A stretch of DNA of 64,000 nt from Eutreptiella sp. 'Long Island Sound 2002' (Eukaryota > Protista > Euglenida): positions 171,554,001-171,618,000 of the forward strand of contig OZ038378.1 of assembly GCA_964036045.1 (NCBI GenBank), written 5' to 3'. The notes beneath the pieces were generated by a model that ran no database searches, was not told the DNA's origin, and saw nothing but the letters and a program-made list of their open reading frames with translations. Of this stretch, positions 1 to 64,000 are shown one piece after another. Numbering within the stretch: the stretch's first letter is position 1; every line of letters starts with the position of its first letter. The position numbers and the translations under genes were made by a program.

Positions 1-3000
1 TGAAGAATACAATGCCCCAGTACCACGATTCATTCGAGTCAACCCCCGCAATGGCATTTCCGAGGCTGAGCTGAGAACCTGTTTCGGGAGTTCTCTTCGA
101 CCAGTTGCATGGTGTGCTCCATCCATTGTGCCTGTGGCTTGTGACCTCTCTTGTCAACTGCAAAGAGGCCTGGTGTTATGGGGGAACGCTGTCCAGTCCC
201 CCCCCCCCCCCCCCTCCCCCCCCTGAGTCAGATGGATTGCGGGCAGCCTCCACCACTGGAACATGCAACAGCAGGTACGCCTCATGGGGAAGGTGCTACT
301 GCCTAAACAAGGGCTGACCACAAACAGGAAATGCAACAGCAAGAAATGCACAAATTGAAAACTTGGCAAAACAAGCAACGGGAGAATCCGCCCCCTGTAG
401 TGCCAGCCCCTGAGGAAGTACTGGTTGGTGTTGATGGGCCGAGCGTGTATGACAATGGCCGCAGAGGAGGGAGTAGGAGACCTGAACTGAACCAATAACC
501 CCAGGATAGGAAACCTTTGCAGGGCCCAGAAACGCCCAAAAGCGGAACGTTCCCTGAACACCATTTAGAAAATTGGGGGGAAATGGAAAAATGGGGGAAA
601 TGCGGGGAAACTGATTTTTTTTTTGTGAATTCTTGTTGGGAACATGGGAAAATCGCAGGCCAAAACCCCCAAAATACATGGTTTGGGAGTGGAGTGGGGG
701 GGGGGGGGGGAGAAGTGGTGTCCTGTGCAGCAATGTTTCCTCAGGCAGGATGCCAAACAAGTCCAGATGACATCACATTTCACCAAAAGGGGGTATGCGG
801 GTCGGACCGACTTACACATGAAGCAAATTACCGAAGGTCAAAATTAGCCAACAGAGCCCATTTTTTGGTCAATGTTTTTTGGGTGATTTTTCGGTATTGT
901 AAGGGGACGTCACCTTTCCCCGCCACAATGCAGCACAATGCAACGGAAAACTGATGTGAGTTGCACCATTCATAAGAGAGACGTGTTCGTGCCGTCAAAG
1001 AACCACACTCACAAGGATGCTGGGTCTCTTTAGGATGAAGCTTCTTGAGAATGTCAAACATGGGTTCAATGGAGGGCACATCTCCCCATAGGGCTCGCGG
1101 AATCCCATGAGCGGACAATGGAGTCCACCGGCAGGTCCTTAATGGCCCCTGCCAATAAAGCATATTTACACTTTCGGGGTGCAGGCAAGTGAGAAACGAA
1201 CATTTTGGCATAAGCCATGTCGTTGGAATTGCACGCAAATATATCCTCAACCCATGCATCTCAACCTCGGCAAACATGTGTTTTAACTGTGGTGATAATA
1301 AACTGATCCACAGGTTGGTAAGCAGGAGTAGCCTTCTCAAGGATCTTACATGCACGGATCCTGTGGTGTTTAAGAGGCTCATCCCCTGAGTGTTGTGGCG
1401 CCTCATCCGCTATCAACAAAGCCTCCTCTTCGGTCTCTAGTCTTCGATGAACCACTATCACGTGATTCCCCAAGTGCTTGTAAAAAAATAAGATTGCCTG
1501 CAGCATTCGTGACAACTATTTAGGTAAACCCAAGTTTCCTTTTTCTGTTTGGGACTTGTCTTTTCAGCGTCCTTGGATGTCATGTCCATCGGTGATTTGG
1601 CGCCAACAACACCAGAAATTCGTCCAAATTAAACACCAATTCTTTGCATGGCACACTGCTGCATAAGGTGGCCAGTCCACAGAATGTAGGTGATAGCGGC
1701 CCCACTCTGCCCCCATGACAAAGACGTGTCCGACTCACAACACCACGGGCAACAGAGGCAACACTATTTGCTTTTTGCAATCAGTGACTCACAATTGGGC
1801 TTGGCGCTCAGTTTGGTGACGGCATCTTGAACTTCAGCACACTCAGCTTGAGACAGAATCCTTTTGCGACCTCGTTTCCGAGTGTGAAAATAATCACTAT
1901 TTTTTTTTTAAAAAAACTTCAGCCACCCCTAAACTGTGTGGTACCCCAACATGTGCTCCCTCTCATCACCCCTTTGATGTCGTCGTATAGCCCTAGCAAT
2001 GCCATGTTGCCTTGCCTAGTCAGTAACTGTTTTGATTACTCATCACTCCAATTGTGCCAAGGGGCTGACAAACCAGGTCTTGCCTTGTGCGCATTGACCA
2101 CAACAGTTGGAACAACACGCACATCCACGACAAAAATAGACCGTGCAAGAAAGAGGGCCTGCAGTGGAAAAAAAAAAGATTAAGACCTTGGGGCCCACAA
2201 AGTGCGGTAAAACCACGATTAACCTTTATTTTTGGTTAATTTTTTTGGGTAATTTTTTGGGGGGCAATATTTGCCTTGGGTGATTTTTGCTGGGACTGCA
2301 TCAAATAGGCGCGCAATGAAGAGGATGGGCAGGAGGGGGCACAAACTTCCCCATTTTGCCCCATTTTGCCCCTTTTTTTCAAAATGTGGGGAAATGGGAT
2401 GGCCCTCCCCTGGATCCACCAACAAAAACCAACCCAGATGACAGGGCAGTTTTTGCATATTGTTTTCATTTTCTGTATGGCTGACCACCACCCACCCCCA
2501 CTGTCCCAACCCGACAGTGTGTGGAGCCCTGGCTGTGCCGCAAACCTCTTCGAACACCAAGAGGGAAGAGCAACACGCAGACCGGTGTAGACAGCTAGGG
2601 GCATGGACGACAGCAGGACGTTCTTTAAGGACCATTTCAACTGGGTTTCCTTTTTGGCTCAAGGCACAAGTACGCCCCAACCCCAACTCCCAACCCGTAG
2701 GACTCGAGACAGCACGGGTTGCGTAGGCACTTTGCCCACATGTGGCCCCCGAGACGGGAAAGAGGACGTAGCCATTTCTGATTTTAGGTTGGGGTTATGC
2801 CTTTTGAATTTGCTATTCAAAGTGAGGGTTTTTCGGGCTACATAGATCCCAAGCAATGCAATGGGAAACCATCAAACACCTCCAATGTCACTACCTGTTG
2901 AGTTGGCCATTCAAAAAGTATTGGTTTGGGGGCCACATAGATTGTAGACAAATGCAGTGGGATACCATCAAAGGCCTTCAATGTCAACGCCCATTGGATT

Positions 3001-6000
3001 TGCTATTCAAAGTTCGGTTTTTTTGGGGGCGCCGCATAGATCCCAGACACTGCAATTCGAAACCATCAAACCCCCATAACCCCCATTACCCCCCATTCCC
3101 CTCGCATTTTCCCCCATTCCCCCCATTTTTCCTGCTGGCGGGTGCTTTTCAGCTTGCCAGCCCAGCCGGGAGCTTCTGCGGCCTGCCTTTGATAATGCAG
3201 GGCACGAACTCAAAGCAACATTCGGAACAGCATCGTGTTTGGAAACTTCCAATGGAACAATGTTGATGAACCCGAGCGATTCAGTGGAAATGGTTCGTGG
3301 CCCCCGCATGCACACAGCAATCCCCCATCCCCCACTGCCCACACACGCAGTGCAACCTGTGTGGCAAAGAAAAGCCAAATGCAAAATGCCTGGAAATACT
3401 GTACACCACTGATGGGTAACGATTGGTGCTCTGGAACCCCATGGCCCTTTGTTACATTTCACACATCAGTGGCGCCCTCCAAACTTCATTTTCTTGGAAA
3501 AGACTTTGTGTGACGCATGCTGGCACCAGCATGGGAGGGGGACCCAGGGGCAGACACAGCCATTGTGAGCAGAGGGACAACTGTCTCATTTTTTTACTAG
3601 TAACATTTTTTCTCCCATGGCTTGGGAAAAGCCATGTTTATGTGTAAAAATCCAAACCAATGCGTACACCCAGAAGTACCAACCGGCATGCTTGCTCAGC
3701 GTTTATGGCAAACCCTCTCCCTGGTTTGTCTCAGGCTTCCCAAAGGCTTCTTCTCGCTGGACAGTAACATCAAGATTCACTCCAGTGCGCCATATGCAGA
3801 TGCCCGTGTTTACGGCATCGATGCTGCTTCTGCTGCTGCAGTTATGGCCTTGGCACCAGCTCGTGGCGACGCAGTCCTGGACATTTGCTGTGCTCCAGGT
3901 ATCTCGGACTGCAAGCAACGGCCTCGTTCTTTAGCAAATTTTTCGAGGCCTTCCGTCAAAGGCCTCAAAGGAAGGCCCATTGGCATCACCTGGACACTGA
4001 TGTCCGTGCACATCTCTCAAATCATAGATCCCCGCCCGCCCAGGCAATAGCAGGATTGCTGCTCATAGCCCCTGCACCTGCTCTGTCCAGGCGGCAAAAC
4101 GGCGTTAATTGCAGACATTCTCTGGATGTATGAGCAGTTTGATGGCTGCACAGAGACGCCCTCTGTGGTCACAGGTGTGGACCTCACATGGTGTTACCGC
4201 CAGCGCGTCCCCACAATGTACCCTAACATATTGACCTCAAAAGGTTGCAAGGCTTTTTCTTTGGCCTACACAATTCCCTAGCCCAGAATAGTTGGGGAGA
4301 GGGGCAGGGAAGTATTGGAGGAGAGGGGGCTACCCCCTCCCCCCCCCGAGGGCCAGAGGAGAGAATTGCGCTGTTCCAGGAATGGGTCCTGCCGCTTTTC
4401 ATTTACGCAGCAAGGGCCTACTTCCCCACTGATTATGTGATTGCCAAGGTCACAAATGTGTACAGGGTAACCCTGAGGCTCACCAGCTGGGGGCTGACCC
4501 TCCCCATACTGGCCATGCCGCCGTCGGCGGGAGGGAATCACTTGCCCCACCCACGCGCGTTCCTGCTGTGGCAACATGCCACGGCTTTTTTCAAGTATTT
4601 ACATGAACCTCAGGCAGCACCGTCACTGTCAGGCCTCCACCTGCGGGCGTGGGCAAAGGCGCATGGAGTGTCCCTGGACCCGCGGTTTCTGCCCTGGCTG
4701 CAACTGGGGCCCATCGCCTGGAAAAAGTACCCCTTTCTGGGGATGTCATGCAAAGCTTTTTCACTGCTAGGTAAGCCAGCGCCGGTCCCGCCACCGAAAC
4801 ACGAAGTGATGTCCCAACTGCCAGCGTGGCATACCACCCTGTGCAGGGACAGGCACCTAAACACGCACTACAGCCCCTCTCTGATCGGACGAGGAGTATT
4901 ATCGTTCAGCAACCTACAGGAGACAATGGATGAGGGAGCAACCCTGCCACGCACATGGGCACCAGTGTACGCACAAGGGATCTCACAGGTACAGCAACCA
5001 GCACTGAGACCAGAGGGTAAAGCACCGTAGGAGGCCAGTCCGATGTTTTGGATGGAGTGGAACCGCCGGAAGAAACTCCGGTATCTGTCTGCGCTGACGC
5101 CCGCGCCCCCCAGACAGAACCCGTAGGTGTGGAAGGAGTGGGAAAAACTCCATGTACCACATAGCGATAGGCTCTTTATGCAGATGGTACTGTGGAAGAA
5201 ACTCGCAGTGGGGGTGAGACTGGCCAACTGGCAGCCGGCAGAGACACGGTGCCCAGTCGACGGCCAGATGGAGACCAGCGAACATGCTGTGTGCTTCTGC
5301 AAATATATACCTGTGGCAGCACATATCGCCCAACAATGCATGGGCCCGGCGGCAACACCGGACGGACCAGAAACAGATGCGCAAGTAATACTGTAATAGG
5401 AGAAACCTGAAATTTCCCTGACAACCCCCATGGGCCTGGTGCTCTGGACAGCAGTCCGAGCATCATGGTCAGTACGATGCGCGGTGAAACTCAGTACGCA
5501 CTGGAACTCGGTACGCACAGGTGGACCCTGACGTGGGATTTTTTTGTGAACATGTGGCTGAAAGTATTGCGGGGGTGGGAGGAGATGGACAAGTGCACCC
5601 TACCCAAAGTGGAAGCCAGACAACTCATTGACGCGCTGGTAACAATGCAACAGACCACTGTTTTGTAGCACCCGCGGCAGGCATTGTCAAACACCCGATC
5701 CCCTCCCAAGTTGTGGCGACCGGCCAAACAAAGGAAGAAAAAATTTGACCAAGCGGAGGCACTGAGGTCGGAACACGAACGTGTCACGACGGTGTAAAGG
5801 GCACAAGGCTGGAACATTGTGTATCCGGATGGCTCCTCAGAAGACCACCCCGTAGTGGGCAGGGTGGGGGGGTTCGGAGTGTTTTTTGGCGACGAAAGGG
5901 ACACAGCCGCCTACATACCCTTGGATGAGGAACAAACCAATATCCGGGGTGAACTGCGAGCGTCACTGCATGCATTGGAGAGACACCGCCTAGGGGAGAG

Positions 6001-9000
6001 ATCAGTGATCTGCCCTGACTGCGAGTTGATAGTCAAAGGCGTCCTGGAGTGGGCGCAACGGTGGAGGCGTCATAACTGGACCAACACAAAGGGCCCAATG
6101 CAGCACCGAGATTTGTGGGAACAAATACTCACAATCACGGAGCGGCTGGGAGAACTGGTCAAGTGGCTCCACACCCCATTGCACATAGAAATCCCAAGGA
6201 ATTCCCGCGCAGACCACTTGGCAGACGTGGGAAGGCAAAAATCACCCCTGCACGGACAAATATCGGCGCATCCAAGGTGCCAGGAAGAACCGGAAGAAGA
6301 AGAATGGGAAGAGGAACCGATAGAGGGATGGGAGGGGTGGGAGCCAGAGGCGGACGACGAAGCCCCATCACAACCCCCCCCCCCCCTCGCCGGAGAAACA
6401 GCTACAGTTCACACCATAAAGACCAAGTGGGAAGGGCGGGCGGACGTGTCACCAGGACACCCACCGCTGTCCCCCCTGTGGGACATCGCGGTATGTACCC
6501 CCACCCAGCAGGCGAAGAGGCCCCGGCTACAGACCCCCCTCCACCTATCCCTGGTCTGCATGCCGCGCCCGGCAGGGGAGGAGGCAACGCCCTCCTCACA
6601 GGCTGGGGCAGTCACACCATACTGTGTAGGGATAATGAGAAACACGTTCCACACTCCCCAGTCACCAATGACGCCACGCGTGTCCATGAGGTTACTGGAC
6701 GCCCTGAAACTAGTACCAATGGAGGAGAGCAGGGAACTCTCCCTGACACCAAGGTCGGTGGAGTCCCACACATCGACGGCCTCCACCATAACATGCAGCA
6801 CAGAGGGCTCACAGTGCTATATGCCGTGATCTGCAGCTGGCGGCAATGGAGGAACCCGATCGGCTACCCAGCAGCTGCTTGGGGGAATCCCAGCAAGCAG
6901 AGAGCGAACCCCCATCCCCTGCATATTGAATGTACCTTGACCTTAACCGACCCTCTGGGTTTTTCAACCTAAGGTCCCGTTAAAGCCCAACCATGTGTGG
7001 CCAAATGGGGCCAGCAATCCATGCAGCACAGGAAGGGAGTGACCACTGACCAGGATGCACGCAGAACCCGGTAGAGCCCAAACAGCCAGCACGGATAGCG
7101 GGAGCAGGAGCGAGGGCTGACCTTTGGACACATCTCGCACTGTGAAAGCGCCGAGTGTCGGCAGATGGACAGAAGGCGATGACAGCCGTGGGGCAGGCGC
7201 GGCCAGAGCCTAATGCGGACAATGCAACCTGACCATTTGAGGCCGAGGGCCAGAGGCCAATAGGCGCCGCCAAAGGCAAACAAACCAACACCATGGCCTC
7301 GTGCCAACCCCCCCCCCCCCCTCCAGACCAAAGTGACCTTGCTGGATACATGAAACAATTGATGTCGTGGCTCTGCAGCGTTGATACATGTCGTACTTTT
7401 GAGAATGCCAGAGTGACCATAGTGGGGAAAAACGAAACCCCCCCCGCCCCCCTGCAATTTCCCTCCAAAACAACAATCAATGTATAGTTCCCTGTGAGAG
7501 ACCTGGCAGCGTGTGCAATGCATCCTCTGATAGTTCTCGCTTGAGTGGTTAGTAACTGTGTCAGCTGTGTTGTTATTGCACACATGGCGGATGGACCCAG
7601 CCATGTGTGCAGAGCATCCAATGCCAACCAATGCAGTGTTGTGCTGCTGCTCCGAAACGGTTGTCCGACCAATGAATACCTTTGGCACATGCAATGTTTG
7701 GGACCTTTGGCACGAAAAGATGGAAAGACATCGGAAAACTCGAGAGAAATTGAAGCAAAGTTGGACGTGAATCTATGATGGTTTTGGAGAGCATTCATGA
7801 AGAGCCAGACAGTTTGTCAGCATCATGGATGCCATAGATTTGGACGGAAATGACGTCTGTTGTGTAACGGGGAGGGGCCGGCCCAGCAAATGATCCACAA
7901 CGTCGGAGCATAAAACGCAGGTGCAAATTTCCAATCAGCCCCGCCATGTTTTTTCTGATGTAAGAATTTGTAGGAGGATTTCCTCCTTTTTTTCAGCAAG
8001 GCTTCTGATTGCCCTTGCTCACTGATGAATCGTTTTCTCCCACCCCGTTGCATTGTATGTCGAGGCTGTAGTTAGTGGGCATAGAGCTGCAGAAACGCAC
8101 GGTTTTGTACAAGTCTCCACCTGCACAGCCGTTGCAGAGAGGTGCCTGTTCAGCTGCAGCGCCCTTCTCCCTGGCCCAGATCTCTATGTTCTCTCACAAG
8201 GTGTGGACATTAGTGTGCAACGGCTGCATACTGCACGCAGCATTGCACGGAAGTATAGCATCGACAATTGCCGGCTTGTGTTGGGGGATGGTACGTCGTG
8301 GAGACCCTGGGGTTCGACAGCCACCGATCAGGTGTTGTGCGCCCCTCACCCGCCGCCCCCATGAATGGGGTTGGGCCTGGGCTGGCTGAAACAGGTGGAC
8401 AGTCCCTGAGGCCCGGGAACTGGGAGGATTGCCCAAAGCCTGTAGGCCCGCCAACTGGATCACAATTGGTGATCTGCCTGTAATCCTGCCGAGCATGGGG
8501 TCAAAATAGGACTGCAGACCGTGATGGCCCTCTCGGCGGGGATGACCGGCCAGTCGACAGTGGTTGACGACCAGGTGCCGGCAGTCGACGGCAAACCGCC
8601 GGTGGTTAACCGCCAGCTACCCATGGTTCCAGAAGAAAGCGTGTTTGTTGCCACGAAGTGCTGTCAGTTGAATTCCAACTGCTAATGGGTTGGTGACCAT
8701 TGATTACTGGCCTGGCGCTGTTGGTCGAGTGTTGTTGCGCGCGTCATATTTGGTGAATTGTGACATCAACAGGTGTTCAGCATGGAGTCCAGCCACCCCC
8801 CCCCCCCCCCTGGAAATTGGCAGGGAAGTGCCGGACCATGGGTGCCGAAGGCGTCCTAAGGGAATTTTGCTGGATGTGGCAGATGGAGCCTAGATTCCAC
8901 ATCGCTGATTGTTCTTCAACATTTGCGTTGAGATGTCTTAAGAGGTACAGTGACTCCATTGGCGTGTACAAGTGACACCCTTCAGCATGCAAACGCACTG

Positions 9001-12000
9001 TTCAATGGTGCATGCCTTGTTCCATGCGCCTTGCCTCGGTTGTGGAGAGCCCTCTCCAATCGTTCACAGTCCTTAGTCTGGCTGACATTGAAGCGCTGTC
9101 CCCCTTCGCCTTCCCTCGGGGCAGTGCAAGGCCGGGTGGTCCGCAAAGGCATGGAAACGACGGGCCAAACCATCGGTGTACGGTGCAATAGTGAAGGTCT
9201 TCGGGTTCTTTGCGCATGTCTGTGTATGACGCCGTGGGTGGGGGCCAGGGCGTGTTTGCGGATGAGAATGGAACGCCTGTTCATTGTCAAGGGCATCTCC
9301 ATTCTGCGAAGAGTCCTAAGGTGGCCCACAGCGACTCAGGGTGCTTCTCCGCCCGGTCCGCGAGTTCTGGGGGTGTGCGTCACCAACCCTGCCATTATTG
9401 CTGCCGCCCCCGCCTCGGCACATCAGCCTCTGCAGCCTGCAGCGCCCCTGTCTGTGGATGCATGCATTGCGCTCCCCTGATGCAGTGTGCGAGAGCCAAC
9501 CAATCGTTGCGTTCCTGTTCAGGGCTGGTGGGAAAACGAAGTGCCACTCTGTGTTGCCAACCCCAAAAAGTTCCGCAAAAAGCTGCACCAGTGGACCTCC
9601 TCCCCAAGCCCTCCCGCAGAGACCTCAGCCCCTAACACTAGTGAGGGCCCTGTCAAGTCCCCCACCTGGTGTGTCCCTTTGTTGCGTGTGCATGCTTGTG
9701 TCCCTCTGTCCGTTTGTGCCCGGGTGGTGTGCAGGGGCCCTGCAGAGGAGGTCTGTGAGAGAAGGCCCCACACAGTGCGCGCTGTGCGGCGGGAATGCCA
9801 CCTGTTGAGGGCTGTCATTTTACACTTGGTTACGCGTAAACTAGGCATAAATGTTTACGCGCGGACACGCAACCAGGCGTAAACGGTCACGTGTAACCAG
9901 GTGTAAAAGGTTTGTATTTGTGTCAGAGGTGAAGGTGGGGAAGGTGGTGTAGGAGGAACGTGCAGGGGGCTAGGTCATCAACAGGCAGGTGGATCATCTT
10001 AGATCACCTTGGAGGCAGACATTTTAGCTGAATGCACGTGAGAACAGGAAATTCAAGACATGTCATGCACAACCCCATGTCACACGCAACCATTGACCAC
10101 TCTTTGTCTGCCCCACCTGTGGCAACCCCCCCCCCCCCCCACACCACCCTGGTGAACGTTGATGTTGGAATGTTTGTGAGGAAGGGGTCTTATATCATTT
10201 CTTCCTGTCTACGAACGCCGAGAATGTCACCATTACATCGACATATGTGCACAGGTAAACGATGCTCTTGTTTTTGAGGATTGGGGCTGAAGGCTTTCCT
10301 TAATATTGTCCCTTCGCATCTACAACATGCTGACATCTAGACAGTATCTACAATTGGCTCTTTTGTGCAAGAGGCACATGCAAAAGGAATGGATGGGATG
10401 GGCTGGAAAGGGCTGGATGGGAGGATAGGGATGGGATGGGATGGGATGGGACGGGATGGCATGTGCCGATGAATGTTGGTGTCGGACTCCTGATTTCGTA
10501 ATGGCTGCCATTTACACGCAAACTGTTTACACCTGGCTACGCTTAAAAAAATATTTCTGCCTCGTTACACAAAAACAGGTGTAAACATTCGGGCTCCCTG
10601 TGTAGCCCTGTATAACAAGCTGTAAACATTTGCATATAAACCCGTAAATGTTTACAGGGCAACATGCATATTTTTGCGCAACCGTTTACACCAACTGTTA
10701 ACGCGTAAACATGTGTAAATGCACAGGGCTGCACCTGTTGGGGTCCCGTTGCAGAGATGTTACAGCTTGTGTTCTGATGTTTCCAATTCACCATGTTGTG
10801 TCCCGAATTCATGATTTTTGGGCACCAGGAGAGGTGTCCGCCAAGCCCAACTGCCAGGACCGTAATTTGCCCATTAGCGATTTACATGACACATTTCACA
10901 GGAACGGAAACCTGGTTGCCTGGCCAACTGTTTTGCTTGCACGACGCTGCAAACAATACTGCATGCCAGTGCACGGCTGAGTCAAGAAACCATTTCCCTC
11001 AGTGGTGGAGAGCACTCAACACTTCACCGTCTGGGAGTGCCCACACGCGAAGCCTGTAAGCTCTAGCAGGGCCGTCCTACGGCATGGAGGTAGAGCACCT
11101 TCCTGCTTCTGGGACCCTAACGCGGCAGGAGTTACGTAGCCATTTATCTCCTCCCCTTCCCCAACCTTTTTTTCCCTTTCCCCCCAACATGCATACCTCC
11201 AAATGATCAGCATGACCTGGCGATCACTTTGAGATATCTGTTGGGATCCGCCAGCACCCCAAATCCGGCCTTTGTCGGGTGAAAGTGAGGAGGTTTGGAG
11301 GGTTGGAAAAGGGCCTCCTGAGGGGGTACCCGGCATTTATGAGCTAAAATGATCCTCATGAGGTATGTATGATAGGAGGAACGCCTTCAGGCGCTCAGGG
11401 GGCTCGGGCCACCCAATTTCAAGCCAGGTCTCTCAGTCAAACCTCGGTGAGGAGTCGTGTCTCTGACCACGGAGAGCCCCCCCACGCCCCTGCACACCCC
11501 ACTGCCATGTGCTTTTCGTCTGCCCTGTTGTATTTCAACCCAGCGTTTTCTTGGTGTAGCACCCACCTGGCAGGAGGGGTGGATGCTTGCCTTTTCTGGA
11601 AAAGTTGGGGACCCCTTCGGTCCAGCCCCCGTCCCTCGTGTTGGGGGGGGGGGCATTAGTAGGAAAGTGCTGACTGGGTCCCCTCAATGTTTCTTTATTT
11701 TTTCCTAATGGTCAGTTGGCGGTTACCTCCTTGGCTGAGCCCATAGGCCAGGGCTGTGCGGCAGGTGAAGAAATGGGTGGCCCTCTTCACCCCCCCACCC
11801 CCACCGAGGCCTTGTGCCACCCCCCCCCCCCCCCTTTTCGCCTGTGGCAAAGAAAAGGCTTGGTTTCAACAGATTTCTGCGTTTATCTCCCATTTCCCTT
11901 TGCCCCTGATTTTCCCATCCCTCTCTTTGCAGGCCTGCGGTGCCTGAAACAGGTATCCACCTGCTGGAGCCTGACAGTGCGAGCCTGCGCAGCCAGCACA

Positions 12001-13388
12001 AGTACCGCAAACGGCAGCGGCAGGATGCAGAGGAGTGTCAGGCCCCCCCTGCTCTGGTCATGCCGGCGCAGTTCAATCGCGTGCTGGTGGATGCAGAGTG
12101 CTCTCATGATGGCAGTGTGAAGCACATCGGAAAGCTGATGGAGCAGGAGGGGAAGGGGCTGGCAAAATTGTATTGGAGCCAGGAAGGTGTGCCTTATGAT
12201 TGCCGTTGGCCGGTCGATGCCGTGGGGGGAGTGGCACCTTGACAAAGGCTGTATGACGCTTTGCTGATGACAAATCAATGCATAGGGTGTGGGTGGGGTT
12301 GGGTTTGAAGGGACTGTCTTCCTCAGCCCCTGCACCCACCAGGCGTGCCAGTGGAGTATCCGCTACAGAGTGCTCACAGGTCCAGGCCAGTGGCACGGCA
12401 GGAGAAGGGTACAGAGCACAGCAAGTAAGGGCCAGGAGGCGCATGATGCGATGGCAAGGCACATGATGCGGTGGGCTCCACTGGAGGCCTGAGCAGTGAA
12501 GGAGCGTTTTCGCAGTGGTGGGGACGGTTCTGGGCATATGCTAACAGTCGGTCTGAGAGGAAGGCTGATTGGTTTCAGGGGGAGTGTTGCGGCCCTGGGT
12601 CAGCATCTGGCAAGTGTTGACGCCCGCCGTTCTTGTGATCGGCCCGTTCGGGCACACTTTGGGCCAATTAGTTTTGCTCTCAATCTCAAGGACTGTGCCT
12701 TTTTCTTGTCCCAGATGCCAAACTTCAAGAGCTCTACGACCTCCAGTTCCGCCTCCTATGCAATGGTTATGATTTGCTGGCCCCAGGGGGTGCACTCGTG
12801 TATTGCACATGCAGTTTATCTGCTGCACAGAACGAGGGTGTTGTGGGCCGCTTTATGGACAAGCACAACGGGGCGTGCCTGGTTCCCCCGTTTGCAGGAG
12901 CATCCGGGTCTGTGCCGTCCAGTCACCCGGACATTTCGCATGCAAGCGACAGTGTCTCAAAGTCTGCAGGCCCATCCTCACCTGCTGTTTTACAGCAGCA
13001 GACGACGAACGCTGCGGTCGTGCCAGTACCGGGAAATGAGGATGAGAGCCAACGTGCAGGCAAGCCTGGGAACGTGTTTGGGAGCGGCATTGAGGATGGC
13101 AGCGGGGTTGGAAGCGAAAGTGGGAGTGGGAGTGGGAGTGGGGCATGGTGCATGATTGGTGACCAAGGAGAAATTTTGAAAAGGGGCGGAGTGAATCCAT
13201 TGCTTGCCATGGACACGGCCCATCTGCCGTTCAAAGAAGGATCGTTACCCCACACGATGTATTTCTCGCCGTCCGTGAGTGGCTGTTCAGGTCTATTTAT
13301 TGCCAAAATCCACAAGCCCCACAGGCCTCCGCATGTGCCGCCGCAGTCCCAGACAGGGACACCGCTGCAGTCCCAGTGTCAGTCGTAG
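1..13388 (+). CDS. NOL1/NOP2/Sun (RsmB/NSUN-family) RNA cytosine-C5 methyltransferase, 5'-incomplete; exons <1-111, 3735-3898, 4091-4174, 8201-8331, 9523-9668, 11933-12186, 12715-13388
   Basis: All introns are GT-AG and the exon phases match. The spliced protein reads PRFIRVNP..ELRTCFGSSLRPVAW|LPKGFFSL..VYGIDAASAAAVMAL..VLDICCAPG|GKTALIAD..VTG|VDISVQRL..RLVLGDGT..FNRVLVDAECSHDGS..LQFRLLCNGYDLLAPGGALVYCTCSLSAAQNEGVV..SGCSGLFIAKIHK. This contains SAM motif I, motif IV (DAEC) and motif VI (TCS). Confidence 0.9.
950..1800 (-). mobile_element. Decayed L1-like non-LTR retrotransposon fragment (RT C-terminus plus zf-RVT-like region) in methyltransferase intron 1
   Basis: Broken minus-strand frames read KELVFNLDEFLVLLAP (degenerate post-RT GGL-type motif) and LRIYLRAIPT..KCSFLTCLHPESVNMLYWQGP..W (like CxxC..ES.HL.W.C). 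Multiple stops and frameshifts. Confidence 0.45.
2803..3065. repeat. About 2.5 degenerate tandem copies of a ~110-120 bp unit
   Basis: Recurring ttgctattcaaag...catagat...aatgca(a/g)tggga(a/t)accatcaaa blocks at about 2807, 2850-2940 and 2950-3050. Confidence 0.55.
4245..6980 (+). mobile_element. 5'-truncated, frameshifted non-LTR (L1-like) retroelement: RT C-terminal region, CCHC-type zinc knuckle, RNase H; lies in methyltransferase intron 3
   Basis: ORF 4245-5030 (LFQEWVLPLFIY..LAMPPSAGGNHLPHP, RT thumb/GG-L-P motif). ORF 5127-5396 (WKKLAVGVRL..RCPVDGQMETSEHAVCFC, zf-RVT-like). ORF 5819-6829 is RNase H. Element boundaries are approximate. Confidence 0.75.
5819..6829 (+). CDS. Retroelement-encoded RNase H (RNase HI fold) with acidic/Pro-rich C-terminal extension; C-terminal part of the element's pol ORF
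   Basis: YPDGS..G.GVFFG..QTNIRGEL..PDCE..HRDLW..WLHTPLH...RNSRADHLA: the D-E-D-(H)-D catalytic set is recognisable. There is no ATG start, so this is probably not a standalone gene. Confidence 0.8.
   Translation: MYPDGSSEDHPVVGRVGGFGVFFGDERDTAAYIPLDEEQTNIRGELRASLHALERHRLGERSVICPDCELIVKGVLEWAQRWRRHNWTNTKGPMQHRDLWEQILTITERLGELVKWLHTPLHIEIPRNSRADHLADVGRQKSPLHGQISAHPRCQEEPEEEEWEEEPIEGWEGWEPEADDEAPSQPPPPLAGETATVHTIKTKWEGRADVSPGHPPLSPLWDIAVCTPTQQAKRPRLQTPLHLSLVCMPRPAGEEATPSSQAGAVTPYCVGIMRNTFHTPQSPMTPRVSMRLLDALKLVPMEESRELSLTPRSVESHTSTASTITCSTEGSQCYMP
7200..7321. repeat. Dispersed repeat family A ending in GTGCCAA plus a poly-C run
   Basis: agaggccaatag(g/a)cgccgccaaaggcaaacaa...gtgccaa(C)n occurs at 7252-7321 and 42269-42342. 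gagcctaat.cggaca.tgcaacctgacc is shared between 7206 and about 49664. Confidence 0.7.
9818..9908. mobile_element. 91-bp hairpin MITE-like element
   Basis: Inverted termini ttttacacttggttacgcgt (9818-9837) and acgtgtaaccaggtgtaaaa (9889-9908), 18/20 complementary. Confidence 0.65.
10509..10721. mobile_element. MITE-like element related to 9818-9908
   Basis: Termini catttacac / gtgtaaatg; internal tttacac/gtgtaaa motifs including tttacacctggctacgc. Confidence 0.5.
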
Positions 13389-16320
13389 CAGCAACGTGAG
13401 GAACAGTTCTGGGACTCCTCTTTATCTCTTTTGGATGCGACATACCGTCTACCGGTGCACCTCTCGATTTTATGTGTGCAGAACAGGAAGAGGACTGTGC
13501 GTGATTTCCCGCCCATGCACTGAAACGGCAACGCATGACAGAGAACGTCGCGTGGAGCCCCCCCCCCGCCCGGTAGTGTCTGAGCAATCCAGGGGTCGGG
13601 CTGTGATTGCATGGTCTTGGGATGTGATACCGTAATACGCAACACGAGGAGGCCTATGGAAATGCTCTCGACACCAGCTGCAGGCGTCCCAGTCGGCGCC
13701 CTCACCCTCGGGTGGACCCGGGCTGCAGCACGTTCCCCTGGAGCTGGTCTCAGGTGCACCTGTACCAGAGGGGGAGTGATTGCGTGGGGTTCCTGTCCGC
13801 TGTCCGCTGGTCCAGCGGCGATTCAAGGCCAACCGAGGAGCGCGCACCGAACCGATGCCGGGCCACCCGGACCACGAGGGTGCAACGGTGCTTGCCTTCC
13901 GTAGAACGGCGAGTGGCCTCTTTCCTATGAACACTGAATCTGCCCGGCGGCATCCACGAGTGATTGAGGTACCCACGTAACGGGCATGTCATGTGCTTGA
14001 GTTGGGCCGTCGCATCGGTGGAGGGGGCGCGACATGAGGATTCACAGACCGGGCGGACCGCATCCCGGCGATCCTCACCGCCCTCGTTCGTGGGCTCGCT
14101 CCGAGCGGAATTCGAGCGGTGTGGCCTGTTGTTGGACGCCGAGCTCCTCACAACGGGCCCGACCTTGCGCGCAGCAGAGGCCCGGTCCAGAGGTGGACCG
14201 CTCCGGTGCGGGGGCTGACCGGCCCGGACCAGCCCCTTCCGCTCCCCACAAGAAGACTTGGCATTGGACACCGGTTGTACCACAGACCTCTTTGCCTGAC
14301 TGGCCTCAATCTCCCGTCTTGGAGTGGGCTCCGCAGCGCGGGTCACAACAGGAGTGAGATGGCTGAGCCCAAAGCACCGGCGCCATCCGCAGGAGGTGCG
14401 CTTGGGCTCAGGGAGGGCCTAGGCCACGCCGGAGCCCAAGAGTCGGCCGAGTAGGCCACGCCGGGGCCCCGGTACAGCCCAAGAGTCACTGGAAGTCGCG
14501 GCAATTGCTGTTCGAGGCCGGACGACAGGAGCCTCAGAAGGGTGCCGTTGTGCGTACTGACAAGGGGAGGCACAGGCTTCCCCTCAGAAGCACCACCCAC
14601 TGCTGCGCCGCTGTTCCTGTGCACACGCTGGTGACGTGCTGGGCCCCCATGCGGCGGCATCCGGCTGATGGGGAAGGTGCTGCAACAACGCACACTTGGG
14701 GAGCACACATTGGTGTGGCCTATTGCAAGGCTAGCCATGCCTCCAAGACACTGCGATGTGTAGAAATCTGTGGCCAAGAGCAGAGCCGCCATCTGATCGT
14801 CGATACCATTTCATGCAGCGCTGCGGCATGGCTGTCACCCATTTTTGGTACAACAGGGATCATGCGGATAGAGTGTTTCGCAAGTAATGCGCCGCTTGTT
14901 CGACACGGTGCAGACTGCGCGCCAATCCCCCCCTCTGTGGACCTGGTGGATGCATCAAGTAGGTGCGTGAGGGCTGGGTCACCGGCTCAACAAGAGCAAC
15001 CTACAGTGAACCAACTTAATTTTTTTTTGCGCCGAGGCTTTCCCTCGTGAGTCCAGTGTTCAATTGCATGATACCGGACGAACCAGTTCTGGAACACCAG
15101 AATCAGGTGGACCAGGTCCTGTGGTTTGTGTGTGTCTTTGTGCAAGTGTGCCTGAGTGTTGTGAGTTGTTCAATGCAATGTACAAGACAGAGATGCGTAG
15201 GAATCACTCAGAAGGACCAGGACACGTGTCTTTTGTGGGTGCCTGCGTGCATATGTGGGTGGCAGGCCATTTTGCAGTTTGATTGACCTCGGGGCTGAGC
15301 AATGGTCCTTTGGCCTCAGGACATGTCCCTGTTTTGTTTGGGGCCTTTGTGTGAAGGACATGGGAGGTGAAGATGGAGCTGTGAATTGGGGGTTGGGGAG
15401 ATGCAAGAATAACAGTCCAAGAAAATCGGGGGCGGCTTCGTGCGACAGCATGCGCATCAATGCAAAGAGAAAAAGGCTGAAAGAGACATTTGGGCCGCCA
15501 GTTCCAGATGTGACCCACCTGCGCTCCACCTGAAGGATCAGGCACCTGGAAAATTGTGTCCAAGTGTGAACCTGAGCTGTGGGCTGGATAGAAGGTGGCT
15601 GTGTTTGTGTAAGCGGTGACAAGGCTCTGCCTTCTGCCTGCCTTTCAGCGATGAGAGCTGTGATGCATCAACCAAAGGAAGCGACCCAGGCTCTCAGGGG
15701 GCGCTGCTGTGCCCTGTTTGAATGCATCACCTTCACCAGTGACTTGCACTGCACCTGCTCATACGACGTTGTGGCCACAATTTCCGTGGGCGCGCCATTT
15801 ACACGTCAAGGAAGAACCTCCACATTTCTTCACGAGTGCCTGCCGCTCGCCCCTGCCACTGCCAAGAACATTGTGAAGAGGCTCCCAACCCTTTGATGAC
15901 CACCAGAAGTTACACCCAGAGTATCTGCTTTTGCAACCGCTCCTGAAAGTCTCCCCCCCGTCCCCACCACCTCTACCTCTTCAGCTATTGGCTGACCTTG
16001 AGGAGGATGAGTTGGTGCTGGTCTTGCCATGTGCATTGTGCATGCAAGGCAACAAGGAACGACAGAACACCCCAGAGTGCGACCGGTGCGGGGGTCAGCG
16101 ACACAAAAAAGCTCAGTCTTGGATGAGGAGGAGGTGCAGGTCAGTAATTGTTCAGTGGTGCAACATCTGCTCAACCCCCGAAATGTCGTTGGTAAGAGAA
16201 CACTGTCCATAACGCAGGCCTCGTTTTGCATCTGAACCAGGGGTTGCCATAAGGACGCTCAGCCTTTTTTTTTTTTTTTACTATGGCACCCTCTCTCTGA
16301 CATTTCAAGCTCAGCAGATC

Positions 16321-16392
16321 GTGCTATAGCTTAGTTGGTAGTGGCACTAGGTTGTCATTTGAGAGGACCTGGGTTCAAACTCAGCTGCCTGC
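16321..16392 (+). ncRNA. tRNA-derived Pol III promoter segment (degenerate, not a functional tRNA)
   Basis: A-box-like tagcttagttgg (16327-16338) and B-box-like ggttcaaac (16372-16380); the cloverleaf stems are poor. Confidence 0.6.
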
Positions 16393-16447
16393 AATATTTT
16401 TACCTTCGCTTTTTTGGTCTTTTTTATGTCCCCATGTTACTTACCCC

Positions 16448-16576
16448 CAGCGGTTACCCACCAACCGCCGTCGGTTACCCACCAACCGCCAGCGGTTACC
16501 CACCAACCGCCGTCGGTTACCCACCAACCGCCAGCGGTGACCCACCAACTGCCATCGGTTACCCACCAACCGCCAT
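16448..16576. repeat. 21-bp tandem repeat, about 6 copies (cggttacccaccaaccgcc(ag/gt))
   Basis: Directly visible and gives the GYPPTA(S/V) translation. A related motif occurs in reverse complement at about 28032-28082. Confidence 0.85.
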
Positions 16577-17507
16577 TGTAGGGCGTATTGGACACTCAGA
16601 GTTTTTTTTTTTTCCTTATGGCAACCCCTGATCTGAACACGGATTGTCTTGCACCTGCATCCCAGGGAGTTGCTTTCATTTTCATTCCAGCAGGGGGGGG
16701 GGGGGCTTGGACCCCCTCCCCCCGTTCCCCAGACCCCCACCCCCCTCAACTCAATTCAGCTAGAAACCTGGCTTCCGGGAATTTTTTCTGTGACCCCCAA
16801 AAATTTTTCTCTTTGCCTTCAGCACGTGTCAAAGAGTGTTTACTTAATGTTCCATATGTACTCTTTCCTCATTGTTTTGCAGATTACCATGAGGCAGCGC
16901 TCGTTGTCCGTGTATTTTGGCTTCCCAGTCGAACAAGATAGGCTCACGGGACGAAAGAGACAAGAAGCATACGACTGCTCACAAAAGCATGTTCCAAACG
17001 GGTTTTGAGCGTACGAATGGCAATGCTGTGCAAGTTTGTCACTTTGGCACTGGAAATGGTAGTGCGAGGCCCCAAAGTGTGTCACCTGCCGCATGAATTT
17101 CACGCAATGCAGTCACCTGTTTGTGCATGATGAGCCGCACAGCTGCCACACACATGGACCCACCTGACTCATGCGTATTTTTTGTCATTCACAGCCCCTG
17201 TAGCCCTGTAGCCCTGCACTGCCCTGAATGGCCTACTATGATGATTGTGCTTTGCTTACTGCCCAAACATGGCATTTCTATTTACTGACTGGGTCAGTGT
17301 TGCACAATGGGGGAGTGTTAGCGTGCCGGGCGCGTGTCGGGCATTTTTTTTGACCCTTGCCCCACCGGTGGCCTTTTAGGGGGTGCACTAAGGGGGCGCA
17401 CTTTGCGCAGTGCAGCTATTTGGGCGTCTGGCTGTACTAGGGACCCATACTTTGAGATACTAGGGGCATCATTGTGACCCCTAGTGTAGGTTTTGACTTC
17501 TGATTTT

Positions 17508-18254
17508 GGGGGAGCGTTAGCGCGCCGGGCACGTGCCGGGCATCTTTTTTGACCCGTGCCCCACCGGTGACCTTTTAGGGGGTGCGCGCGCGGTGCAACT
17601 ATTTGCACGTCTAGCCGTCCTAGAACCCCATGCTTTGTGATACTATGGGCATTATTGTTGTTTGACAACGGGTATTTTGATGCTTCTTTCACATTCGGGA
17701 TATGGTATATTTGTATTCTCACCCAGTTTCACCCAGTTTCATCCATTTTTTGCTCGTTTCCACCACATCCACTCTTTACTACATTAATTTCTCCCCACCA
17801 TGGGGACCCCAAGGAAGCACGGGTAATGTAGCAATATTGATTTCTCCCCACCATGGGGACCCCGAGAAGGCAAGGGTGATGTAGCCATTCCGCCCAACTT
17901 TGGGCCCCTGAGAAGGCAGGGGTGATGTAGCCAATGCTAAATTTGCGCTTTGTTCTTGTGACGTGAGGCAGAAACGCTGTCCAAACCGCTTGCGGCTTGG
18001 GGACTCATTGCCATAGCAAAATCTATCGGAAAGGTAAAGGCAAAGTACCGTTTGTTAAGTACAATACAAATGACATTTGGAGTTGTTGAATTCACAGCTA
18101 TTGCCCAATTATGCAACGGTATGTAGGGAAGGTGCGCAGTCCATCATGGTCTATTTGGGGGGCCTTCTCCATCAGAGGGTAAATCTCGGGCTGAAGTCAG
18201 GATAGTTAATAGAAAGGTAGAAAGAAAGGTAGCGCGCCGGGCAAACATTCCCCC
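17508..18254 (+). mobile_element. 747-bp MITE of the same family nested in the left arm of the larger element
   Basis: Ends gggggagcgttagc / gcaaacattccccc with 3-bp TSD ttt. Its left end repeats 17309ff, and its right ~200 bp matches 23545-23743. Confidence 0.8.
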
Positions 18255-18361
18255 TTTGTACCCTTTGTTGAGGACCCGAGAATGCAGGGGTGGCGTAGCA
18301 TTTCCACCCTCTTTTGGGCCCCAACCTTCCGGTGCTATTGAGGAAACCGGGACAATCTCTG

Positions 18362-21300
18362 AATCCACACTTTGTCGCGTGGCCCCTTGAGTTGGGGTTA
18401 GGGACTCACAATCCACGCTTTGTTGCGTGGCCCCTTGAGTTGGGGTTAGGGACTCACAATCCACGTTTTTTTTGCGTGGCCCCTTGAAATGGGGTTAGGG
18501 ACTCGCAATCCACACTTTTTTGCGTGGCCCCTTGAGTTGGGGTTAGGGACTCACAATCCACGCTTTGTTGTGTGGCCCCTTGAGTTGGGGTTAGGGACTC
18601 GCAATCCACGCTTTTTTGCGTGGCCCCTTGAGTTGGGGTTAGGGACTCGCAATCCACGCTTTGTTGCGTGGCCCCTTGAGTTGGGGTTAGGGACTCACAA
18701 TCCACGTTTTTTTTTGCGTGGCCCCTTGAGTTGGGGTTAGGGACTCACAATCCACGCTTTGTTGCGTGGCCCCTTGAGTTGGGGTTAGGGACTCGCAATC
18801 CACACTTTTTTGCGTGGCCCCTTGAGTTGGGGTTAGGGACTCGCAATCCACGCTTTGTTGCGTGGCCCCTTGAGTTGGGGTTAGGGACTCGCAATCCACG
18901 CTTTTTTGCGTGGCCCTTTGAGTTGGGGTTAGGGACTCGCAATCCACGTTTTTTTTGCGTGGTTCCTTGAAATGGGGTTAGGGACTCACAATCCACGCTT
19001 TGTTGCGTGGCCCCTTGAGTTGGGGTTAGGGACTCGCAATCCACACTTTTTTGCGTGGCCCCTTGAGTTGGGGTTAGGGACTCACAATCCACGCTTTTTT
19101 GCGTGGCCCCTTGAGTTGGGGTTAGGGACTCGCAATCCACGCTTTTTTGCGTGGCCCCTTGAGTTGGGGTTAGGGACTCGCAATCCACGCTTTTTTGCGT
19201 GGCCCCTTGAGTTGGGGTTAGGGACTCACAATCCACGTTTTTTTTTGCGTGGCCCCTTGAAATGGGGTTAGGGACTCACAATCCACGCTTTGTTGCGTGG
19301 CCCCTTGAGTTGGGGTTAGGGACTCGCAATCCACACTTTTTTGCGTGGCCTCTTGAGTTGGGGTTAGGGACTCGCAATCCACGCTTTGTTGCGTGGCCCC
19401 TTGAGTTGGGGTTAGGGACTCGCAATCCACGCTTTTTTGCGTGGCCCCTTGAGTTGGGGTTAGGGACTCGCAATCCACGTTTTTTTCGCGTGGTTCCTTG
19501 AAATGGGGTTAGGGACTCGCAATCCACGCTTTGTTGCGTGGCCCCTTGAGTTGGGGTTAGGGACTCGCAATCCACGCTTTGTTGCGTGGCCCCTTGAGTT
19601 GGGGTTAGGGACTCGCAATCCACGCTTTGTTGCGTGGCCCCTTGAGTTGGGGTTAGGGACTCACAATCCACGTTTTTTTTGCGTGGCCCCTTGAAAGGGG
19701 GTTAGGGACTCACAATCCACGCTTTGTTGCGTGGCCCCTTGAGTTGGGGTTAGGGACTCGCAATCCACGCTTTGTTGCGTGGCCCTTTGAGTTGGGGTTA
19801 GGGACTCGCAATCCACGCTTTGTTGCGTGGCCCCTTGAGTTGGGGTTAGGGACTCACAATCCACGTTTTTTTTGCGTGGCCCCTTGAAATGGGGTTAGGG
19901 ACTCGCAATCCACGCTTTGTTGCGTGGCCCCTTGAGTTGGGGTTAGGGACTCGCAATCCACGCTTTGTTGCGTGGCCCCTTGAGTTGGGGTTAGGGACTC
20001 GCAATCCACGCTTTGTTGCGTGGCCCCTTGAGTTGGGGTTAGGGACTCACAATCCACGCTTTGTTGCGTGGCTCCTTGAAATGGGGTTAGGGACTCGCAA
20101 TCCACGCTTTTTTGCGTGGCCCCTTGAGTTGGGGTTAGGGACTCACAATCCATGTTTTTTTTGCGTGGCCCCTTGAAATGGGGTTAGGGACTTAGAAATC
20201 CACGCTTTGTTGCGTGGCCCCTTGAGTTGGGGTTAGGGACTCGCAATCCACGCTTTTTTGCGTGGCCCCTTGAGTTGGGGTTAGGGACTCGCAATCCACG
20301 CTTTTTTGCGTGGCCCCTTGAGTTGGGGTTAGGGACTCGCAATCCACGCTTTGTTGCGTGGCCCCTTGAGTTGGGGTTAGGGACTCGCAATCCACGCTTT
20401 TTTGCGTGGCCCCTTGAGTTGGGGTTAGGGACTCACAATCCACGTTTTTTTTGCGTGGCCCCTTGAAATGGGGTTAGGGACTCGCAATCCACGCTTTGTT
20501 GCGTGGCCCCTTGAGTTGGGGTTAGGGACTCGCAATCCACGCTTTGTTGCATGGCCCCTTGAGTTGGGGTTAGGGACTCGCAATCCACGCTTTTTTGCGT
20601 GGCCCCTTGAGTTGGGGTTAGGGACTCGCAATCCACGCTTTGTTGCGTGGCCCTTTGAGTTGGGGTTAGGGACTCGCAATCCACGCTTTTTTGCGTGGCC
20701 CCTTGAAATGGGGTTAGGGACTCGCAATCCACGCTTTGTTGCGTGGCCCTTTGAGTTGGGGTTAGGGACTCGCAATCCACGCTTTTTTGCGTGGCCCCTT
20801 GAAATGGGGTTAGGGACTCGCAATCCACACTTTGTTGCGTGGCCCCTTGAGTTGGGGTTAGGGACTCACAATCCACGCTTTGTTGTGTGGCCCTTTGAGT
20901 TGGGGTTAGGGACTCGCAATCCACGCTTTTTTGCGTGGCCCCTTGAAATGGGGTTAGGGACTCGCAATCCACGCTTTTTTGCGTGGCCCCTTGAGTTGGG
21001 GTTAGGGACTCGCAATCCACGCTTTGTTGCGTGGCCCTTTGAGTTGGGGTTAGGGACTCGCAATCCACGCTTTTTTGCGTGGCCCCTTGAAATGGGGTTA
21101 GGGACTCGCAATCCACGCTTTGTTGCGTGGCCCCTTGAGTTGGGGTTAGGGACTCGCAATCCACGCTTTGTTGCGTGGTCCCTTGAGTTGGGGTTAGGGA
21201 CTCGCAATCCACGCTTTGTTGCGTGGCCCCTTGAGTTGGGGTTAGGGACTCGCAATCCACGCTTTTTTGCGTGGCCCCTTGAAATGGGGTTAGGGACTCG

Positions 21301-22802
21301 CAATCCACGCTTTTTTGCGTGGCCCCTTGAGTTGGGGTTAGGGACTCGCAATCCACGCTTTGTTGCGTGGCCCTTTGAGTTGGGGTTAGGGACTCGCAAT
21401 CCACGCTTTTTTGCGTGGCCCCTTGAAATGGGGTTAGGGACTCGCAATCCACGCTTTGTTGCGTGGCCCCTTGAGTTGGGGTTAGGGACTCGCAATCCAC
21501 GCTTTGTTGCGTGGCCCCTTGAGTTGGGGTTAGGGACTCACAATCCACGTTTTTTTTGCGTGGCCCCTTGAAATGGGGTTAGGGACTCGCAATCCACGCT
21601 TTGTTGCGTGGCCCCTTGAGTTGGGGTTAGGGACTCGCAATCCACGCTTTGTTGCGTGGCCCCTTGAGTTGGGGTTAGGGACTCGCAATCCACGCTTTTT
21701 TGCGTGGCCCCTTGAGTTGGGGTTAGGGACTCGCAATCCACGCTTTGTTGCGTGGCCCTTTGAGTTGGGGTTAGGGACTCGCAATCCACGCTTTTTTGCG
21801 TGGCCCCTTGAAATGGGGTTAGGGACTCGCAATCCACGCTTTGTTGCGTGGCCCTTTGAGTTGGGGTTAGGGACTCGCAATCCACGCTTTTTTGCGTGGC
21901 CCCTTGAAATGGGGTTAGGGACTCGCAATCCACGCTTTTTTGCGTGGCCCCTTGAGTTGGGGTTAGGGACTCACAATCCACGCTTTGTTGCGTGGCCCTT
22001 TGAGTTGGGGTTAGGGACTCGCAATCCACGCTTTTTTGCGTGGCCCCTTGAAATGGGGTTAGGGACTCGCAATCCACGCTTTTTTGCGTGGCCCCTTGAG
22101 TTGGGGTTAGGGACTCGCAATCCACGCTTTGTTGCGTGGCCCTTTGAGTTGGGGTTAGGGACTCGCAATCCACGTTTTTTTGCGTGGCCCCTTGAAATGG
22201 GGTTAGGGACTCGCAATCCACGTTTTTTTTGCGTGGCCCCTTGAGTTGGGGTTAGGGACTCGCAATCCACGCTTTGTTGCGTGGCCCCTTGAGTTGGGGT
22301 TAGGGACTCACAATCCACGGTTTTTTTTGCGTGGCCCCTTGAGTTGGGGTTAGGGACTCGCAATCCACGCTTTTTTGCGTGGCCCCTTGAGTTGGGGTTA
22401 GGGACTCACAATCCACGTTTTTTTTGCGTGGCCCCTTGAAATGGGGTTAGGGACTCGCAATCCACGCTTTGTTGCGTGGTTCCTTGAGTTGGGGTTAGGG
22501 ACTCGCAATCCACGCTTTGTTGCATGGCCCCTTGAGTTGGGGTTAGGGACTCGCAATCCACGCTTTGTTGCGTGGCCCCTTGAGTTGGGGTTAGGGACTC
22601 GCAATCCACGCTTTGTTGCGTGGCCCTTTGAGTTGGGGTTAGGGACTCGCAATCCACGCTTTTTTGCGTGGCCCCTTGAGTTGGGGTTAGGGACTCGCAA
22701 TCCACGCTTTGTTGCGTGGCCCTTTGAGTTGGGGTTAGGGACTCGCAATCCACGCTTTTTTGCGTGGTCCCTTGAAATGGGGTTAGGGACTCGCAATCCA
22801 CG
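18362..22802. repeat. 48-bp tandem satellite, about 92 copies, containing the telomere-like GGGGTTAGGG
   Basis: Consensus gcgtggccccttgagttggggttagggactcgcaatccacgctttgtt; 16-aa periodicity in the ORF track; occasional 49-50 bp variants with a longer T-run. Confidence 0.97.
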
Positions 22803-23173
22803 AGAATGTAGGGATGACATAGCATTTCCGCCCTCCTTTGGGCCCCGGAGAAGGCAGGGGTGAGGCAGCCACTTCTGATTTTGTTCCCCTTCGTTTGGGG
22901 ATCCCACGGCGCAATGCAATAATTTACACTCCAGTTTTTATGCAGTCGTTCAGCCTTCTGGTGCTATTGAGGAAACCAGGACAATCTTTGTCACGCTTTT
23001 GCTTTGTGTTGCATTGTGTTGTGTTTTGTTGCGTAGTTCCTGAAATGCGTGAATGTGCACTTTGAAACGGGCACGCTGAGCTGGTAATATGGTGATACAT
23101 TCAGTGTGTCTGTTGCGGGAGATCAATTTTTGCTGTTCGCGTCCTCAGACCTTTGACAGCCCGCCAACAATGT

Positions 23174-23541
23174 TGCAATGACGTGCACGGGTGGTATAGG
23201 GCACGCATTGAGCAGCTCCTTGCTCGGTTGTGGCATTGGGAACATCTAGCGTGGCGGCCCCAATGAGTTGCACCAGTCGGTATTTTGTTGCATTTTATTT
23301 ACACAATTTTGCATTCGGAGGCAAGTCTGTCACCCCCCCCCCCCCCCCCCCTACGGACCATGGGAGCATGTCGCGGCTCATGTTTGGACTGACCAAAGCA
23401 ACTCGGCCGCCACGCAAGATGAGGCAGAGGATGAGGCAGAAGTGTGTGTGTTGTGTTGCTAGAAGCGCTCCACCATCGCAGTTTGTGATGAGTGTAAGGA
23501 GCACTGATGTAATGAATGTATTGACACCCACACTTGTGGGA
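23174..23541 (+). pseudogene. 3' remnant of a DDE_Tnp_4-like transposase with C-terminal Cys/His finger
   Basis: CNDVHGWYRARIEQLLARLWHW..QFCIRRQV..YGPWEHVAAHVW..VCVLCC..CDECKEH*CNECIDTHTCG aligns by eye with 41490-41870; contains stops and frameshifts. Confidence 0.8.
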
Positions 23542-25184
23542 CCAATGTTGTTTGTTAAGTACAATATAAATGACATTTGGAGTTGTTGAATTCACAGCTA
23601 TTGCTTTATTGTGGAACGTGCTTTGTAGGGAAGGTGTGCAGTGCAACGTGGTCTACTTGGGGGGCTTCTCCATGAGAGGGTAAATCTGGGGCTGAAGTCG
23701 GGATAGTTAATAGAAAGGTGGCGCACCGGGCAAACATTCCCCCAATTGTTCATTTGCTGTGTATTGGGTATGTTCCGGCAGGGGAGGGGGTGGGGTGGGA
23801 AGCTCCCACCTAGACCCCCTTCCCCCCTCTGCTCAAGCAAGTCCCTGTCTCCACCCCCCTCTCTGAAGACTGTCTCATTACTGACAAGTTGAAAGATGCG
23901 ACCCGAATGTAACAACCACCCCCAAAACAGTGAATGCATGCCGTGTATGCATGCACACCTCAGCAGCTCCGAATACTATGCTGGGTTACAAGAATCCTCA
24001 CAGAGAACCAAAGATGCAATACATCAGTGAATTCATTGCTTTGCTTGCATCCCCAAAGGCATCGGTTCACCACATAACACCCATTGCACACTTCACACTA
24101 GATACTGCCTGCCATACATCATGCACTACACCAACTAAAAATAGCTGACTCTTCCAATTCCCTCTGAAAGCCACACTTATATGGTAACCGTCCCCCTTCA
24201 AGTGCATCAAACTGGAAGTGCCGACTGGCAAACTTACACCACTTTTATGGTTCAGCCCCATGCCACCCAGGGCTTTGCACCCGGGCTCCAGGGTCCACCA
24301 ATCATCAGCCCGAGCACAGAACTATCGACAAATCTCCCCTCCTCACTGCCAAGATCTGTTAAATGCACACCTTTTAAGACAGCCACAACAGCCAGACCAC
24401 CGTCCCCCATCCTTCACACCACATTAAAATCACACCAACTCTCCAACACCACGCGCCCACAAACAACTCAACCACCCCTCCCCGCACACGCACATATAGA
24501 CATCCTGGGGTGTGACCACCCTGATCCCCCCACCCCACATTCTAGTCATCCCATCAGCCATTCCGCTATGCACAGGTGCCAGCAACCGGTGCTCAAATCA
24601 TGGACCATCTGTTTTCCAGCAGTCCCTCAAATCCTCCTGGCCTAAACCTGACCTGAAGTAGTTTGCAAGGGTCCCCTTTGAGATTGAGATAACAAAAACC
24701 CATCCACCCAATCTGACCAATTTGCAAGCGATTGCAGAACAGAAATGGGATGGCGGGGGATGAAGAGTAAGTAAGTAAGTATGGCGGTTGGCACTTCCAG
24801 GTGTACAAACTGGGCTGAGTTTTCAGGATGGGGCCTTTGCCATCAACACTGAGGAGTGGGCCGGTGAGCACTTTGGGCTGTATGCACTGGTCTAAGTTTT
24901 TAGGAACAAATTGGTCAGGCAGTCCATCTCAGCCTCATCTGAGCCATTTGCCCTCTGGCCTGCATTGCAGTGGGCAAACATTTGAGGAATGTTTGCTGCA
25001 GGTGGCCGTTATTTCACGCCGTTTTGTGAATTTTGGTACAAATGGCGGCAGCACTATCATGTGAGGCATCGCGCACCCACCTCAGCCATGGGCCCCTGCC
25101 CTGGCACCTTATCAACCATTACAGCCCATGCCCCTCGCACTTTCATTCACTCCCCTTTTCCGAGGTTTTTTTTTTGTGTTCGCG

Positions 25185-28100
25185 ATGGTCTCTTTCGATG
25201 CCATGAAGGCTGGCGGCACCCGCATGGCCTCCCTGAAAGCAAACGGACCGCGTGGTGCCGACCCTCAGCGCCCACCACAGGAGGCCACACCCACCACTGC
25301 CAACTTGGACCGCTTCCACCAGCTCTATGCCTCTGTGGCAGACCCGCAGCGGGACCCCTTGGACTGCGAATCCCTCGCATCGTTTCATGACAGCCCCCCA
25401 ATGACCACACTGGGTGGCACGAGGGCAGCACAAGAGGCATGCCCCACCGGAGGGCCCGTCTTCAAGCGCTTGGCTATGCGACAATTGCACGTCGATGATG
25501 AGCAGGAGCATGAGCGGTATGAGGGGGCCACGGCACCACGGCAGTGCCAGATCCTCGCAGAGCCATCGGCGCTGAAGCTCAACTTGATGGACCCTCGTGT
25601 TAACAGGTGCGGCTCCCCTTCTGGGCAGGAGGTTGCTGGACCAGCCCATGGTACTATAAGTCACAACCCTTGAGATGAAATGTCGGTCTCCCTTTGGTGG
25701 GGGGTGTACATGTGCTTAAGGCTCCCAACGTTCCTGCCATTCGCACAAATAGTAGGCTTACAATCACGGGGGGTGTGGCTCCGCGGATCCTAGGACACCA
25801 ACTACCCCTCCCCCCCCCCCCCCCTAGGGGGCCTCCGGCCAACAGTTAGCTGTCAAGGGTGCCGGCCTCAGGAGTCCATGGGCGCCAAAGGCGCCCGAAG
25901 CAAATCACCTCGATTTTTGTTCACTTTGCAGCCCAACACTATCCTTAAACCCAACCCTGACCCTAACGCCCACCCCAGCCCTGAGCCTAGTCCTACCCCT
26001 ACCCCTACCCCTACCCCTACCCCTAACCAGGATTGAATATTGGGACCGAGCTGGTGGGGGAAGGAACGTTGTCTAGGAGACTTCAACGACAAATGAGGTA
26101 CGCACTAGAAAGTGGATGAGAGCGGCTCAAATGGGGCTCAAAATGAGCTGTATTCATCCGTTTGGGCTTTTTCCAAAAATGATCCAAGACCATTTGGGGT
26201 GCACAAACAAGTGGAATGAGTCCATTTTGAGCCCATGTTGAGCAATTTTGGCCCCTCTCAAGGCCGAAAGGGCCTTGAAAATGGGCCACTTTGGGATCAC
26301 AAATGGCTCAAAAATGGGTCAAAACCATGGTTTTCCAAACATGATCCTAGTCCAGTTCCATTTTTGACTGAGTTTTGGTCACAAAACAGCCCATTTTCAA
26401 GGCATTTTGTGACTCTGGAGGGGCCAAAATGGCTTGCAATGGGCTCAAAAAGGGCTCATTTCACTTGTTTAGGCACAGTGCTTCTGGCTACTGGGGAGTG
26501 TAGCGCGCACCGTGAGCGCACGTTCCTGGGAGGGGGCCTCTGGGGGTCTGCTTTCGATGGGAGAGAGATTGGAGGCCACTGTAGTTGGACCATCCCCACA
26601 AGGGGAAAGGTGCGCATCCAGGTAATTGCATTTGGCAAAATAACTCTTTGGCAGTCCCTGCCGAACAAAAAGATGCAGAGGTTGCAGTCACCGCATGCCA
26701 TATCTGTGCACATCGCATTATTGGGGAGTGCTCCTCCTGCCGTTTGCGTTGTGCCCAGTGCCATGAAGGTCATGAATGGAGAGAGAAGACAATGAATCTA
26801 TTCTGTTGTGTTGCTCAATGCTTGCTCTTTTCTTGATTTCTTCCGATGCTTTTGCAGGTTTTTGGGTGCCTCCATGGACGTTTTTTCTGGGGGCAGATGT
26901 TCAGGGCAGGAACGAACCATTTTTCTGGAGACCTTGTGCACGCACTGTGTGCGGACTGTGGGGCAACACACCCTAGGCTCAGGCTGGGACAAAGGTAAGG
27001 GCATGTCTGGATAGTGGGCTTGTATGCACACGGTACTTGGCGGGAATCTTGGCACCCCAGCAAAAGGTGATGGATACAACAGTGTCTGGGACCATGGAAC
27101 TGCACTGAGAACTTTCGGGGCCCCGGATAGGACCCAATCGAACCAGCTAGTCCTGTGTCCTGACCACACTAGACCTGGATGGGGGACAGCCACAGCCCCC
27201 ATCCATCCCAATATGCATGCAATGCACCCAATCATCACTAACAAGACACGGTAACGTACGTTATTGAAAAGAACTATCTCCCGACCGCCAAACAGCACAT
27301 CGGCCCAATGGCATCTGACGCACTGGTAGCCTGGAGGGGCTGGAGAAGGGAGGTTGGGCTTGGATGATTCGGCCGGCACAGACTGGATTCTGGTGCCCCC
27401 GGGTTCTTCACTCTGCATCCTCATCCTCCAGGTCTTTGGAGTCGTCCTACACAAGGGAGCCCTTCAGGCCCAACCTGCAGCTGAGCTACAACGGCTACGA
27501 GTTCTCCGAGCACAGTGGAGAGAGTGGCGGGTGCAGCAGCTCCCGTACTATCAGCTCAGGCATTAGCTCACAGGAGACATACCCCGTGCCTGAGCGTGAC
27601 CACTGCTTGACGCGCCGCTGCCTGCCCGACACCTCCAGTGACACCTCCAGCGACCCGGTCGCCCCCCTGTCGCCACACGTACACTTTGGGGGCACACACA
27701 CGTGCCCGCAGTCGCGATCGGAGATGGCGTTCGAGATTGAGGACAAGCTGACTTTCCTGCTCAAGAACCAGGCGTCCCTCCCGGCGGAGGACCGCATGGA
27801 GATGTTGCAGGAGATCCATTCCCTCGAGCACGACTACAGCGTCAGATGCGGCGGGGATGCGGCAGTTGTCAAGCAGCCGAAACCGTCCCCAGGGAAGCCG
27901 AAGCGCGATGAACGTGAATTGCAGCAGGTGCTGGCGTCGGCAGAGGCGTTTGGGACCAGGGCCTTGGGGAGCCATGTGAGTTTTCTTTTTCGTTGTGTCG
28001 AGGGCGGCCCTTTCAGACCATTTCGAGCCAACGGCGGTTGGTGGTAACCGACGGGCCAGCGCCGGCGGTTGGTGGGGACCGACGAGCAATTAAGGGTGGT

Positions 28101-31100
28101 TGCGTGAAGCATCATACGGTCGTCATGGCATCCAAGTCCCTGCCGGCGGGGCAGGCTTAACATGCAACTTCCATGGCTGTGAGGTCGGAGGGCACTTTCC
28201 ACCACTTATGGACTTATGCTCCACTGAGAAGGCTCCCCATACAAGGCCCCCCCGAAAAGCGCTGTCAGTCAGCATCGGACTCCACTGATGCCTCAAAAAA
28301 CTGTCAGTCATGCTCCATGAGCACTCACACAAATACTGAGCGCCCCCCAAAGACACCAGCCTTTTCATTGAGGCCAACAACAGGATGCACTCAAGCCAAC
28401 AAATGCCGCATGTGACTATTCAGGGCCCACACCGATGGTGCATAGCCTAGTGTATCGCCACAGTGTATGGCCCCAGTGCGAAGCCCCGGTCCGGCATGTT
28501 GACGAAATGCTGAATACGGGGAGATTGGCCAGGGCCCTTATTCCCCCCCCCCCTTCTTGTCCGAGAGGCATTCCCACCGACTTTTGCATCATCAGGTCTT
28601 TAATAGACTGTCACAGCCCAAGAGGCGCGAGTCTCCCAAGAAGCCCAAGATCGCTCCACACAAAGTCAGCAACCCCATGTATGAGAACGTCAAGCCCAAA
28701 GTCTACGACCCCAAGCCCAAACCAGTGGATCCTGCCGATGGGCGGAGGTCCAAAGCAGGTGCCAAGGGCAAGAAAGCCCCAGCGGTGGGCCCAAAGAAGT
28801 TCTCGGGTGCGGATTATCCCCAATGGCAGGCATGGAAGATCGCCAACGGATTCACGGATGAGGATGAGGACCAATATGTGGGTGCAGTGGATAATGAGGC
28901 GTACCAACCCAACGCGTGTGCCCATCCTTTGCAGCATGCAGCTTGGTATGCATCGTGTAAAGTGTGTAGTGCGCACCCCTGTGCAAATTGACATGCCTCC
29001 CAGCCCCTCTAAAGTGCAAAACAAATCTGTCAGTTGAATGTCAGCCAAACAAATGTAAACTGAAGCCACGAGGATGAAACAAACGTTTGCAGGGGCAAAA
29101 CGATGGTTACCTGTTGCTGGGACAAGAAGTTGTTGCTGAGACAGGGAGCGTATCTGGTCCCCAACCAGGAGCACATCTTTGAGACAGTCACTGGCCTTAC
29201 AATTTTGTCATGCACCACCAGCGCGCACAGCGCACATGCTAAGGGTAGGATAACGGGGGTCACCTGTGGGTCCAAAAGTGGTCAAAAATAATTTTTTAAA
29301 AAATTGTTTCCAGACCACTTGGGGTGCTCAAACAAGTGGTTTAAAGCTATTTTGAGCCTGAGTTCCCCCATATTAGCCCATGCAAGTTCCCCAAAACCTT
29401 TGAAATTGGCAATTTTAAGACTGACAATGGGTACGGGGGATCCGGGGGGGTGTGTGTGCTGTGTTTGAACGCCGTAGATTGCGTAGGGCGGTGATGAATA
29501 TTGATGACGGGGATTACTTGCAAGCTATTTCCGTGCAGTCAACACCCTTCAGTACCCCATTGGAGTGGTACAGAGTGCATGTGCTAGGGCAGGGTTACCG
29601 GGGCCTATGGGTCCAAAAGTGGTCAACAATGATTTTTTCCAAAGGTGTTCCTTCATCCTATTGGGGGGCTCAAACAAGTGGTTTAAAGGCCATTTTGAGC
29701 CATCTTGGACCCACATGAGCCCGTGCAAGCCCCCAAAAAGCCCTGAAATCGGCAATTTTGGGACTAACAATACAACACAGGAGGGTCCGCGGGGAATGCA
29801 AGTGGAGGGTTGATAGGTGAGGAGTGCGGGTGGAGTGCTAGGTGGCATGTCTCTTACACAAGCGGAGCCATTTTGGACCCATGTGACCGCAGGCAAGCTC
29901 CAAAAAAGCCTTGAAATGGTTAATCTTGGGACTTACAATGCTGCAAACGGGGGTCCAGGGGGAATGCACGGGGAGGGGTGATAGGGGAGGGGCACAAGAG
30001 GAGTGCTGGGGGCATGTCTCTTGAGCAAGCGAAGCAAACGAGGAAGGGCTTTGAGGGTGGAATCATGGTTGAAGTGGCGGGAATGGTTTCTGGTGTCCCT
30101 CAACATGCATCCTTATGCAGCCCCATAGCTGATATTCCCACCCCCACCAGCTCTGTCCCAATATTGAGTCTTGATTAGGGTCAGGGTCAGAGTTAGGGTA
30201 CTAGAGTACTAACCTTCAGTGCTACAGAATTGCTCAAGGACCACGTGCAGGCCGAGGGGTGAAAAATTTTTTCGGAAAGGGAGAGAGATTTTGGGTCTCT
30301 ACACGTCTGTAACTACACAACAACCAAAAGGAAGGTATGTTTGGGGCTTGGGATTGAGATCCAGGTCATGTAGGAACCCCCTGGAAGTAAACAACACAAT
30401 CGTGGAACATCCTAGGGGATGGGCGACAAGTTTGACTCTGATGACAATTTGATTTATGCGCAGCACGGGGGGGGTCTCCTCCGTTCAGGTACGCGACCCC
30501 CCCCCCCCTCCCTGCCCTCCGGGCCCACTTAGTTACCAAGGGTCAATAGCTACCGGCCATACATATGGTGGCGCCAAAGGCGCCCAAAAATCTTTTTTTC
30601 ATTCCCCTTGCCTATGTAGCACCCCTCCTCGCCCAGGCAGTGGAGCACCCCAACACTATCCTTGAACCCAACCTTGACTCTAACGCCAACCCCAACTCTC
30701 AGCCTGCTCCTAACCCTACACCTAACCCTACCCCTGACCCTAACCCAGCCCTAACCCAGCCCTAACCCAGCCCTAACCCTAGCCCTAGCTCTTACCGTGG
30801 GCTGGGGTTAGAGTGAGTGTTGGGGTCCAAAATGGAGAGCGATGATGTGGCAAAAGCAGCCATGAATGAAATTTGGGGGTTCTTGTTCCACCCAATCAAC
30901 ATGGCTGGCATGGCCAAACCAGCTTACTGCAAAGGTTAGGGTTCGGTTTATGGTGATGGTATGGTTAGAGGGGGCAAGGGGAGGTAAGGGGAGCCTGTGC
31001 CCCCCTCTCCCCCCCCCCCCACCCCAAATCGCCCCACCTGGACCCCCCCCCCCCAACCGACCCTCCCGACTGCCCCCTGCCCCCCGTCGCCCTCCCTGAA

Positions 31101-31669
31101 CCCCCCTCCAATGCACTGGGGGCCTTTGGCCCACTTCTACTGGGGGGGGAGTCGCGTACAAGAACAAGGAGACCCCCCCCCCCCCGTGGTGCGCTGCTGA
31201 CATCCGGCTTCTGCAGAGCCAGAGCCCCAGGCTGGCCTATGAAAAATTACGGGGGGGGTTACCCCTGGAATTTTTTGCACGAGAAAATTTCACGAGAAAA
31301 TTTCGCACAGGGTTTATTTTGAAAATTGAGCGGGAAATTTCACACGCTTCCAGAATTGCACTGTCAACCTCCAGCGGGTTAGAGGATTATGCAGTTTGTG
31401 CATGATTAGAATTGGCCGTGATGGCACCATCCACACACGTTGTTTTCAGGCCGCCAACGCAAGATGACCTGCCCACCTTTGCCCATGAGCAACAGGTGTG
31501 CAGGCGCTTCAGTGCAGCCTCCACCGTTGGAGTGCAGTCCTTCCACAGTGCAGACTCTGTTTCACAGCCCTTCGCCAGCGCACCTAGCGCTGCCTACCCT
31601 ACTCCAGACCTCTCTGCACAGGTCTGGCCACCCAGGGAACCTGCAGCACATCGCAGTGAGTGGCTATGA
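25185..31669 (+). CDS. Orphan Ser/Pro/Lys-rich protein; exons 25185-25606, 27432-27975, 28596-28915, 31450-31621 (or to the stop at 31669)
   Basis: Long GC-rich open frames with phase-compatible GT-AG junctions (phases 2, 0, 2); ATG follows a pyrimidine tract. No domain recognised; the 3' end is uncertain. Confidence 0.65.
25881..26028. repeat. Dispersed element with GGCGCCAAAGGCGCC motif followed by a degenerate (CCCTAA/CCCTA)n tract
   Basis: ggcgccaaaggcgcc...cccaacactatcctt.aacccaacc.tgac.ctaacgcc is shared with 30570-30787. Confidence 0.7.
29270..29960. repeat. Degenerate ~320-bp duplicated repeat family, also represented at about 26095-26470
   Basis: gggtccaaaagtggtcaa...aaacaagtggtttaaag..attttgagcc at about 29268 and 29590; aaacaagtgg..ccattttgagccc at about 26204. 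Confidence 0.6.
30570..30787. repeat. Second copy of the GGCGCCAAAGGCGCC / interstitial telomere-like element
   Basis: cctaaccctacacctaaccctacccctgaccctaacccagccctaacccagccctaacccagccctaaccctag tract; head shared with 25881. Confidence 0.7.
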
Positions 31670-33728
31670 GGAGCCTTGCCATTTTTTTTAGGCCTGGGCT
31701 CCTCCACCAATATTGTATGCCTTTTGCTGGTCAGCGGCCAGTGCTGGAAGGAGGGGGAGGCTTCTCCATCCCCATCGAAGCTATGGTATTTCCCAATTGC
31801 TTCCTCCGTCCTCCGTCGCCCCTTTGAAGGGTTTATGACCTCCAGTGACCCCCCAAACCAACCAGATTTGTAGCCTTCCTTGGAACCAGGTCTCAGGGTC
31901 CTTGTGTTTGCAACCATTTTTTGCACCAACTCTCTCTCAAGCACGGGCTTGGCTTCGACCTTTGCCTACTTCTGCTCCTCTACATGTTCTATTCCACCAC
32001 TCTCCCCATCATTTTAAGGCTCTTTACACATCCTTACAGCGTCTTCAACGCTCTCCCGTTCTCTCTCTCTGACCCTTACTCTCCGTCTCCCGAACTTTTT
32101 GCTCCTGGTTTGTGGTTGCCTGCCCGCCACACTCTCTGCGCCACGGAAGGTACTGCTATTCTTTTGCCTTCGTCTCTGTCCACTTGTATCCCTGCCGGCT
32201 CACCAAGGAGTTCATGTACAGGTGTGTTTACACACTGACGTATTGATCGTACATGTGGCACATGGACTCTTTCCAGATATTCATGCACGCCATGCGTGCA
32301 TGCCGTTTGCACCTGCAACTGCTGGAAGTCAGTGACCAACTTCACGGACCATTGGGTGTCACAACGGCATCATGAACCTGATGATGATGACAACAGGCGC
32401 TACGGGCGGTTGATTTTTACTGCCGAGAGTGGCGGAAACCTCACAGGAGTCCAAGCGTGCATGCGACTCATTGGCTGTGCACAGCCAGAAATAGTATTCC
32501 GGTTCATGTTGACTCGTCACATGGATTACTTACTGGACACTCAGTGGTCAATCCTTGTGGGGTTGTGTTTGTGACCATGTGGTGCCTTTGCTTTTCAGAG
32601 TGTTCCCTGGACCGTGGCATCACAGCTTGCCAGCTTACCCCTTCTGCTGCGCAGCCCTGGGGCAGCAGCTCATCGAAAGTGGACTCGTGCAGTGCACGCG
32701 CTCTGTGCGCGTTGCGATGGGGGCGCAATTAGGTTCTGGTTTCGGCATTGTTTTGGCTCATTTTTCAATTTAGGTGAACCACTCTTCAGCCACTCCACTC
32801 TAAATCAACCGCACATACGCCATGTAAAGAGGTGGGGTAGGAAAAGACCAGTGCATATTTCGCGCAACAAACCCATTTTGCTGGGTGACTTGTTACGAAG
32901 GTCTGCTGCAGGGGAATGACCACTGATGGGGGTTCCAAATGGAGTGTTGCATGTTGCTCACTTATAATGAGCACCTTGTGCCGCCACGTTGCTCTCCCCT
33001 TTGGAGGCCCCGGTACGGCAGGAGATGTGGAGCCATGTTCCTCTTTCCTCTCTGCTACAGCAACCCTGCTGCAGCTCTTTTTATACGTGGGAAAATGGGG
33101 TTGTTTCCCAAGGAGATAGTCTAACAGGCGTGCACGCGGTGCAGGTGCCCCACCCTAAGCCTTCTACCTTGCAGGTTTACTTCTATGAACGTTACAGGAA
33201 TGTTATCAGAGCATATAGTAACATTATGGGGGGCTAGGGCCGTTGTACAACTACAAAAGGCGCTTTCTGGTGATGTTGCACCTTTGCATCAACCAGGAAA
33301 TTATTTTTTTCTTGCACCCAGGAATGTCACCCAGCAGTTCCAGGCGGTTGGCACGTAATCAGTGGTTGGCGCGGCAGCTGGTTCTCAACCACGGCTATCG
33401 GGTGGCTTGCGCAAGCAACGGCTGTTGGTCGATGACCATTGGTTCGTCGCTCTGGTCAGTCGCCTAGAACGCCCACTCAACCGAATAGCCGCGGTCGTTC
33501 CATAAAACACCCATCCCTATGACGCATGTCATCCGAACCCAATTTCTGTGCTGTGCAGCGCTGCGACTCCTACTTCTGAAGAGTCATGCGGTGATGCTCC
33601 CTATCATTTCCTCATTTTGCAAGGCATCATCTTGCAATCTTCAGGGCAACTCTTAACGGGTGTGCGCCGGTGCTGCACATCAGGTCATCGCATACTCCGT
33701 TGAGATCTTTGTGTAAGCCCCAGCAGTT

Positions 33729-34060
33729 TTCCTCTTCCTCTTCCTCTTCCTCTTTCTCTTCCTCTTCCTCTTCCTCCTCCTCCTCCTCCTCCTCCTCCTC
33801 CTCCTCTTCCTCTTCCTCCTCCTCTTCCCCTTCCTCTTCCCCTTCCTCTTCCTCTTCCTCTTCCTCTTCCTCTTCCTCTTCCTGTTCCTCCTCCTCCTCC
33901 TCCTCCTCTTCCTCTTCCTCTTCCTCTTCCTCCTCCTCCTCTCCTCTTCCTCTTCCTCTTCCTCTTCCCCTTCCTCTTCCTCTTCCTCTTCCTCTTCCTC
34001 GTCCTCTTCCCCTTCCTCTTCCTTTTCCTCTTCCTCTTCCTTGGCCTCTTCCTCTTCCCC
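33729..34060. repeat. ~330-bp polypyrimidine (TCC/TCTTCC)n microsatellite
   Basis: Almost exclusively C and T, directly visible. Confidence 0.95.
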
Positions 34061-37000
34061 GGGCTGTCTTTGGAGAACGAGATGTATTCTTGCATCCCGC
34101 TTATCCTGATGTCGCTCGTGGCGGAACTGCGGTTTGCATATGTGCCGATGGTTCAGCGACGGCAGTTAACTGAGGATGGTTCACGTTTCGCCAACAGCAG
34201 TTGCCGTTTCGCCAACAGCAGCTGCTAGCTGCTGGTGAGCGGTACGGTTCAGGCGGACAGCCCCTGCTTCGTCGTCATCTTCTTCTTCTTCTTCTTGTCG
34301 TCCTCTACTGCCTCTTCCTCGTCTTCTGCTTTCTGCTGCTACCCCTGCCCGTTCGCAGGACATGCCACCTCGACCTCCAATTGTGCAGCGCCTGCTGCAT
34401 CGGCATGTCCCAAGAAACACAGGGACCAGCACCCGTGGCAAACGTGTTGCCGCCTGTGGCTCTGTGAGAAGCCACAACCTGCCTTGCTCTCTGCTACTGT
34501 CCGCTGCAGACCTGGCCCCCCGTGGCCCCCCCAGACGTGTCAACCTGAACTGAAGGCATCTACGTTCACCCTCAAATGCTTCCTGCCACCCCCTGCATGC
34601 CGCTCCTGCATGCCTTCCCCAGCACCTTTGTTTTGCTTTCGCCCACGCCCTCCTGCCGCCACCCTACGTCTCACCCCCGTTAGCCCGTGACATCTACTTC
34701 CAACGGTTGCAATCACCGCTTCATGCGGGACGTGTGCCTTGTCATGCGGAACCCGTGCATGCAGGATAGGACCCTGCACCAGTGCCATATTTGTGCCTGG
34801 AAGACAGAGGGGACGCCGGTAGCACTGGAGCTCCAGCCCCCCCCCCCCTCCCCCCCAAATTCCGTCTGCAGATTCTGCACGAGTGTGCGGGTGCAGTGAT
34901 GACCTTTCTCCCACTGCCCCAGAGTTTCTATGAATTAGCCATTTTGGGTGATCTGATCCATGAATTTGAATCAAACAGTTCGCGAAAAGGGCGTTTTTCG
35001 TAATGGCACCCAGACATCACCGCCAGTGCTCTTAGGTGCGTGCCTGTGCAGAAGATGAATGCTTAGCCTACGGCATTACAAAGGGAAGCATAAGCCCCCT
35101 CCCTCTGCCACATCATTCAGCACTGGACTCAGTTTCAGTGCAGTCCTACAGTGAACCGGGGTTTTCAGTCCCATCTCAAAGCCAAATCGGGCACATGCAT
35201 GTCGAAGCCCAGGTCACCGACGCCGTCGGTGCCAACCCACAACACATTTCGCTCCAGACGGACCCCCCATTGCTGCTATTTTCAATGCCGTTCTGTCGCC
35301 CCGACCCCGAGCACTCTGGCCTCTCCCCTGCCCGTCTGTGCCCTCTGCCATATAGCTCTCCCAGGAGCACACACGAGTGCACCCGGATGCATCCCAATCA
35401 ACCGCTGGTTCCAAAGGGCTACTTTAAGATCATACCCTTTATCACAGTTTGCGTCCCAGTCACTTTATAGAGTTCCGAGTTTGGGTTGTACCACTGTTTT
35501 GAAGTTGAGCTGTCCATCGGCCGCTGGTGACATGGAGGGCAGTATCTTCAGCAATGCAGTGTAGTCCCATCCCCCAGAGGAGCTTGTGTGGCAGAAATTT
35601 TTGGAGTGGACACCATTTCCCTGTCCCGACCAAAACAAATGACCGACCTTTTCCGAGTTTTGCCTGGCCAGCCACCCATTTGAGACAGCTTTCAAGGGCA
35701 TTCATTTTCCTGACTCAAAAGTCCTGGTCAGGGCTGCTGTTCTCACATCTCAAATTTTCAACCCATGTGGTGCCCAAGGGTTGTGGTCATAAACAGCCCA
35801 AATGCACCGTTCACATACCTGCTGCACCCAGCGCTCCTCAGTGCCCCTCGAACCCTTTGTCTTTGCGCATCCTCTGTCCCAACGTGCAGGTCATGAAAGT
35901 TGTCACCTGATGCGGTTCAGTCTGTGTGACGCCCTCCCTGGCCTTCCCGCCAGTAGCGCCCGCAGTGTCTGTGGCTGTGGTGCAGCTCTGATGCATGGGT
36001 GCCTGGATATCATTTATTGTACATTGAGATTTAGAACCGAAGTCGATTGGAAAAACAGTTTCTGCAGTTGTGCACGCCCCCCCCCCCCCCCCGGGCTTTC
36101 TTCATGGGGCCACCTCTTCAGGGGCGCCAAAGGGACAGGGTCTACAGGTTGGTGGGACCTGCCGGCAAACTGAATCCATCCCCCCCCCCCCCCCCCAAAA
36201 AGACAACAGCAGCAGCAGCAACAACAACAACAACAAGGCACCCAATGGCACCTTTAGGGGGGCACTGACTAGGAGTGCAAGTCCGGGGGCCAACAGGGAA
36301 CCCTAGGAGATATCTGCAAGGGGTGTGGTGGCAGGCAGAAGCAGGAGAGGTACGCCACACCTGCCACCACTGGCCAGAACCATTGGCCCCAAAGCCTTGG
36401 AAGGTCCAGTGAGCTGCATGAGGCAGGGACCGGGATGAGACCGACGGCATGAGGGGCGCAGCAATGACAGGGGCAAATTCTTCGACGACACAATTTTTTA
36501 TATTAATTGTTGACATCACTCATACATACATACACTGGGGAAAACCACTTGAAATAGATGAGAGTGAAACAGTTGCCCCTTGCTCACACGTCCCTCCCGT
36601 GCCGGTTCCAGATGCCGGCATGCTTCATGTTCAATCTTTCCCGTGGGTGTCAAGGTTGGAGGGTGCTCACCACCGACTTGGGAAACGTAACACAGGGCGA
36701 AGGGGTTTCAGATGACCAAGTGTTACCCATCAGTGGTGCGCAGCATTTCTAGGCATTTTGGCACTGATTTGTGTTTCCATTTTTTGGTGCAAGCACCCAC
36801 ACCCGGGTTGACACCTCAGCTCTGCATGGGGCTGATACCTTGTTGTGGGTACACCCAAGGGGGGGGTTCCTCTGTGCAGGGTTGGTTCCACTGTGATTGA
36901 TTTTTTTTTAAGGGTGGGGAGGTTGAGGGGAGTTGGCAGTGGGGGAATTAACAGAACAGTGGCTTGCCAAACCCCAAATCAATGTATGACCAGCAAGGCA

Positions 37001-38255
37001 TGGGGCACTGCACATTTTTGCAGTCCCCGCGTTTTCTTCAAGAGACCACCTCTTCAGCGGACCACCAAAGGGTTTGTTCAGGCTCACATGCCCCCACCAA
37101 TGCTGTCCTAGGCACAATCCAAGACTTCTTTGCCTTGGAGGGGGGGGGGGCATACAGCAGACGTTTTGTAGCCATTGCCATTTTGATGTGTGACAGCTTT
37201 GGGAACCCTGATGCCATTTTGATGTGTGACAGCTTTGGGAACCCCGATGCAGGAACCGGACCCGGACGGGGCTTGGATGCAGAACTCTACGTTTTGCAAG
37301 GGGGCACAGGGCTGTGTGACCAGCTGCCCACACCTCATGTACTCCAACACCGCAAATATCTCCCCCTTCTCCGATGATCCCTTCATTGTTGCATCAGCAT
37401 GCCCGCGGGTTGAATGTGTCTCATTTTTTAATAACTTGACACCCAGGTTCAAAAAGAGAAGATTGCATGGTGAGCTGGTGCAAGAAAAGGGGGATATAGT
37501 GTTCAAGTGGGCAAACATTCACAAAACATGTGTCCATGACCGTGGCAAATTTGCAAGCAAACCCATATCTATTGTGACTGCACTACATGTGGTGCCGAAT
37601 TAAATTAGGTCCCAAATTGATACATTCCCCATGCCCTGAGACAAAGGGGGGCCATAACATCAGCTTTTGAATTTACCAGCATAGTCGTAACCCTATGCCA
37701 GACTCAATGAGTTCAATCAATGGTTCTCTTCTTCTCTTCCTCTACTTCCTGTGCCGCTTGCGCTGCTCACACAACGCAAACCAATTATGCACCAAATGTT
37801 GCTTTGAGGTCACCGTGCTCTCACGGCTGTCAAATGTTTCATGGACAGACTAGTTTAGCTCGCGATTCATCCTCCAACTACATCTTAGCTCAAGGATAGG
37901 GTAAGCCCACATTAGGCACATCCCCACCCTTATATTGCTTGACACAGGGCATAACCACTCTCTCTCTCCCTTCCTGAAGCACCCCAGCCTTTGACGTACG
38001 TGTAGTACATGGCGGGGTCTTCTCAATCCCTCGGGTGTCCCTTTCGCAACAGCAATGTCCCACTCACCCCCACCAACCCCAAGGAGGCCCCCGTGCCACT
38101 TGGGGGATAAACATACCCCGCCTGCGGCTCTAGGGAGGGCACAAAGGGTGGGCACCCACTGTCACTCTCCAGACAACACAAGGCTATAGCAAATTCTTGT
38201 AGAACGTGGTTGCACATCCATGCTTCACTTGGGAGGAGTACCGCATACAACATAG

Positions 38256-38490
38256 GGTGCTTGCCCCGGTGGTAGAGTAAAGGGCATCAGTGCTACCGAC
38301 GCTAGTTCAAATCCCACCAAGGCACTCCTCCTCCGCCCCCTAAGTACCGCCAGGCGAAGGATAAAGGCGGGGGGGAGGTTGTGCCCACGGAGCCCCCAAA
38401 CTATTGTTGTTTCAATGCTCTATGTCAAGTCCACAGAGTGAGCTTAGAGAACACTGTTTGACAAATCTGGTCCTAAAAATAGGAACACAG
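38256..38490 (+). mobile_element. tRNA-derived SINE, 235 bp
   Basis: tRNA-like head (A-box-like tgccccggtgg, B-box-like agttcaaatcc, gtgcttg/caaggcac pairing) starts immediately after an 8-bp TSD caacatag (38248-38255, 38491-38498). Confidence 0.7.
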
Positions 38491-38660
38491 CAACATAGCA
38501 CAAGAGGGTACAATGCACTTTTTGGAGCCGCCAAAGGGCGGCTGGACAAGGTTGGGGGGTTCTTTTTTTAACTCTCATTTGTTGTGATCCATGTTTAATA
38601 CTCCATGCTCAATCATGGTGATATAGCCCCCGTCCCTGGAGCAGGGGCTCCGTTGAGGGC

Positions 38661-39154
38661 GCGCGGTGCGCGTGTAGTGCAACTATTTGGGCGTTTGGCC
38701 GTACTACAAACCCATACTTTGAGATACTAGGGGCATAATTGTTGCCTCTAGCGTATGTTTTGACTTTGAATCCACGCTTTGTTGCGTGGCCCCTTGAGTT
38801 GGGGTTAGGGGCTCGCAATCCACGTTGTGTTGCGTGGCCCCTTGAGTTGGGGTTAGGGACTCGCAATCCACGGGGTGTTGCGTGGCCCCTTGAGTTGGGG
38901 TTAGGGACTCTCAATCCACACTTTGTTGTGTGGCCCCTTGAGTTGGGGTTAGGGACTCGCAATCCACGGGCTGTTGCGCGGCCCCTTGAGTTGGGGTTAG
39001 GGACTTGCAATCCACGCTTTTTTGCGTGGCCCCTTGAGTTGGGGTTAGGGACTCACAATCCACGCTTTGTTGCGTGGCCCTTTGAGTTGGGGTTAGGGAC
39101 TCGCAATCCACGCTTTGTTGCGTGGCCCCTTGAGTTGGGGTTAGGGACTCGCAA
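38661..39154 (+). mobile_element. Truncated copy of the satellite-bearing transposon: left-arm fragment plus 8 copies of the 48-bp unit
   Basis: 38676-38768 matches 17409-17500 (agtgca.ctatttgggcgt..cccatactttgagatactaggggcat..ttttgactt) and runs into the same unit at 38769-39154. Confidence 0.85.
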
Positions 39155-39367
39155 GATAAGATAAGATTCTTGAGATGTTGCTCCATGTACATGAGAATAG
39201 CATTGGGGTGCACCCCTTTGACCCTCAACTAGATGGTGTTCAATGGTGGATTAAGCGTTGCGGCGGATCTCGGTCAATGAGACTGCAAATTAGTTATATG
39301 GGTCTTGATGCCTACTGTGCCGAGGAGTTTTGGCTGAAGTCCCCCCCCCCCCCCCCCGTGTCCAACG

Positions 39368-39584
39368 TTTCCTCTACACGCTGCTGAGCACACCCCCATG
39401 CGAAAGGCGATATGCCTGACAGGGGATGACACGCAGGGGGGAGTAGGAAAGGTCGGGACAGTGATGCAGATAACAACTCGGCGTAGCTCAGTGGGTATAC
39501 CGCACCTCTTCTGTCCTGTGGAGGAGGGTTCGAACCCCGGGGGGGGATAGAGATCCACCGAACGTCCCGAAAACCCCTTTATGC

Positions 39585-39621
<37 letters not shown>

Positions 39622-40389
39622 GCGCAATGGGAGGAGGACCAGAGAGAAGAAGAGAGAGAGAGAGAGAGAGGGCAGGAGAGAGAGAGAGGGAGAGAGGGGG
39701 AGAGAGACCCACAGAGCAAGAGTCGGAGGCTAACCGGCACTGTGGAAGGGTGGTGGGTTCGAGCCGACCAGGGTGTGTGGGCAGCCATTGCAGCATAGAG
39801 CTGAACAGCTTAATGGTGAAACATCGGGACGCCTTTGCGCCCCCGGAGCACGGGCGTGACACGTCATTACGTGTCAGAAAGCCCGAGCACGACAGGGGCA
39901 GCGAGAGTGCGGCCCACGGGAGGGTGGTGGGTGCGAGTTGACTTGGATATGTGGGCGGCCAGCGCACACATGGTGTGGTACTGAACAGGTATGCGCCACA
40001 ATACAGCAATGCATCTGTTGAAGTGTCAAGCCACAAAAATTTTTGGTGCAACGTTGAGACGCCTTTGCGCCCCCAAAGGCGCCTTTGCGCCCCCGGAGTT
40101 CGGATATGACACGTCTTCACGTGTCAGAGAGCAAGAGCAAGACAGGGGCAGCAAGAGCAAGACCTGCAGGGCAAGGGTTAGAGACTAACCGGCACTGTGG
40201 GAGGGTGGTGGGTGCGAGCTGACCTCGATGTACAGATGGCCAAGGCCAAAGCACAGTCAGCAGCCACCTGGAGTGGTACAGAACTGGTCTGCGCTGCAGT
40301 GCAGCGAGGAAAAACACTGAACTATGTGGTTATGACCATGCGCCTGTGACACGGGGGCGTATGCGAGCCCAGTATCCGTTGCCTCATGG
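39368..40389 (+). mobile_element. Longest copy (1022 bp) of SINE-like family B with internal tRNA-like segment, (GA)n tract and internal repeats
   Basis: 12-bp TSD ccgtgtccaacg (39356-39367, 40390-40401). A-box tagctcagtgg 39484-39494 and B-box ggttcgaaccc 39527-39537. 3' end ...gtatccgttgcctcatgg is shared with 42521 and 61114. Confidence 0.8.
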
Positions 40390-40533
40390 CCGTGTCCAAC
40401 GAACACTGTGTCCAACGAACACTTCCCGTTCGGACCGTATTTTCTGGGGACCTAATTAATTTGGTACTTATTTAGGTACCAAACATCAGAACAGAGGTTT
40501 TAGGCTAATGTTGCGGTGAAATGAGGGGCTGTT

Positions 40534-42192
40534 GGGGGAACGTTAGCGCGGCGAGCGCGCGCCGGGCATCTTTTTTGACCCGTGCCCCACCGGTGGCCTT
40601 TTAGGGGGTGCACTAAGGGGGCGCACTTAGCGCAAAGCAGCTATTTGGGCGTCTGGCTGTACTAGAGACTGCCGCTTCTACTCGCGCCAAGAAGAGCCCG
40701 AAGCCCAGGGAGCACATTCAGCTTTTCCGCATGAAGCGGGACCGCAACAAAGGCTTCTACTCTGAAAAGTGTCAAGTGGAAGTCTCCATCGCATTCTGCT
40801 TTGAATGGGCTGGGTGTCTTGTGCCTAGGGATGTGTTACCGTGGATTCACAATATTGTCGCGCGCACCGAACACTGTGTCCAACGAACACTACCCGTTTG
40901 GACCGCATTTTTTGGGACATAATTATTCGTTGGACACGGGGGGGGGGGGTATGGGCACGAGGACATACTTCCGCGCGAGCATTTGTTTCGCTTCTTTTTC
41001 TTCTTGAAGGACACTCCTCCTTATGGGTGTGCGCATCTCCTCTCCGGAGCAAAGGGGTGCTCTGAGGATGGGGAAGTGTGCATCGTGTTCGTTCTTACTT
41101 GAATGGTGTTGTCGCCAAAATTCGATGGGTGGAAAGGTTGTCTCAATGGAACCATGTCCCACACTTTTCCTATTTTTTGACACATTATGTGGACAGCATG
41201 CCCATCGGTTGTATAGGAAGCATCCTTTGTGATGTCCTCTTCAATCTGAATTATGCGGGTTGCACATGTAAAGTAATGGTTGCCATTGACAGTCTTGGCA
41301 ACATTGTTTGGATTTGTCCGTTGGCCCCGGGGACATGGCGGATGTTCTCATTTGGGATCGCGAGGGGCCCAAAAGGTTAAAGGGACATTATATGGATTAT
41401 GAGATAGGCTCCATGGATGGTGCATATAACGGGCGCCTCCATGTGGTATGGCCCTTTATCGGTCGAAAGACTTTGACGGAGCGCCAAAAGGAATACATGT
41501 GCATGGTTTCTATAGGGCACGGAATGAGCACTTGTTTGCATGCATGTGGCATTGGGGCATTGTAAGGAACATATGGAGGGGATGCGGTACTAATTTGCAT
41601 GAGTACGTGCGTGTACTCTTGCATTTGCAGCAATTTTTGATTCGAAGACAAGTACGGTACCCTTCATATGGTCCATGGGAACATGTACCCGCACATGTAT
41701 GGGCCGCACCTACACAGGAGGACAATGATGATGAGGATGTTGTGGGTCACAATGGGGATGTATGTGCCCTTTGTTGCACCCAGTCTGACCCTGAGAAGAT
41801 GTCCATGTGTGACAAAAGTCAGTTGGAATATTGTACAGATTGCATTGACACACATACATGTGGCAATGTCACGGTGCTTTAATTCAGCAACTGTTCCATG
41901 TTCTGCACACAAGTTGCTCATCCTCATTTTGTACTTCTTGGACAATTGAACCGAAAGAAGGACATGTGTTGTTGAGAGTGGACATTTGGGGTTGCGACCA
42001 TCGCTGTTCATGGCTTTTCGCATTTTGCATGATGTCGTATGTGGAGGGAAGGTAGCTTGCATTTGTCTTCAACTGCGGTAGTTCGGGTGACCTGAATTTA
42101 GGGGCCTTTGGAAGGGGTGGGCCTGGGGTCTCTTCGGGGGGAACCTAGTGTAAAAGTAGCGCGCAATGCGCGCGCAGTGCAAGGGCTCCCCC
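40534..42192 (+). mobile_element. Decayed PIF/Harbinger-group transposon containing the transposase pseudogene
   Basis: Left end gggggaacgttagc followed by the 17309-type arm; right end gcaagggctccccc. The TSDs do not match (gtt/tga), so the two ends may come from different copies. Confidence 0.6.
40950..41882 (+). pseudogene. IS5/PIF-Harbinger-like DDE transposase pseudogene (HTH_Tnp_4-like + DDE_Tnp_4-like + C-terminal Zn finger)
   Basis: LPREHLFRFFFFLK (HTH region); YVDSMPI; KVMVAIDSLGNIVWICPLAPGT/ADVLIWD; MDGAY; LTERQKEY..YRARNEHLF (D-D-E); C-terminal CALCC..C..C..CTDCIDTHTC. At least three frameshifts. Confidence 0.8.
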
Positions 42193-42349
42193 TGATGCAA
42201 CCAAAACACGTTCAGACCCACAACCAAAACACGTTCAGGCCCACAGAGGATCAGAATGAGCAGTGGCGAGAGGCCAATAGACGCCGCCAAAGGCAAACAA
42301 TCAGATACCGGGGCCTTGTGCCAACCCCCCCCCCCCCCCCCCTCCTTTG

Positions 42350-42521
42350 ACCCAGATGTACAGACAGATGGCCAAGGCCAAAGCACAATCAAAAGCCACC
42401 TGGAGTGGTACAGAACTGTTCTGCGCTGCAGTTCAGCAAGGCAAAACACTGAACTGTGTGGTGATGACCATGCGCCTGTGACACGGGGGCGTATGCGAAC
42501 CCAGTATCCGTTGCCTCATGG
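42350..42521 (+). mobile_element. 5'-truncated copy of SINE-like family B (172 bp)
   Basis: Matches 40225-40389. TSD ccctcctttg (42340-42349) / cccccctttg (42522-42531), 9/10. Confidence 0.75.
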
Positions 42522-42790
42522 CCCCCCTTTGTAATACAACGTATTAATTTGGCACCTAATTTGATTCGCTACAAATGTAGTGCAGCCACATAAGACATGG
42601 GTTTGGTGACAAATTTGCCAGCTACATCGAGCCATGGACACATTCTTTGTGAGTGTTTGCCCACTTGAACCCACACAGCTCTGATTTTGGGGACATTTGT
42701 GCATTATCTTCCCTTTTCTAGCACCACCTCACCATGTTCATGGTACGTGCAAGCTACGGTGTTGTCTAAGCTACAATAGGCGCAGGGACC

Positions 42791-42975
42791 CCCCATTTCG
42801 AGGTCGCTGAATCCAAAAGTGCAAGAATTTTGCGAATCTGAGACAGTGGCATCGAGATACGGGGGGGGGGGTCCTAATGAGCGGGGGGGGTCCTAAACTC
42901 GTTAATAACCGCCCCACCGGCCAAATCTGAGTTGATATTCGGATTCAGCGACCTCAAAATAGGGGGGGGGGGGGG
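42791..42975. mobile_element. MITE with CCCC(T)ATTTYGAGGTCGCTGAATCC TIR
   Basis: ccccatttcgaggtcgctgaatcc (42791-42814) versus ggattcagcgacctcaaaatagggg (42941-42965). Confidence 0.75.
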
Positions 42976-43590
42976 AGGTACTAGGTTACCCACAGAGGTG
43001 CCCGGGGGGCCCCGCTGCAGTACCGACTCAAGGGAGGTCTGGGGACGCGCGCTGCTCCTGGGCGGAAGTGTCCGCCGGGGAAAAAAAACACCGCCGGGCC
43101 AAAACTCAAATGTTTGAGTTTGTTTATACTCTTGGCATGTGGTAGCTCGTTGGATTGGGGCTGAAAGCGGGATGCCAGGTTTTTTTACGGTTTGTCCAAA
43201 CTCCCCGTCTAGAAAAAGTTCTCCCCCGAACACTGTGGGAAAGTGAGGTAAAAATGAAAACAAAAATTGTAGCGTCCAAAAGTGTCACTTATTAAAAGAT
43301 AATGCACTTTGTTTTTGACTTTTGGGGGGTCATTTCCAGGGTGTATTCAGGGTACAAGTAGGACTTTTTGGGCAAGTTGTGGTGTGTTTTGGGCCCCCAT
43401 TTTTTGGTGAGTAACCTCAAACCCAAGTTCTTTTGGCCAAAGTAAGTCCCCCCAAGGGCCCCCAAGGGTCTGAGTTGCGCAGTTTTGGTGGGGTGCGCAG
43501 TTTGGGGGTAGGGGATGGTTTGGCAAAGTGAAACCTGGTCCCCCCATAAAATGGAGCTGGTGTGGATATATTTTGAAAACAAAGTACCTA

Positions 43591-44116
43591 CCCCCCCCCT
43601 ATTTTGAGGTCGCCCGATCGCGTGGTGACGTCCGATCTCACCGTTGGGGCCGTTCCTACGGAGTTTTTCAGCCCATTCCTAACGAGTTTTGGGGGGGGTC
43701 TAAAACTGGTATATTGGCTCAGAATTGGGCGAAACCACCATCAAAATCGTGTCTCCGACCCCGAAATAGGGGGTAATGTGTTCTCTGATTTCATTTTTAC
43801 CATCGGGAACAACCCCCCCCCCCCCATCCCGGTAGGATTTGCACACAGGCTGCAGGGGGCCATTTTGGGCACCCGTGGGAAAATCAAGGTACCCATCCAA
43901 ATCTGACAAGTCAGGTAACCCCATACCCTAATTTGAGGTCGCTGAGTACGAATCTGATGCCTGTTTTGCAAAATTTTACGATATGTTGAAGGAATTCCAC
44001 GAATACACGTTAAAAACGCACTCGTTAGGACTCTCCAAAACTCGTTAATATACGCCCACATCGTGACGTGGCGACCTCCCTTCGTAACGAGCGACCTCGA
44101 AATAGGGGGGGGGGGG
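43591..44116. mobile_element. 526-bp MITE of the same TIR family with TA TSD
   Basis: TA|ccccccccctattttgaggtcgc ... gcgacctcgaaatagggggggggggg|TA. Confidence 0.8.
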
Positions 44117-45125
44117 TATACTTTGTTTGTCATATGGGGCCACAATGCCGAAGAGCTATAGTTATGGGGTAAAAAAGGACTTTTTCGTAGCTATTACAAG
44201 GGGGGGGGGTACATGCACACGGAATTGTGGATTGCATATTGGGGTACAAGCATCGTTCCCTGGATGGATGAGTGCAGACTTCTAATTATGTAGTAGGCTG
44301 CACCTTCCTGCCTTCCATGCTGTTTATTGCCACCGACGGGATGCTCTGTTGCAAGCTGCACACAGCAGCCTCTACTGCACACCACTCTGCTGTGCCCAAC
44401 ATGAAGTACCCTCTGCAGTATCCTCAGCAGCGCTTTCTCTGCCTCCCCTCCCCCTTTCTATGTTGGAGATGGTCAGGAGGGTACCGGTACCCAAGTTGGT
44501 CCGAAGTGCACCTTTAAGTTTGCTCTTGGAGACAACGATGACGGGCTGATCTTGGATTCAAAGCTCAGTGGTTGCCGCCATGTGATTGTTGGGGCCCCTA
44601 AGAAGGTGTTGCACGCACCGTGTACGCAGTGTGTGCACACTTCTCAACGTTTTGGTATGTCTGTTGATATGCGCGCTGCCTTTTGCCACATTGTAGGCTC
44701 AAAGGTGTTGTGGTAAGGTGTGTGCGACGGGGTGCCTGCAACTGCATAGAAATCTCCTGCCACCTATTCATGCATGTTGTTGTGTCCCTCATGGTCATTT
44801 TTATTGTCCCTCAGCTTGGATTTACTCTGTCTTTGTCCTGGGTCACCCCTGGACATGTTTTCTACCATTGCATGAGTACCGGTGAGCGGGTTCCAGCCAT
44901 TCTGTTGGGTTCTTCACCACAGCCTAGGGACTTTTTGCGGATAAATATGAAGTTGGTGGAAAAGCAATTGTCCACCAGGCTGCCTTCAACCACTGTCGCA
45001 CTGTGCACACGTGCACACAGTGTGGCACCTTTTGGATGTTTCCGGAGATTTTACCTGCTGAAGCAGGCACCCAAAAACCACTATGGCAGGGGTTCCTAGA
45101 GGCTTATGAATGATTCCCAAAGGCC

Positions 45126-45312
45126 TGGATGGTTCGGGTTACTTCTTGGTGGCCTCCACGTGGTTGCTGTTAATTTCTGATGCCCTCTGCTTGGTTACTG
45201 TCAGTTCCTGGTGCATTCTGCTTGGTTACTATTGATTCTTGGTGCCTTCTGCATGGTTACTGTTCATTCTTGGTGGCTTTTGGATGGTTGCTGTGTATTC
45301 GTGCAGGCTTCT
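45126..45312. repeat. Degenerate 31-bp minisatellite, about 6 copies
   Basis: tgcttggttact...ttc(c/t)tggtgc.ttc units at 31-bp spacing. Confidence 0.75.
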
Positions 45313-45682
45313 AGATGTTTCCTATTAATTCCTGGTGCCTACTGACGCCCTCAAGGTTGTCAGCTCCTGACACACCCTGATGCAGTGTCATGCCGTGAAG
45401 GTATGGACCTTGGGGAATTGAGCCCTTTTGGGATGGTTTAGACCAGCGAGGGTGACCTCCTCCTACTAGACTTTCACACCCGCATTCATGGTCCAAGCGG
45501 AGAAGAGGGGGAGGATGTGTGCCATTGCAGCAAGGCCCAACATCATTCTGCTGTGCAGCTTTCTCAAGCCCTATGCTCATGCCACGTTTTGAGATACGTT
45601 GTGATGGACGTTCTGGCACTCGCACTTTTCGTTGACCCGTTGTTTTCCATTCCGTCCCAGGCAAGCTCCTCATATTCTTCTC

Positions 45683-47059
45683 ATGAGGATCCTGCTTCGT
45701 TGGGCGCTTGTCTTGGCCTTATTCGTGACAACACACAGCGATAGTCTGTTCAAGCTGACGGCTCAGTCCCAGCACCGGGGCTTGGGAAGCGAGGTAAACG
45801 ACGTTGATGCCGCCCTCCGCCGCCTGATCTCCGCCAGGCATGGCCCTGGTCAAGCGGTTCTGTACCTGGACGCAATGTCGAGCTTCTACTCCCGAAGGGC
45901 CTTTCCGGTGTTAAAGGCTTTTGCGGAGCACTTGGATCTGGGGGAGGCGGACAAGGTCCCTGTCTACGTCCTCAATCAAGAGGACTGGGCGCCCGAGAGC
46001 ACTGTCTTTCACACATGGTGGACCGCACAAAACGCCACCCTTCCCGTTTTTGGCTTCACCAAGTACCGCGCCATCCTGCTCCTCCTCGAGAACGGCCGCG
46101 TGACGCGCGCACTCCAAAACTTTGTGGTTGGTGAGGGAGGCCCCGGGTGCGTGGCCGCCATTGCCTTGCGGGCGTTTGGGCGCACAGGGCACCCGTTGGT
46201 GAGGGATCCCGACGTGGGCAGCTACTGTGACGCCGTAGCAAACCACTCGGCTCGGGAGCAGGCAGGCGTGTGGATGGGCTCCTCCCTGGCGGGCTGGCGG
46301 CCGAAGCGCGTCCCATGGATGTTCCCTGCGTTTGGCGTGGACGATCATTGCATCTGGGCGTGGTCGCACGTGCCTCCCTCAGAGGACACCTCGTCTGATG
46401 GGGCCACGTGTCGAGGGGCGCTTCAAGGGGAGCTCACAGCGGAGGCTCCGGTTGTCGCAGCTTCAGGAATGATGGAAGAGGCTGGAGGTGAGGCTTCTGA
46501 AGCTGCTGCAGGGGCAGTGGGGGAAGCAGGTGCAGCAACAGGAGCTGCTGCTGCAGTGGGGAAAGCTGCAGCTGGGGCCACGGGCTCCCCCCCTGATTGT
46601 TGCTCCCGCCTGCCCTTTTGGATTCATCAGCTGCTGCAGCCCCCTGTGGAGCTGGTGCGGGACTGGGCGAACGCCCATGAGGGCGGTGCCGGGGCGTCCG
46701 TGGAGGACGTGGTTCGCAGGCACTTACAGCGCGCTGCTGCCGTGGGCGCCGCGACCCTGCGGCGTGGGCGGCCTCACGGTGACGCCAATGCGTGCTGGGA
46801 ACTCTCGTTGGGGCACCCGACGTATGCCTGCGAGTGTGCGCAGACCTGGTGGCGCGCGCTGGCACGGGATCCGGAGGATTTCGCGAGGTTGTTTGAGCCG
46901 CAGTGCGACTGCGGTGCGTACACTGCCGCTGGCACTGATTTGGACCGGCCGCCTGAAGCCAGCGAGGCAGTCCCTGTCACAGTCCTGTTGGTTCTGGGGT
47001 GTACATGTGCAGCTTTGTGGACAGGGAATGTAGTACGGCGTCAGGTCTTTGGTTCTTGA
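45683..47059 (+). CDS. Predicted secreted/type-I membrane protein with a thioredoxin-like domain (SxxS in place of CxxC) and a Cys-rich luminal region, 458 aa as unspliced ORF
   Basis: Uninterrupted GC3-rich ORF. N-terminal signal-like MRILLRWALVLALFVTTHS; VLYLDAMSSFYSRRAFPVLKAFAEHL..VPVYVLNQED..FGFTKYRAILLLLENGRV follows the Trx-fold pattern; C-terminal hydrophobic VTVLLVLGCTCAALW. The CDS is secure; the fold call is by eye. Confidence 0.75.
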   Translation: MRILLRWALVLALFVTTHSDSLFKLTAQSQHRGLGSEVNDVDAALRRLISARHGPGQAVLYLDAMSSFYSRRAFPVLKAFAEHLDLGEADKVPVYVLNQEDWAPESTVFHTWWTAQNATLPVFGFTKYRAILLLLENGRVTRALQNFVVGEGGPGCVAAIALRAFGRTGHPLVRDPDVGSYCDAVANHSAREQAGVWMGSSLAGWRPKRVPWMFPAFGVDDHCIWAWSHVPPSEDTSSDGATCRGALQGELTAEAPVVAASGMMEEAGGEASEAAAGAVGEAGAATGAAAAVGKAAAGATGSPPDCCSRLPFWIHQLLQPPVELVRDWANAHEGGAGASVEDVVRRHLQRAAAVGAATLRRGRPHGDANACWELSLGHPTYACECAQTWWRALARDPEDFARLFEPQCDCGAYTAAGTDLDRPPEASEAVPVTVLLVLGCTCAALWTGNVVRRQVFGS

Positions 47060-49168
47060 GGAGTCACCATCGGAGTTTGCTTGTGGTGTTGGGTCGTGGC
47101 TGAGGGGCTGCGTAGCAGTGGCTGAGGGGAAGGGTGGTATCCAGTGGAGTGGGCCTCTGCGGCCCAACGCCTGTTGTTGGGGCGTCTTTACTGGAACCAC
47201 CTCAAAACCACCAAACACTCAAAGCCCCACATGCACGAGCTAAAGGCTGCTGATAAACTTCACGAAACTGCATATCGCTCTTGGTCGGTGAACATAGCCC
47301 TTGGAAGCAGGAATCCAATGTCGCAGTCTCAGACTCAATGGTGGCACGTTTGGGTGCAGCTGAGAGAGAAGGGGGCTGAGAACAGCTCATGACAAAATGA
47401 CGATTAAACAGGACTGGCAAACACGATTTGTTGGTGGCGGACGACCTTTCAGTATCGACGTGCTTCCGTGTTTCTGTTCATGTGGGGAGAAGCCCACGCC
47501 TCTGCAGGTTCTGTACCCCAGGTTGAAAGGCGTCCCCTGCATCATTTTCTACCTGTGGCCCCCAAGAGGTTGGCCTGGCATTGGTCAGTCCCAGGGTTTG
47601 TTTTGCCGATCCTGGTCTGGCACGCAGCCGTTCCTGCCGCTGATGCCTGTCTTCCTACGCTTCCAATTCCCAACCCCCGCCTTCACGTCACCTTGACGTT
47701 GCGTCATGAGTTCTTGGCCCCGCGGGTAATGTACATACACCAGATCATTTGTGGCAGAAGTAGACAGGCCCCGAGTCTGTCCAGGCTGGGGCCCATGGCC
47801 CCGTGCACCGGTTATGTCATCTCCCTCATTGGGACTGTGACAGATGGTGGGCAATTTATGTGCCGCTGGTGCTGCTTGCATGAGGCAGGTGTATGTGCGA
47901 GGTGTGTCTGTTAGTGTTGGGCTGCACTGCACTGCGCATGCACAAACGGCGCCTCTAATACCACAGGTCATGCCGACCAGCTGGCGCGACGTATGACCTC
48001 CTAGTTGCTGGGAGTGGCAGCGGTTTGTTGATAATAGTAGTGGACCTTTGATGCAGGATTTGTTGTGGAGCTGCCGAGGTCCCCTGCCCTCCCCTTGAAC
48101 GCAATCCACCATTACAATTCCACCCCTCCCAAAAAAGTGGCACCAGGGTACAGGGGGGGGTGGGTGGGGGGGGGGTTCAAAATCAAACAATTCTTTGGGG
48201 GATCATTTTGTCTGCCAAAATGATGATTTTACAAGGGGCTGGAAATCCGACATCCCATTGGGGTATGCTGTGCGAATGACCCCTAAAAAGGCGGTATACA
48301 GCCCCACACCTGCGCTTGATCTAACAACCTCTCTTTGAGGTGGTTTTCCTTCTAGCGTCTTTGATGCAAATGAAAATGATAGTTCCTGCCAATTGAGCGG
48401 AGCACAGCGAAACAAAAATATTTCTTGTAAGTTTTCTTGCAGTGGGAACCTTCTCGGCGTGTACGGCGGTGGGGGCAGAGGCGGCGAGGGCAGCCGTGCC
48501 GGTCCTGGTTGGTATTGGTGCAGACTGTGGGCTTGACTCGCCTGCCCTTTGCCCACTCGGGGTGCAGCGGGATCTTCTTGCTTCAGGACAAACAGGAGCC
48601 CCTCACTATGGCAAGAGAGGCCGATGGGGCCGCTGAAGGATGGATGAAGGAGATGAAGGTGTGAGCAGGCACAAGACACCGCCATAGCGAGCTGTCCGGA
48701 GCCTCTGGACCCAGGAGGAACAATACAGCGATGGTGGAACGAGCAGGCACAAGACACCGCCTCAGCGAGCTGTCCCGTGCCTCCGGGCCCGGGGAAAGAG
48801 GGTTGAGGCTACATATGGCACATGGCACATGGCACATGGGAGATGGACCAGATGAGATCATATAGGGGAATGAGATGGGGGTTGACGAATGTTGTCACAT
48901 GAGGGTGAGTTAGGAACAGCATACGCATGATGAAAGAATGTACAAAAGGTTCCCTCTTCGCAGGACCTAGGGCAGATTCAGCCCACAGCGTCTCTCTGGG
49001 ACGCGTGGCCGATAAGGCATACCCTGATGGTTGCATGTACCACTACTGGGAATCTGAGGGACAGTTTTATTAAACGCCCCGGACAGACCAGCATGTACTA
49101 CCATTATGGACCTGGCTTTGCCATGTTTCCGCTCCCCACTGGGGCCATTTTATGGACTGGCGGAGCTA

Positions 49169-49375
49169 CCCCCCCCCCCCCCTTGTATAAGCTACGCCCT
49201 TGTCCAAGCTACAGTAGGTAGCTCCGCCGCGTGATACTTGCTGATGGAGGGCATAGGTCTGTCGGTGGGGACCTATTGCTGAACTTTCCACTGTTCTATG
49301 GCCAAGCTACAGTAGGCGTAGGGACCGTAATAATTCCGTACATTGGCGTAGCTTATACAAGGGGGGGGGGGGTGG
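49169..49375. mobile_element. 207-bp MITE with poly-C/poly-G termini
   Basis: (C)14-ttgtataagctacgcc and ggcgtagcttatacaa-(G)12 are exact inverted repeats; TA on both flanks (one T interrupts the G-run). Confidence 0.8.
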
Positions 49376-50435
49376 TACAAAAAAAAACAAAAATATTTTT
49401 TGTACTGAGAGGTGGCAGTTTGTTTCCAACCATGGATTTCATCCTGCATGGTGGTGAGCAGGGAGTGTCTGTCCCGTGTGTGTCCTGCGTGTGGGCGACA
49501 GGCATGATAACACATGCAAAGCAAGCCAAAGAGTGAAGTTCTTTTGCGAATCAAGGCGTACAAATCGCGAACCCCCCCCCCCCCCCCCAACTCTGTGATC
49601 GGCGGACATTGGCTCAAACAGTGGACAGTAGGCGGTGAAGGCCGTGGGGAGCAGGCGCGGCTGGAGCCTAATCCGGACATTGCAACCTGACCCATTGCAG
49701 CCCAACTCTGTGCCAAATACCGTGCACCACATGCAATTGCTGACCCATGCGTGCCGCAACGGCATCCAACCGCAGAGAGTCAAAGTGCACGTCTGATTGC
49801 GTGCACAGTTACACGCAGAACGAAGGTGTTGCGCGTGCGCACAGAATGCATACCCCCACAAAAATGGGAAAATCAAGGATTTGAACACAGCCCCAGCGCC
49901 CACAGCCATGCCGATCCCGCTTTTTTTTGTTTGGTAGGAAGAAACATCACTCCCTTTGCCACTGGACCCCCTCCCCGAATGATGGATCATGGATCGAGCC
50001 ATTGGCATAGGGGGCCAGGGTGACCATGTGGGTGGGGGGCAGGGGTCTCTGTGAATCAAAAAGGTGGTGGCAGCGGTGTCCAACAAAGCGGTTTGTTGCA
50101 GCCACCCCTTCAGAGTGGTGATACAACATAAGCCCCCTTCCCTTCCTGCTGCGTGGGTCATCCTAATGTACTTTGGAAGACATTTATCTCAGTGACAAAG
50201 CACTGTATTCGGCGCTTGAAGCGCTGCCTGATTTTTGGTTTTGCCTTCACCCTGAAAGACCGTTGCAGCATCAAATGCCATGTTGGCACGGAACATGTGT
50301 TTTGCCAACCATAAAGCACATTGATGCCATTGGGCACCTGCTGCACACCTTTGATTCTGTCATGCATCACCCAACCCAGCCATGGACATGGCTGCATTGC
50401 CTCATCATGTTTTCAGGCTCAATACTGTTGCCCAC

Positions 50436-50991
50436 ATGAATATGACCTCTCTGTTTGTTGGCGATGCCAATACCTACCCCATATGGAAGGGGTTTCGTTT
50501 CAGGTGCCCATTAAAAGAGCAACTGTACATTGCGCGGGCATCACGCTCGGTTTTTCCTCTGTGCCGGGTTTGGTGCGTGCTTCATTTTATCTTTGCAATC
50601 GCCATCCCATTAACGGTCTACACGCAGCACCCGGCAATCTCCTTCGATGCTGCCTTCTTCTGGCCGCACATTCCACCGGGTGCCATCCCCTTCATCACCT
50701 TCCTGGTGTTGTCCATCCCTGCGGCTAGGGAGTACACGCCGTTGATCATAAGCATCGCAGTCGTGTTGACGTTGGCTGCGCTATGTTGGCTGACACATGC
50801 AAGTATTCCGATCTGGATGGATTTCCTCTACAGTGCACATCTCAATCTTGTCTGCGCCGTGAGTTCTCCAGAGGTGTGTGTCTGTGTGTGTGTGTGTGCG
50901 TTGAACATGCTTTGTCTTGTTTGACTGTCCAACTGACGAGGAACCTGACATTCGGACCCGGCTGTGTGCTGCTGGTCTGTTTGTTCGCAAT

Positions 50992-51024
<33 letters not shown>

Positions 51025-54000
51025 CAGTGTGTGTGTGTGTGTGTGTGCGCGCGCGCGTCTGTGTGTGTGTCTTGCTTTACTGAGCACTGCCTTACCCCGT
51101 ACTCAAAATGTACTGAGGTATATCTTGCGGGGAAAGATTTTTGTCCCAAACATTCCTCCGATTTTTGACCCAACACCGGTCCTCAGACTGCTCTTTCATG
51201 AAGGCCCTGACATCTCAGCCCCTTTTCCCCATAGTCATAGCGACGCCCCACAAAGTGTTGCTATGAGTAGCATTGGACATGAGGATGTCAATATCCTCAG
51301 CAGCCTAGCTGCTCAGACATTTGGCGCAAATGATATTGGACAAATTTGGTACAAGGAGACACTATTAGCACAGCTATCTGTGAAGAATGGTTTGTGTTCT
51401 CAACCTTGCAGGCAGTGCAAACAGTGTGGGACAACTCAGCACATCCGTGTAGTCGCCAAAGCCTGACTGCTCTTTCTCTGCCACTGTTAGGGTGGTGGCT
51501 ACAGCTACATGTACACAGCAGTCACAACCTTTGCCCCCCCCCCCCCCCCCCGACAAGACATGACCTACCCAGGCCCCACCATCGGGCCCTGGTGGAACAA
51601 ACATTGGAAGTACGCAACGACCTAGGCCCCGCTGGAGGGCCTTGGTGGAATAAACACTGGAAGTACATAACTACCTAGGCCCCACCACTGGAGCGCCCTC
51701 GTGGAACAAACACCTAAAGTTCATGGCTGCCTGTGCCCCACTGCTGGGCTGTGGTACACCAAGCACTGAAACAGCAGGGAAACGTAACTCCCTGGGCCCC
51801 ACTGAAGGGCTTTGGTGGAACAAGCACTGAAAGCACACAACTACCTAAAGCTCATGACTATTTGGGCCCCAATGCACGGCCCTGGTGTCTTGGGTGTATT
51901 TCAGGGTGACAAAGGGATGGGGTCTGTGTGGTGGAAACTTGCTGGCAAACCGAATCTGTCTTAATTGGTTTGCACCTCCACAAGCCACCCAATGACAGAG
52001 CTTCATGCAGGGGGCCACCGACTAGCAGTGGAGGATGGGCAGAATTGGGGAAGGTGCACCCGCCACCAAAGGCTGCCAGAATGAGTGGTAGCAAGAGTTG
52101 CACTAGGCAGCGATATGGGAGAAACTGATGGGGTGAGGGTTGTAACGATGAAAGGGGGAAAATGCTTTGCCAACAAGCGCTGAAGGAGGCCCGGCCCGCC
52201 CACCCGCGACAAGACCCGGCGGGAATGTGGTACTTACTGTTAGTCACTTCCATGTCACATGCCCAAAGCCATCGATGCACGTGTACCCTTGGCGTCTTCA
52301 TTAGAAGCACCATGGATACAGTTTAATTAAATCATATCCTACTGCTTCAGTAACAATAATCATCAAAATGCACAGCAATTGTTCATTGTGATGCAGATTG
52401 CGATAGATCATATTTTTCGTCCACGGATTGATTTTAGTACACATTATATTCTTTTTCAGAATCCAAAAATAAAATGACGAAAGGAAGGGAGCAACCATCA
52501 TCACCAAATGCTACTACACCTGCTAAAAAAATAGTTTCTGTGTTCGTGCGATCTATCATTAACACAATACAAACTATGGAAACATAATATAGATTGCAGC
52601 AAAACTTTACCTATTTTCCAAATAAACAGCAAATACAATCGGAAAGACACTAAAAAAAAAAGACAACATAAAGGAATCTGTGGCATTAGGCTTGTGACTA
52701 GGCTTGGGAAGGACTCGCTATGCTCCTCCTTCCCAAGCCTAGAAACACATGAAGTCTCCAAAATAACCGCTACAGTTTTCGATGCAAACTTGACACCACC
52801 GACGCAAAAAAGTTGGGTGTTTCTTCTGCCAAAGCCTGCAAAGAACAAAACTCACCTGCAATGCATGTCGGAGCAAGACATAGATCATGTTTGTTCCACT
52901 GCTTGAGGCTCGAGGATAGAACGTTGCTAGTTGTAGAAAGGTGTACGTTTAATTGGCACGGTTTCGTTCAAAATTGATAGCTACAAAAGTTGAGCCTGAA
53001 CTGATTTTTTTACAAGAACAGCAAGCGCCCGTTTCTTCTCTACTATAGCAATTGTTGAAGCCCCGAGCCCACTGCTTCTATTGGTTTTCGTTTTGTGCGT
53101 AGCAGAACCATTGGTTTGTTGGACCGCCGTTCATTCCCAGTCCCATGGCTTTCGGTAGGTGACTGCTACCAACACACGTGCAAAACCTCCAACCTACAAA
53201 ATACCTTAGTTATAGCACTTGACGAAGCAGACCACCACCCATTCTGAGGTCTGTGGGTCCGTTGTACACAACCATACCCGCTTTGGTTCGTGATGAATTC
53301 ATACCTAACCGCAGGAATGCTTTGTTGAACAGTCACTGCAAAAATTCTCAAAATGTTCGCTCACAGCGGCGCAAAAAAAGTGCCTTTTCGCGTAATTTTT
53401 GCGCCGAATATTTGGAGCTGCCAAATTATACCCCCCGGTCACTCTCTTCTACATCTCTCAACGATCGTAATGAGCTACTTTTCGAGGCCTAACTCAACAA
53501 CATGTCCAAATGCCGCCCAAAATACGCGACCACGCAACTTGAAAAAAGCGCCGAATGTCAAACCTCCGACGCACGAAACAGTTGCATTTTATAACCTCGC
53601 GGACCCAAATACCAACCCAACACGTGCTACACACCACAAAGGACCTTGATAAAAAAGGTTTGGCGCAAAGTGTATCCGGGGCTCCTCGCAGTAGCACTTC
53701 GGGGGAGACCCATGATGGCTGCAAAACGCACCCTGTTTTTAGCGCTGATAGCATGCTCCAAAACCCTCCACTTGACGGCTCCCGTTCTATGACCATACGA
53801 AGGCAGGCTCAAAGCCACATGGTACAGATCGAAGGGTCGCGGGAAAAAAAATTTAGCTCCAAACGAGCCGGTGGCGCCAAGATACGGCCGTTTCAGTGAG
53901 AACGATTTGGGCGAAAAATTGTATTTTTCCGATCGTGGTCCGTACGGAATTTCGCGCTGCGCGAATACAACCTTGAGTTATGCGGCTGCCCCCCGACCAA

Positions 54001-57000
54001 ACCGAAGCCCTACTGCCCGGGAGCTGTCCGGAGATGATGATGCCAAAATCAGGGCCAGATGAGCCACAAGCCGGCCGCTATTCCCGTCGCCAGATGACCC
54101 GCGTTTCGAAAATTGACGCTTTTTCACAACTTGAACCCTTCGCCAAACTGCGAAATCGGATCCGTTTTTCGAAATTCCAAATGCCATATGGATCGTTTTT
54201 CGATGCCGTTCACAAAAATGCAGTCGAAATTGGATTTCGTGAAATTTCATTTTTCGCGATTTTTTAAACGGATCTCCGGATTCTGGCCAGTAAAAAAAAA
54301 AGTGCCAAAATAACATTGTACGGCCCGACCTCCCATCCACAAATATACCTTCCGTTCATCCGAAACTTCGTCCGTTGCCAACTATACGGCAGGGCCAATC
54401 CGGCGGGATAATCATCGGGGTCAGCTTTACAGTTGAGCGTCGCAGGCGGCCGCGGAGCCCCTCCCCCGCGGCCGGACAGCTTTAGGCGGGCCTTACGGCC
54501 CCGGGGCAATAAAGATCCCGTAATGCAAAGGTAGCCTCTCCCCCTTCCCATGCATCTAAGCGACACAAGGCATGGATGCAGCCGGCGCTCAGGAGCCCAC
54601 GGGAGCGAGCGCCGAAGAGAGTGCTGGAGGGAGCCCCCCCCCGGCCCCCGCAAGCGGCCGTGCCGAGGAGTGCAGCATGTGGCCCTCCACGGGCGCGCGG
54701 GCACGGAGGCCACCTAACCGCCCACCCCCAGAGGTTCTGACCCAAGCGAGACCCTTAGTGGCGAACCTACCAGTCACCAGAAAGGCAGGCAACCAGACCG
54801 TCAGGACTGCAAGCTGGCCTCCATGTGACGGCACCGCAGGCAGCCACGGGGTCGGTGACCCATGCGGGCCCCCCTCCTTAATATTGTTCTACCCCTCTCC
54901 CCCTTCCCATGCACACACACAGTGCAACCCATGCCACCCCAGTCTCCCAAATAGATAAACTAACACGGATGAAATGTTAGGAACAAGGGGATGGCTATCG
55001 CTCATGCATGCTTCTTGATAGTGACATTCACACGACAGCAGAAATAGGTCAAGAGACTAGTTTGTGTTTCCATTTTGGTGCAAGCACCCACACCCGGGGT
55101 AACACCTCAGCTCTGTGGTGGGCTGTTGTGCACCCAGGGGGTTGGGTGGATCCTATTGTTGTTATTTTCGTCTCTTTTGCAGTCTTCCCACGTCTTATGG
55201 TGATGGACCCACCGTTCAAAACAGGTGTGGCAACAGGCCTCCGGGGTATCATGGAAAGTTGGGGTGAGCAGAGAAGTCCGCTGCTACGAACACCAACACC
55301 CACATCCACAGGTACACAGGGGCTCAATACCTGGTTGTCACAGCTCTTCCTACTAAGGGCCCATACATCTGTGTAGCTCATTGGCGCTGTCTTTTTCAGC
55401 CTACAATCATTGTGCCTCATGCACACTGGGAAGCCTACGGGCGTGGCAGTCTCCCACTGCATTTCCCATTACCTCCTTTCAGACTCAACTAATCCTCACT
55501 ACGTGTCAGATCCGCTACCACAGCCAATGTGTGATCATCGTAGCACTGGACAGCTCTGACCCTTGATTCCCAGGGGTCATCTCAAGTACTGTGAAGTGAG
55601 AGGGCTACACTAGCTCATCTTGGGCAGCACCCAAAAAAAATTGTAAAGTTCATAAGCCAAAGCAAAAAACAGTGTGTCCTCCATCTATTCCTCACCTTCT
55701 GACCCTCCCGGTGGATGGGTTAGTAATTTTCAATGCAGCACATAGGCTGTGTGAGCCTCCCCTCCTCCCTTCATCCTGCAGCACCTCAGCACCGGCAGCA
55801 ACTGGGTTGGATCCCTAATCTGTGATTGCAAAGCATTCCCTAGGGTGAACTGTTTGGGGTGGTTGGTGGTGGGTTCCAAAAGGTTCCAAAGTGGTCCAAA
55901 TTTTTTTATTTATTTGAGATGGAGAAGTGTTTGCAACACAAGCTACACATATCATTTATTCCTCTTTGTTTGTTCTGCAGCCATGCAATCGTTTTTCAAG
56001 GCCATGCTATATGTGCAATACCCTAGGCAGTGGTCTTCCTCCTTTTGCACCATTCTCATTGAGATTTAAACGCATTTAGGATGTGACTCAAGGGGGGCAT
56101 TTTGTGCGCCGTGCACAAAGTTTGTACAAGAACGTACCCAACCTACATAGCAGTGTTTTGTACCAATGACAATTAGCCTTGTTGTGCATTTATATGAGTT
56201 CCTTGCATGCCTAGCCCTCATTTGTGTTGCATTTGTGTGTGTTGTTGTGCATGTCACTCTAAAAGGGTACCCGATTCGGTGTCATGGTGATACATTCGGG
56301 TACCCCGTTCGGGAGCCTCCATTACTCTACTGTCTCTCAGACCTTCATGTCCACATCAATGGAAAGGGACGGCCGCGTGCGGTCCCCTTCACTGCCACCC
56401 TCTCCTAGGCAGCCCGCCCTTAGTCTCCTCGCATCACCAGAGGCTAAGCGGCGCGATCCCCTGCCATCGCGGCGACCGAATACACCGTCGAAAGCCCTAC
56501 AGACCTTGGGAGCATTTCCCTTCTTCCATTTGGCGCGACGAGGAAGCACCTGCTTTGGAGCCTGACTGGGATGATACGTATTTATGCCAATTGTGTGCAC
56601 ACAAGGAGACTTCAAAGTGTTGCCAATGCCATCTGTTTTTGTGCAATAAATGCATGGCTGATCACTCGTGTGACTTGCCAAATGATGAGCCGTGATTATA
56701 TTGTACTGTTTCTTGCGTTCAGACATTGAGAAAAACTGCAAATTTCGAATAATTTCACTTCAAATGTGTTCATTGTGCATGTGCTTCTCATTCTGTTGTA
56801 AGAAGCTGATGAGGATGCAATTTTGGGGCCTTGGGTGGCCTGGGGAGGGGGGTTGGGGTGAAACATCATATTGTGCAACATTGTGGTGCTCTAGAATGGT
56901 AGAAAAAGACAAAAATATTAGCAGTAGTAACAAAAACCCCCCATTTCCCCCTGCAATAGCCGCGCCGTGTGCGCGCTATGCGCGCGTTGTGCAATAACGC

Positions 57001-60000
57001 CCCCAAGAATTCAGAGATCCATTGCTGGACAACAATGGAGAAGGCAGAGTAGGATTAGATTACTGAGCAGCAGAGGAAAGAAGAAAGCCTTATACCTCTC
57101 TGTGGTGTATTTTTAGGAGAAGAAACACCTGGGCTACAATTGCATCAGATCAGTAGGATGGTGGTGAATGCTTTGAGTTGCTCATCCACGTGTATGTTTG
57201 TAGCTTATTGGGATCTCAATACTCCAGCTCAAATTGAGTATTTTCCCCGAGGAGAAATATTTGAAGTGTTTTTTGGACCCTCCAATTTGGTGGGTGGGTG
57301 GGGGGTGGTGCGGTGTATCCCATATTCAATGGTTCCCTGAGCCCCCTTCCTCCCCTTGCTCCCCTATTCTCTCTGCTCCTTAGATGGAACAACTAATCTT
57401 TCATACATGCATATTGTAGGCGCAAAGTGCCAATATTGGGGAAGGGGGCCAAAGGCTGAAGGCCCCCTTCAAACCGGCTGCTCACGGCGTTGAGGCGTGC
57501 ACAAACAAACACTTGTGAGGCGCAAAGCGCCCCCAGGTGAGGCTCCCGGGCCCCTTGGGGGGAGGAGGGGCAAAGTTGACAGAAGCCACAAATATATTTG
57601 TACGCATTTTCAGGTGGGACACAAGTGCACTCGCATCACACTTGTCAACACTTGCGTGACAACTCCCCTTTTCCAGAACAGTGATGTTTGGAGGGTGCTC
57701 ACCACCACTGATGGGGAAAACATAATGCAGGGCCAGGGAATTCCGGATCACCAAGTGTTGCGCATCAGCGGTGCACAGCATACTCGGGCATTTTGCCTTT
57801 GAGGAAAGGGTGGCTTGAGCCCACGGACCATCACATTCATTGTGTGCAGGGGTTTAGCGTGCAAAACTTTGGAAACCCGCTGAGGGCCATGCTTCGGCGC
57901 CCAGTGCTACAACCATGGCTCATGGTTGGGGGGGTTGAGGGTGTGCTTTTGTTTGCCTTTGTTCTTGTGTGTCTCTAAGTGTGGGCCAAGGGGGGACGGC
58001 AAGGGGCTACTGCCCCTGTTGTTGGACGATTTTCTCCATTATTGCCATGCCCATCAGCCTATTGATTTGCCTCCTAGCCTTTGCAGATGTGCCAGGAGGT
58101 ACATGATCAGACTTGTCTTCAATGTACTCTTCAACTGCTTTCTTTGAATCAGTACGAGAAACCGTCACATATGTGTTTGTGTGCGTTTGGGAATGCCGTG
58201 CACGCAGTGCGCCCATAGTGAGTACATAGTGCAAACTTTTGTATGTCGGCAACTACTTGAACCGTAGTTTTGGCCTTTTTTCACTAGTTGGTTGTTCCAT
58301 AACAGATTTTTTATGCTTCTTATGGATGGGGCATGTGGCACATTTGAATTGCCACCCATTTTCACCCATTTTCGGCCATTTTAGCCCATTTTTACCCAGT
58401 TTTGTTGCATGTTCATAGTCATAGGTGGATGTTGGATTATGATGATGGGGAATCACCGGACGCCGTGTACATTCACAATGCACCAAATCGGCAGGTGGGT
58501 TGTTGCACACTTCAAAGCGATTCCAACCTTCATGGTCATTGCCTTGCTATCTCTAGGAAACAATGTCTTTGTGGATTCTCTTTTTGAGCCAGCACTTGAA
58601 CCCTCCATCTGCACTCTGGGATCATTGCGAATCAGTAGTATGGCTTATCAGTAACGGCCCGCATAGTGCTGCATATTGCTACAAATTGGGCCCCAATCGG
58701 GTCAAGATAGAATGCCTATGTCTCCAGAAGGCTGCCACCATCTTCCAACACACTCATGCAACATTAGATTGTGCTTGGCCACAGCCACCAATCACCAAGG
58801 ATATGAAGACCCTTGTGATGCCTGCATAAATGCAGGGTGGTTTCCTCCCTTCCTCCCTGGCTAGGTTTTATAGCGTGGGCACTGCACGAAGTGCACTCGC
58901 AGTGCACCAACTTGGCCTTTGTATATGTTTGCGTTTGTGTTTGTGTGTGTGTGTGTGTGTGTTTTATCTCTCTCTCTCTCTCTCTCTCTCTGTATGGGTG
59001 TGTGTGTGTGTGTGTGTTTGTGTCTTTGCTGGTGCATGTATTGTCATGTTTTGCGCCTTGATCTCTCCATGTGTCTGTTATCGTGTGTCTCTGCCCTTTT
59101 GGTCGCGCCCATGTGTCCACTGTCACCATCTGTGTTTCAGGCAAAGCAACAGCTGGACACTTTCGTGAGAGACGTAGCCTACGACACAGGCATGTATGGA
59201 TTGGCTGCGGCGCAAACAATCTCAATGATGCTCCTGGCATTGATGGGGATCTACCCAAGCACTGTAGCGGCCACCATTCTGATGCCCATTGCCTGCAGTG
59301 CCCTCCCATTACTGTCTCCAAACGTCACGAAGACCTGTCTTGTGAAGTGGACGTTCATCTCCCTCATCCTTATTAGTCTTGTGTTTGGTATCATGGTGTT
59401 TGTGACCAAATATTTGCGTCACACTTTTTCCTTGGAGTTTGATTGCAAGGGGACAATGGAGGAAGCACTTGAGACATCAACGACCCTCAAGGTACCTTTT
59501 TTCCACTACCTCTGCCCCCTTGACCCATCCCCAGGGTGCATCAAGTGCGTGCGTGGGCGCGCGGGGGGGGTTGCTGGGTGGTTGGGTGGGCGGGCGGTGA
59601 GCGGAGCAACCCAGTGGAAAGGGGATCAGCGTCAAATGATCCTGTGTGTCCCCCCTTTGTGCTATCATGGTCCTGTGTAGGCAGGGCAACCCGATGCTAC
59701 CGTTGTTTTAGAGGCAATTTCGGGTCCGCTCTTTTTGTGAGTCCAAATGGGGCGCACTGCAGGAAGAATGATCTCTAGGCCCAGAGACACCACTCACCAC
59801 CACTAACCAGCCCTCTTTCTCAGTACAAGCATCTCACAACGATTTTGACTTGCGGTTGGCATTTTGGGTAATGATCCCAGAAGAACAGTGCAAAGGTAGT
59901 TGTACAAACATGTGAGGGAATCGCTTATGATCTGTCCCCCGGATTCTTGCATGTTCAATTGGGTTACCCTCTTTTTGTCTTCGCAAATGGTGCACATGGG

Positions 60001-63000
60001 CCTGGAAAAGTGCCCATAACGTTGCCCGTGTTGGGGACCATGATATCGTAGGGCTTTTGCAGCCATTTGTCGCCTTCCCGCTATGGGAACCCTGATATGG
60101 ACCCCAACACCTCCTCCTTAACCACAGTGAAAGATGGGTTCCCAGTCCCAGTCCCGCGGTCGAAGATTCCCTCCCATGCTCTGCACGTTGAACCATGGAT
60201 GTATTCTGTGCTTGAGGCTGTTGAGGCGGTCTGGTCGCTTGAGGCTGCGGATAAAGTGCTTTCACATGCTGATCAGCACACTTATGACGATCACGCACAG
60301 GGGACAGCCTTTGAGCTTAATATTGTTGCGTGCCTGCAGGCAGTGTGCACAATCAGCATCGCACCGCTACCCCATGTACTCAGGTATACCGCCATCACCA
60401 GGCATTTTCACATCATGCGTCCAAAGAGCACGCATACCCGTTTGCTGTAGCAGGTGGTGGCTCAGACAACAAATTGGTATCGCCATGTGCACATGTAAGC
60501 GGGGCAGGGGTGGGGGTGGGGGCACCCACCCTCCATGCAAAAAAAAAAGGTCTGCTTTACCGGGGGGGGGGGGGGGGGGCTTCCCCTTGCGCCCTCGTGC
60601 GACGCCCCTCCCCCCCCTTCTGGGAGAATTTTAGGGGGGGGTGGACGTGTATAGATTACACCTGAGCGCCCTCCATGGCTGTTCCCCTCGGTTCAGGTCG
60701 CGTCCGAGGCCTCCAGGGAAGCAGACAGCATCTTGAACCACACCCTAAAGAACACCATGGCAGATGGTGCTGCGGAGATCGATATGTTCCTGTTGAAGTG
60801 CGCCTGCGACGAAACCGCCTGCGCTCCACTTCGCCGAGCCGTTCTGTCTCTGCGCAGAGGAATGCGGGCCTGCCGCCATCGCCAGGTGCTGCCCCAGGGC
60901 TAAGGAAGGGCCCATGCTACTCAATAAGATGCGCGCACCAGCGCCAGAGGCTATGGTTTGGTAGCACATATGGCACGGCCCAGTCCCCCCCCCCCCCTCC
61001 CCTTGTCTGGTTTGCGCTGCAGTGCAGCAAGGCAAAACATTGAACTGAGTGTGGTGATGACCATGCGCCTGTGACACGGGGGCGTATGCGAGCCCAGTAT
61101 CCGTTGCCTCATGGCCTCCCCTTGTCCTAACACGGGCTTGTCCAAACACGGCGACCCCGTGTTTCCGCATTTTTTTTGGAACCATCGTTTTTCGGTTCCA
61201 ATCCAATAGAGAATGTGGTTTGTAGCTTTGTGCGGGCTGCAGGAACGGCCAATATGGGTGTCAAAGTGTTATTGTAGGTGCGATTCCATGTGCTATTGTT
61301 TTCTGGGGTGTATGCTGGCCTGTTGCGCACCCTTTTGTAGTCATGAAGGGGAAGCGTTTGCTTATGTCTGCAACATGTGTTGCGTGGTACAGGGGGAGGG
61401 ATAATTTCGCCGGGGGAAAATTTCGCCACCCTTGAAATCCCCAAAGCTCCAAGTGCCATACGCCCAAATGACGGTGATAACACAACAAGACACGCCCCAG
61501 ACGGAGACTCCAAAATTGCAACACATCACCACAAAAAACAGGCCCCAGCCCCTCCAGCACCAATAGTACCGGATCAGCAGCACCAGATTCCATACATCTG
61601 CGCAAGAAACGGTGGGCTCAGGCGAGTTGGTAAGCGCTTGGCTCTTCTTAGGAAACACAATCCCTCTGCCGCGGTGGCAAAGGATGGAACTGTTCCGCCA
61701 AAAAATTCGCCAGGGGAAAATTTCGCCACCGTTCTTAACGGCGAAATTTTCCCCGCGAAATTCTCCCCTGGCAAAATTTTCCCTCCCCCTGTACGTGCTG
61801 CGCCGTAATACGGCTTGTCCGAACACGACAAGCCCGTGTTTCCGCACTTTTGCCCCCTGAACCAGAACCTGGCCCGCTTCAGGACGGGGGGGGAAGGCGA
61901 ATGGTGCACAGTGCTTCTCTTGGCGTATCTGGGCAGCATCGCTACTTGAGCTGCCGTGTCACATAACATGTCATCAATTCTCATGCTGCTGCCGCTGCTG
62001 CCGCTGCTGCTGCTGATGATGAACAGAAAGATGACCGTGATGAGGTTGAGGATGACACAGATGCACCCGTAAGACGTGAGTGCTGCATGGACTCACGGAC
62101 GAGAATTTGAAGTCGGAGCATTTTCCTCGCAGTTCAGGGATAGGCGCATGAGCGTCGTGCACTGTGGTTGTGGGAGGGTGTCGTTGCCTGGCATGACCAC
62201 GACTGCAATTAGTTGGACAGTGCGCGGACATGGGCGCAGAAGGCGCAGGAATCTTTTTCAGTTCTTACCGTCTCAAATGTCGGCTGCTTTGGAAGGAGGA
62301 GAATGATAGACTCATGCCAACATTTCTCCTCTCAAGCGTGTCTGCCGCACCCTCAAGCAATCAGGTGCCCCAATTAGCAGCGGCGGCTAAGGCAAGCCAT
62401 CTGGCATGCAGTTGTCAATGGAGCTGAGCTCCGTGAAACCGCACTTTAGCTGATACTGGATGCTTAGGTCTGTGCCCTGGTCGTTTTGCGCCTTCCTCAA
62501 ACCAATCTGCAAAGTCAGTGCTATGGGCGGGCGAATTCTTGGTCCTGTCCACACTTGCACGATGACTCACGCGGAGCGAGACATGGGGCAGGACTGCAGC
62601 ACGGCAACTGCAGCAAGGAGCAGGACTGCGGCGAGGCGCATCCGGCAGGACTGGTGCACCCCACGCATGTTACGAGTCGCACCCTGTGAGCCATGCTGCA
62701 ACCGTGCTGATTGTGTCCCGCAGTATCTTCGCTCCATTTGCATGCCCTGGACCATCCCCAGGCCTATCTGCAACTCGCCGCCCGCAAGTATGTCCGATCG
62801 GTGCGGCCGGTGGGCTTGGTGCATTTTGCCGATGAGCTGACGGCTGGCCGGCCGGATGTGCGGCTGCAGGTGAAGGACATCAGCGCGATTTTCGATCCCA
62901 TCCTCTGCAGCCTCATCCTGGACAATGCCATCAGCAATGCGTTCAAGCACGGCCACCCCGAGACTCCCAACGTCGAGATGGCCATTGAAAACATTTACCA

Positions 63001-63008
63001 AGAAGCAG
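50436..63008 (+). CDS. Multi-TM sensor histidine kinase, 3'-incomplete; exons 50436-50873 (alternative donor 50858), 59141-59491, 60697-60885, 62762-63008
   Basis: GT-AG junctions in phases 0, 0, 0. About 6 hydrophobic helices in exons 1-2; H-box ADSILNHTLKNTM (His 60739-60741); N-box LILDNAISNAFKHG (about 62912-62953). Exons 2-4 are well supported; linking exon 1 across 8.3 kb is an inference. Confidence 0.8.
50874..51068. repeat. (TG)n microsatellites at the start of the first histidine kinase intron
   Basis: Directly visible. Further (TG)n/(TC)n at 58940-59020 and 63010-63050, (GA)n at 63225-63275 and (GAGG)n at 63620-63810. Confidence 0.9.
51564..51845. repeat. Degenerate ~55-bp tandem repeat, about 5 copies
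   Basis: cct(a)ggcccc..ctg.agggc.ttggtggaa.aa.cactg.aag.ac..aact units. Confidence 0.65.
61008..61114 (+). mobile_element. 5'-truncated copy of SINE-like family B (107 bp)
   Basis: Matches 40285-40389; perfect 12-bp TSD cctccccttgtc (60996-61007, 61115-61126). Confidence 0.85.
61390..61791. mobile_element. 402-bp Tc1/mariner-type MITE nested in another inverted-repeat element (aacacgggcttgtc about 61129 / gacaagcccgtgtt about 61828)
   Basis: TA|cagggggagggataatttcg ... caaaattttccctccccctg|TA (18/20 TIR); repeated aaaatttcgcc subterminal motifs. Confidence 0.85.
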
Positions 63009-63009
63009 G

Positions 63010-63047
<38 letters not shown>

Positions 63048-63217
63048 TGTTTCTCGCTGTCAAGGGATTCCGGGTGCACGATTTGTGTGGGAGGGAGGGT
63101 GGTCCTCCGAAAACAGCAAAATGTGGGGTCTCAGGGGGGATTTTCTCTTTCACAGTGGAAAAGGAGAAAAGAGCCGTAGGAATCTGATACCACGCACCCG
63201 CCTTGCGTGGAACAATG

Positions 63218-63275
<58 letters not shown>

Positions 63276-63769
63276 CGAACCTGTCTTTGTTGGGGGAGGC
63301 CGGTGGGTGGTTGTCTTTGAATTGAAAATTTCCAAGGAGGAGCCCCCGCCCCCTCTCTCCCTCCCCCTATCCAAGTCATCTGAAAGTCAGAGTGTGTGGG
63401 CCCCAAAAGAGTACCTTTTACTCCCCTCTCCTGTTCTCGACTACTTCGCACAATTCTATTAGACGGACAATTGGTGTTAAACTCAGGGGGGCGTAGATAA
63501 ATCTTCACTTCAATTTATTTTTCATTCCTTGTTTGTTAAGCGACGCTATCCACAAGGTCTAGTGCCAGGGTACCTAAGGGGTTCAGATTTGTGGGCAAGC
63601 GGGGGGGAGAGACAGAGAGGGAGGGAGACAGAGGGAGAGGGGCAGAGGGAGAGGGGCATAGAGAGGGAGGGAGGGAGGGAGGGAGGGAGGGAGGGAGGGA
63701 GGGAGGGAGGGAGGGACGGAGGGAGGGGGAGCCAGAGCCAGAGCCAGAGACAGACAGAGAGAGACAGAC

Positions 63770-63803
<34 letters not shown>

Positions 63804-64000
63804 CATGAGAGAGGTTCATTGGCTATAAGCCTGAAACTTCTGTAATTCTGTGCCCTTCCCTGCGTTGGCTTTTCGCTCATTGGTGAGGGACAATGGAATA
63901 CGCAGTAACAGAACCATTGGGAACAAGAACTCCACCCCCCCAACACCTGGAGGCTGAAAGAGTATGCTGGTTGGTATTTCTGGGTGAACGTACGTGTTTG

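Follow-up and report, generated by a model that had tools for sequence, protein, structure and literature searches.

What are the three short, tail-less repeats that each lie against a long run of C in the Eutreptiella genome, and why do they lie there? The window considered here is the whole stretch of 64,000 nucleotides that was analysed (contig OZ038378.1, positions 171,554,001 to 171,618,000, forward strand). An earlier note on this DNA had taken the repeats for a SINE-like retroposon that seeks out the poly-C ends of MITEs. Our analysis of the window and of the genome assembly leads to a different identity. The three repeats are best explained as 5′-truncated, dead-on-arrival tails of an 8.4-kb non-LTR retrotransposon (LINE) that inserts at the edge of long C runs, and we give this overall explanation a probability of about 0.85.

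The 18-mer GTATCCGTTGCCTCATGG has exactly three matches in the window, all on the forward strand and ending at positions 40389, 42521 and 61114, against a chance expectation of 0.06. The tail-less 3′ end attributed to all three copies (...GCCTCATGG) is thereby confirmed. Copy 1 (39368-40389, forward strand) represents the last 1022 nt of the 8.4-kb element, is colinear with full-length and 4.9-kb copies, and consists of 3′UTR only. Copies 2 (42350-42521) and 3 (61008-61114), likewise on the forward strand, are the last 172 and 107 nt of the same 3′UTR, and they match the final 158 and 108 nt of copy 1 colinearly, with approximately 93.5% identity. The landing tract of copy 1 is a C17 run (39341-39357, forward strand), which also forms the homopolymer cap at the left end of its host MITE; its target site duplication (TSD), CCGTGTCCAACG, is present at 39356-39367, where the first letters are the final two C of the run, and again at 40390-40401. 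Copy 2 landed at a C18 run (42325-42342) that is flanked by the fixed end of a repeat designated 'X' (...GGCCTTGTGCCAA) and by a TTTGTAATAC-type end, and its 5′ TSD CCCTCCTTTG (42340-42349) and 3′ TSD CCCCCCTTTG (42522-42531) differ by one mismatch (CCC[T/C]CCTTTG). Copy 3 adjoins a C13 run (60985-60997) and has the TSD CCTCCCCTTGTC at 60996-61007 and 61115-61126; the tracts and duplications of copies 2 and 3 are again given for the forward strand. On re-reading all three copies, the boundaries, the 10-12 bp duplications and the run lengths of 17, 18 and 13 C proved to be as first claimed, and each duplication starts 2-3 C inside the end of its 13-18 C run. Since C/G runs of at least 12 nt occur once per 4 kb in this genome, a random site would abut one in this register with a chance well below 0.1%. 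The run-abutting pattern of the window copies is not a product of chance.

The assembly (2.28 Gb, 2,317 contigs) has further copies of the last 120 nt that are 98-100% identical, with 1,669 preliminary candidates, and the exact 3′ 18-mer is found in 1,420 genomic copies (reversed control, 0). Copies range in length from 24 nt to 8.4 kb with a single 3′ end, and in many of those that were fetched the homology extends for kilobases upstream, past the start of copy 1. All of the 61 copies that were read end in CATGG (CATGC in one case), with the C's of the target directly after and no poly(A). The earlier attribution of the repeats to target-primed reverse transcription is supported by these data, as all of its hallmarks are present: a fixed 3′ end, variable 5′ truncation and TSDs of variable length (8-16 bp, median 12).

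The SINE identity, by contrast, is not borne out. The interior of copy 1 has a tRNA-looking stretch at about 39481-39545, with A-box- and B-box-looking words near 39486 and 39529, followed by a (GA)n tract (39585-39707), and it contains internal repeats of about 250 nt. ARAGORN and Rfam searches of copy 1 (Rfam also at E values up to 1) returned no tRNA and no other RNA family. Moreover, the 5′ ends of the copies do not pile up at the tRNA-looking stretch, but are scattered, with copy lengths ranging from 24 nt to the complete element. Without exception, the copies are colinear with the 3′UTR of a LINE that has its own AP-endonuclease, reverse transcriptase (RT) and RNase H, and the long ones run into ORF2; because ORF2 stops about 1.9 kb short of the 3′ end, all three window copies are pure 3′UTR. 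They share a 3′ tail with a LINE, as a SINE does with its partner, in the trivial sense that this tail comes from the LINE itself. Annotation of this genome should treat tail-less short repeats adjoining C runs as LINE tails and not as SINEs.

The LINE with the same 3′ end that the earlier note had expected to exist is thus the 8.4-kb parent itself, and in the choice between an AP-type and an RLE endonuclease its motifs indicate the AP type. Three full-length copies of about 8.4 kb were found (for example, 5203-13625, reverse strand of L050+L051). They comprise ORF1, an ORF2 for AP-endonuclease, RT, a zf-RVT zinc finger and RNase H, and a 3′UTR of about 1.9 kb; in those examined, ORF2 is divided between two frames that overlap. 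A Pfam scan of the regions upstream of the tails in the fetched copies identified RNase H, zf-RVT and RVT_1, the last with E values of about 9e-18 in two copies, while ORF1 and an N-terminal Exo_endo_phos domain were found in three full-length relatives with the same 3′ end. By sequence, the best relative of the RT among solved structures is human L1 ORF2p, followed by R2. The Exo_endo_phos match is borderline, at the Pfam cut-off (24.5-25 bits), and a PDB sequence search with the endonuclease domain alone gave no match, so that the AP-type assignment rests on the catalytic motifs. All of these are readable: N (QNINGF), E (QEPH), D-N (ADHN), D (RIDRIH) and SDH. The domain order (APE-RT-zf-RNase H) and the best match to L1 ORF2p suggest that the element is an AP-endonuclease non-LTR retrotransposon resembling the L1 group; it lacks the 3′ poly(A) of the L1 clade proper. 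A Penelope-like element, considered because a (C)n insertion bias has been published for such elements, was rejected, as Pfam gives only Exo_endo_phos, RVT_1, zf-RVT and RNase_H and the RT is L1-like.

The three full-length copies begin with CACTTTCTGAGTGTCTATTTTTTTTCG, which has been used as the spliced-leader primer for Euglena gracilis cDNA (PMC5654406). A junction between the last 19 nt of the spliced leader and the LINE 5′UTR occurs 316 times in the genome (with at most two mismatches), compared with 0 for the control. Given that full-length copies start with the host spliced leader, the template RNA was trans-spliced, and the leader itself marks the genome as that of a Euglena or a close relative. 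At the opposite end of the element, the last 120 nt are much better conserved between subfamilies than the remaining 3′UTR, and the consensus fold of this region predicts a single long closing helix. No covariation was found for the predicted fold, which is due to the copies being nearly identical.

A survey of genomic flanks and TSD lengths against C runs, which the earlier note had put forward as a way of telling a genuine target from random flanks, reveals that the flanks are far from random. Among the 1,420 copies, CATGG is followed by 2-7 C in 1,346 (95%), by no C in 20, by a single C in 32 and by at least 8 C in 22, such that at least two C are present at the 3′ junction in 96%. The 5′ side can be judged from a small sample of 27 junctions with readable TSDs, which comprise the three window copies, 12 copies picked by similarity, 10 of 20 taken in genome order (an unbiased set) and two full-length copies. 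Long runs are in clear excess here: 17 of these junctions lie at runs of 11-18 C, five at runs of 7-10 C and five at runs of 2-4 C. Relative to the number of such sites in the window, use of runs of at least 11 C exceeds that of CC or CCC about 1000-fold and that of runs of 4-6 about 200-fold. At every one of the 17 long runs, the TSD opens 2-6 C short of the run's end (P about 7e-9 under a uniform nick position). Most copies therefore occupy one kind of sequence in a fixed register, as in target-specific LINEs, with 22 of the 27 junctions at runs of at least 7 C. Nevertheless, about one third of the readable junctions have only 2-8 C, and a long run is thus preferred but not required. Even in low-C targets (L005, L026, L066, L018 and L056) the 5′ TSD opens with CC or CCC, demonstrating that the C's after CATGG are target sequence and not a tail.

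The runs existed before the LINE inserted. Genome-wide there are 562,105 C/G runs of at least 12 nt, roughly 400 times the LINE copy number and, by our own estimate, about 1000-fold above the prediction from base composition. The window alone contains 39 runs of at least 9 nt, with a bimodal length spectrum whose second mode is at 11-19. Outside the duplication, on the upstream side of the 5′ TSD, target-primed reverse transcription leaves no new sequence, and it is there that the runs are found. Furthermore, the uninterrupted form of the copy 1 target, C8+GTGTCCAACGAACAC, is found 172 times in the genome (control, 0). A search for the empty allele of a non-MITE insertion gave none, the flanks of L024 matching only L024 itself in the assembly. 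Clustering of the sequences that follow runs, which was intended to class the hosts as repeats, covered about 355 kb and 200 runs, and in this sparse sample almost all were singletons.

Some of the runs are supplied by MITEs with C(n)/G(n) caps. The host of copy 1 (39341-40949) is a MITE of about 590 bp, excluding the insert, with the ends C17-GTGTCCAACGAA and TTCGTTGGACAC-G12 and a subterminal repeat of about 55 nt at both ends; its G12 end carries no LINE. Complete elements bounded by C(n)...G(n) are present in the window at 39341-40949, 43591-44116 and 49169-49372, the second of which has TA/TA flanks, whereas those of the copy 1 host are not clean. A DNA-transposon end had been claimed downstream of all three copies. 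This is certain for copy 1 and plausible by end motif for copies 2 and 3, whose motifs (TTGTAAT.. and TTGTCC..) match those of complete C/G-capped elements in the window such as 49169-49372; no partner inverted end was found for either within 3 kb. Approximately 35 genomic copies could be followed downstream for at least 1.5 kb, and only two of them (copy 1 and L023) are in an element with a matching inverted end and a G run, which does not uphold MITE termini as the target. Among the remaining hosts are an (ATC)n microsatellite (L022) and DNA of no recognisable repeat character; most hosts are not recognisable MITEs. MITE ends are used on account of their C(n)/G(n) caps and not of the elements to which they belong; long C runs as such are targeted, at their 3′ edge. 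The three-of-three pattern at MITE termini in the window is real locally and follows from this run targeting. L013 has the upstream repeat seen at 39258-39294, with a run and another end motif breaking into it at another position, which implies that the run travels with the element. The 5′ junction of copy 1 is unique in the genome and, together with the 172 uninterrupted forms, indicates a single insertion into a pre-existing run and terminal inverted repeat (TIR), with no movement of the MITE since. The idea that the MITE serves as a vehicle, with copies that moved with the insert inside, consequently fails for copy 1.

Because the run and the 5′ TSD together rebuild the original target, the same run can be used again, and copies stack with the newest one next to the run. 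At L056, three LINE tails (17, 249 and 115 nt) with the common duplication CCCACTGCCTAG are found at one run. Similarly, L069 has a C13 run, then a 24-nt copy and then an older one of 79 nt, and the younger TSD contains the older one. A C23 locus has a full-length copy, its TSD and, behind these, a further copy headed by the spliced leader. The run and the junction survive each insertion.

These junctions are consistent with the following route of insertion. The AP-type endonuclease of the LINE would nick a G tract 2-7 nt in from its 5′ end, leaving 2-7 G (most often 3) on the priming side of the nick. The resulting ...GGG-3′ primer would start the cDNA at the 3′ end of the LINE RNA, possibly by pairing with a few C carried there. 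The other strand would be cut 8-16 bp downstream, giving a TSD that opens with CC(C), and the long C run would be left intact just upstream of the 5′ TSD. The earlier suggestion of a nick within G runs, possibly aided by CC/GG microhomology at the junction, agrees with this in that the nick falls in the G strand of the C/G run and the 3′ junction almost always has CC (96% of the 1,420 copies). The L1 endonuclease is known to cut at the junction of a homopolymer tract (TTTT/AA). By analogy with its action at T-tract/A junctions, the endonuclease of the euglenid LINE perhaps reads the end of the tract itself through the shape of the helix.

The register could also arise after the nick. If the endonuclease cut anywhere in a G tract, or after any GG, then trimming of the G primer, or its alignment on C's at the RNA end, might later set the number of C at 2-7. 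The final sequence would be identical by either route, the low-C targets have nothing constant except GG(G) before the nick, and at least 8 C are kept at the 3′ junction in 22 of the 1,420 copies, as well as at a C11 locus. However, such a route needs an extra step, in which as many as about 15 G would be removed down to a sharply defined point, and by itself it leaves the roughly 1000-fold per-site preference for long runs over CC/CCC unexplained. We therefore consider it unlikely, although by no means negligible. Far less credible is that the C run is made during insertion, with the reverse transcriptase or a repair polymerase adding it without a template. The narrow range of lengths upstream of the copies (11-18 C), which forms a separate mode in the run spectrum of the window, is what such an activity might produce. 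Yet the run is not part of the TSD and occupies a place to which target-primed reverse transcription contributes no sequence, 172 identical junctions of run and TIR exist without the LINE, the opposite end of the copy 1 MITE has a G12 of its own, and runs exceed LINE copies by about 400 to 1. We reject this origin of the run, chiefly on the first two of these grounds.

Selective retention has also been considered, wherein insertion is random and only the copies beside runs persist because these sites are safe havens. Runs are often inside other repeats, where insertions would be harmless, but selection cannot yield a junction that is precise to the nucleotide (2-7 C after 95% of copies), and many copies, with their last 120 nt 98-100% identical, are too young for much purging. 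It is about as improbable as the making of runs during insertion. Scarcely better placed is the combination with which the analysis began, namely a SINE that is mobilised in trans by a separate LINE and targets the poly-C tips of MITE inverted repeats as havens or vehicles. In its favor, all three window copies are found at C runs followed by motifs resembling transposon ends, as are L013, L006 and L023. This is outweighed by the colinearity of the copies with the LINE 3′UTR and, in the long ones, with ORF2, by the lack of a small-RNA head or of a 5′-end pile-up at the tRNA-looking stretch, by the run-associated hosts, most of which are not recognisable MITEs, and by the unique 5′ junction of copy 1, whose MITE did not move with its passenger. 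Insertion of a LINE at the edges of pre-existing C runs remains the explanation that we favor.

Known targets of site-specific LINEs are rDNA, small-RNA genes, microsatellites and one DNA transposon. Tx1L, for example, inserts into the Xenopus DNA transposon Tx1D, and microsatellite-specific families include Waldo, Mino, Kibi, Koshi and Dong. In the literature, 'transposons, microsatellites' are listed among LINE targets, and Tx1 and R1 are named as the AP-endonuclease clades with target specificity (PMC4640811). The euglenid LINE resembles LINEs of the Tx1 and R1 clades in its AP-endonuclease, its exact 3′ end without poly(A), its multicopy target of simple sequence or transposon DNA, and its head-to-tail stacks. 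Unlike them, it targets a mononucleotide tract and cuts at the edge rather than inside a repeat unit, so that only one flank is repeat. Its specificity also differs in being strong but not absolute.

A precedent for the tract itself comes from the Chlamys Penelope-like elements of green algae, which show a bias for insertion at (CA)n and (C)n (PMC8557442). The (C)n targets and the frequent tandem or partial copies are shared with the euglenid LINE, but the Chlamys elements have a GIY-YIG endonuclease and a telomerase-like RT, whereas the LINE has an AP-type endonuclease, an L1-like RT and RNase H. In addition, Chlamys TSDs are often unreadable as a result of insertion inside the repeat (PMC8557442), while those of the euglenid LINE are clean. 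The view that this target preference is undescribed therefore requires qualification, since a (C)n bias has been published for the Chlamys elements; for AP-endonuclease LINEs, the literature searched contained no report of such targeting of C tracts. Nor did it contain a report of Euglena LINEs or of spliced-leader heads on them.

With LINE-1 of humans and other mammals, the element has in common an ORF1 and an ORF2 with AP-endonuclease, RT and Cys-rich domain, as well as heavy 5′ truncation and variable TSDs. LINE-1 has a poly(A) tail and its T tract serves as the primer. The euglenid LINE, in contrast, is tail-less, appears to be primed by about three G, and has its long tract across the nick. 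It further differs from LINE-1 by the additional RNase H domain and the spliced-leader 5′ end.

An AP-endonuclease LINE that homes to the edge of C tracts would add a new type of target to those known, and one that is simple to test in vitro. Its endonuclease could also offer a handle on how DNA shape, rather than sequence, is read. In addition, a run-edge LINE could help to explain the more than 560,000 C/G runs of at least 12 nt, and the stacks of retroelements, in a 2.3-Gb euglenid genome. It is possible, although we put the chance somewhat below even, that C/G runs, as a separate length class of about 11-19 nt, serve as landing pads that the AP-endonuclease LINE reads and can use again without ever exhausting them. 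Run-capped MITEs would spread such pads and other retroposons that duplicate a whole run would multiply them, so that DNA transposons and unrelated classes of retroelements would be coupled through one homopolymer.

The LINE has also given rise to a shortened form. Two copies, L003 and L061, have one internal deletion in common, which joins the SDH region of the endonuclease to the (GA)n of the 3′UTR. They are a retrotransposed deletion derivative of the LINE and not a SINE.

Full-length copies of the 8.4-kb LINE begin at their 5′ end with the Euglena spliced leader, CACTTTCTGAGTGTCTATTTTTTTTCG, as is seen at three genomic loci outside the window (from L048:4505 onward; on the reverse strand of L050/L051, at position 5203 once the two are joined and reverse-complemented; and in L052/L053). 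Across the genome there are 316 junctions between the spliced leader and the LINE 5′UTR, and AG is absent upstream of this junction in the LINE DNA copy. ORF2 is divided into two overlapping frames of about 825 and 845 amino acids (L050:4257-9123 on the minus strand, and the equivalent region of L052), and the break falls inside the reverse transcriptase at an identical position in these two full-length copies, which are 97% identical. The break reflects a frameshift that is either inherited or programmed. A further form is represented at L003 and L061, where one common internal deletion fuses the SDH region of the endonuclease to the (GA)n tract of the 3′UTR. This form is a non-autonomous LINE derivative that has itself been retrotransposed. 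Within the 3′UTR lies a tRNA-looking stretch (window 39481-39545) carrying an A-box-like word, TAGCTCAGTGG, and a B-box-like word, GGTTCGAACCC; ARAGORN and Rfam made no call on this stretch.

A single run edge can hold two or three LINE copies, piled up with shared or nested target duplications. Such stacks are present at L056 (positions 2380-2990 of the oriented locus, reverse strand), at L069 and near position 11556 of L048 joined to L049. In these stacks the copy adjoining the run is the shortest and presumably the newest.

The runs themselves have a bimodal length distribution in the window: the number of C/G runs declines steadily from 2 to 10 nt, and a second mode of 33 runs in 64 kb lies at 11-19 nt. 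The whole genome contains 562,105 C/G runs of at least 12 nt. Long C/G runs are a separate class, and more than the product of slippage growth alone. Repeat ‘X’ (window 7150-7321, 11700-11834 and 42198-42342) terminates in ...GGCCTTGTGCCAA, followed directly by C14-C18. At L070 (locus positions of about 2690-2845), C14 and C15 flank a 22-nt X tail, and AACCAC follows both runs. Judged from this arrangement, X looks like a retroposon whose duplication spans the entire run. If the duplication does take in the whole C run, X insertion would multiply runs.

The window also contains short elements capped by C(n)...G(n), which fall into several families with differing end motifs (TATTTTGAGGTCGC, TTGTATAAGCTACGCC and TTGTAATAGCTACG), with elements at 43591-44116 (TA on each flank) and 49169-49372 and further sites at 42962-42975 and 44200-44209. 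Mini structures, in which C and G runs of 8-16 nt are separated by about 25 nt, C(n) preceding G(n), are found in the 3′ flanks of L014, L027 and L067, and may be either C/G-capped elements of which very little is left or remnants of excision. An identical 48-bp satellite containing GGGTTAGGG is present at two window sites, with 92 units at 18362-22802 and 8 units at 38769-39154, the latter lying 190 bp upstream of C17, the landing tract of the longest LINE tail in the window.
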